From a virus (taxonomy: Duplodnaviria; Caudoviricetes): DNA of 47,163 bases. The stretch's first letter is position 1; every line of letters starts with the position of its first letter. This document shows, one piece after another, positions 1 to 47,163 of this stretch. Where the stretch lies: positions 1 through 47,163 of the IMG/VR virus record IMGVR_UViG_3300022871_000776; one strand, written 5' to 3'. Made by a program: the position numbers and the translations under genes. The notes beneath the pieces were generated by a model. It was not told where the DNA came from. It did no database searches and saw only the letters and a list, made by a program, of their open reading frames with translations.

Positions 1-627
1 ATTGATAATTTGAGAAAAGAAAATATTATTGCAGTTATTAAGTCAACAATGCCGCCAGGAAGTACTGTAAGACTGAATGATAAATATAAAAATGTTAGTG
101 TAATATTTAGTCCAGAATTTTTAACAGAAAAAAATTATATCGATGATTTTAAAAATCAAAACAGAATCATTATAGGCGGCACATTACTTGCGTCAACGGT
201 AGTACAAGCTATATTTAAAAAAGTGTTCACAGATATTCCAATAATAGTAACAGACGCAACAACGGCAGAAATGGTTAAATATACAGCAAATTGTTTTTTA
301 TCTGTAAAAGTATCTTTTGCAAATGAAATAAATATGATATGTGATAAGATTGGAATAGATTATAATAAAATGATAGATTATGCAAAATTAGATAATAGAC
401 TTGGAGAGTCACATTGAACAGTTCCAGGTCATGATGAGCATTTCGGTTATGGCGGTTCTTGTTTCCCAAAAGATATCCAAGCATTAATATTTTTTGCTCA
501 AGAATTAGGTATTGATGCAGACGTTTTAAAAGGTAGTTGGAATAATAATCTAAAAGTTAGACCAGAAAAAGATTGAGAACAATTAGTTGGAAGGTCTATT
601 GTAGATACAAAAAATAAGGAGACGTAG
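1..627 (+). CDS. ugd: UDP-glucose/GDP-mannose dehydrogenase family, 5'-truncated by window edge (TGA=Trp)
   Basis: IKSTMPPG, FSPEFL, AEMVKY and GYGGSCFPKD motifs. In-frame TGA at 415 (SH-W-TVPG) and 574 (RPEKD-W-E); ends at TAG 625-627. Confidence 0.9.
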
Positions 628-675
628 ATGTTGGTGTTTTTAAGACTTGTGCTTATGTATTTTGTAGGAGCTTTT

Positions 676-1173
676 ATGGAAAATTCAACAAGAGAATTTA
701 TACGTAAATGGGGTACAAATATTATAACAAATGAAGTTTTACATCCTGTTATTAAGCACAAATATAATGTTGCTTTTGTTATAAAAAATAGTAATAAAAA
801 ATTATTAAAGTTGTTAGAGCCGTGAGCGGACTATATATCTGTAGACTTCGACGCAGAAGATTATGTTATTAAAGAAAATAAAAAGACGCTTTATAATATG
901 TATAATCGGGTTGGCTCTTGAAATAATGATGATACAATAAAAAATCATAATATTGTTATTAAATTCGATGGTTCGCAATTGAAAACACAAGAGCAATTTA
1001 ATCAGATAACAATAGGTTTGTCTGATATAATTACTTCAGTTAGTGATGGCGAAGATATTGGTAATGGTGTAGAGTTTGAATGAGATATTTTTCATATGTT
1101 AGTAAAATCATTTAAGACGTATGAAATGAATAATGTTGTAAATAAATTAAAACGGGAAGATAATAATGAGTAA
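676..1173 (+). CDS. hypothetical protein resembling the C-terminal region of phage glycosyltransferases (TGA=Trp)
   Basis: GGAG RBS before ATG 676; REFIRKWG...LLEP-W; three in-frame TGA; ends at TAA. The family link is tentative. Confidence 0.55.
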
Positions 1174-2119
1174 AAAAATAGTTTATGCAATGGGAACACT
1201 AGGTTTTATTGGTGGGCATGTAACCAGATTACTATTAAAGAAAGGTTGATATGTTAGAGGTGTTGACAAAATTACTTACGCCGCAAATATTGACTTATTA
1301 AAAGAGTTTAATGAATATGATAATTTTACATTTGAACGAAGTGATATATGCGATTTAGAACGATTGTATGATTGTGATTATATTATTAATATGGCGGCCG
1401 AAACACATGTTGACAATTCAATAGTTCGTAGTGAGGAATTTGTACATTCGAATATAAATGGCGTTCATAATTTATTGGAATTAATAAGAAAAAGAAAACA
1501 TTTCAAAATGCCAACTTTAATACATTTTTCATCAGATGAGGTATACGGAGATATTGTTGGTGGCGCTCATACCGAAAGGGATTTGCTAAAGCCAAGCAAT
1601 CCTTATTCAGCTACAAAAGCATCTGCCGATATGCTGATAAAGGCGTGAGGTAGAACCTACGACGTGCCAAGTATAATTGTGAGACCAACAAACAATTATG
1701 GCATCGGGCAATATGTTGAAAAATTAATTCCCAAAGTATGTAAATATTTATCTATTGGTAGAAAAATACCAATGCATGAAAACGGTGAGCCTATTAGGAA
1801 TTGATTACACGCAAAAGATACAGCGAGAGCAATTGAAATTATTCTTGAGAAGGGTGCGGTCGGTAACATTTATAATATATCTGGAGATTTCGAGCAAGCA
1901 AACATTTTAACATTTGAGAAAATTTTAGATATATATTTTAAAGGACAAATTAGTGATGCCAATAATTTTGCAGATTTTACTTGCGAAAGAAAGGGGCAGG
2001 ATGTTCGCTACTCAATTGATGATTCAAAGATTAGAGATTTAGGCTGGGCTCCAGTATGTAATTTTGACCATGAGCTGATTAAGATAGTTGAATATTATAA
2101 AAATAAATTTGTATGGTAA
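1166..2119 (+). CDS. rmlB: dTDP-glucose 4,6-dehydratase (TGA=Trp)
   Basis: GTLGFIG, DKITYA, AAETHVDNSI, SSDEVYGD, PYSATKA, KA-W-GRTY, NNYG, IRN-W-LH, RKGQDVRY. Confidence 0.9.
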
Positions 2120-2879
2120 TATGATGCTGAACTTAAATAATGTTACTTTGATTGCCTTAGATTGCGTCAACCCATATTATGCTGTAAATGCATTAAAATA
2201 TAGTTCGAAAGATATTAAGTTTAATAAAATGTTATTACTATCCGATACAATGCCATCAAATATTACAAAAGATATAGAATGAATTAAGATTCCAAAAATT
2301 AATAGTATTATTGAGAGTTGCATATTCTCATTTTACTATATGAACGGATTTATACAGACAGACTTTGTTATGGGAATTCAATCAGATGGGTTTATTATTA
2401 ATCCACATTTGTGAGAGGATGAATTTTTTAAATATGACTTTATTGGTGCTCCATGACCAGAATTAGAAATGGAAAATAGAATTGGAAATGGTGGGTTTAC
2501 TATGCGAAGCAAGAAATTTATAGAGTTATCACAGCAAATTGATTGAGATTGGGAAACACCAGATGATGTTTTTCTTAATAAGATAAATTATGATTTTTTT
2601 ATCAAAAATGGTATGAAATATCCGAGTCCAAAAGTTGCCGCAAGATTTTCAATGGAAAATCCGTTATGAGATATAAAATATGATTTAACTAAATGTTTTG
2701 GATTCCACAAAAGTTGAAGGGAAGAGTCGCAAGCTTACGTTAATATGATTAGGCAGGATTTCCCAATATGAGAAAAATAAAAATAGATTTATATGGCAAA
2801 AAATTACTTGGAGCTATAATGACTATATATGTATATTTTAAAGGACAAATTAGTGATGCCAATAATTTTGCAGATTTTA
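1932..2879 (+). repeat. direct repeat pair 900 bp apart: 48 bp identical (1932-1979 and 2832-2879) followed by about 140 bp of diverged homology
   Basis: TATATTTTAAAGGACAAATTAGTGATGCCAATAATTTTGCAGATTTTA occurs twice. Confidence 0.95.
2121..2780 (+). CDS. DUF5672-family glycosyltransferase-like protein (TGA=Trp)
   Basis: QSDGFIINPHL-W, YDFIGAP-W, IGNGGFTMRSKK, FGFH; seven in-frame TGA. Confidence 0.75.
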
Positions 2880-3019
2880 GTATAACAAGAAAAGGTCAAG
2901 ATGTTCGATATTCAACCAATGACTCAAAAATTAAAGCACTTGGGTGAAAACCCATATGTAATTTTGATACGGAGCTTATTGATATTGTAGAACATTATAG
3001 AAATAAATTTATCTGATAA
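2768..3019 (+). pseudogene. remnant second copy of the rmlB C-terminus
   Basis: Translates to YFKGQISDANNFADF...RKGQDVRYS...LG-W-KP...KFI-W-stop, paralogous to the last ~62 aa of rmlB. Confidence 0.75.
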
Positions 3020-3056
3020 ATAGAGATACTATGAATAACATAATAGGAGGTTATAA

Positions 3057-4562
3057 ATGAATAAATTTTTTAACAATTTAATTACACTTGAAATGGCAAA
3101 TAATCATATGGGCGACGTTAATCATGCTTTACAAATGGTTGGCGAATTTAATTTAATCGCAAAAATGTTTGATGAATTTCAATTTGCTTGGAAGTTTCAA
3201 TTTAGAGATATTGATACATTCATACATAAAGATTACAAAAATAGAATGGATGTAAAATATGTCAAAAGATTTAGTGAAACAAAATTAACAAATGGCGAAA
3301 TTTTAAAAATAAAAAAGTTTGCAGAAGATAAGGGTTTCATAACAATGGCGACAGCGTTTGATGAGCCTTCTGTAGATTTAATTGAAGAAATGAATTTTGA
3401 TATTATAAAGATTGCAAGCTGTTCATCCACAGATTGACCGTTATTAAATAAGATTGTAGAAACAAACAAACCAATAATTATCTCAACCGCTGGCGTCAAA
3501 CTAAAAGACGTTGATAATATTGTGAGTTTCTTACAACATAGGGAAAAAGACTTTGCCTTAATGCATTGTGTCGGCGAGTATCCTACTGGAGAGGAAAATC
3601 TACAACTTAATCAAATTGATTTGTTTAAGAATAGATATAAAAATATTACAGTTGGGTTTTCAACACATGAGAACCCAAATAATTATGATACTGGAGCGAT
3701 TGCTGTTGCTAAGGGCGCAACAATATTAGAAAAACATGTTGCTGTAGAGACGAACAAATACAAACCTAACGCCTACTCGGTTCAACCATGACATTTATAT
3801 AATTGGTTATATGAGATACGCAAAGCGTTGTCGATGTGTGGCGTTAAAAATGAGCGACATGAATTTTCTGAGAAGGAGACGACTGATTTAAGAACGTTCA
3901 AAAGGGGCGTGTTTGCTAAAAATGATATTCAGATTGATGATATAGTTAGCAGAGAAGAAGTATATTATGCTTGGCCAAATTGCGAAAAACAAATTCTAGC
4001 GAATGATATGTCAAAATATAACAAGTACACTGCAACACAAAATATAAAGGCTGGAGAGCCCGTTTTGACAAACTCAGTAACATTTAAAGATACAAGAGAC
4101 AAGATTTGAGATATAGTACAAGACGTTAAATCATTTTTGAAAGAATCAAACGTTGCATTTCCACAGAAAGCAGATTTAGAAATCTCACATCATTATGGCA
4201 TTGATGGCTTTTACAAAACGGGATTGACAATGATAACAGTTATTAACAAAGAGTATTGTAAAAAATTAATTATAATGTTGCCTAAACAATGACATCCTGA
4301 GCAATATCATAAGATAAAAGACGAAACGTTTATTATCTTATACGGAAGTGTAAGTTTATATTTGAATGGCGAACGTAAAAAATTAAATAAAGGCGACGTT
4401 GTAACAATAGAGCCAGGCGTCAAACACTTCTTTCGTACTGTAAGTGGATGTGTAATTGAAGAAATCTCTTCTACACATTTCGCTGATGATTCTTATTATA
4501 CCGACGCAACCATTAATAACAAAAAAGATAGAAAAACAGAAATAACACATTGGTTGGATTAA
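3057..4562 (+). CDS. N-acetylneuraminate synthase (NeuB/SpsE) family protein with SAF and C-terminal cupin domain (TGA=Trp)
   Basis: EMANNHMG, KFQ, KIAS, HCVGEYP, GFSTHE, EKH, then HPEQYHKIKDETF...H cupin. Four track ORFs are in one frame, joined by TGA. Confidence 0.85.
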
Positions 4563-4563
4563 T

Positions 4564-6405
4564 ATGAAATTATCAGATTATGTAATAAAGTTTATCGAAG
4601 AGGCGGGAGTAAAAGATATATTTATGTTGCCTGGTGGTGGCTGTATACATTTGGTCGATTCTGTAAGGAAAAGCAATTTGAATTATATATGTAATTTACA
4701 TGAACAAGGAAGCAGTATTGCCGCAGAGGCATATTCGCAATATACAAATAATTTAGGAGCGTGTTTGGTAACGACTGGGCCCGGAGGAACAAATACCGTT
4801 ACAGGTGTGGCTGGTGCTTGACTTGATTCAATACCTATGATATTTATATCGGGGCAAGTTCCGATAAAAGATAGAACTTTCGGATTAGCAAGACAAGGGG
4901 GATTTCAAGAAGTTGATATAGCCGCCATTGTTAAGCCAATTACAAAATATGTAGTGAGAGTCAGTAACCCACTTATGATAAAGGTACATCTAGAAAAAGC
5001 ATTATATGAAGCGACCAACGGCAGGCCAGGCCCTGTATGAATAGACATTCCGTTAGACGTACAATCTGCACAAATTATTCCAGAAGTTTTAAATGGATGA
5101 GTTGAGCCAGAAAAGGTCGGCATGAATACGAAACAATCAGTAACAGACATTATAAATGATTTAAATTTTGCAAAGCGACCTGTTATTTTGGCAGGTAATG
5201 GTATTAGATTATCAAAATCAGTTAAAGATTTCTTACAGTTAGCAGATATATTAAAAATACCTGTATTAACGACTTGAAAGGCAATTGACTTCTTTGACGA
5301 GAGCCACCCTTTATATATTGGTAGGCCGGGTCTTGTTGGGCAAAGAGGCGCAAACTTTTCACAACAAAATTCTGATTTCGTACTTAGTATAGGTGCAAGA
5401 TTAGACTTAGGCCAGACAGCGTATAAGCCAGGATATTTTGCTCCGAATGCCAAAAAAGCAATAGTTGATGTTGACCCAAATGAAATTGCCAAAATACAAA
5501 AAAATACTTACTTGCAAACTGGCGACGAAGAAAAAAAAAGGTCAGGAGATGAAAATAGAATGAAAGTAGATTACTCAGTCGAAGCTGATGCCGGTGAATT
5601 TATTAGAGAATTTATTGAGCAAAGCGGAATGCTTACTGCTGATTATAGTAATTGAGTTAAAGAGTGTAAAAGATTACACGAAAAATACCCAATATGTTTG
5701 CCTGAATATTGAAAAGAAAAGGACGGCGTTAATAATTATGTTTTGGTTGAAGCTTTGTCCAGAATTGTCTCAAATGATGTCGTGATTATTCCAAGCAGTT
5801 CCGGCTGTTCAAGTGAGGTAACAATGCAATCATTTAAGGTCAAAAAAGGGCAAAGAATATTTAACACGCCAGGTTTGGGAGCTATGGGGTACGGTATTCC
5901 TGCCGCAATTGGAGCTTGTGTGGCAAGTGATGGAAAAGAAACAATTTGTCTTGATGGTGATGGTGGTTTTATTATGAATATTCAGGAGCTTGAAACTGTT
6001 AAAAGATTGGGCTTACCAATTAAATTTTTTATATTAAATAATGAAGGGTATGTTTCAATACGCAATACGCAAAATAGTCACTTCGACGGTAAGCTTATTG
6101 GTAGTGACAAAGATAGTGGATTGACTCTTCCCGACTGAAAGAAGATTGCAAACGCATTTGGAATTCAATATACGTCAATAGACAGTCATAAAAAAATAGA
6201 CAAACAACTCGAAATTATTTTGGACATTCTGGGCCCTGTAATATGCGAAGTCAAAATGTCATTTGAACACACTACGGCACCGAAAGCGTCCATTTATAAA
6301 AAAGATGATGGGACTTTTTCTACAAAACCAATGGAAGATTTGGACCCGCCGTTAGACAGAGAAGAGTTTGAGGAAAATACAAAATGATGCAATCATTATT
6401 GATAA
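4564..6405 (+). CDS. thiamine pyrophosphate-dependent enzyme (acetolactate synthase-like / YerE-like) (TGA=Trp)
   Basis: LHEQ, TTGPGGTN, GRPGPV-W-IDIPLDVQ, GAMGYGIP and GDGGF...LNN TPP motif. It ends at 6387 if the TGA in the ATGA overlap terminates, otherwise at TAA 6403-6405. Confidence 0.85.
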
Positions 6406-7229
6406 CAGGTGGTGATGGATTCATAGCAAGACATTGCAAAGAATATTTTAAAGACAGATATAGAGTGTTTGCCCCGAACAAATATGAGCTTAATTTAATG
6501 AATTTCGAAGAACTTAAAGAATGATTTTCTTGAAACCATATTGATTACGTTATACACACGGCAGTTTATGACGCACAAACAACATTTGGCAATAAAGATA
6601 AAAATAAAGTATTCTTAAATAACATGCAGATGTTTATGAATTTGGCCAGATTACAGAATTCATTTGATAGAATGATTTATTTTGGTTCTGGTGCCGAAAC
6701 GCATATGGGGCAAGTTAGCAATTCACAGTATTCACTTGCGAAACAAACAATGACAAAATATATCGAAATATCAGAGAATAATATTTTCAATCTAAGATTG
6801 TTTGGGGTGATGGGAGAGTTTGCCGATTGAAGATATAGAATCCCAGAAAACTTAATTTGCAAAGCAATATATGATATGCCTTTGTATGTACCAAAAAATA
6901 AGATGTTTTCTTATATAGACGTTATCGACTTAATGAAAATTATAAATTTAATTTTAGAAAAGAAAGAGCTTGAATATAAAACGTATAATTGTGTTAATTC
7001 AAATTTAATAAATTATCAAGTATTTATAGATAAATTATTGAAACTTTCTCATAAAAAATTAAAGATAGACATAAAAAGTGATTATATACTTTATGAAGGC
7101 AATAATACAAATTTAATTAATGAATTTCCAGAGCTTGGATTTACAGAACTTGATGATACTATTGGAAGATTATTAAATTATTATTTGGCAAACAAAGACA
7201 AAATAGATATAAATAAATTTGAATATTAA
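6384..7229 (+). CDS. NAD-dependent epimerase/dehydratase (TGA=Trp)
   Basis: LITGGDGFIA, FGSGAE, YSLAK (YxxxK), LRLFG. Confidence 0.85.
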
Positions 7230-7239
7230 GGAGATTAAA

Positions 7240-8355
7240 ATGATAATAGACAATGAGTTTAAGAAGACTGAAACATATAAACGTGATTATTTAAAAAGAG
7301 AAAAGCCCTATGTGTATGAAAAAATGTTAAAGTTTGGCGACAAACTTAAGAATGGTGAGAGCATAGCAATTATACAATTCCAATATAATTTTAAATGTAA
7401 CTTTAAGTGCGTACATTGCTCAATAAAAGGATTTCAAGGAAATTTTGAAGAGAAAAAATCTTATACGATTAATGATGTAAAGAGGTTATCAAAAGAAGCT
7501 GATGAATTAGGACTTGCAAGATTTGTAATAACTGGCGGAGAGCCATTAATTTTTTCAGACCTTGACGATTTAATTGCGGCAATTGACCCGCAAAAGTTTT
7601 ACATTAATCTTGACACAAATGGTTGGCTTTTAGATGATGCAAAGGCAAAGCACTTAAAAGAAATAGGAGTCGACAGAATTCAATTAAGTATAGATAGCCT
7701 TGACGCAAAAGAACACGATGATTTCAGAAGAGCGCCAGGCTCATATGTACGCTGTCTAAGAGCAATTGACGCCGCAAAAAACGCCGGATTGGACATTTTT
7801 ATACAAACGGTAGTTACGCACTCAAGACTTCATTCGCAAGAGTTTATTGATTTTATCAAATACTTTAATGAAAAAGATGTTACGGTATTTGTTAGTTATG
7901 CAAAACCAGTTGGGGCTTGGGAAGGACATTATGATGAATTGGTTTCAATGGATGATATAAATTATTTTAAAGAAATGGAAAAAGAACATAACATTTGCAC
8001 TCACTTAACTTCCGCTTACGGTAGAGACTTGGGCTGTATTGCAGTTAAAGGTATGATTTCTGTAACACAATATGGCGATGTGATGCCTTGCCCATATATT
8101 CATACATCTATAGGTAATGTTTTTCACGAGCCACTAAAAGATATTATACAACGTGGATTTGATATTAAATTTTTTGGAGAGTGGGCCGACACATGTTGGA
8201 TAGCTGAAAATATGTCGTTTATAAAAAATTATGTTGCTAAAAATATATATGGTAAAGAATTACCAGTTTCAAGTGACCAAGTTTTCGGTGATAAGGATAA
8301 GACAAAAATTCCCTTTAATGAAACAATGATAAAAGAAAATAAGTTTTCTGATTAG
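7240..8355 (+). CDS. radical SAM/SPASM-domain protein
   Basis: CNFKCVHC, TGGEP, TNG, C-x-GDVMPC; AGGAG RBS before ATG 7240; all four Trp codons are TGG. Confidence 0.85.
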   Translation: MIIDNEFKKTETYKRDYLKREKPYVYEKMLKFGDKLKNGESIAIIQFQYNFKCNFKCVHCSIKGFQGNFEEKKSYTINDVKRLSKEADELGLARFVITGGEPLIFSDLDDLIAAIDPQKFYINLDTNGWLLDDAKAKHLKEIGVDRIQLSIDSLDAKEHDDFRRAPGSYVRCLRAIDAAKNAGLDIFIQTVVTHSRLHSQEFIDFIKYFNEKDVTVFVSYAKPVGAWEGHYDELVSMDDINYFKEMEKEHNICTHLTSAYGRDLGCIAVKGMISVTQYGDVMPCPYIHTSIGNVFHEPLKDIIQRGFDIKFFGEWADTCWIAENMSFIKNYVAKNIYGKELPVSSDQVFGDKDKTKIPFNETMIKENKFSD

Positions 8356-8364
8356 GAAGATAAA

Positions 8365-9351
8365 ATGAAAAGATGTAAAATTTGTAGTGCAAAATTAGTA
8401 AGCTTTATTGATTACAAAAAACAGCCAAGTAAAGCACAACATTTGCCGAACATGAAAATGTTACAAAGTGATTTTGATATTCCATTACATATTTTTGAAT
8501 GTACTGGATGCGGAACTGTACAGCTTGTAACAGATCCAGTATCGTATTATTCTCAAGCGATTAGGTCGCCAGATTGGAATATAAACCCCTTTAGAAAAAA
8601 ACAACGTAGTAAATTTATTAAAGAATTTGAACTTGAAAATAAAATAATTAAACAAATTAATAGAGAACCAAAAGAAGACAGTTATGATGCTTTTACAATG
8701 TTTAATTATTTAGAACATTTCCCATCTCCAAAAGATACATTGAAACAAATTTGCAACAACCTAAATGATAATGGGGTAGGCATTGTTGAAGTACCTAATT
8801 TTGATGAAATCATTCGTGACCGTATTTTTGGCGAATTCATTATTGACCATTTATTTTATTTTACAGAAAAAACTTTAAGATTTGTTTGCGAAGCAAGTGG
8901 GTTTGATGTTATTAAAATAGAAGAAATTTGGAATGGAGCAAGTTTATCCGCAACAGTAAAAAAGCGTCCGTTATTAAAGCCAATATTGTTTAGAGAAAAC
9001 GAAATAGAACTAATTGGAGATATTGATAATTTTGCAAATCAATTTAAGTCGGTAACGTTTTGAGGTGCAGGGCATCAAACACTTATGATACTTTCAATGA
9101 TGAAAACAATACATAAGGTATCATACATCGTTGATGATTTTAAGGTAAAACAATTTTTATATACACCCGTTACACATAAGGAAATTTTACCAAGCAATAC
9201 ACTTCTTACAAACCCAACTGATGCTATTATAATAATGGTTGGCTGACAATATAAGAATGTTCTTAAACGCCTTAGAAATCTTAATTTAACACAAATGCCA
9301 AAAATAGCCTTAATAAAAAAAGCAACATTAGAGATTTATGAAGATATATAA
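8365..9351 (+). CDS. NDP-sugar C-methyltransferase-like protein with N-terminal Zn-binding domain (TGA=Trp)
   Basis: CKIC...CTGCGTVQL, YLEH, VEVPN, DHLFYF, W-GAGHQ, VDD..KQ. The glycine-rich SAM motif appears to be missing. Confidence 0.7.
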
Positions 9352-9369
9352 ATAATATTAGGAGGTTAT

Positions 9370-9657
9370 ATGAGTAAGACAAATTTCACAAGACTTAAAA
9401 TTAATGACAAAGAAGATATTGGCAAGGTAGTTAAACACGAACTTGACAATGGATTTGACAGACGTACTGGCGAGCAAATGAAATTGCGTGAATATTACAT
9501 TACGTATGAGGCCACAAGAACCGTAGAGGACAGTATGGTAGTCGAGGCATACAATGAATGTGATGCGATACATATGGCACGTGAAGAGGTAACGATGTTT
9601 GACGATGTTGAAGGCTTTACAATTGTAGAAATTACAGTGGAGGATTACGATGATTAA
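9370..9657 (+). CDS. hypothetical protein
   Basis: GGAGG RBS, 95 aa ORF. Confidence 0.6.
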   Translation: MSKTNFTRLKINDKEDIGKVVKHELDNGFDRRTGEQMKLREYYITYEATRTVEDSMVVEAYNECDAIHMAREEVTMFDDVEGFTIVEITVEDYDD

Positions 9658-9835
9658 TATGAAAAAATTAACAAATGAAATTGAACAAATTTTGAAACAT
9701 GCTGGTAAATTAAAAATGAATTTTGATTCAAAGTCCGCAATTGATTTTTACACACAAACAATAATGCAAGCGGTTAAGAAGGCAGAACATGACGCAATAT
9801 TAGAAACAAGTAAGAAAGCAGAAAGTGGATATTAG
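9650..9835 (+). CDS. hypothetical protein
   Basis: GGAGG RBS, overlaps the upstream gene. Confidence 0.55.
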   Translation: MINMKKLTNEIEQILKHAGKLKMNFDSKSAIDFYTQTIMQAVKKAEHDAILETSKKAESGY

Positions 9836-9842
9836 TAGGGTA

Positions 9843-10367
9843 ATGAAAGAAAATGTTAAAATAATTGTTGGCAATATTGAAGACCAAGATACTCAAGTAA
9901 TAGTTAATCCAACAAATGCAGAATTAATTTGAGAAGATGAAACCTGTAATGGTGTCATTATGAATAAAGTTGGAATGCAATATTATCATGAATGTGAAAA
10001 ATTTATTGACAGAAATGGCCCATTAGATATGAATGAAATATTCTGATGGAGGGGTGGAGATTCGGATGCCGAATTTATATTAAATATTTATCCACCATTT
10101 TGACAGCCAGCTAATTCCGTTGAAGTCAATGTAGAAAATTTATATGATTGTTATTACAAATGTTTTGAAGTATGTAAAGAAACTGGTAGAACAAAATCAA
10201 TATCGTTTCCATTAATAGGCTCTGGAACATTTATGTATCCAATTAGAACATCATATAAATTATTAGAAAATGTAATTAATGATATTGACGTATCAATGTT
10301 TGGCGAAATTAGAATTGTATTTTGGAAAAAAGAGCAGTATAATTTATGCAGACATTTATTTGAATAG
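9843..10367 (+). CDS. Macro domain (ADP-ribose-binding) protein (TGA=Trp); absent from the ORF track
   Basis: IIVGNIEDQDTQVIVNPTN and SISFPLIGSGTFMYP match the macrodomain GDI/IVNAAN and SIAFPxISTG motifs; three TGA. Confidence 0.75.
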
Positions 10368-10375
10368 GAGGGTAA

Positions 10376-10675
10376 TTGAGAAAGACGTTCAGAGAACATG
10401 ATGTAAAAATTCATGTTAAAGATAGCACCGAAAGTAAAATAGTTCAGAAAAAACTTTTTGAGTTAGGCTATCATTGGCAACAAGATAATTACGAATTTAA
10501 TTATGTAGACGCCCCACATTTATATATTGAAAAGTACAACAAACAAATATTTTTTAGCACATACAATTCTTACTTTGAGAGTAGTGATTATAAAGAAGTA
10601 ACAGTTGCGCAACTAATGTCCCCAGAAATTTGTTATGATATTAGAGGCAATGTGGTAAGAAGAAGTAATGCTTAA
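10376..10675 (+). CDS. hypothetical phage protein, paralog of 10668-10955
   Basis: GGAGG RBS with TTG start; SKIVQKKLFELGYHW. Confidence 0.65.
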   Translation: MRKTFREHDVKIHVKDSTESKIVQKKLFELGYHWQQDNYEFNYVDAPHLYIEKYNKQIFFSTYNSYFESSDYKEVTVAQLMSPEICYDIRGNVVRRSNA

Positions 10676-10955
10676 AAATTATAAATTTAATCCAAAATCG
10701 GAACAGCAAAGTAAAGAAATGCAAAAGTTATTATTCAGTATCGGCTATTTTTGGATCAATAACAATGGCTATAACACTTACTCTTATACAAATGCGAAAT
10801 ATTTATTCACATACAGCGATGGTTCTTTAACATATGCCGATTATGCCGAAGATTTTTCCCAAAGTTCCCATCAGTATATGACACTCGATCAATTACAAAT
10901 TTATGCTTTACATCCAAGTCAAGCTTATACAATTTATGGCAAAGAAATAAATTAA
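10668..10955 (+). CDS. hypothetical phage protein, paralog of 10376-10675
   Basis: SKEMQKLLFSIGYFW; similar C-terminal YxIxG. Confidence 0.65.
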   Translation: MLKNYKFNPKSEQQSKEMQKLLFSIGYFWINNNGYNTYSYTNAKYLFTYSDGSLTYADYAEDFSQSSHQYMTLDQLQIYALHPSQAYTIYGKEIN

Positions 10956-10962
10956 AATAAAC

Positions 10963-11002
10963 TTGACAAAACTTCATAAAAGAATACTATAGTAAAGTAA
11001 GT
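10963..11002 (+). promoter_or_regulatory. sigma70-type early promoter P1
   Basis: TTGACA-N16-TACTAT-AGTAAAG-TAAGT. Confidence 0.75.
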
Positions 11003-11050
11003 GAGAGAGAGTGAAAGAGATAAAAAAAACAAATCATAAAGGGAGAAATT

Positions 11051-11416
11051 ATGAGTTATATTTCAACAGAAGACGTTAGAGCAAAAAGAATAAAAATTAA
11101 AAAAACATTTCCAGGATTCAAATTTTCTATTACATGCCAACGCCACTCAAGCATACATGTATCTATATTGGAAGCCCCAATTAATATGCTTACTGGCGAC
11201 AAAGAATATGAATCCGTTAATCATTTTTACATTGAAGATCATTACAAAGAAACTCCAGAAATAATGGAAATATTATTGAAAATTAAAAACATACTTTCAA
11301 AAGGTCAACATGAAATTGTTTATGATGGCGATTATGGTTCCGTACCAAACTTTTATATTAATATTAGTATTGGAAGCTGGGACAAACCATTTAAAATCAA
11401 AGGAGAGAAAAAATGA
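11051..11416 (+). CDS. conserved phage protein (LPD29-like); apparently terminated by TGA
   Basis: KKTFPGFKFS...DGDYG...INISIGSWDKPF; ends in an ATGA overlap with the next gene. Confidence 0.65.
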   Translation: MSYISTEDVRAKRIKIKKTFPGFKFSITCQRHSSIHVSILEAPINMLTGDKEYESVNHFYIEDHYKETPEIMEILLKIKNILSKGQHEIVYDGDYGSVPNFYINISIGSWDKPFKIKGEKK

Positions 11417-11868
11417 GTAAAATTTCAATATCTGATGTAATAAATAATCCAGAAAATTTAAACCATGATGATTGTTGGTCGTTTTATGATTGGTTCTGCA
11501 ATAATAGTTCTTTAGAGCGAAGAGCAAAACAAATTATACCCAAGCTTAAATTTTTAGTTGCACAAGACATTTTGGACGCAAAAAATACTTATGTATGGTT
11601 AAAAAACAATTGCCCAATGAATGGTAGTTTGTATGATGATTTTCGAATTAGTGCTATCAATGATGATGAAACATTTCTTGGCGGATTCTGTCCCAAAACT
11701 GGAATCAATAATGTTGAAAATAAATGTGAAGTTTGGTATTTCGAAGGTTCGGAACGAAACATAATTCAGTTAGAATTTGTTAATTGGATGGCATTCAAGA
11801 AAGAATTAAAAACAAACATAGAATTGAGAAATAAATTAATCGAAGCATTTAAAGTAAAAATAAAATAA
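11413..11868 (+). CDS. hypothetical phage protein
   Basis: AGGAG RBS; FYDWFC, YVWLKNNCP..GSLYDDFRI; five TGG, no TGA. Confidence 0.7.
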   Translation: MSKISISDVINNPENLNHDDCWSFYDWFCNNSSLERRAKQIIPKLKFLVAQDILDAKNTYVWLKNNCPMNGSLYDDFRISAINDDETFLGGFCPKTGINNVENKCEVWYFEGSERNIIQLEFVNWMAFKKELKTNIELRNKLIEAFKVKIK

Positions 11869-11875
11869 AAAAGAT

Positions 11876-11916
11876 TTGGCAAAATCTCTCAAAAAACTAT
11901 AGCAGTAAAGATAAGT
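11876..11916 (+). promoter_or_regulatory. sigma70-type early promoter P2 (variant)
   Basis: TTGGCA-N16-TATAGC-AGTAAAG-A-TAAGT. Confidence 0.5.
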
Positions 11917-11923
11917 TAAAATA

Positions 11924-12011
11924 TTTTACCTGAAATAAGTATTGGTAAAAAAAATCAAGTTTCCTTTACCTATCTTGAGGATTGGTAAAAATAATGTGTT
12001 TTTCTTTACCT
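11924..12011. repeat. 40-bp periodic array of TTTACC-N13-GGTAAA inverted repeats (about 2.2 units)
   Basis: TTTACCT at 11925, 11965, 12005; ATTGGTAAAAA at 11941, 11981. Confidence 0.8.
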
Positions 12012-12057
12012 GAGAAGGTTGTCAGATGAAAGAAAAAAAAATAGCCAGGAGGCAAAA

Positions 12058-12261
12058 ATGAGTAATAATTCAGGTAGTAGCAGTAATAGTAACGGAACAG
12101 GGTTTTTTGGTTTATTGACCATAGCCTTTATAGTATTGAAATTGACGAAAGTAATTGATTGGAGTTGGTGGTTAGTATTGTTGCCCTTTTATGGCAGTAT
12201 TATATTTGGGCTATTAATTGTTGGACTTATTTTTTTAGGTGTTCGTTTGACAGATAAATAA
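12058..12261 (+). CDS. small two-TM phage membrane protein
   Basis: GGAGG RBS; GFFGLLTIAFIVLKLTKVIDWSWWLVLLP is a recurrent phage membrane family. Confidence 0.75.
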   Translation: MSNNSGSSSNSNGTGFFGLLTIAFIVLKLTKVIDWSWWLVLLPFYGSIIFGLLIVGLIFLGVRLTDK

Positions 12262-12269
12262 AAAAAGAT

Positions 12270-12310
12270 TTGACAGAAAAAAGATAAAAAGATAATATAG
12301 TTTCATAAGT
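12270..12310 (+). promoter_or_regulatory. sigma70-type early promoter P3
   Basis: TTGACA-N17-TAATAT-AGTTTCA-TAAGT. Confidence 0.75.
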
Positions 12311-12362
12311 GATGTTTAAGAAATGATAAATAAAAAAAAATAAAAATCAAAAAGGAGAAAAA

Positions 12363-13199
12363 ATGATTTATACAAAAAAAGACGTTATTGAAATTCTTGA
12401 GAATTTGAAAGTTTATGAAAAGTTAGTTTGGGATGTAAAAAATAATGACACGAAAGCTATTGATGGTTACAAAGCAATTCGTATGAAACGAAGTGATGAT
12501 TTAGTTCGTATCGTTTCTCCAGATTATAGTGTAATTCAGCATATTGACGCTTTTAATCAAACTATTGAAGATTTAGATAAATTAAATCTTACCTATGTTA
12601 TCCGTGAAGTCTATCTTAATGATTTTGCAACTCGCAATAACAAACGTCGTAATTCTTTCCAAGTGACCTTCGAATTTCCAGAACTGAGCTTTAATGTCGA
12701 TGGTAGTCCAATTAATGCTACTCTTGAGTTAATGAACTCTAATGACACAAGCTTAATGTTCACTCGTAAATTTGGCGCTTACCGTGCCGCTGGCAATAGC
12801 ATTATGAATACTGGTAAAAAATTATTCTATGAACGTTTCAAACATGTTGGTGAAAATACATTTGGCGATATGGCTGATGCTGTCGAGCACCTTCCAGAAT
12901 TCTTGAAAATCTTTAGCAAAGTTATTGCAAAAACTATGCTTGTTCGTACTGACAACGCAATCACTCGTGGACTTACTGAGCTTGGTTTTCCAAGTCGTTT
13001 GATTGACAATCTTGAAATTGCAAATGAGAAGTATTCCGACCTTGTTGGCGAAAAAGCAAGTCCTGATCAACTCTGGGGAGTTTACAAAATTCTCACTAAT
13101 TGGTTGACCAATGTAGTTGCTAAAACTAACCTTGAGCGTGCTGACCGACTTGGCAATGCTTTATACCGTTTCGTTCAAATGAAAATAATCGGCATATAA
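12363..13199 (+). CDS. DUF932/DUF945-family protein
   Basis: VSPDYSVIQH..AF, LMNSNDTS, GAYR..GN, FKHVG and QLWGVY match the family pattern. Confidence 0.65.
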   Translation: MIYTKKDVIEILENLKVYEKLVWDVKNNDTKAIDGYKAIRMKRSDDLVRIVSPDYSVIQHIDAFNQTIEDLDKLNLTYVIREVYLNDFATRNNKRRNSFQVTFEFPELSFNVDGSPINATLELMNSNDTSLMFTRKFGAYRAAGNSIMNTGKKLFYERFKHVGENTFGDMADAVEHLPEFLKIFSKVIAKTMLVRTDNAITRGLTELGFPSRLIDNLEIANEKYSDLVGEKASPDQLWGVYKILTNWLTNVVAKTNLERADRLGNALYRFVQMKIIGI

Positions 13200-13216
13200 T
13201 TGTTAATAATATATTT

Positions 13217-13243
13217 AGCGGGAGTTTTTCTCCCGCTTTTTTT
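13217..13243 (+). terminator. rho-independent terminator
   Basis: AGCGGGAG-ttttt-CTCCCGCT followed by a T tract. Confidence 0.85.
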
Positions 13244-13244
13244 A

Positions 13245-13284
13245 TTGACAAAAATAAGTAAGTTATTATTATAGCAAAGTAAGT
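13245..13284 (+). promoter_or_regulatory. sigma70-type early promoter P4
   Basis: TTGACA-N16-TATTAT-AGCAAAG-TAAGT. Confidence 0.75.
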
Positions 13285-13305
13285 TAAATAAAAAGGAGAT
13301 ATAAA

Positions 13306-13476
13306 ATGAAAATTAAAACAAAGATAGCGTTTGTAATTCCAGCGGGAATCATTGTAAATGAAAAAATGATGATATGGATTAAAAATAATTGTATTAAATT
13401 TCCAGATTATGATTTGCCAGATTATGATCTGCCAGATGGTTTTGAGGCTTTGTTTCCTAACTTTAATAAAAAATAA
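13306..13476 (+). CDS. small hypothetical protein (56 aa) with PDYDL repeat
   Basis: Own promoter and AGGAG RBS; 15-bp tandem CCAGATTATGAT(T/C)TG. Confidence 0.6.
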   Translation: MKIKTKIAFVIPAGIIVNEKMMIWIKNNCIKFPDYDLPDYDLPDGFEALFPNFNKK

Positions 13477-13483
13477 AATAAAC

Positions 13484-13523
13484 TTGACAAATCCACCAAT
13501 AAGAATACTATAGTATAGTAAGT
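13484..13523 (+). promoter_or_regulatory. sigma70-type early promoter P5
   Basis: TTGACA-N16-TACTAT-AGTATAG-TAAGT. Confidence 0.75.
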
Positions 13524-13543
13524 TAAATAAAGGAGAGAAAAAA

Positions 13544-15925
13544 ATGATACCAAAAAGCATTAAAAGAATTGGGGAAGTTTTCGGTGGAAAAAAGAATACA
13601 AATTCTGCATTCTGGATTCCTAAAAATGTTAAAGATGCCTTTAACAAAGAAAATTTAACTAAAGGCCAACAATCTGCCAATGAAGGCGAAAATGCTGGAT
13701 TTACTTATATTTTGCAACTTGCCGAAATTAAAAGGGCTATAAAAAACTTTGTACAAATTCTTACAAACAAAAACATACCCGTTAACTATCTAGCGGGAGA
13801 ACGTGGTGGATTTACTGATGGCAAAAGTGTTTATATTTCTGGCGATATTGATGAAGATTTAAACTTTGATAAAACTGTTGGACTTGCTTTGCATGAGGCG
13901 TCACATATTGTTTTGTCTGATATAGAACAGCTTAAAGCTATTCAATTTGAAGATGTTACAAAACGAATTTTTGATACCGTTGGTGCTGTTCGCAAGGCGT
14001 TTGCAAAACATGTTAGAAATACAAAAGATTCCACATTTTCAAAAGAAAAAATTAATTATGAAATGTATGCTATGAATTTGAAAAACCTTTTAAACTGGGT
14101 CGAGGACAGACGTGTTGATGCCTACATTCAAAAAGATAGTCCAGGTTATGTTGCTTACTATCAAGCACTTTACGATGAATATTTTAATACAAAAGAAATT
14201 AAAGATATTATATACAGTCCAAAATCTCGTACACCAATTTTTGAAAATTATATGTTTCATGTTGTCAATCTTATTAGCATTCATTCAGATGAAAATGCTT
14301 TACTTGGATTAAAAGAAATTAAAGATTTGGTTGACTTCAATAACATTCTTAGATTAAAAAGTATGAATGATTCTTTTAAAGTTGCTGTTAAGATTTTCGA
14401 AATTATTCTTAAGAATATAGATTTAAGCCTTCAAAAACAAAAAGAAAAAGAAATGCTTAAAAAACTTCAAAAAGAAGCGAAAAAAAATAGCAAAAAATCA
14501 ACGAAAGGCAAACAGCAAAAAAGTTCGGGCGGTGGTCAACAAATTCCAATGGATGACGACGAAGATGAGGATCAAGACGACCAAGATAATGATAATGATT
14601 CGCAAGATAATGATTCGCAAGATAAAAAAGATAATGATTCGCAAGATAAAAAAGGTAAAGATAAAAAAGATAATGATGACAAAGATGGTTCTGGCAAAGA
14701 TAAAAAAGATAATGATGACAAAGATGGTTCTGGCAAAGATAAAAAAGATAATGATGACAAAGATGGTTCTGGTAAAGATAAAAAAGAAGTTGCAAAAAAC
14801 AAAAAACAAAAAAAAGACAAACCTGGCAAGTATGATGATGCGAACGCAAAAGCCGTAGCCAAAGCAGTAAATGATGCATTAGATAACATAAAAACATTGT
14901 TAAACCATGAAATTGAAAAACAAGAACTTCCAAGTGGTATTTCTAACAAAATTCATTCATTATCAGGAATGAAAGTTAGAACTAAAGAAATTACTATGAC
15001 ACATTCAAGAGTAGGTTCAATTAAAACAAGGGTAATTTTAGTTCCAGAACTTACAAAATCATTGATAGACCAAAACATGCTTCCAATTACAACTACTTAT
15101 GGCGATTATAACGATGATTCTATTAAAGAGGGAACTAATATTGGCAAAAAACTTGTTAATAAAATCAAAATCAGAAACGAAAGTAGAAGCCTTATAACGC
15201 CAAGACAAAAAACTGGAAGATTACAGCAAAGAAACCTTGCTGATTTATCATATGATTCTGAAAACGTTTTTTACAGATTAACTTCGGAAGAGTTTAAAAG
15301 TATGCATTTTCATATTTCAGTGGATGCGTCTGGTTCGATGGCTGGTCGTAAATGGGCTGAAACTATAAAACTTCTTACTTCAATAACTTATTCTGCATGT
15401 AAGATTAAAAATATTGATGTTGTTGTTGACTTTAGGTCATGGCTTAATACGGGTGGCATCAGTAATACCCAAACCTATTTTCCATTTGTACTTACTGCAT
15501 TTGATTCAAGGACTCAATCGTTTGCAACTTTTTGTGAATTAATTAAGCATGTTACAGCCAACGGAATGACACCAGAAGGAATGTGTTTTCAGGCTATGTT
15601 GGACGAATATGTTCCTGGTACTCAGCAAAAAGATAGTGTATTCATAAATATTTCTGATGGAAGTCCTGGCTGTACAGTACAATATAATGATGGAAATATA
15701 ATTAGTTCTGTAAATTATAGTAGTTTTGGAATTAAACATACCGCTGAAATTGTGAAAAGGATTAAAAAAATGAATATAGAAGTTATTAGTTATTATATCA
15801 ATTCTGGTTGGGGCGACGATATTGAATACTTTAAAAAAATGTACGGTCGTGATGCAAAACAAATAAGTCCGAATGATGTTATACAAATTGCAAAAAGCAT
15901 TAATGAAAAATTATTGAGAAAATAA
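13544..15925 (+). CDS. VWA-domain protein with N-terminal HExxH domain (CobT-like partner of a MoxR AAA+)
   Basis: TDGK, LHEASH, NWVEDRRVD, acidic linker, MIDAS DASGSM, GMTP, ISDGSP. Confidence 0.8.
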   Translation: MIPKSIKRIGEVFGGKKNTNSAFWIPKNVKDAFNKENLTKGQQSANEGENAGFTYILQLAEIKRAIKNFVQILTNKNIPVNYLAGERGGFTDGKSVYISGDIDEDLNFDKTVGLALHEASHIVLSDIEQLKAIQFEDVTKRIFDTVGAVRKAFAKHVRNTKDSTFSKEKINYEMYAMNLKNLLNWVEDRRVDAYIQKDSPGYVAYYQALYDEYFNTKEIKDIIYSPKSRTPIFENYMFHVVNLISIHSDENALLGLKEIKDLVDFNNILRLKSMNDSFKVAVKIFEIILKNIDLSLQKQKEKEMLKKLQKEAKKNSKKSTKGKQQKSSGGGQQIPMDDDEDEDQDDQDNDNDSQDNDSQDKKDNDSQDKKGKDKKDNDDKDGSGKDKKDNDDKDGSGKDKKDNDDKDGSGKDKKEVAKNKKQKKDKPGKYDDANAKAVAKAVNDALDNIKTLLNHEIEKQELPSGISNKIHSLSGMKVRTKEITMTHSRVGSIKTRVILVPELTKSLIDQNMLPITTTYGDYNDDSIKEGTNIGKKLVNKIKIRNESRSLITPRQKTGRLQQRNLADLSYDSENVFYRLTSEEFKSMHFHISVDASGSMAGRKWAETIKLLTSITYSACKIKNIDVVVDFRSWLNTGGISNTQTYFPFVLTAFDSRTQSFATFCELIKHVTANGMTPEGMCFQAMLDEYVPGTQQKDSVFINISDGSPGCTVQYNDGNIISSVNYSSFGIKHTAEIVKRIKKMNIEVISYYINSGWGDDIEYFKKMYGRDAKQISPNDVIQIAKSINEKLLRK
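14591..14787 (+). repeat. coding tandem repeats: 15-bp DNDSQ x3 and 39-bp KDKKDNDDKDGSG x3
   Basis: 39-bp units at 14657, 14696, 14735; 15-bp units at 14591, 14606, 14630. Confidence 0.95.
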
Positions 15926-15965
15926 TTGACAAGTTTGATAAATATAATATAGTAGTTACATAAGT
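15926..15965 (+). promoter_or_regulatory. sigma70-type early promoter P6
   Basis: TTGACA-N16-TATAGT-AGTTACA-TAAGT. Confidence 0.75.
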
Positions 15966-16017
15966 GATAAGAAAATAATGAATGAAAAAAATAATAAACA
16001 AAATAAGGGAGAAAAAA

Positions 16018-17121
16018 ATGAAAGTTACTGCAATGATTACAAAGTCAATCAGTGGAGCATTTAGAGTTGTAGGCCTGGATGACAACAAAGATTATTCAGG
16101 TTTAATTTCGGCCAAAGTTATTGAAAGGGCACACAAGGGAAATAAACTTATTGAGTTTGATCCTAATTCCAAAAAATATCAAAATTCTAAATTTATTTTG
16201 GCATCAAGAATTACATATCTTGACGATGATAGAACAAAAGAGAAAAAGGTTGATAATGCAACTTCCTTTATTGTGGGGGCGGTTGAGAATAAACCTTCAT
16301 TTTTGAAATTTGACCGAACCAAATGGGCAATGTTAGCAAGAAACATTTATCGTCAAACGGCAAGTTTAATTGTTGGGCCAACAGGCAATGGCAAAACAAC
16401 TTCTGCCATTGAGCTTGCAAAATCTGTAAGTAGACCTTATTTTGTTTTTAACTTAGGCTCCACTCAAGACCCACGCACATCGTTAATCGGCACAATGGCT
16501 TACGATAAAGAAAAAGGTACTTACTTTAAAAAAGCAAACTTCATTAAAGCCTTGGAAACAGAAAATTCCGTTATTGTACTCGACGAGATTTCTCGTTCCC
16601 ATCCAGAAGCCTTCAACATTATTCTTCCTTTACTTGACTTTCAAAAGACAATTAGAATTGAAGAAAATAATGAAATCGTTAATGTTGCTGAAGGCGTTTC
16701 GTTTGTTGCAACAGCAAACATCGGCATGGAGTATACTTCTACAAGAATTCTTGACCGTGCGTTGGTTGATAGATTTGTACGTATTGATGTTGGCTTTTTG
16801 GATCGTGATCAAGAGTCCTCAATTTTAAATAACTTGTATCCTGGACTTTCTGAAATGCAAGTTAAAGCCTTGACAAGCCTTACAGATATTGTACGCCGAG
16901 ACCTTCAATCCGAAAGTCCTCGTGTGCAAACTCATATTTCAACTCGTATGCTTATTAACACTGGCGGACTTGTTGCTGATGGGTTCTCATTGGAAGACGC
17001 TGTAAAAGAAACTATCCTAACTCATTTCGAATCAGAAGGCGGTGCAGATAGCGAACGTACTTTTGTCGCCCAAGCTTTCCAAAAGGCTTATGACAAATCA
17101 AAAGATATTCCAAGAATATAA
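16018..17121 (+). CDS. MoxR/CbbQ/CobS-type AAA+ ATPase
   Basis: Walker A GPTGNGKT, Walker B VLDE, ATAN, LDRALVDRF, ISTR. The start could alternatively be 15982. Confidence 0.85.
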   Translation: MKVTAMITKSISGAFRVVGLDDNKDYSGLISAKVIERAHKGNKLIEFDPNSKKYQNSKFILASRITYLDDDRTKEKKVDNATSFIVGAVENKPSFLKFDRTKWAMLARNIYRQTASLIVGPTGNGKTTSAIELAKSVSRPYFVFNLGSTQDPRTSLIGTMAYDKEKGTYFKKANFIKALETENSVIVLDEISRSHPEAFNIILPLLDFQKTIRIEENNEIVNVAEGVSFVATANIGMEYTSTRILDRALVDRFVRIDVGFLDRDQESSILNNLYPGLSEMQVKALTSLTDIVRRDLQSESPRVQTHISTRMLINTGGLVADGFSLEDAVKETILTHFESEGGADSERTFVAQAFQKAYDKSKDIPRI

Positions 17122-17196
17122 ATTGATGCGGGGTTATCTCCCTTTCGTCGCATCAATAAAGTATGCCGTGAGTCAATTTCACGGCATACGTTTTTT
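17122..17196 (+). terminator. tandem hairpins / terminator closing the early island
   Basis: ATTGATGCG...CGCATCAAT (17122-17157), then GTATGCCGTGA-gtcaatt-TCACGGCATAC plus a T tract. Confidence 0.8.
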
Positions 17197-17364
17197 ATAA
17201 ATATAGAATAAAACAATAGATGAAAAAGGAAAATCAAATGAAATTCATAGTAGATGTATTCAAATAGCATATAGATGTGATAAAGCGAATATTGATAAAA
17301 CTGATGTATTAATAGATAAATGGGAAGATGTATTTGATGAATGCTTTCCAAAGGAGAATAAATA

Positions 17365-17580
17365 ATGTATTTAAGAAAATTAATTGGAATACCAATTGAG
17401 AATAGACCAGCCGCATTTTTGCAAGTTATTGAAAGGTATAAGGATGTCCTAAAGAATGAAAAGAATTTAGAAAAATTTATTTTAATTTATCCCGAATGGG
17501 CTTTAGAATTTCAATATGTTGATAAATTAAAATTAGCAATCTTGGGAACAAAAGACGATATACCTAAAATTGATAACTAA
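17365..17580 (+). CDS. hypothetical protein
   Basis: AGGAG RBS, 71 aa. Confidence 0.55.
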   Translation: MYLRKLIGIPIENRPAAFLQVIERYKDVLKNEKNLEKFILIYPEWALEFQYVDKLKLAILGTKDDIPKIDN

Positions 17581-18200
17581 TATTTTTTTAACATTTTTCA
17601 CGAATGTGGGGCGACAGTTTTTAATATATTTCCGATTGCTTTAGCATACTCTTGAACTTCTCATTGAGCGTCCGATTTAATTCTTAATTTATACATTCTT
17701 GCATATGAAGCCAAATTTGCTGTTTCAATAAAGGTTGTATACATTGCTTGCGGTAATATTATTCTTGCCTGTTCTGGCGACACTCCATTTAATAATAACT
17801 TTTCATATAAGTTAATATTTTTTTCGTAATGCATCGCAATATCATTATATAAAAATTCTTTATCCTTAATGTTGGTTAGTACTTGTGGGAGATAAAATTC
17901 TGGAAGGTCTGTAATACTTCGCCTTGATTCTTCATTCCTTGAAAATCCAACTTGTGATTTAAAATATTGCCTCGCTATGAAGATTGGCATTTTTATTTTC
18001 AATTGTATCGTTACATGGGAGAACGGAGTTCAGTGATGTCATTCTGCTAAATTTTCAATTAATTTTTTATCTCTTTGAGATAAAGATTTACTTTTTTTAT
18101 TTTTAGAAATTTTTGCTGTATTAACTACGGTTAGGTCATTGCCCATACTATCCATTAACTGGACGAATCCTTTATCTAACACTATCTTCTTATTATACAT
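17577..18200 (-). CDS. thyX: flavin-dependent thymidylate synthase (TGA=Trp)
   Basis: VLDKGFVQL.DSMG.DLTVVN, H-W-TPFSH, PIFIARQ, NEESRR, GVSPEQARIILPQ, DAQ-W-EVQEYA; four TGA. Confidence 0.85.
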
Positions 18201-18406
18201 TAAGCTATACCATCCTATTATTTCATATTATGCTCTTTTTCTTTTCTTCTGGCTTCTAATAGTACATATTTAGAAATCTTCTGAAAGAAGAATATTTTTG
18301 AAAGAAAGAAAAAGAAGAAAAATTCTGATTTTAAAATATGTATTACTATATAAACTTAACTGGTTTCTAAAATAATAGGGTTTCGTTAAATAAAAGGAGA
18401 AGTATA

Positions 18407-19579
18407 TTGGGAAAAGATAATTTTAAATGATTAGTATTGTTGTCTGCAATGGCAATAGTAGGTATGTCAGGATATTATTCCGTTTTTGGGATAAGTTCCT
18501 TGTTTGCCGGTAAAAGGTTGTTTGCGGGAATTATGGCAGGGTCATTAGAGGTTGGCAAAATAGTAACCACAACTCATTTAACGAGAAATTGAAAGAAAAT
18601 AGGCAATGCATATAAAACTTATTTTATAATAGCAACAGTTATATTAATTATAATTTCATCTGCTGGTATTTATTCATATTTGACAGAAGCCTATCATTTA
18701 ACGGCTCAAAAAATGAAAGTAGTTGATACAGAATTAGGAACATTAAGTTCTGAAGAACAATCACTTGTAAGTGAAAAGGAATTATTAATTCAGGATAGAA
18801 ATTCTTCTCAAGAAGAAATTAATTCATTGCGGATATTAATAGATAATAATGAAACAAGAAAAACTGATCTATATCGAGCAATGAATGCAGACACAACAGG
18901 AACGGTAAATTGAAATGCAAGTATTTGAAAATTCAATAAAGACAACGGAGAGTACAGAGAAAATATTTCTGATTTACGAGACATAAAACAAAATGCAACC
19001 CTTAGAATCACGGATATAGACGTAAGGTTAAAGGAAATTTGAACTCAGAGTGGCAAGGTAGAAACATCCGACGAAGCGTCAAACATTGGGCCATTAAAAA
19101 AGTTATCAGAATTATTTGACGTTGATATGGATACGATTGTTAAATTTTTTATATTTATATTAATTATAGTTTTTGATCCATTAGGTATTCTATTAATTGT
19201 ACAATTTAATAAAATGACAGTTCCAGAAAATATCACAAAATATAAAAAAAATGAAAGAATGAAAGAAAAGACTATATATACTGGAGTTGATGTTGAAAAC
19301 AAAAAGATAAAGGACAAAAATAATATGGAAAAAATAAACATACAATCTTACAAAGTTCCAGACGAAGATGATGATTATGTTATTAATGTTGATTCTGCCG
19401 TCAATAAGGTAGTAAGCAATGAAACAGAAATTATTGAAGAAGAAATAATAAAAAATAAAATTGACAATATTAGTGAAATAGTTAATATTGAGTCAATAAG
19501 TAAAGAGGCGAATGTTCCCAAGTCTGATGCACCATCATTCAAAAAAGATGTATCGCACAAAGGAATTAGGGTTTCATAA
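18407..19579 (+). CDS. conserved phage membrane protein with coiled coil (TGA=Trp)
   Basis: AGGAG plus TTG start; YYSVFG..LFAG, LEVGK, RN-W, SSAGIYSYL, IGPLK, IVFDPL. Confidence 0.7.
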
Positions 19580-19593
19580 CTTGGAGTTATAAA

Positions 19594-19797
19594 ATGAAAG
19601 TACAAAGTAAATTATGAAAGATTGGCGAAGATTACAAAGTTCATGTTAGAAAAGGTCTTATAAAAAGAATTGGCAAGATATTAAAAGATGAGCCTGCGAC
19701 ATACTATTACGAACATACAAATTTAGTTGCGGCAGACTTTAACGTTACTATTGATAAAAAAGACAAAATTAAAGAATTCATAAAAAATATAAAGTAG
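19594..19797 (+). CDS. hypothetical protein (TGA=Trp)
   Basis: GGAG RBS; one TGA at codon 8; fills the gap between its neighbours. Confidence 0.5.
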
Positions 19798-19817
19798 GTA
19801 GAAGGAGTAACGTTTGT

Positions 19818-20396
19818 ATGAAAAAAAAAGTATTGAAGAAAATTATATTAATTTGTCTTGTTTTGATTTCTATTTTTTGGGCATATACAATTTTTAATTT
19901 GAGTGCCGAGAATACACAACTAAAGCAGGATTACAAGGCTCTTGATAAGCGACTCGAAAATGTTGAGGCGGAATGGGATAGCGTTCACGTATTGACAACT
20001 AAAATTACAGAATTGGCACCGCCAAAAGTTGATAGACTCTCAAAGAAGAAATTAGGATTTTATATTCATTACTTTGGAAAGAAATATCAAGAAAGTGAAA
20101 TTATTAAAGACATTATGATTTCGTTGCCATATATAGAATCAACATATTATAAATATGCTGTTGGGTTGGCTGGCGAATTGGGATATTATCAAATACATCC
20201 AATTCATAATTTGGATATGACAAGAGTATTCGACGAAGATTATCAAGTAGAAAATGCTTATAAAATTTTAATGCGAAATGTTGAAAGGCATGGCGAATTA
20301 GAACATGCGGTAAATGGTTATAATGGCTGGCCTTCTACAAAAAATCCTTATTACGGCAAAGTCGTTATACAATTAGCAAAATTAAAAAATATTTAG
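19818..20396 (+). CDS. membrane-anchored lytic transglycosylase (SLT)-like protein
   Basis: N-terminal TM and coiled coil, then IES, GELGYYQI and YNG motifs of the SLT fold. Confidence 0.65.
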   Translation: MKKKVLKKIILICLVLISIFWAYTIFNLSAENTQLKQDYKALDKRLENVEAEWDSVHVLTTKITELAPPKVDRLSKKKLGFYIHYFGKKYQESEIIKDIMISLPYIESTYYKYAVGLAGELGYYQIHPIHNLDMTRVFDEDYQVENAYKILMRNVERHGELEHAVNGYNGWPSTKNPYYGKVVIQLAKLKNI

Positions 20397-20405
20397 AAGG
20401 TAGTT

Positions 20406-20885
20406 ATGGTAAAAAGAAAAGTTAAAAAGTTTCATAAAATTTTTTGTACTGATTGCAAACGAAGAATTGAAGTTGATATAGGTGTCAAAGCAATTCTATG
20501 TGGAAATTGCACAATGAAAAAAATGCTTAAAGAATATGGCGTACCAAAAGGTGCATTACCAAAGCAAGACAAAGGCCCAGCAAAACCACCAGGTTGGCAT
20601 TTCTATAAAGAATTTGTTGATAAAGATGGCACAGTATATCACAAAGGTGTAGAGCAACCAGAACTAAAAGATACAAAAAAACCAACAAAAATTAAACCAA
20701 TTAAAAAAAAAGCGAAAGCATTATCTGATAATGACAAATTGAAAAAACAAAGAGAAATTTTCAAAGAAATTGAAAAGAGTAAAAAAGCATTATCTACATT
20801 AATTAAAGCTGGCAAAAAACGTGGCAAAGTTGGGTTGCAAAAGAAAATAACAAAATTACAAAAAGAAGTTAGAAAGTACTTATAG
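20406..20885 (+). CDS. basic hypothetical protein with Zn ribbon
   Basis: CTDC...CGNC; GWHFYKEFVDKDG.VYHKG. Confidence 0.7.
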   Translation: MVKRKVKKFHKIFCTDCKRRIEVDIGVKAILCGNCTMKKMLKEYGVPKGALPKQDKGPAKPPGWHFYKEFVDKDGTVYHKGVEQPELKDTKKPTKIKPIKKKAKALSDNDKLKKQREIFKEIEKSKKALSTLIKAGKKRGKVGLQKKITKLQKEVRKYL

Positions 20886-20895
20886 GAGATTACAG

Positions 20896-21054
20896 ATGAA
20901 TATAGATTTAGACGAGCTATTAGAAAAATTAAAAACAGCATTAGCTGAGGAAGATTGAACATTGGTTGAGGAATCAATTGATATGTTATGGCAACATTTA
21001 CATGAAGAAGGCGCAATTGAATTTGCAGAAGAAAACGGATTTTGGGAGGAATAA
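20896..21054 (+). CDS. small acidic protein (TGA=Trp)
   Basis: AGGAG RBS; EED-W; TAA abuts the next ATG. Confidence 0.55.
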
Positions 21055-21762
21055 ATGAAATTAACAGATGATGAAATTATTGATTTATATAAAGAATTAG
21101 ACGCATATATTGATGAATATTTAGAAGAAAAACAAGCAAGAAAAGTATTTGCTTTAATGAAAAAATATGAAGACCAAATATTAACCGCACCAGCATCTAC
21201 AAGAACGACTTATCACGGAGCATATCCAGGCGGATGGTTAGTACATGTATTAAATGTTATTAGATTTGCACTCGAAACACATGGTGTTTGGGAAACTATG
21301 GGACTTGATATTGACTTCACAAAAGAAGACATTGTACTTGTGTCAGCTTTAAGTTTCTTTGGCAAATTAGGATTAGATGAAGAGCCTTATTACATTATGC
21401 ATCCACAATTCTCAACACGATTTAAAGCAAGAACAAAAAAGGTAAAAGCATATTGGGAAACAATTCTTTATACCGTTAATGAAAACTTACCTTACATGAA
21501 AGTGCCAGAATTAACATTGCACATTTTGCAGAAAGAAGGCATTGAACTTAGTCTAGACCAACATTTGGCGATTAAATTATCAGAAGGTATTTTTGATGAA
21601 TCAAATAAAGTTTATTTCGCCAACTCATTTAGTTCCAAACCAACTCCCAAACTTGTGATGTTATTAGTGATGGCAAACTGGATGTCAATTACTTTTGAGA
21701 AAGAGGAAGAGACCGATGGCAAAAAAGACGAAGCATTAAAAAAACTAATGGGAGCATTATAA
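21055..21762 (+). CDS. HD-domain (YhaM-like) protein with degenerate active site
   Basis: APAS...YHGAYPGG...H is present, but LSFFGK replaces the expected HDxGK. Confidence 0.65.
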   Translation: MKLTDDEIIDLYKELDAYIDEYLEEKQARKVFALMKKYEDQILTAPASTRTTYHGAYPGGWLVHVLNVIRFALETHGVWETMGLDIDFTKEDIVLVSALSFFGKLGLDEEPYYIMHPQFSTRFKARTKKVKAYWETILYTVNENLPYMKVPELTLHILQKEGIELSLDQHLAIKLSEGIFDESNKVYFANSFSSKPTPKLVMLLVMANWMSITFEKEEETDGKKDEALKKLMGAL

Positions 21763-22055
21763 TGGAAATAATTATTGCGGGATTGATAATTATAGTTATA
21801 TTATTACTAATAGCTGTATCAAATATGAATAAGAAATTGGTAAGATATGAAGATTGAACAATAGAAATGAGAAAGCAAATATACAAAATGTTTAATACTA
21901 TTAAAGTTCTTGACAATAAGCAAATGTTCGAGAAAGATGATGATGTGGGTCGCTTATGAGAAGCAATAAAAGAAACTGTAGATAAAATTGATGCGTTTGT
22001 TGTTCCTGATGGAGTGGAAGACGAAGAAGAAGACGAAGAATTAATAATTGAATAA
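21762..22055 (+). CDS. membrane-anchored hypothetical protein (TGA=Trp)
   Basis: N-terminal TM; FEKDDDVG; two TGA; TAATG coupling. Confidence 0.65.
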
Positions 22056-22065
22056 TGGAGGAAAT

Positions 22066-22290
22066 TTGAAATATACGGTGAGAAAAAAAGAATACTTTGA
22101 ACATGGAGATCATAAATACAGAATTAAATATGTAAAAACACATTTTGGTTTTAAGTGGATTTTTGTTGAGATGAAGTTGTTTTGGTTTTTTTATATGCCT
22201 GCGGATATATGTGGCGTTCCAGAGGAATTGCTTGAATACCTAAATAAAATAGAAACAATAATTAAAAAATTAGACACTGAAATGGTATAA
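22066..22290 (+). CDS. hypothetical protein
   Basis: GGAGG plus TTG start. Confidence 0.5.
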   Translation: MKYTVRKKEYFEHGDHKYRIKYVKTHFGFKWIFVEMKLFWFFYMPADICGVPEELLEYLNKIETIIKKLDTEMV

Positions 22291-23189
22291 TGGGAGGGAA
22301 TGTGGCAGAAACAGTGACAGAAAATGCAACAGAAGAAAAAGTAATTGATAAGTCAAAATGGTATTTCACAGATGAAACGGAGCAGGCAATCATAGAATAT
22401 AATCACAAACTTTCAAAATGTTGTGATGCTGATATTCGTTTTGAAAAAATAATACGAGAAGGTAAAAAGAATATTGAAAAAGAATATTGCATCACTTGTG
22501 AAAATGAATTAACCGAAGAAGAATCATATTTTAAATTTTCAGAAAAAGAACGTAGTGATCTATTTAGAGAAAAAATTTATACACCGTTTGAAAAGTTATC
22601 TCAAAGTATGATATACACATATGAATTCTTTTATTTTGACGTGCCACCGGCAGATGTTGTAAAGGAGGTTGTATCTGTTTTATGTTCAAAGATATACAGG
22701 TATCATCAAAGCGAAGGTAGAGCATTTTCATTTTTTAGTGTTGTAGCAAAACGTTACTTAATCAACAATAACAACCGTAATTACAAATATTATATAAACC
22801 ATAGTAGTATAGATGGATTTACAGACAAACAAAAAGATTTTAAGATGGCTGATATATTTAATAGAATGCAAAAAACGCCCGACCCAGAAGTCACAAAAGA
22901 TAAAAAAGAAATTTTAAAAAGGTTAATTGACTTTTTGGAAGATAATGTTGAAACGTTGTTTAATAAAAAAAGAGACACAAATATAGCATGGTCAGTAGTT
23001 GAGTTATTGAAAAATCATGACAAGGCCATAGAAAACTATCATAAAAAAGCTCTTTATATTTTAATTAGAGAATATTCTGGAGAAAAAACGCAATACATTA
23101 CCCAGGTATTAAATAAGATACGTAAGTATTATAAACAAATTGTAACTGAGTATTATAGTAATAAATTATTAATGAGGGATTTATATTAA
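22290..23189 (+). CDS. putative phage sigma-factor-like transcription protein
   Basis: YFT..TE.AI.EYN, FEKL, GRAFSFFSVVAKRYLI resembles sigma region 2; C-terminal HTH-like segment. The assignment is an inference. Confidence 0.45.
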   Translation: MGGNVAETVTENATEEKVIDKSKWYFTDETEQAIIEYNHKLSKCCDADIRFEKIIREGKKNIEKEYCITCENELTEEESYFKFSEKERSDLFREKIYTPFEKLSQSMIYTYEFFYFDVPPADVVKEVVSVLCSKIYRYHQSEGRAFSFFSVVAKRYLINNNNRNYKYYINHSSIDGFTDKQKDFKMADIFNRMQKTPDPEVTKDKKEILKRLIDFLEDNVETLFNKKRDTNIAWSVVELLKNHDKAIENYHKKALYILIREYSGEKTQYITQVLNKIRKYYKQIVTEYYSNKLLMRDLY

Positions 23190-23605
23190 TGAAAGAGAAA
23201 AAAATGACACCGCAACAACGTAAGAGGTTTGACGATATTATACTTTATGTAAGTATAATAATATTGATTATTGTGGGGTTCGTCATGGGCTTTCAACTTG
23301 CTAAGATAGCATTTTGGGGACTTGTAGGGGTTGAGGCAATATTATTGGGATTAAATTGGATAATGATAATATTTGCACCACACATGGTTAGAGCAGAAAT
23401 TGGTGCAGAAACAATCAAGAGAATTGGTATGCTCAGAACGACCAATTATGCAATAAATATGATTTTTAAAATTCCAATGATTTTGGGGTTGATAATGTTA
23501 TCACAATTTTTTGCCGCACTCACATTGATATCAACAATATTTTTTGAAGAGCATAGAGTTGTTTTAATAGAGAAGTCGCTTTTCGTAGTAAAAAATAAAA
23601 AATAA
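23189..23605 (+). CDS. membrane protein
   Basis: Several hydrophobic helices. Confidence 0.65.
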   Translation: MKEKKMTPQQRKRFDDIILYVSIIILIIVGFVMGFQLAKIAFWGLVGVEAILLGLNWIMIIFAPHMVRAEIGAETIKRIGMLRTTNYAINMIFKIPMILGLIMLSQFFAALTLISTIFFEEHRVVLIEKSLFVVKNKK

Positions 23606-23632
23606 TTTATTAAGTAGTATATATATTTTTAG

Positions 23633-23658
23633 AAGCACGGTTAACGCCGTGCTTTTTT
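23633..23658 (+). terminator. rho-independent terminator
   Basis: AAGCACGG-ttaacg-CCGTGCTT plus a T tract. Confidence 0.85.
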
Positions 23659-23741
23659 GTTTTGTAATTTTTATAGAAATGTTAATAAAAAATAATTTAT
23701 TCATTCTCATATTATAAATGATTAAAAAACATAAGATTTAC

Positions 23742-23750
23742 ATATTTATA
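23742..23750 (+). promoter_or_regulatory. candidate late promoter ATATTTAT(A/T); also at 36391, 42172 and 44678
   Basis: The same motif occurs in four larger intergenic gaps of the structural region, without TTGACA. Confidence 0.45.
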
Positions 23751-23773
23751 TTAAATAGATATGGAGGAAAACT

Positions 23774-24253
23774 ATGCCTACTAACGATTTTGATGTTTTT
23801 GATGGAAAAACATTTTCAGGTTTAATGAAAGACATTTACGACCGTTCTGATGATAAGAAGGACAAAATAGCAACGATTATTGATTCTCTAAAAGGTTTAA
23901 TTGTTACTATAGAAGACGCCGTAAGTATTTTACCAATGATTAAAGAATGTTTAGATGTTGGAGTAAAGAACGACGAACAATTAGTAAAAATGGCAGCAGT
24001 TATCCAAAGACTTGTGGCGGCAAGAAAAGATGGTGAAGATTCGGGTAGTGACTTCGATATGGATGAGTGAGAAGAAATTAAAAAGAATGCAAGCGAAGAT
24101 GTTGGCAAACTTAGGCAAGTAGATAATGGTGTAAGTGCTGAAGTTGCGGAATTAGAAGAAAATATTAAAGAAAAATTAAATGATTTAGACGACATTGACC
24201 TTGAGGAATTTGAAGAAGAACTTATGGCTGAAGATTTAGATTTAAAGGAGTAG
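23774..24253 (+). CDS. conserved phage protein (TGA=Trp)
   Basis: FDGKTFS...VKNDEQLVKMAAVIQR; acidic tail after TGA 24068. Confidence 0.7.
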
Positions 24254-24255
24254 AA

Positions 24256-25428
24256 ATGTCTTATACAGAGAATAAAAGTGCGCATTCAAATGTTAGACCA
24301 AGCAATTATAATAGTTTAAAGACAAACAACCAAGCCGTTATCTTGGGCATGAGCGCGCCTGATGTTAAGTTTTTTGAATTAGAGCCAGCGGAAGTATTAG
24401 ATGTTATATTAAATGACCAGCATCCAAGTTTTAGTACGTATGAGGATATTGGGAAAATACAAGTAAGATTATTGTATAGCCAAAAGAATTATGGCTACGG
24501 CGATAATAGTGCAAAATTAAATTGAGCAAAACCAGGCGATGCAAATGTTAAAAGTTATCCATTAAAACATGAGATAGTTATTGTTGCTAATTACATTACA
24601 AGAGAAGGTGTAATAGATAGTGCTGGTCCCGATTTAACGCCAAAAGGCTTGTATTATTTTGATAGATTAAATTTATTAAATTCGGTCAATCACAATGCAA
24701 TGCAAGATATTAGTTTAACAAAAAAATTCAAAGACACTCCATCATCAGGATATACACAGCCAGAAGATTTGGTGCTTGGAAATGAAATCAAACCAAACGA
24801 TGAAATTCACCCATTAGAATCAAAAGAAGGCGACATAATTTATGAAGGAAGATTTGGTAACTCTATTAGATTCGGCAACAACCCTGAAACTGGAGAGCCC
24901 GAAGTTTTGATTAGGAACGGCCAAAAGCCTAATATAAGCACCGTAAAGTTGGCACCAATAGTAGAAGACATTAATAAGGATTTCTCATCTATATGATTCA
25001 CTTCTGATAGAAATATACCATTAACAATAGCATGTAATAATCAGAAATCATTTTCCGCACCAAGTGAGTTTAGCGGGAAGCAAATTATTATTAATTCTGA
25101 TAGAATTATATTGAATGCGAAATATAATGAATTGCTTGGATATTCGAACACTAATATTAATTTTTCTGCAAAAGGAACGTTCAATATTAATTCCGATCAA
25201 GAAACGATTATCAATAGTAAAGCGATTTATCTTGGATTAGATGCAGAAGAAAAACTTGTAAAAGGAGATACTTTGTTAGATTTGCTAAAACAATTAGTTG
25301 ACGAGATAACGAAAATAAAAGTTATGACTGGGACTGGCCCTTCGTCACCACCAATTAATACACCACAATTTGTAGCGATAAAAAGTAAACTATCGTCATT
25401 CCTTAGTAAGCAAAATTATACATTGTAA
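24256..25428 (+). CDS. baseplate hub/central spike-like protein (TGA=Trp)
   Basis: PLKHE, EGRFGNSIRFG, QIIINSDRIILNA and a C-terminal TGTGPS..P; lies upstream of the gp25/gp6-like genes. Confidence 0.55.
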
Positions 25429-25434
25429 GATATT

Positions 25435-25899
25435 ATGGTAAATTGAGAATTAATTAAAATATCTGTTTTAGAAAGGTCAAAATTTTATTCCTTTGCAAAT
25501 GAAGAGGACTTTGCCAAGTACCTAGCGCAAATATATCATTATGCTATGACAACAAGTGCTATGAGTACAAGTGGGCAGAAGTTAGTAAGGGCGAATAGTG
25601 AGATGTTAGAAGAGATGTGAATTGCGGCATTCAAAATTGGGAAAACTGGAAATAATGTTGCAATAATTGAAAATATGAAGCAACTATTTAACAGAGGCGT
25701 ATATTTATATTGACAAGGGGCTGTGTTTGTACCTGTTCCAGTTGTAATTCCCGTTAATGTAGTACTTAATGCTGGGAATCCAGATGTATTATCGCTGTAT
25801 AATACAAATGATTTCGAAGCGTTCGTAAAAAATTTAATAAATAATTTAAAAATATATATGCAAACAATAATCGGCACAGGTTGGGTCGGAGTTGTTTAG
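25435..25899 (+). CDS. putative virion protein (TGA=Trp)
   Basis: Open only under table 4 (three TGA); fills the gap. Confidence 0.6.
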
Positions 25900-25910
25900 G
25901 GGGATAGTAA

Positions 25911-26135
25911 ATGAAAAAATCAGAAATTAGAGGAATGAGAAAAATTATTAATGAATCATTAATACATAATGCTTTATTTAATAGTATTGAATCGACAGAA
26001 AAGAAAATAAAAGCGGCAGTTGCCAAACATGAAAAGGAAAATGGAAAGTTAGCAAAGTTCGAACAAAATAAAATAAATAAAGCAATCAAGTTATTAGACG
26101 AAGTTAATAATTTATTATTTGATGTATTAGAATAG
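25911..26135 (+). CDS. MKKSE-leader protein
   Basis: MKKSEIRGMRKIINE. Confidence 0.7.
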   Translation: MKKSEIRGMRKIINESLIHNALFNSIESTEKKIKAAVAKHEKENGKLAKFEQNKINKAIKLLDEVNNLLFDVLE

Positions 26136-26143
26136 AAGACGTA

Positions 26144-26458
26144 ATGAAAAAATCAGAAGTTAGGCAAATGATAAAAGAAGAAATATTAAGATTAAAAGAG
26201 GAAACGGAATATTATTTTGATTTAACAAAAGATAATACAGAAAAATATATTGCTAAAGATAACAAAGGTAGTTTATATATTGGTACAATTGGAATGAAAA
26301 AGGGCAAATCATTCTTAAAATTTAAATTAGTTTTGGCAAGATTTTATAGTGTATTTGATGTTAGATTAAATAAAGGTAAAATCAAAAAAGTATCCTCAAA
26401 AGATTTAGAAAAAGATGTCACTATGCCTGTTGACTTCGAGAAATTATATAAAAGATAA
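26144..26458 (+). CDS. MKKSE-leader protein
   Basis: MKKSEVRQMIKEEILRLKE. Confidence 0.7.
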   Translation: MKKSEVRQMIKEEILRLKEETEYYFDLTKDNTEKYIAKDNKGSLYIGTIGMKKGKSFLKFKLVLARFYSVFDVRLNKGKIKKVSSKDLEKDVTMPVDFEKLYKR

Positions 26459-26472
26459 ATATAGGAGTTATA

Positions 26473-27078
26473 ATGAAAAAATCAGAAATTAAAGAAATCA
26501 TGAAGGAAGCGGTAAAGGAAAGTTTGAATGAAAGTTTTATTGCCAACATTATCGAAATAGTTGTAAGGACTACGGAGAAAACGGTTGAAAGGAAACTTGA
26601 TGAAAATTTCAAAAAAATACTTCGCAAAAACCTTATGGTCGAAACAAAAAAACCTATTGGTAGAAAACCAGTTAAGAGAAAGAAAGTAGTAAAAAAGCAA
26701 ATAGTCGATAGTGAGCCTGAGAAAAAAATTGTATTTTCAAAAGACCCAGTAATCAATAAGATGTTGAAACAAACTATGCTAACAACAACGCCAGGAATGC
26801 TTGAAGAGTATGGGGCGAAAACGCCTGATATGAAGCAACTTGGAGAAGCATATAACGATCAATTGATGCAAGAGAATGGTGGGTTAAATGAGAACGTTCA
26901 ATTACAAATTCCTACATTATCAGAAGACTTAGGGCTTGACACATTACAAGGTTCGGTAATGGATAACAAAGCACTTGCTAATGTATTCAAGAAAGACTAT
27001 AGAAAAACATTAAAAAAAATGAAAGAGAATGTGAGTACAGGTCTTCCTGAAGCGGTGCAATTTTATGAGGCTAAATAA
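26473..27078 (+). CDS. MKKSE-leader protein
   Basis: MKKSEIKEIMKEAVKESLNE. Confidence 0.7.
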   Translation: MKKSEIKEIMKEAVKESLNESFIANIIEIVVRTTEKTVERKLDENFKKILRKNLMVETKKPIGRKPVKRKKVVKKQIVDSEPEKKIVFSKDPVINKMLKQTMLTTTPGMLEEYGAKTPDMKQLGEAYNDQLMQENGGLNENVQLQIPTLSEDLGLDTLQGSVMDNKALANVFKKDYRKTLKKMKENVSTGLPEAVQFYEAK

Positions 27079-27080
27079 TA

Positions 27081-27476
27081 ATGAAAGATGATAAGCGAAG
27101 ATTTATTGGATTAAATCAGCCAATCACAAATAGTCAGTTTGGGTATTTCAATCCAACATTGACAAGTGACGCACGTATTCAATCAAATCTTAAACACTTA
27201 TTATTAACAAATAGAGGCGAAAGAATTATGCACCCTAACTTTGGATGTGATATTTACAAAACATTATTTGAAAACATCGACAATCTTAACACGCCTTTTG
27301 ATACATTAAAAGATAGAATATTAGGGCAAACGCAACTATGAATGCCATATATTGTAGTAAATAAAGTTGAAATATCAATTGATGAGTATGATGGAAATAA
27401 AGTCCATATTGCCGTAAATTATGTGACTTATGGCAACAAACAAGATACTTTGAACGTCGATATAATTGTAGCATAA
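27081..27476 (+). CDS. baseplate wedge subunit, GPW/gp25 family (TGA=Trp)
   Basis: NLKHLLLTNRGERIMHPNFGC...W-MPY. Confidence 0.85.
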
Positions 27477-27489
27477 TTCGGAGAATAAG

Positions 27490-29346
27490 ATGGAAAAGAA
27501 AAAAATAAAATATTTGAATAAAGAATTTGGGGCACTTAAAGAAGATTTAGTTAATTTTGCAAAGACATACTTTCCAAATACATATAATGACTTTAACGCT
27601 GAATCGCCTGGTATGATGTTTATTGAAATGGCCGCATATGTTGGCGACGTACTTTCATATTATACAGATTATCAAATGAAAGAACAACTGCTTACGCAAG
27701 CCGATGAAAGAGAAAACGTAATGATATTGGCACAATCTTTTGGATACATTCCAAAAGTGACAACGCCATCAAGTGCAACTTTAGATGTGTATATGGTTGT
27801 TCCGGCAATTGGGTCTGGGAGTGTTGAAAGAATAGTGCCAGATTATAATTATGCTTTAACAATAAATGGCGGGCTTGAAGTTTCATCAACTGGTGATAAT
27901 TCAATAAGATTTAGAACAGAGGAGCCAATTATATTTAACAATTTCGATAACTCTTTGACTCCAACGGTGTATGAATATGATGGAAGTGGCAACGCAACAT
28001 ACTTTTTACTTAAAAAACAAGTACAAGTTTATTCTGCCGAAATTGCAACAGAGACATACCCAACGCCAACCAATCCAGAAAAATATTGGAAGATGGAATT
28101 ATTGCGAGACGATATTATTGGTATAAAAAGCATCATCGATTCGGATAGTGATAAATGACATGAAGTTCCATTCCTGGCACAAGATGCAGTTTTCATTGAT
28201 GAGCCAAATATACATTGGGATGATTACAAAGAGTATAGTGGTTCAGTACCATATCTTCTTAAATTAAGAAAAGTTCCAAATAGATTTGTTAAAAGAATTA
28301 CAAGCGATGATAAAGTGCAATTACAATTTGGTGCTGGCATTTCTGACAATCCTGATGAGATTATTATTCCAAACCCAAGTGATTATAACAACATTTCAAT
28401 TAATGATGTTAGTGGCATAGATAGTGCTATAGACCCATCAAACTTTATGTACACAAAAACATACGGGCAAGTACCTTATGATACAACATTAACAATTGAA
28501 TATAGTTATGGTGGTGGTATTGATTCAAATGTTGCTCAAGGCGAAATTACAAAAGTTTCAAATATTTCGTTTGATGAACCAGCAACGGGATTAGCTGTAG
28601 CAACCGTGAACGCTGTGAAAAGTTCAGTTGCCGTATCAAACTCAACAGGTGCAAGTGGGGGTAGTTCGGCGGAAACAACAGACGAAATTAGACAAAATGC
28701 TTTGGCTCACTTTGCAACACAATATAGGGCAGTAACAAAGGAAGATTATATTACAAGAGCAATGTCAATGCCTGCAAAATATGGCTCTATTGCTAAAGTG
28801 TATATAGCCCAAGATACTCAATTTAACAAACGAAGTGAAGAAATTATAAATCCATTGGCATTAAATTTATACACATTGGGATATAATGCAAATATGGAAC
28901 TAACACAATTAAATCCTGCCGTTAAGAGAAATATAAAAACTTATTTAGATAGATATAGAATGTTAACCGATGCTATTAATATTTTAGATGCGTGAATTAT
29001 TAATATTGGTGTAAAGTTTGAAATTATTACATTTCCACAATACAATAAGAACGAAATATTATTAAAGTGCATTGACAAGGTGACTGAAATTTTTGATATT
29101 AAGAAATGGCAAATAAATCAACCAATAATTATTTCTGATATAATGAATGAGTTATTGGCAGTTGAAGGTGTAAGAAATGTAAACGATGTTCGAATATTTA
29201 ATAAGTATTTGGAATCAGAAGGGTATGATGGCAATTTATATTCACTTGAAGCGGCAACCAAAAATGGTGTAGTATTCCCAAGTTTAGACCCTTCAATATT
29301 TTCATTGAAATATCCATCAAAAGATATATTAGGTAAGGCAAGATAA
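27490..29346 (+). CDS. baseplate wedge protein, T4 gp6/baseplate J-like (TGA=Trp)
   Basis: DFNAESPGMMFIEMAAYVGDVLSYY, GGSSAET, QYRAVTKEDY; three track ORFs in one frame. Confidence 0.85.
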
Positions 29347-29357
29347 GGAGATAATAA

Positions 29358-29594
29358 ATGAGCAAATTTACAAACTTAATAGTAGAAGGAAGAGAAATTG
29401 ATAAGATTGAATTTTATTTTAATAATAAACAATTTTACCCAATTTTGTTAGCAAAAAACAAGAAAGACTTACAGAAAGCAATTGATGATTTTCACCTACA
29501 TCATGCTGAAAATTTAAGTCCATTATTAAAATTACTCAATGTTAAAGAGGAGCATATTATAAAATTCTTACCATTGTTGTTTGATAATAAGTAG
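29358..29594 (+). CDS. hypothetical protein with CTS-like leader (MSKFTNLIVE-G)
   Basis: AGGAG RBS. Confidence 0.6.
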   Translation: MSKFTNLIVEGREIDKIEFYFNNKQFYPILLAKNKKDLQKAIDDFHLHHAENLSPLLKLLNVKEEHIIKFLPLLFDNK

Positions 29595-29609
29595 ATTAGG
29601 AGATATATT

Positions 29610-30029
29610 GTGGATAGTGAGAAATTGCAGGAAATTATTGCAAAGTTTTTTGTAAAATATAAAAACCCAACCGATACACAAGTGCATAAATTGGCTGAAA
29701 AGTTAAATATTGATAAACATGCGTTAGAAGGTACAATATATGGTTTGTTGTCATCATTCTTATATAATGGAAGATATAATGAAAGTATTAGAGATGGTAA
29801 AAATGTTGAAGTGATAGGCACAGAACTCCAAGCTGGTATTGGGATTGAAATGGAACATACAAATGATAAGAAGATTGCTAAAAGAATTACCCTAGATCAT
29901 TTGGCAGAGTTTCCAGATTACTATACACGATTAATTAAAATGGAAACTGAAGCCGAACAACAACATGAACAATTGAAACAAGAAAGCTCTATGAAACAAA
30001 TTGTTCGTGATGTATTTGAAGGAGAATAA
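29610..30029 (+). CDS. DUF5661-domain protein
   Basis: ELQAGIGIEMEHT...IA..I.LDHL.E.PDYYTRL.KME. Confidence 0.7.
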   Translation: MDSEKLQEIIAKFFVKYKNPTDTQVHKLAEKLNIDKHALEGTIYGLLSSFLYNGRYNESIRDGKNVEVIGTELQAGIGIEMEHTNDKKIAKRITLDHLAEFPDYYTRLIKMETEAEQQHEQLKQESSMKQIVRDVFEGE

Positions 30030-30032
30030 CAA

Positions 30033-30254
30033 ATGATAAAATTACCATTAAAAAAAAATGACGATATATTAACTGGAAAGTTTAAGAATAAGAAAGAGAA
30101 GGTTAAAAGTTTCGGCACAGATAAAAACGGCCAACCAACAATAAATGGAAGAAAAATGCTAACATTTAGAATTGTTAAAATGTGAAAAACAGAAGGTACA
30201 GAGTTAGATTTAAAACAAATCGAAGAAGATATTTTTGGTGAGGAAGAAGAGTAA
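30033..30254 (+). CDS. small conserved phage protein (TGA=Trp)
   Basis: ILTGKFKNK..VKSFGTDKNGQPTINGR..FR. Confidence 0.6.
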
Positions 30255-30257
30255 AAT

Positions 30258-30467
30258 ATGATTCATCAAGATAAATTTAAGGTTTATATTTCAAGAAACC
30301 CATATAAACCCGAACCTTCTGAATATTCATATAGAAGAGATTGGTCAAGAGGTAAGAGTTATTTCCTAACACACAAGGGCAAAGATATTGGACATTATAC
30401 TGATGCTGATACGTTATTTGGAGAATTAAAAGAATTAAGAAAATTGGAGAAAGTAAATGATTTATAG
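30258..30467 (+). CDS. hypothetical protein
   Basis: 69 aa ORF, tightly packed. Confidence 0.5.
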   Translation: MIHQDKFKVYISRNPYKPEPSEYSYRRDWSRGKSYFLTHKGKDIGHYTDADTLFGELKELRKLEKVNDL

Positions 30468-31542
30468 GATAACAAGTTCCATGGATGCGACGATATATGG
30501 AAATAATTTAAGTCAAAATACAGGTTTAGATGAAATACTTGAAATTAGAAAATATCAAAAAGATAGTATATTTTACTCATCAAGAATATTAACTAAATTT
30601 GATTTAAGCAATATCTCTGCGTCAATTAATGATGGAACAATTAGCTCATCAGCATCATTCTATCTAAATATGTATGTAACCGACGCAAATGAAATCCCAT
30701 TAGATTATAAATTATACGGGCATCCAGTTTCTGAAAGTTGAGAAATGGGCATAGGTAAATTTTCATATAGTCCAGCAATTACTGATGGCGTAAGTTGGAA
30801 ATATAAAGATACAAGTAGTGGTAGTGAGTGGTTAACAGGTTCGTGAGCAAGTGGAACAACGGGTTCGTCCGCAGGTGGCGGAACTTGATATACAGCTTCG
30901 GTAGTTTCACAATCATATTCTTATCAAAAAGCCGACCTTCATTTGGACGTAACAGCAATTGTTAATAACTGGTTAGACAATACGATAGTTAATGATGGGT
31001 TTATTTTGAAACGTTCTGGTTCCGATGAAGAAAGTTCATCATCATTGGGTTCGATTAAATTCTTTTCGAAAGAATCAAATACAATATTTCAACCAACTTT
31101 AGAAGTTAGGTGAGATGACTCGTCCTACGAAACAGGTTCGGTAACTCCAATAATTTCAGGCTCAACATTAATTGATGATATTAATATTACAATGAGACGA
31201 ATGAGACCTAAATATCATTTAGCAGGCAAACCAAGATTTAGGATAAACCCAAGAGAATTGTATCCTACAAAAACATTCGCCACATCATCCGCTCAAATGA
31301 CTATAAAATATTTACCAACGTCATCTTACTATTCTGTTATTGATACAAATAGTGGTTTAGAATTAATTCCATTTGACACAGATAATACAAAAATGAGTTG
31401 CGACGAAAATGGTAATTATTTTGATTTATGAATGGATCAATTTGAGCCCGAAAGATATTATAAAATATTATTCAAAGTAATAGACGATGAGGGCTATGAA
31501 AGAATATTCGAAAATAGATATATGTTTGAGGTAGTTGAGTAA
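30457..31542 (+). CDS. virion structural protein, DNRLRE-like beta domain (TGA=Trp)
   Basis: DATIY, NTGLDEILE, SRIL.KFD, SES-W-EMG.G, GGT-W, DVT.IV..W, P.LEVR-W-DD. Confidence 0.7.
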
Positions 31543-32510
31543 TGGGAACTAATTTAACAAGTAGCGTTGATGAAAAAATTAGCACGAATGATTATATAAC
31601 AAGTAGTGTTTATAAAACAGACTACAGCACAGAAAAAAAAGAAGAAGTGTTTGATACCGTAATAGGTGAATTATATGTAGAGCCTGGCACATTTATTAGA
31701 ACAAGTGACAACTTCTGAAACTTTTTCAATGACACAAGTTCTGCAATACCAAACTTTGAACCTGACGATAGGTCACATCAATATTTGGTTAATAATGCTC
31801 GCAATGCAAGTCAAGGGGAAATTATAGTCTTCCAATTTGGCGATTATTCGGTGTCTTTTAATGATGTTGGGCAGATTGTTCAAGACTCGTCTTCTCTTGC
31901 TACTCAAGTTAATGCATTAAATACTATAGTTAATGATTTAAATACTATAATAGAAACACAAAATAGTGGCGACGAAGATGAATTATTTGTTCCTGTCCCA
32001 AATGGAAATTTTGAATTATGAACAGATGGCGCACCAAATGATTGAACCGTGGGCTCTACTGACAATATACTTAAAGTTGCAGGAGTTGATAATGGGAGTG
32101 CAGTAAGAATAACTAGAACTGTTGATAACGGCGTTAATCCAGACCAAATTTATTCTCCAGAAATATGATTTAATGCTTTTGAAAATATAAGAGTAAGTGG
32201 GTACGCAAGAACGAATGCGGGCGGGGCATATTGAGTAGTTATGGCGGATACCAGAGGCGACTCACCTTATTCTTGATATAAAAGAGAGAATGGAACAGAC
32301 ACCAATGAAGAATGGGAAGAATTTGTATTTGATGTTACGCCCAATGTTCCTATTTATCCTGGATATTCAGGATGTACGGGAAGAATACGTATTTACGCAG
32401 GAACCAAGAACATTGGGGAGCCTGGAAGTTGAGTAGAGTATGCTAATATTAGAGTGGAAAGATTAATTGGTGATACTTCAGATACAAGTACGACTATAGG
32501 AATTTTATAG
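31542..32510 (+). CDS. virion protein with carbohydrate-binding-module-like domain (TGA=Trp)
   Basis: VPNGNFEL-W-TDG.P.D-W, EWEEF; many TGA. Confidence 0.6.
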
Positions 32511-32820
32511 AACCACTACCTGCCCTCCAACATTAACGTCTCCAAATAATAATTACTCGATTGGAACTGGCTATCCTGTACCGACTCTCGCATGAACGTC
32601 TGTATATGAAACATTTGATATACAGATGGCATACGATGGCCAATTTAGTAATGAAATGATACAACAAGAAGACCTTGAAGCTCACCTTATAGATGCAGCC
32701 ACAATGATGCCTGTAGGATGGCTTCTTAATAGCACTATATTTTGGTGGAGAGTTAGGGCAATAAATAACAATGAAGATCGGGGCGAATGGTCGGTACCGA
32801 GATATTTTCAACGACAATAA
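32500..32820 (+). CDS. FN3-like domain lacking its own start; probable frameshifted continuation of 31542-32510
   Basis: PPTLTSP, PTLA-W, WWRVRAIN, GEWS; lies in the +1 frame. Confidence 0.5.
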
Positions 32821-32830
32821 GGAATAAATT

Positions 32831-33085
32831 ATGGAAGAAACAAAAAAGTTAATATCTAAAAATGATGAAGAAATTCTTGATAAGGCAATATCATTAAACG
32901 AATATCCAATAAGTGATGATGAAATTCTTGATATAACAATAGAAATGCATGTTTATGATTTGTCGGATAATAAAATAGCATCCGTACATCAAGTTCCAGA
33001 TGATACATGAGAATTATATAATGGGCAAACTGAAGTAATAATAAATACTCAAAGAGTGACTAATACACCGGTTCAATTAACATAA
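32831..33085 (+). CDS. hypothetical virion protein (TGA=Trp)
   Basis: AGGA RBS; IEMHVYD. Confidence 0.55.
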
Positions 33086-33096
33086 AGGAATAAGTA

Positions 33097-36000
33097 ATGG
33101 CCAACAACAGAATTAGAATTAATTACAAAGAAAATTTAGACAGAATAGACCTAACATCTGGTCAGTTTAAACTATTGTTTAATATTTATCAAAATGTATT
33201 AGGGTCAAATACTGGTGATAGAATTTATATAACAGAAATTTCTCCATCCAGAACTGAAATAAAAGTTAAGTTAGTTGATGACGCAAGTACAACTCAATGA
33301 GATTCTTTTGGTGAAATTACTGACCAAGCAGATAAGATTGGAAACTATGTAGCAAACTTTGGTAACAATAATACAATTTTAATTACTAATTGAGTTTATG
33401 ATGGTAATGGTGATTTAATATTTAAGTTATACGAACCACTATTTGACGAATTCGAAACAAAAAGCCAACTTTGGATTTCAGAACTTATTGCAGAACAAAT
33501 TAAAGATACCGTTATTGTATCTGAACCAGCACAAGAAGAAGATTACAATGTTTTATCTGCACCAAACTTTAATATTACTGTCAATCAGGTTGTTGAGAAT
33601 GATACTGGTTTTCAAACTTGAAATGATGTATTGACAACTAATACAGATACGTCAAATAGTTTAATTGATAAATATTTTAGTCAAAGTTTTTATGATAGTG
33701 CAGAATTAAATATTGATTTTTCTGATTATGATAAATTTGTTCACTTTGGAAGTGCTCAAGAAAAATTAGATAACTTTGTATATAAATTAGGATTAATAGA
33801 GACATACAATACGAGAAGTGCCGTTCTTACTGATTTAAGTGCATCAACTGCTATTACAAGCGAAATAAGTCAAGTTGAATTAAACAAGAGGAAAGTAATA
33901 AATGGATTCGATGGCTATGAGAAATATTTATATTATGAATCATCATCAAATTCAACAATCGATAGAGAATATAATTTATCAAGTTCAACAGATTATACTT
34001 ATGCTACTAGTTGGCCAAAGAGTGGAAGTTGGCATTCACAAACATTATTGCCAACAACATCATCCGAAGCAATTGACTGGTACCAAAGTCAGTCAATGCG
34101 GGCTACAGAGTTTGATAACTTAAATTTACATAAATTAATAAATACAATACCAAACTATATAAAATATGACGTTTATAATGATGAGTATATATTGTTCGTA
34201 AATATGATGGGACATTTCTTTGATAATATCTGAACTTATATTAACGGGTTTAATGACTTATATACACGTGAGAATGATATTAGTCTCGGACTTTCTAAAG
34301 ACTTAATATACGATTCATTAGAAGCATTAGGAATAAAATTAAACAGTGGCAACAACCTGATTGATTTGTGAAAGTACGAATTCGGGTATGATTCAACTGG
34401 AAGTTATCTAAACACAGGTAGCGAATTTAAGTCAATTTCAAATAAAAATATCACAGTTGAAATTTGAAATAGAATATTAAATAACTTACCATACTTATTA
34501 AAAACAAAAGGTACAAAAAGAGGTATTCAAGCATTAGTAACTTGTTATGGAATTCCTTCGACAATATTAGACATTTATGAATATGGCGGACCTTCCGAAA
34601 CAGGTTCTGATTGAAATACAGAGCGACAAATTGAAGTATTTGATTATTCATTAGGAATAAGTGGTTCTGAATATATTACGGGTAGTTGGCCAGGTAATAT
34701 TGATACAGCAGAATTGAGAATAAATTTCTCATCAGCGTATAACACGAAAGAAGACAGGCAATCAATTTTCAAAGTTGGTACTACAGAAATATATGTTTCG
34801 AAATCTGGCACAGACGGCGTTATCATAGCAAGTGATTCAAGCAATATTATGAGTTCAAGCGAATTAAGATTATTCGATGGTGATTTTTGGAATATTATGC
34901 TTTTGTCTGGTTCAACGAATCAATTGTATGTTAAAAAATATAAAGATGGAGAAATGATATACTCAAGTAATGCTTCCAATGCTCTATTCTCATTAAATGA
35001 TTTTGCAACCGCAGGCTCATTTACTCTTGGAAGCGGTTCGTCTGATATTGCAATGCAAGAAGTTAGATTTTGAAATTCCCCAATTACAGAGAATGATTTT
35101 ATTGAACACGCAAAATCGCCAAAATCCATACGTATAACTGATGGCAGCCCATATGATAATTTAGAGGCAAGATATGCGTTTGATAGCCCTGCCAATTTAA
35201 ATGTATCGACTTCAATATATGATTCAAGGCCTAATCAAGTGGGTAGAAATATAATTACAGCAAGCGGGTATAGTTCAACTACATCTTACCCATATAATTA
35301 TACTGCGACATCAAGCATGGCAACGCCATTGATGCCAAGCATTGGATATAATGTTGTCGCAAACAAAACAAGAGTTGAAAATAATTATTTACTTACAAGT
35401 ATGAGTTTGCAACCTGATGTTAGAAGTGAAGTTAGAGCGTATGATTATGCACCTTTAGACTCACCAAGAGTAGGTGTATTTTTCTCACTAACAAACCTTA
35501 TTAATGAAAGAATAGTTGAGGTATATTCTAATACAAATTACGACGATTATATTGGCGACCCAGCAGATAAGTTTAAAAACTATTACCCTAAGTTAAGAGA
35601 AATAAACGAAGATTTTTGAGAAAAATATGCTCCTACAATGAGTTTCAACGACTACCTTTCATACATTAAACATTATGATATGTCATTGTTTGACACGATT
35701 AGAGATAACTTGCCAGCAAGGGCACAAAAACAAGTTGGTGTATTGATTGAGCCGCATATACTTCAAAGAAGTAGAGTTCCAATAACACCAAATCCAACTT
35801 GAGAAGATTTATATCATTCTGGTTCAATTTCCGCAATTAAATTCCAATTAACAGATAGTGAAATATCATCGTATAATACACTTACATCTGGAAGCGAATT
35901 CAAAGCAACCGTTAATGCAGAATTCTTAACATATTATTGTTCAGATACAGGTAGTGCGAAAGTATTCACAACAGAATTGCCAAATATTTATATGTCATTT

Positions 36001-36333
36001 ACGCCGTGGCATATTCTTTCTAATGGCGATATACAATCATTTCCAACTGGTTCGCTGATTATGCCACCTATGGTTTATCCAAAATGTAGTTTTATGACAG
36101 CAAGTGGATATACACCTTATTCAAGTAGTGATTCAAGTTCGCTATTTTATAGCGAAAATAATTATGTTTTAAATAGTGATAGGTCATTGGGGTTTTTAAG
36201 ACCAAGATATATTGGATGTTTGCAAACTATATATACAACTTTAGATGGCAAAGCGCCTGTTGAAATAAGCATAACATCAGATAACAAATTAATTACACAA
36301 GATGGTGGGGACATTAATCTTATTGTAAGATAA
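33097..36333 (+). CDS. large baseplate/tail structural protein, about 1078 aa (TGA=Trp)
   Basis: EISPSRTEI, FVHFGSA, MMGHFFDNI-W, NNLPYLLKTKGT...CYGIP; five track ORFs in one frame. Confidence 0.75.
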
Positions 36334-36445
36334 AAATATAAGTATAATTAAGATAATTAGATAAAATGTTCTTAAAAAAATAATATGTAAATATTTATTA
36401 GAAAGAGTGTAGTTTCTAATTTACAAAAAATATGGAGAAAAAATT

Positions 36446-37105
36446 ATGGCAATAATTAATGGAGATTCAAGTACTGTTGTAGTAGATGCGGTATTAACAA
36501 AAAAAGGAAGAGAATTGCTTGCACAAGGTAAAGAATATTTCAAAATTACCAAATATGCTTTTGCTGACGATGAAGTCGATTATTCTTTATGAGATTCAAG
36601 CAACGAACAAGGCTCAAATTACTATGGTATAAAAATTGAGAACTTACCATTAATGGAAGCAAGTACAGATGGCAATTTGTCAATGCGTAATAAATTAATT
36701 ACGTTAAACAAAGACCAAACGAGAGTATCAGTATTGGCTGGCTTGAGTAGTACTATAAACTTAAATGGCAATCAGGAATCAACAATCACACCTGGAACAA
36801 ATTCTGGCGTAGATGACCAAACTGGTTATACAATTACACTTTTTGATTCTACTGCCGCAAGTATTGAGGCATCTGGAATTGCAGGGCACGAAGGTCTTGT
36901 TTCGTCAAGTGGTGTTGTAACAACGTTAACGGCAGTTGGAACTTCGTTTAGAATTATAGCAAAAAATCAAGCTTCTTTAAAAACAACTACAATTGCAATT
37001 CAAGGAAACGAATCAGGCGCAACATTCATTATTACATTGACTGTTAATGCATTAGAAGTATTGCCTGATGGTACAGTTAATACTGGACAAACTAGTGGTA
37101 TATAA
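36446..37105 (+). CDS. conserved virion structural protein (TGA=Trp)
   Basis: VDAVLTKKGRELLA.G...ITKYAFADDEVDYSL-W. Confidence 0.7.
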
Positions 37106-37135
37106 ATGAGATTTAATATAAATAGGAGATGATAA

Positions 37136-38194
37136 ATGGCATTAACAGAAACAGGCAACCAAGAAGCTGTAACAAATGTTATAGATGGTAATGGTGTATA
37201 TAATTACTTTAATGAAGAGGACGATATAGTCCTTGGTGGCAAACAAACAGTAACAGAAGGATTTTTTACAAATAATGCTGGCACATTGGAAGCGTTTTAT
37301 ACTTCATCTGCTCAAGCAATTTTAAGTTCATCACGTTATTATTTAGATGTGTATCAAACAGGAAGTTCTGATAGTGGGGCGGAAGTACAATTCGACATTT
37401 CGTATGCAAAATATGGCGGCATAGGCGAAGCAGACCCTTCGTGGGAAAATACATATTCGGCATCAGATGCGGTTTACAGACAATACGCAAGTATTTTGCT
37501 TCCAACAAGCGAAAGTAAATTTACATTTGCTGATGGCGATACAAAAGATGAAGTTCTTATTGTTAACTTCAAAAGAGATAAATTGAAAGAAGGATTACAG
37601 AAAGGATATTGGCAATTAAATTTGTCAGGAAGTAATACCTCAGGAAGTAGTCTGATTGATGAAAGTAGAGAGTCAAGCTATGGCACCGTTGCTGTTGGTG
37701 CGGGTGTTGGCGAAGCTTATTATATTGTTAGTGGAACGGTTGGGGCAAGTGGGGAAAGATTTGAAACTGCTACCGCCCACCCATACGGTATAGCTTATCC
37801 GGATTTAGGTATTTTAGTATTGAATGGCACTCAAGTGTCGGAATCACTTGATATAACTTGAGCAGGAACTACAACTGCAAGAAATAAACAATTCTTTGGT
37901 GCAATTGAATCAGGTTCGTATTTCAGAGTAAAAAATGAAGAAGAACTTTCTTCAGCACATTATTTTGTAAGAGCGAAAAATAAAAAATATAACTTCAGTA
38001 ATAATGCAACATGGATAACTGGTTCAAATGGAGTTATTAAACATACTGATATGTGGAATGACCCTAAAGTATATATTACAACTGTTGGATTATATAATGA
38101 TAATAATGAATTGTTAGCGACCGCAAAATTAAGTAAGCCAGTACAAAAAAGTTTTGATAGAGAATTATTGGTAAAAGTTAGACTTGACTATTAA
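37136..38194 (+). CDS. virion structural protein (TGA=Trp)
   Basis: C-terminal YITTVGLYND..ELLATAKLSKP...VRLDY. Confidence 0.7.
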
Positions 38195-38207
38195 AGGATG
38201 GTATGAG

Positions 38208-38321
38208 ATGTATATAAAGAAAAGTACAATTAAATGGATAATTATGGGAATTGTAGTGTTAGGAATTTGCGTATCGATTGTATGCGGTGGTGTTCTTGAC
38301 TTAACAACAATATTTCATTAG
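38208..38321 (+). CDS. small membrane peptide
   Basis: 37 aa with a single hydrophobic helix. Confidence 0.4.
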   Translation: MYIKKSTIKWIIMGIVVLGICVSIVCGGVLDLTTIFH

Positions 38322-38331
38322 GAGAAAGAAA

Positions 38332-38532
38332 ATGAAAAAATCAGAAATTAAGAAAATGATTAAGGAAGAAATGAAAAATCTTAATGAGATGGGTACAACA
38401 GATATGGAAGGCAGAATGACTTTAACAAAAAAAGGATGTGCAGGTGATTGAGAAAACATATGTCAAATGACTGATGCTCCAATAAAGGCAAAAATAATTA
38501 ATATAAGATTTGAAAAAGTAAAATATCAATAA
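38332..38532 (+). CDS. MKKSE-leader protein (TGA=Trp)
   Basis: MKKSEIKKMIKEEMKNLNE. Confidence 0.65.
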
Positions 38533-38562
38533 TAAAAATAATAGGCAAGAGGAAGATGTGTA

Positions 38563-39411
38563 ATGTATAAAGGACAGATTTATAAAACTTTAGAGCAAGG
38601 AGATTACACAACCACGCCTTTTTTTGCCTATAAAAACTGGACATTTACAGATAGTGACATATACAAATCGCCAATCGATACAGGTTCTTGGATTCAATTA
38701 CTATATGGAAAATATTACTCTACAGAAATTAATGACATATCAACAGAGCCAACCAATTCAAACGGAATGTTAAAGCGTTCTGTTTATGACCTTATAAATA
38801 AAATTTACTATGCAAGTTCGTCGAACCAATATGAAACATTTGGCGAATGAAATCTAGGGCTTACAACTTACGATCTAAAATCAGAATTTACCTATATTGG
38901 CATTCCTAATATTAAATTTGGAGATGAAATAAGAACAGGTTCATTTTCAATTACATCAGGGTCACATACAATAATAGATGATGGCTATGGTAACTTAACT
39001 TCTGCTAGCGTACATATCGGAAATATCTTTTATAAAACAGGCGACATTGTTCTTACAAATACCGGTAGTGATGTTTATACCGATATAAGCGAAAGTTATT
39101 TCGAAACATTAAGTTATAGAGGCAAAATCAAAATATATGAGAACATAGTCTTTTGCTCAATAAATAGAGGCGAATTAACAATGACACTTAATGACACTGC
39201 GTATTCAGGTTCCAGAGTATATAATACAGTTGTTAGCGGTAGTGGTTTGCCTATCGATTCAATTTTAAGTTCAAGTGAATGAAATCCTTACATTACAACA
39301 ATAGGACTATATGATGATGAACATAATTTGTTAATAACAGGCAAGTTAGCAAAACCAGTAATGAATGATAGAAATATAGATATGGGCTTCGTACTGAAGT
39401 TCGACACATAG
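38563..39411 (+). CDS. virion structural protein, C-terminus paralogous to 37136-38194 (TGA=Trp)
   Basis: DDGYGNL, GNIFY, PYITTIGLYDD..NLL..GKLAKP...KFDT. Confidence 0.7.
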
Positions 39412-39424
39412 GAGAAAATATAAA

Positions 39425-39667
39425 ATGAAAAAATCAGAAATTAGAGAAATGATTAAAGAAGAGATGTTGAAAGAGGGCGATGATAATGCGACCGGACTAT
39501 ACCTAGTAAATTTGCAATTAAGCTTATTAAAAAAGAATGTAGCCAAACTTAAAAAAGCAGTTAGCAAAGGCGATAGAGTTATAACAGCAAAAGATATTGA
39601 GATAAAAAGCATTAAAGAAAATGCGGAAAAATTATTGAAGTCATTGAGTGATGGAGCTTATTGGTAG
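39425..39667 (+). CDS. MKKSE-leader protein
   Basis: MKKSEIREMIKEEMLKE-G. Confidence 0.7.
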   Translation: MKKSEIREMIKEEMLKEGDDNATGLYLVNLQLSLLKKNVAKLKKAVSKGDRVITAKDIEIKSIKENAEKLLKSLSDGAYW

Positions 39668-39677
39668 GAGACAAAAA

Positions 39678-39941
39678 ATGAAAAAATCAGAAATAAGACA
39701 AATGATTAAAGAAGAGATGTTGAAAGAGGGCTCCGAATATAAAACATTAATGAAGGACCTATATACTGTATACAAACAATCATTACCAAAAATATCTAAT
39801 ATGATGGAAAAAGAATATCAGAAGCTTTATAAGAAATATCCAAATATAGAAAAAGATGAGTTTATTGAAGCAATCTATGGTGTATTAGACAAGAATAATA
39901 TTGACGAAACAATGCTTTGGGCAACATGGTTTCCAAAATAA
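39678..39941 (+). CDS. MKKSE-leader protein
   Basis: MKKSEIRQMIKEEMLKE-G; AGGAG RBS. Confidence 0.7.
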   Translation: MKKSEIRQMIKEEMLKEGSEYKTLMKDLYTVYKQSLPKISNMMEKEYQKLYKKYPNIEKDEFIEAIYGVLDKNNIDETMLWATWFPK

Positions 39942-39958
39942 TATCGGAGAGGTATAAG

Positions 39959-40297
39959 GTGAAAAAATCAGAATTAAGATTAATAATAAGAGAAATGGTT
40001 GTAGGCAAAAAACAAGCATTAAAAGAAGATAAAGAGCAAAAGTTTTGAAGTGAAATTTTTGATTTTTTAGAGAAGCAAATGCCAAATTATGACTCTAAAA
40101 AAATTAAAGATTATAATAAAGCGGCGAAGTTGATTGTTAAGCATATAGGTATGTCGTCAAATGTTGCTATGAAAATTTTAATAGATTATAATAATTATAA
40201 AGATAATCAAAGTACGAAAGAGCAAGCTATTAAAAACATAATTAAACTTGTACAAAAATATAAAAATATAAGAAAAAGTAACATAGGGAAAATATAA
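39959..40297 (+). CDS. MKKSE-leader protein, GTG start (TGA=Trp)
   Basis: MKKSELRLIIREMV...ALKE. Confidence 0.65.
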
Positions 40298-40364
40298 AAT
40301 AAAAATACTTGTGGGTAGAGATTATTATTATGCACCACATTTTATGGAAGATAGGAGAAAATAA

Positions 40365-40565
40365 ATGAAAAAATCAGAAATCAGAACTATGATCGTAGAA
40401 GAATTAGAAATATTAAATGAAAGTGAAATTGACCAAGCTAAAGCCGCCCTTAAGAGGTTTTCGAAAGGCAAAGCTTTGGTGCGTGATATATCCGACGACA
40501 CAATAGCAATAGCAACAGGTGGTAAATATTCCGTAAAAGTTAAAATTTTAGGTTTTGACAAATAG
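40365..40565 (+). CDS. MKKSE-leader protein
   Basis: MKKSEIRTMIVEELEILNE. Confidence 0.7.
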   Translation: MKKSEIRTMIVEELEILNESEIDQAKAALKRFSKGKALVRDISDDTIAIATGGKYSVKVKILGFDK

Positions 40566-40575
40566 GAGAAAATAA

Positions 40576-40893
40576 ATGGATAATTTAGAATTTCAAAAAT
40601 TATTACAAGAGCAAAGGGCAAAAGTAAATATAATAGGCGAAGAGTTAAAAGCGACCTTCGTCAAACTAACAGAAGGAGCAAAATTTCCAACTGGTGGATT
40701 TCAAAAATTCTTTGAAAATAGATTAAAGAAGACTGGTTATTATGACGATGCCAAAGAGATTAAAAGCGAAGCAAAAGATGCTATTAGTACTATGAAGTAT
40801 GATATGAAAAATGGTGATACTTTATATGAAGCATTTAATAAAGCATGTAGAGATTTGTATATTGACCCAGATGGTATAGAGAAATATATTTAA
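40576..40893 (+). CDS. hypothetical protein (candidate head cargo)
   Basis: AGGAG RBS; KLTE-G. Confidence 0.65.
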   Translation: MDNLEFQKLLQEQRAKVNIIGEELKATFVKLTEGAKFPTGGFQKFFENRLKKTGYYDDAKEIKSEAKDAISTMKYDMKNGDTLYEAFNKACRDLYIDPDGIEKYI

Positions 40894-40919
40894 GTTAAAA
40901 ATTAGGAGGAAATATACAA

Positions 40920-41738
40920 ATGGATATCAAACATTCAACTTGTTTTTGAATTACTCCAAATGGCAGAATTATCCCATCAGGTATAACGCATATAGCGGCG
41001 ATTATAGGAAATCCAAAATTGTTTGGAACATCTAGCGCGAAAATTAGAGCTACATATGAAAAACATAATGAACTAATGGGGACTGAAGGAGAAGCAAGGC
41101 TTGAGATTATTAAAAAATTAATACTTAAAAATTGAATAAGAGTTAGAAATTATAAACGCCAAGGGACATGAACAATAAATGTACCTAAACTAACAAAGAA
41201 TATAAAAGATTATATACAAGCATTCGCACAAGAAATTATCAATGCTACTGAAGACAAATATAGTAAAGTTTATATTGACACGCCAAAGAGTAGGAAGTGA
41301 TATTCTATGGAATCTTTGGCACACGATATATTATATGAGGAAATAAAAATGAATATTAAATTTACAAAACTTATTACGGAAGGTATTTCAAATGACGATA
41401 TAAACCAATATCTTATAACGGCATTGTGGAGTTCAAACGATGATGACGGAAACCCACTTGATGATAATTATGGAATTAATGATTGCTCAAAAAAGGTAAA
41501 GTCAGAAGCTAAAAAGGATTTGACTAAATTTTATCAAAAAGCAAAATCTATTCTTGAGGATAAAGATAGCAATTACGATGGTGATTGGCGTCATGATTTT
41601 TGACTTACAAGAAACGGGCATGGTGCTGGATTTTGAGATGATGGTGGCGAAGATGGCGACAAGTTATCAAAGATTACAGATAAATTTGGGGAAGTTAGTT
41701 TATACGTTGGCGACGACAGCGAAATACACCAGATATAA
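40920..41738 (+). CDS. two-domain phage protein with internal in-frame start at 41349 (TGA=Trp)
   Basis: F-W-ITPNG...W-IRVR; then TALWSS...HDF-W-LTRNGHGAGF-W-D. Confidence 0.7.
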
Positions 41739-41740
41739 AA

Positions 41741-42139
41741 ATGAAAAGATATAGCTTTATAAAGTTATTAGAAAAAACAGACGTTGGTGTACTTCAGAAA
41801 AAAATCAATATTGTTATGGATGTTGATAAGACTGACCACGCAATAGAAAGGCAGTCCAGACACGAGGACGAAACTGGTAAAGTAATAACAGATAAAGAAA
41901 TTAAAGCAACGATTGATGCGGCTTTGCCAAAAATAGTTAATCAATTACTTCAGAATATGATTAATGTTGGGCATAAAATTATAATTAAAAATACAAAAAG
42001 TAGTTTAAATGTTGTTGTTAAGCTCAAAGGCAATGCGTCACACCCAAATGAAATTGATTGCGAAGTAATAACCGTAATGGTTTTGGCTAAAAAGTTTGGG
42101 ACCAAATCAAAGACGCCAGTAATTAAGGTATCGGTGTAA
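41741..42139 (+). CDS. hypothetical protein (leader MKRYSFIKLLE)
   Basis: HAIERQSRH, LNVV, VITVM. Confidence 0.65.
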   Translation: MKRYSFIKLLEKTDVGVLQKKINIVMDVDKTDHAIERQSRHEDETGKVITDKEIKATIDAALPKIVNQLLQNMINVGHKIIIKNTKSSLNVVVKLKGNASHPNEIDCEVITVMVLAKKFGTKSKTPVIKVSV

Positions 42140-42202
42140 TGAAATATAATTTTATAAAATCGCTTTTAGTGATATTTATATAAGAAGTTAGGAGAAATAG
42201 AA

Positions 42203-43423
42203 ATGAAAATATATAAATTTATTAATTTATTAAATGAGAAAGCCCTTAAAGGATATTCACTAACAATGATGCCAAAAATTGGCGATAAAGTTGAAATGAA
42301 AGCATCTAACGGTGGTACACAAGGTACGGTGTATCAGGTTGCTACAGGCGGGCATACATTCAAATTAGAAGATGAATACGGAAACAAAAATAAAAAAGAT
42401 TTCAATACAAAAGACTTTAAGAAAGCTAAAATAATCAGAAAAGAAATTAAAGAAGAGATAGCTCCATATTTTGAAATTGAGTATTATGATAATAGTGGCG
42501 GGCATGGTGGAATTGGCAATGTTAAAACATTTAAGCAAGCATATTCAAAAGCTCAACAACTTTACAATCGTGAAAAGAAATCTGGCATTAAAAATGGCGA
42601 TACTGGATATATTGGCATAGGCAGTAATACAGATAAGTTTGCAATATTTTACGTTGATGATGATTATATTAATATGATTGATAGTAGTTGGTTTAATAAT
42701 TCAAAAGATATGAAAACTTTCAAAGATGCCGCTCTAAAATACAAAAAGACTGGTAAGCCACAAATTGGTGATTTTGGGACTAAAAAGGAAATCAAAGAAA
42801 GCGCATATGAAAATTGGGTTGGTAAAAATAAACTTACAAATAACAAATACGCACATCAATTATTTCAGCAATTATTGCGCAAACATAAAAGTGTTAGTAA
42901 ATTTCCAGATGTTGTACAAGGGAAAGGTGATAAAGACTTTTTGGTAAAAGAAGGCAAAGCAATTTATGTTGTAGATGAAAGACATGTTGGCAAATTTATA
43001 ATTATTATGATGCAAGATCCAAGAACAAGCACAATGCGTAGTGCAATTTTAAAAAAGAATAAAGTTAATAAATATAATAGAAACAAACAAGAAGACATAG
43101 ATAAGCTTTGAGCTTTAGCAACAAAATATAAAGGCAAAGAGATTACAGAAGGCAAATCCGATTATGAAGTTTACCATGACACATACGGCAGTGCAATCGA
43201 TGAGATTGAAAAGTATGCAAATAAAAAAAATTATGTTATAGATGAAGATGATTTTTCAAACGCATTTACGGATGCATTTTTCAAGCCTAAGAAAGGTAAA
43301 TCATATAGGTCAGATTTAACTTTATATAAGAATGATAAAAAGCAGAAGAAAGCACTACATACGCAAATATATAATCGTGATACTGATAGTAATCCATTTG
43401 AATTAAACATATATATTAATTAA
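42203..43423 (+). CDS. multi-domain candidate internal head polyprotein (TGA=Trp)
   Basis: Leader ...LLNE; internal KEIKE, KEIKE and KEITE junctions; reads through TGA 43109. Confidence 0.7.
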
Positions 43424-43435
43424 AGGAATAAAGAA

Positions 43436-43816
43436 ATGAAAAAACATAATTTTGTAAAACTTATTAAAAATATAATTAAAGAAGAAACATTAAAATTATC
43501 TAATGGTGATACAATTCAAAAGCCAATTTCAAATATTTCTAAAATAAATGGTTTAAGTGCTGATGACTTTCTAAAGCATATTGGGGACTGAATGCAATGA
43601 GATTGGCAGTATAGAAATTCGCCCGCAACGTACAAAGGCTCTGGCACTCATCAATCCTTTAGTAAAACACAAAATAAAAATTATGAGGGCTCTGAGATAG
43701 AAATTATTACATTAAAGGGGAAAAAATTTACTGTGAAGAAAGGCGGTAAGGTTGTTTTAACTGGCAAGATGAATGACAAAGGACTTGCAAATAAGATATA
43801 CGGGGCAATAAAATAA
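43436..43816 (+). CDS. hypothetical protein (leader MKKHNFVKLIKNIIKE) (TGA=Trp)
   Basis: Two TGA; TAATG coupling to the next gene. Confidence 0.6.
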
Positions 43817-44133
43817 TGAAAAAAACAACAGTTAGAGAAATGATTAGAAGTATGATTAAAGAAATGTTAGTAGAAACTTCAGATGATATTGGCCTTAATG
43901 ACGTTCGAAGAAAGGGGCAAAGTCTTAAATTAAGAATTCAAACATCGAATGTAAGTTGGGGATATGCGGCAACAGTTTTTGACTTAAAAAGTAATTTATC
44001 AACCAAAGGAAATGTTTTTTCTAAAAGTCCTGAATTTGATGATTTTTCAAAACGTCTTAAAAAATTACGTGCTTTCGTTGGCAAAAACAAAGTGGTGTTT
44101 AAGGGAAATAAAGTTACTGGATTACAAAAGTAA
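43816..44133 (+). CDS. MKKSE-like leader protein
   Basis: MKKTTVREMIRSMIKEMLVE. Confidence 0.65.
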   Translation: MKKTTVREMIRSMIKEMLVETSDDIGLNDVRRKGQSLKLRIQTSNVSWGYAATVFDLKSNLSTKGNVFSKSPEFDDFSKRLKKLRAFVGKNKVVFKGNKVTGLQK

Positions 44134-44654
44134 TGAAAGATATTAAAAGGGATGGCAAGTTTTTTGTTGTTAAAAATAGAGTCGCATTAAAAAGTTTAAA
44201 GTCTGTTCCTGATGATTCTTTTATAATAGTTGGTGGTACTCTTGTTCATGTATTATTTAATAAAAGTGGTAGCGATGCAATATACTCAAAAGTATCAAAT
44301 GCTAAAACGCATAAAGCAATTATAGTTGCCAAATGACCGTTTTATATACAACAGTTTTTGTTAGATATAGAAAAAGAAAATATAAAGGAAAATAAAATGA
44401 AAAAATCAGAAGTTAGAACAATGATTGTTGAAGAGCTTACTCAACTTAATGAGAAAAGATTTCCCGCCAAAGCAATGGATTACAATAAAGTAAAAGACCC
44501 TGACAGATTCTGAAAATGGACTATAAAACAGGCAAAAGATTCTGCTGGATTATCTTGGGGAAGGCAAACCGATGTGGGCGATTTAATTATGTGATTGAAT
44601 ATGGCGGCAACGAGATGAAACGATTACGATGCAGACAAAGGGAAGAAAAGATAA
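44133..44654 (+). CDS. hypothetical protein fused in frame (through TGA 44334) to an MKKSE-leader gene starting at 44397
   Basis: No TAA/TAG between 44133 and 44652; AAGGA RBS before ATG 44397. Confidence 0.55.
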
Positions 44655-44728
44655 TAAGTCAAATTTTGTAAAATTACATATTTATACAAAAGAGTATATA
44701 TAAAAAAAGTAAAATATAGGAGATTATT

Positions 44729-45034
44729 ATGCCTTACGATGTAAATGGAAACTGAGTAAACGACGAGGATAAAACTTTAGACACACAACAAGCATTAAAT
44801 CAATCATTAGGATTTGGATTGAAGCCTGTATATTTGAAAGCTGGAGAAAGTGATTTAACAAATACATTTTTTGCAATACAAATAGTTACTGATACAGAAC
44901 TTACTGGGATTGTTGTTGCCAACTCTGAAGGGCAAGCAAATTTGGTTGGAATTGGCTTAAGTGCTGGATTAACATTATATGGTGAATTATCCGAAATAGA
45001 AGTAGCAAGTGGCGTAGTCGCTTGCTATAAATAA
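44729..45034 (+). CDS. small virion structural protein (TGA=Trp)
   Basis: AGGAG RBS; AIQIV...AGLTLYG...V.SG.V.CY. Confidence 0.65.
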
Positions 45035-45045
45035 GGAGTAAATAA

Positions 45046-45195
45046 ATGTTAGGGTTAGGATTAGGAATAAATAGATTACCATTAATTGGCGGCAATTTTG
45101 TACCTGTTGGATATAAAGCTTTTATAGTGACAGATGACGGTGGAATACAATTTGTAGTAACCGACAATGGTGGGTCAGACTTTAACGTTAAATAG
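45046..45195 (+). CDS. small protein with MLGLGLG N-terminus
   Basis: AGGAG RBS; N-terminal motif seen in phage virion proteins. Confidence 0.55.
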   Translation: MLGLGLGINRLPLIGGNFVPVGYKAFIVTDDGGIQFVVTDNGGSDFNVK

Positions 45196-45205
45196 GAGAA
45201 AATAA

Positions 45206-46162
45206 ATGGCCACAGAGTACAATTCAATCCAGTCAGGAAGTTGAGTAGATAATGCTGTTACAAGAGCATCTAGCCAATATGTAACAGAGGGTGCAGCAAC
45301 AGCTAGTAAAGCATTAATAGTAGATAGTAATAGAGATATAACTGGAATAAATGCTATAACTGCTACAGAGGTAACGGCCTCTAGTATAATAGGCACTGAG
45401 CTTAATATAACAAATAATATTGTAGTTGATGGAACTGTTGATGGTGTTGATATATATGCAAGCAGTGGATCTTTTTCAACCAGAGTAACTGATAATGAAA
45501 ATACTGGTTCTGCTCTAATAGCAGATTTTGATTTTGTTCAATCTTTAGGAACTAATAATAGTGTTGAATTTGTAAATATTACAGCAAGTGGTGAATTGAG
45601 TGTTGATGAAATAGCAGAAAAAACCACTGATGCTGGTGTTACTATGAATTCAGCCTTAAATGTAGGCAACATGCAACTAACCGCAGATGGTGGTGTGATG
45701 ACCATAGCTGATAAAGCTATTGTAACCTCCGCTACTGATGAAACATATTGGTTTAAGCAAGATGGTAATAGTGTATTTGGAGTCAATGCAACTGGAGATG
45801 GTGCTGATGGTGTAACTGGATTAGGTGCAACCGTGAATGGTACCTTAACTTCTAATGGTGGTATTGTAAGAAATACTACAACTATAGCAGCAGCAACTTA
45901 TGACTTACTAGCAACTGATGATATTTTATTAGTTACTTATACAACAACAGGTGCAGTAACTAGTTTAACTTTACCAACAGCTCAAGTAGTAGCTGGTAGA
46001 ACAATAGTGATTAAAGACTCTGCAGGGAATGCGGGAACAAACAATATTACGATAGATACAGAGGGCGCAGGAACAATTGATGGTTCAGCAACTTTAGTAC
46101 TAAATGGTGATTATGAAAGTGTTGGTCTTGTTTCAGATGGACATAGTTGGTATATTATATAA
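45206..46162 (+). CDS. tail fibre/spike-like protein (one TGA near the N-terminus)
   Basis: G/T/A-rich; ASKALIVDSN, GTVDGVD, LTLP...GRTIVIKD..G.A..NNITI...IDG...SDG..W. Confidence 0.65.
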
Positions 46163-46173
46163 GGTGATATGAT

Positions 46174-46746
46174 ATGAGCTATTTTACAAGCGTATTAATA
46201 GATGGTACAAAATATATAGCAGGTAATAGTGGTATAGATGCTTTATCAGAAGCATTAATAAGCGTTTCACACGAACACCATGAGATACACGATGGTAATT
46301 ATTTTACTTGCATAGATTCCCAAGCTGTAGATACAACCACTCAATACTGGATGATTACAACTCCAGCAGGAACAAAAGCACCTCACATGGTTTTCAATGT
46401 TAGCTGTAACGGTGAAATGTTGGTTACTATTACTGAAGGTGCAGATAGAACAGGAACTACTGCTTTGAGTATGATTAATAGAAATAGGGTTTTAGCAGCT
46501 ACAGAAGCAACAATATTAGTTGATAGAGATTATACTGGTGGCTCTACTGATGGTGCAGTAACACTGGAAATTGAGCAAGCAGGTGCAACAGGTGTTAGTG
46601 GAAAAACTATAAGTTCTGGTTCTTCAAGAGGGCAATCAGAGTTTGTTTTAGCGGCTGATACTAAGTATATTATTGCGGTTCAAACATATGCTGATTCACA
46701 GGTTATTTTAGACCTTGAATGGTACGAATATATACCACTTAATTAA
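46174..46746 (+). CDS. putative virion protein
   Basis: HHEIHDG, NRNR and WYE end; structural context. Confidence 0.6.
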   Translation: MSYFTSVLIDGTKYIAGNSGIDALSEALISVSHEHHEIHDGNYFTCIDSQAVDTTTQYWMITTPAGTKAPHMVFNVSCNGEMLVTITEGADRTGTTALSMINRNRVLAATEATILVDRDYTGGSTDGAVTLEIEQAGATGVSGKTISSGSSRGQSEFVLAADTKYIIAVQTYADSQVILDLEWYEYIPLN

Positions 46747-46795
46747 AGGAGATATAATATGAAACAATTAATAATAATGCTCTTAATAGGTGGTT

Positions 46796-47163
46796 ATGAT
46801 GGCAGGTAATATTAAAATAGATAATACTTCGAGTAATGTTGCAATAGACAATACTTCTGCTGAAATAGCAATTAGCAATGAAGACACATTCGTATCAACT
46901 TGGAAAACAGATAACGCAGGAACGAGTGGATCTACCCAGATTACACTTCCCTTAGAAGCTGGTGGAACTTATGATTTTGGTATTAACTGGGGAGATGGCT
47001 CAAGCTCTAAGATAACTGCATACGACCAAGCAGAAGTAACTCATACCTACCCTATTGCAGGAACTTATAAAGTTAAAATAGACGGTGTTATTAACGGCTG
47101 GAGATTCAATGACGGTGGCGATAAAGCTAAGATAACCGATATATCCCAATGGGGTGATTTACT
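46796..47163 (+). CDS. PKD-like surface domain of the kind found in BspA/DUF285 proteins, 3'-truncated
   Basis: FVSTWKT, QITLPL, INWGDG, VTHTY..AGTY, ISQWG. The true start may be 46759 via a frameshift. Confidence 0.65.
   Translation, partial: MMAGNIKIDNTSSNVAIDNTSAEIAISNEDTFVSTWKTDNAGTSGSTQITLPLEAGGTYDFGINWGDGSSSKITAYDQAEVTHTYPIAGTYKVKIDGVINGWRFNDGGDKAKITDISQWGDL

What the first reader, a model, noticed from the sequence alone, without database searches (positions are those of the whole stretch)
10376..17121. Two genetic codes in one genome: a TGA-free, host-promoter-driven early island inside a TGA=Trp phage (candidate temporal code switch)
Seen: the nine genes here contain 21 Trp codons, all TGG, whereas flanking genes use TGA for a large share of Trp. 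At 50% usage the chance of 21/21 is about 5e-7. The island holds all six TTGACA-type promoters I found, ends in a double hairpin, and one gene (11051-11416) ends on TGA in an ATGA overlap. Known: some phages recode stop codons while infecting standard-code hosts. Inference: the host reads TGA as stop, the island is expressed immediately, and structural, glycan and thyX genes are translationally locked until the phage supplies a TGA suppressor and/or disables RF2. Factors that flip the code may be encoded here or in other TGA-free genes.
Basis: partly seen in the sequence, partly recalled or inferred. Interest (0 to 1): 0.92.

Follow-up and report, generated by a model that had tools for sequence, protein, structure and literature searches.

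The report
Phage early island avoids recoded TGA
A large salt-lake phage spells many tryptophans with the stop codon TGA but keeps it out of a nine-gene block that sits behind host-type promoter motifs and includes an anti-CRISPR homologue, likely so that these genes work before the phage changes how the host reads TGA, a pattern already described in gut phages.

Summary
TGA encodes Trp in this phage fragment. The nine genes at 10376-17121 have 0 TGA and 21 TGG, against 105 and 71 in the other 60 genes (p 3e-8). A relative about 70% identical keeps the same core TGA-free (0 TGA, 9 TGG; next gene 9 and 1), so this is not a recent import. Six promoter motifs lie in the island and a seventh outside, ahead of a second TGA-poor zone. 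The ATGA overlap proves nothing, because two genes with many in-frame TGA codons have one too. Gene 11413 is an AcrIIA11 anti-CRISPR homologue by sequence and fold, which fits immediate-early expression. Best reading: an early block readable by a standard-code host, with TGA genes waiting for phage-supplied read-through. This pattern is published for gut phages (Borges; Pfennig), and this scan has noted it before on other DNA. New here: a salt-lake clade of Immutovirus-related phages, recoded apparently once among standard-code kin. Host, timing and the switch factor remain unknown. No suppressor tRNA, release factor or TrpRS was found in the 47 kb seen of a genome of at least 138 kb.

The parts
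10376..10675 (+). Small hypothetical protein, PHROG 17589 family (TTG start); 1 TGG; lies upstream of the first promoter motif
10668..10955 (+). Paralogue of 10376 (PHROG 17589); 1 TGG
10963..11002 (+). Promoter motif TTGACA-N16-TACTAT-N6-TAAGT
11051..11416 (+). LPD29-domain protein; 1 TGG; ends on TGA in an ATGA overlap (read-through adds 8 aa)
11413..11868 (+). AcrIIA11 anti-CRISPR homologue, 151 aa; 5 TGG; activity untested
11876..11916 (+). Promoter motif variant TTGGCA...TAAGT
12058..12261 (+). Small hydrophobic protein (PHROG 1374); 3 TGG
12270..12310 (+). Promoter motif
12363..13199 (+). DUF932-like protein, conserved island core; 3 TGG; all 14 Arg codons are CGY
13217..13237 (+). Terminator-like hairpin with T tail
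13245..13284 (+). Promoter motif
13306..13476 (+). 56-aa hypothetical protein; 1 TGG
13484..13523 (+). Promoter motif
13544..15925 (+). 793-aa partner of the ATPase (PHROG 1576); HEASH and DASGSM motifs suggest metallopeptidase plus VWA domains (labels recalled, no Pfam hit); island core; 5 TGG
15926..15965 (+). Promoter motif
16018..17121 (+). MoxR/CbbQ-type AAA+ ATPase, island core; 1 TGG
17122..17189 (+). Double hairpin; the second is terminator-like on both strands
49..10367 (+). Upstream flank: nucleotide-sugar enzymes, radical SAM, methyltransferase, macro domain; 38 TGA, 17 TGG
17577..18200 (-). thyX, 4 TGA and 0 TGG
19461..19501 (+). Seventh promoter motif, inside the 3' end of gene 18407; whether it is used is unknown
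19818..23605 (+). Second TGA-poor zone (3 TGA, 16 TGG), ending at a terminator-like hairpin at 23631-23656
23774..46746 (+). Baseplate (gp25, J-like) and other probable virion genes; 54 TGA, 37 TGG

Best explanation
This phage uses TGA for tryptophan in about half of its genes but keeps it out of a conserved nine-gene block, likely because that block is made first, by a host that still reads TGA as stop. Shown: TGA = Trp, the TGA-free block, its conservation in a diverged relative, the repeated promoter motif and the anti-CRISPR homologue. Inferred steps: (1) host sigma70 polymerase transcribes the block right after DNA entry; (2) its anti-defence and take-over proteins must be full-length under the standard code, so TGG-to-TGA changes are purged there; (3) a factor encoded elsewhere in the genome, most likely a tRNA-Trp that reads UGA, then allows read-through; (4) thyX, glycan and virion genes, where TGA and TGG interchange freely, become translatable after that. 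The switch is probably soft, since island proteins are the same under both codes.
For: TGA columns align to W in standard-code relatives in 509 of 1184 cells (TGG control 449 of 1017; Gly 20). Island 0 TGA/21 TGG against 105/71. Relative L082 (66-71% nucleotide identity) has the same three core genes in the same order, 0/9 over six genes, and its next gene has 9/1 (p 1e-4). At window TGG sites where code-4 relatives keep Trp, they have TGA in 21 of 26 cells outside the island and 0 of 7 inside (cells not all independent). A near-identical strain changes TGG to TGA at 10323, just outside the island; 50 changed codons inside it in L083 create none. The promoter motif recurs in L082 (2 exact, chance 0.01) and directly precedes LPD29 genes in other phages. 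11413 matches AcrIIA11: E 3.7e-11 alone, 6.5e-26 by profile, Z 11.2 with rmsd 3.2 over 129 residues, next hit Z 5.2; an archaeal-virus study shows an Acr works only if made early. Six small island genes have no clear core-type codon bias yet 0 TGA/12 TGG. 69 of 74 non-identical baseplate relatives are standard-code and the code-4 rows form one clade (SH-aLRT 88, quick tree). The published model fits.
Against: The host is unknown, and code-4 bacteria now include Patescibacteria lineages. No suppressor tRNA, release factor or TrpRS was found in the window or tied to this clade in two tRNA(UCA) scans. No gene was shown to need TGA as a stop: at 11416 read-through adds 8 aa, and homologues only weakly favour the short form. 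The first gene behind the seventh promoter motif has TGA at codon 8. 24 of 60 outside genes have no TGA, including a putative transglycosylase, whereas Borges found lysis genes preferentially recoded. Relatives' structural genes use TGA for 78 of 98 Trp codons, as high as in whole code-4 genomes (80-90%). Outside the island TGA use falls with core-like codon bias (rho -0.42, p 0.012, n 35), which also fits simple expression-level selection.
Confidence: 0.7

Rival explanations
1. Efficiency, not timing: the host is standard-code, UGA read-through stays inefficient throughout infection, and strongly expressed genes purge TGA while weakly expressed ones tolerate it. The island is simply the most highly expressed block.
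For: Core island genes have a distinct codon bias, and TGA share falls with that bias outside the island (rho -0.42, p 0.012). The second zone is a mosaic.
Against: Small island genes lack the bias but still have no TGA. Content (anti-CRISPR homologue, LPD29) and promoter motifs point to early timing. The base after TGA shows no read-through-friendly bias beyond controls.
Confidence: 0.12
2. The host itself uses table 4, the phage matches it, and TGG is preferred in the island only because the host's tRNA-Trp(CCA) is better supplied.
For: The clade uses Shine-Dalgarno motifs (35 of 53 genes; relatives 27 of 39) whereas the standard-code relative G004 does not (14 of 202), which suggests a host change. 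Table-4 Patescibacteria exist. No suppressor tRNA was found. No gene outside the island needs a TGA stop.
Against: Complete exclusion in two diverged phages (0 of 30 Trp codons) at 31% GC is hard to get from a preference. Only 36 of 69 genes carry TGA, inside the 26-71% range Borges gives for phages of standard-code hosts. Table-4 bacteria are under 1% of species.
Confidence: 0.12
3. The island is a recent import from a standard-code phage and has not yet gained TGA codons.
For: The small genes are mobile: LPD29 and AcrIIA11-like genes have relatives in unrelated phages and are absent from the 6.7-kb piece of L082. This may hold for some of them.
Against: The core has orthologues at 59-79% identity across the clade and is TGA-free in L082. 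The ATPase and its partner are already in the standard-code relative G004, near the same downstream gene order. Flank Trp codons have toggled over similar distances.
Confidence: 0.04

Closest known systems
TGA-recoded (code 4) gut phages, e.g. Agate and Jade clades (Borges et al., bioRxiv 10.1101/2021.08.26.457843; parts 1-4 of 6 read)
   Same: TGA = Trp in structural genes, part of the genome free of TGA, low GC, close standard-code relatives, and the proposed early standard-code phase followed by a code change. Suppressor tRNAs were detected in only 35% of their code-4 genomes.
   Different: Different lineage and habitat (23 of 24 listed runs are salt-lake metagenomes, 1 marine). Here thyX and glycan genes are recoded and a putative transglycosylase is not. 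Host and code-change module are not found.
Dual-coded blocks in crAss-like phages (Pfennig et al., Mgcod, bioRxiv 10.1101/2022.06.29.495998; part 1 of 4 and passages read)
   Same: One block gives nearly the same proteins under either code and is enriched for early genes; a soft switch is proposed.
   Different: Their code switch follows a strand switch; here it is a 6.7-kb island on the same strand as the recoded genes, marked by promoter motifs. Not a crAss-like phage by its gene matches.
Flavobacterium phage vB_FspM_immuto, Microcystis phage Mel-JY01, uncultured phage LR756508
   Same: Nearest named relatives: baseplate protein 42-51% identical over full length; the ATPase 40-45% in two of them.
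   Different: The regions checked of Mel-JY01 and LR756508 are standard-code; the immuto phages were not checked for code. The complete relative G004 lacks Shine-Dalgarno motifs and the promoter motif.
AcrIIA11 (Forsberg et al., PMC6739867, passages read; PDB 9utm)
   Same: Shared YDWFC and KNNCP-G-LYDD motifs and the same fold over 129 residues.
   Different: 151 aa against 182, 24% identity over the structural alignment, below the paper's high-confidence cut-off. Homologues also sit in Vibrio and Dinoroseobacter phages, so it does not identify the host.

Membership tests
Stop-codon-recoded phage with code-neutral early block (Borges/Pfennig) | Coding density rises by more than 10% under code 4 | tested here: met
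   0.65 to 0.94
Stop-codon-recoded phage with code-neutral early block (Borges/Pfennig) | TGA aligns with Trp, not Gly | tested here: met
   W 509, G 20 of 1184 aligned cells
Stop-codon-recoded phage with code-neutral early block (Borges/Pfennig) | Structural genes carry in-frame recoded codons | tested here: met
   gp25-like 1, J-like 2, 33097 10; region 54 TGA/37 TGG
Stop-codon-recoded phage with code-neutral early block (Borges/Pfennig) | A block readable under both codes | tested here: met
   0 TGA/21 TGG, conserved in L082
Stop-codon-recoded phage with code-neutral early block (Borges/Pfennig) | That block is expressed early | tested here: inconclusive
   Indirect only: promoter motifs and gene content; no expression data
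Stop-codon-recoded phage with code-neutral early block (Borges/Pfennig) | Host uses the standard code | not testable with these tools
   No spacer search available; the one GTDB hit is a 45% relative on a 6.4-kb contig
Stop-codon-recoded phage with code-neutral early block (Borges/Pfennig) | Suppressor tRNA, RF1 or TrpRS in the genome (found in a minority of known cases) | tested here: inconclusive
   None in 47 kb; genome at least 138 kb; two scans not linked to this clade
Stop-codon-recoded phage with code-neutral early block (Borges/Pfennig) | Lysis genes preferentially recoded | tested here: inconclusive
   The only candidate, a weak SLT match at 19818 (E 5e-4, under cut-off), has 0 TGA/3 TGG; its role is not established
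Code-25 phage of Gracilibacteria/Absconditabacteria | TGA = Gly | tested here: not met
AcrIIA11 | Sequence and fold homology | tested here: met
AcrIIA11 | At least 35% identity over 75% of the 182 aa (paper's high-confidence set) | tested here: not met
   24% over 129 aligned residues; local match covers residues 24-86; cut-off
AcrIIA11 | Inhibits Cas9 | not testable with these tools
   needs a plasmid-protection or cleavage assay

The most novel reading that the evidence does not exclude
This clade turned TGA into Trp as it moved to a new host type, and it flips the code without a canonical suppressor tRNA, using a factor made from the conserved early core (the DUF932-like protein with the ATPase and its partner) that disables or bypasses the host's UGA release factor. 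Against it: the ATPase pair is also in standard-code relatives, and most of the genome was not seen.
Probability: 0.05. Interest if true: 0.8.

Novelty: new member of a known kind. Interest (0 to 1): 0.33.

Why it matters
It extends split-code phages from gut surveys to a salt-lake lineage whose standard-code relatives include cultured phages, with an apparently single origin of recoding. The sharp, conserved border makes TGA absence a practical marker for early anti-defence genes, and here it led to an AcrIIA11 homologue that can be assayed. It does not by itself settle the open question of how and when such phages switch the code.

Tried and rejected
Own genome not held; end-walking scans found 0 contigs, and the eight near-identical contigs compared lie within the window. 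tRNA(UCA) motif scans gave 9 and 55 loci; none matched this clade. G012 carries a tRNA(UCA) and an RF-1-domain gene but matches only 1 of 69 window proteins and reads as standard code. A promoter-motif scan gave 65 loci, none a new piece of this phage. Rfam gave 0 matches. Full-length relatives in the protein collection do not prove absence of TGA, because the collection holds code-4 translations. The +4 base after TGA differs no more than controls. No 5' placement of TGA: first Trp 20 of 27, later 76 of 114. A position-weight promoter scan trained on 10 sites did not beat shuffles. A recalled sigma-factor resemblance for 22290 got no support. The DUF932-like model was low confidence (pLDDT 54). 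No RNA holder listed. Contigs laid from four runs listed only 40 of 1138 differences, too few to use. One search included one mis-framed gene; counts were redone.
Full report
1. What the window is. It is a 47-kb piece (31% GC) of a large phage. Coding cover is 0.65 under table 11 and 0.94 under table 4. It holds nucleotide-sugar enzymes, a macro domain, thyX and baseplate genes. Its proteins occur on contigs of up to 138 kb, so most of the genome was not seen; no whole genome was held. Of 24 listed runs that hold the island region, 23 are salt-lake metagenomes and 1 is marine; 17 are flagged as possible sources of this DNA. The nearest named relatives by the baseplate protein are Microcystis phage Mel-JY01 (51%), uncultured phage LR756508 (44%) and Flavobacterium immuto phages (42.5%).

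2. TGA means Trp. Against standard-code relatives, window TGA positions align to W in 509 of 1184 cells and to G in 20; TGG positions align to W in 449 of 1017. W is the majority residue at 12 of 30 TGA sites. A near-identical strain has TGA where the window has TGG at 10323.

3. The island is real. Nine genes hold 0 TGA and 21 TGG; the other 60 genes hold 105 and 71 (Fisher p 2.9e-8). The run of 23 TGG codons is reached by 0 of 50000 codon shuffles and 60 of 50000 gene-order shuffles. Composition does not explain it: GC3 is 0.23, other A/G codon pairs are not shifted towards G, and off-frame TGA is not depleted. A seventh promoter motif lies at 19461, outside the island. A second zone, 19818-23605, has 3 TGA and 16 TGG, and 13 of 49 Trp-containing outside genes lack TGA. 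The ATGA overlap also ends genes 2121 and 4564, which hold 6 and 7 in-frame TGA, so it cannot show that TGA is a stop. LPD29 homologues from 14 loci end 7-13 residues after the last conserved Trp in 12 loci and 74 in 2; the window protein ends after 11 if TGA stops and 19 if read through. That is weak support only.

4. The island is maintained. L082 is 66-71% identical at the nucleotide level. It has orthologues of 12363, 13544 and 16018 in the same order, six genes with 0 TGA and 9 TGG, and a next gene with 9 TGA and 1 TGG. At window TGG sites where code-4 relatives keep Trp, they use TGA in 21 of 26 cells outside the island and 0 of 7 inside (p 2e-4). Those cells are not all independent, and the inside count rests on one relative. 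The ATPase and its partner are also in the complete standard-code relative G004, which matches 19 of 69 window proteins, mostly in the same order. Of 79 baseplate loci, 5 are near-copies of the window, 5 are code-4 relatives and 69 are standard-code. In a quick tree of 31 of 57 distinct sequences (all code-4 rows, every second standard-code row) the five code-4 rows form one clade with SH-aLRT 88; the careful search did not finish.

5. The island looks early. Six intergenic gaps carry TTGACA (once TTGGCA), a -10-like hexamer about 16 bases on, and TAAGT 28-30 bases after the first hexamer. The pattern was drawn from these sites, but it recurs twice in L082 against 0.01 by chance and stands directly before LPD29 genes in other phages. 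A weight-matrix scan was inconclusive. The block ends in a stable double hairpin. Core genes use CGY for Arg and little ATA, while the small genes mostly resemble the flanks. Gene 11413 has 455 homologue clusters. Its model (pLDDT 96) matches AcrIIA11 at Z 11.2, rmsd 3.2 over 129 residues, with the next hit at 5.2, and the sequence match is E 3.7e-11. It falls below the published high-confidence cut-off and its activity is untested. An archaeal-virus study shows that an Acr protein works only when made early (10.1101/2023.01.10.523387, passages). 12363 is DUF932-like on weak evidence, and 16018 is a MoxR/CbbQ-type ATPase.

6. The switch was not found. The window has no tRNA, no Rfam match and no release-factor or synthetase match. 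Two scans for tRNA(UCA) gave 9 and 55 viral loci, none tied to this clade. Borges detected suppressors in only 35% of code-4 genomes, so absence from a third of a genome says little. The host is unknown. Shine-Dalgarno motifs precede 35 of 53 window genes and 27 of 39 in code-4 relatives, but only 14 of 202 in G004, which suggests a different host type from that relative's (inference).

7. Mechanism. Most likely (0.70) the host reads UGA as stop at entry, host polymerase expresses the island at once, and selection keeps it free of TGA; a phage factor encoded elsewhere then allows UGA read-through. Codon facts and conservation are shown; host code, timing and factor are inferred. Rivals: selection on expression level without timing (0.12; rho -0.42 outside the island), a table-4 host (0.12; such Patescibacteria are described in PMC13695967, passages), and recent import (0.04). 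Results against the lock reading: 24 of 60 outside genes have no TGA, a putative transglycosylase is TGA-free, the first gene behind the seventh motif has TGA at codon 8, and relatives' structural genes use TGA for 78 of 98 Trp codons.

8. Novelty. The model is in print. Borges et al. (bioRxiv 10.1101/2021.08.26.457843, parts 1-4 of 6) propose early standard-code genes followed by a code change. Pfennig et al. (10.1101/2022.06.29.495998, part 1 of 4 and passages) describe dual-coded early blocks and a soft switch. I also saw passages of PMC13037316, PMC10746230, PMC6739867 and PMC12022753; Yutin 2021 and PMC13462651 only as listings; Ivanova 2014 only as cited by others. Searches for non-gut code-4 phages gave 0, 4 and 1 papers; I read passages of two of the four distinct papers and saw no account of this lineage there. 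Nine papers mention Immutovirus once each and were not opened. The library is incomplete and preprint supplements were not seen, so an earlier listing of this clade is not excluded. Earlier notes of this scan report the same pattern in other genomes, one of them marine; they are unchecked and not used as support. Verdict: a sound new member of a known kind, interest 0.33.

Noticed in passing
window 11413-11868: AcrIIA11 homologue of a family with 455 clusters at 50% identity and no Pfam model; homologues in Vibrio and Dinoroseobacter phages are annotated as hypothetical.
   Followed up: partly
window 19461-23656: Seventh promoter motif inside gene 18407, followed by a TGA-poor run and a terminator; possibly a second early or middle unit. 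The orthologue of 21055 is TGA-free in L011 (0/4) but that of 22290 has 2 TGA.
   Followed up: partly
window 22290-23189: Recalled resemblance to a phage sigma factor; Pfam and PDB sequence searches gave no support. Conserved in G004.
   Followed up: partly
window 2768-3019: 83-aa gene that repeats the C-terminal part of the dehydratase at 1166-2119; looks like a partial duplication.
   Followed up: no
window 7240-8355: Radical SAM/SPASM gene with 0 TGA and 4 TGG inside the TGA-rich glycan cluster; chance or a recent import.
   Followed up: no
window 14580-14790: Tandem low-complexity repeats in the 793-aa protein whose number varies between strains (793, 780 and 746 aa forms).
   Followed up: no
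window 25911-26473 and 38332-44654: Many small genes start with an MKKSE(I/V)R..I.EE-like leader; code-4 relatives and G004 have similar ones.
   Followed up: no
L081 against window 10031-10280: A strain lacks about 250 bases of the macro-domain gene next to the island.
   Followed up: no
G012:C1 about 83175-85980: Unrelated, apparently standard-code 147-kb virus record with a tRNA(UCA) and an RF-1-domain gene within 3 kb.
   Followed up: partly
L103 9911-10057: Two adjacent tRNA(UCA) genes in an unrelated 95-kb viral contig.
   Followed up: no
L093 7490-7861 (G004): The standard-code relative carries a predicted tmRNA gene.
   Followed up: no
window 17195-17366: A 48-codon open frame without a usual start codon, with one TGG and no TGA, just after the double hairpin; may be a small gene.
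   Followed up: no
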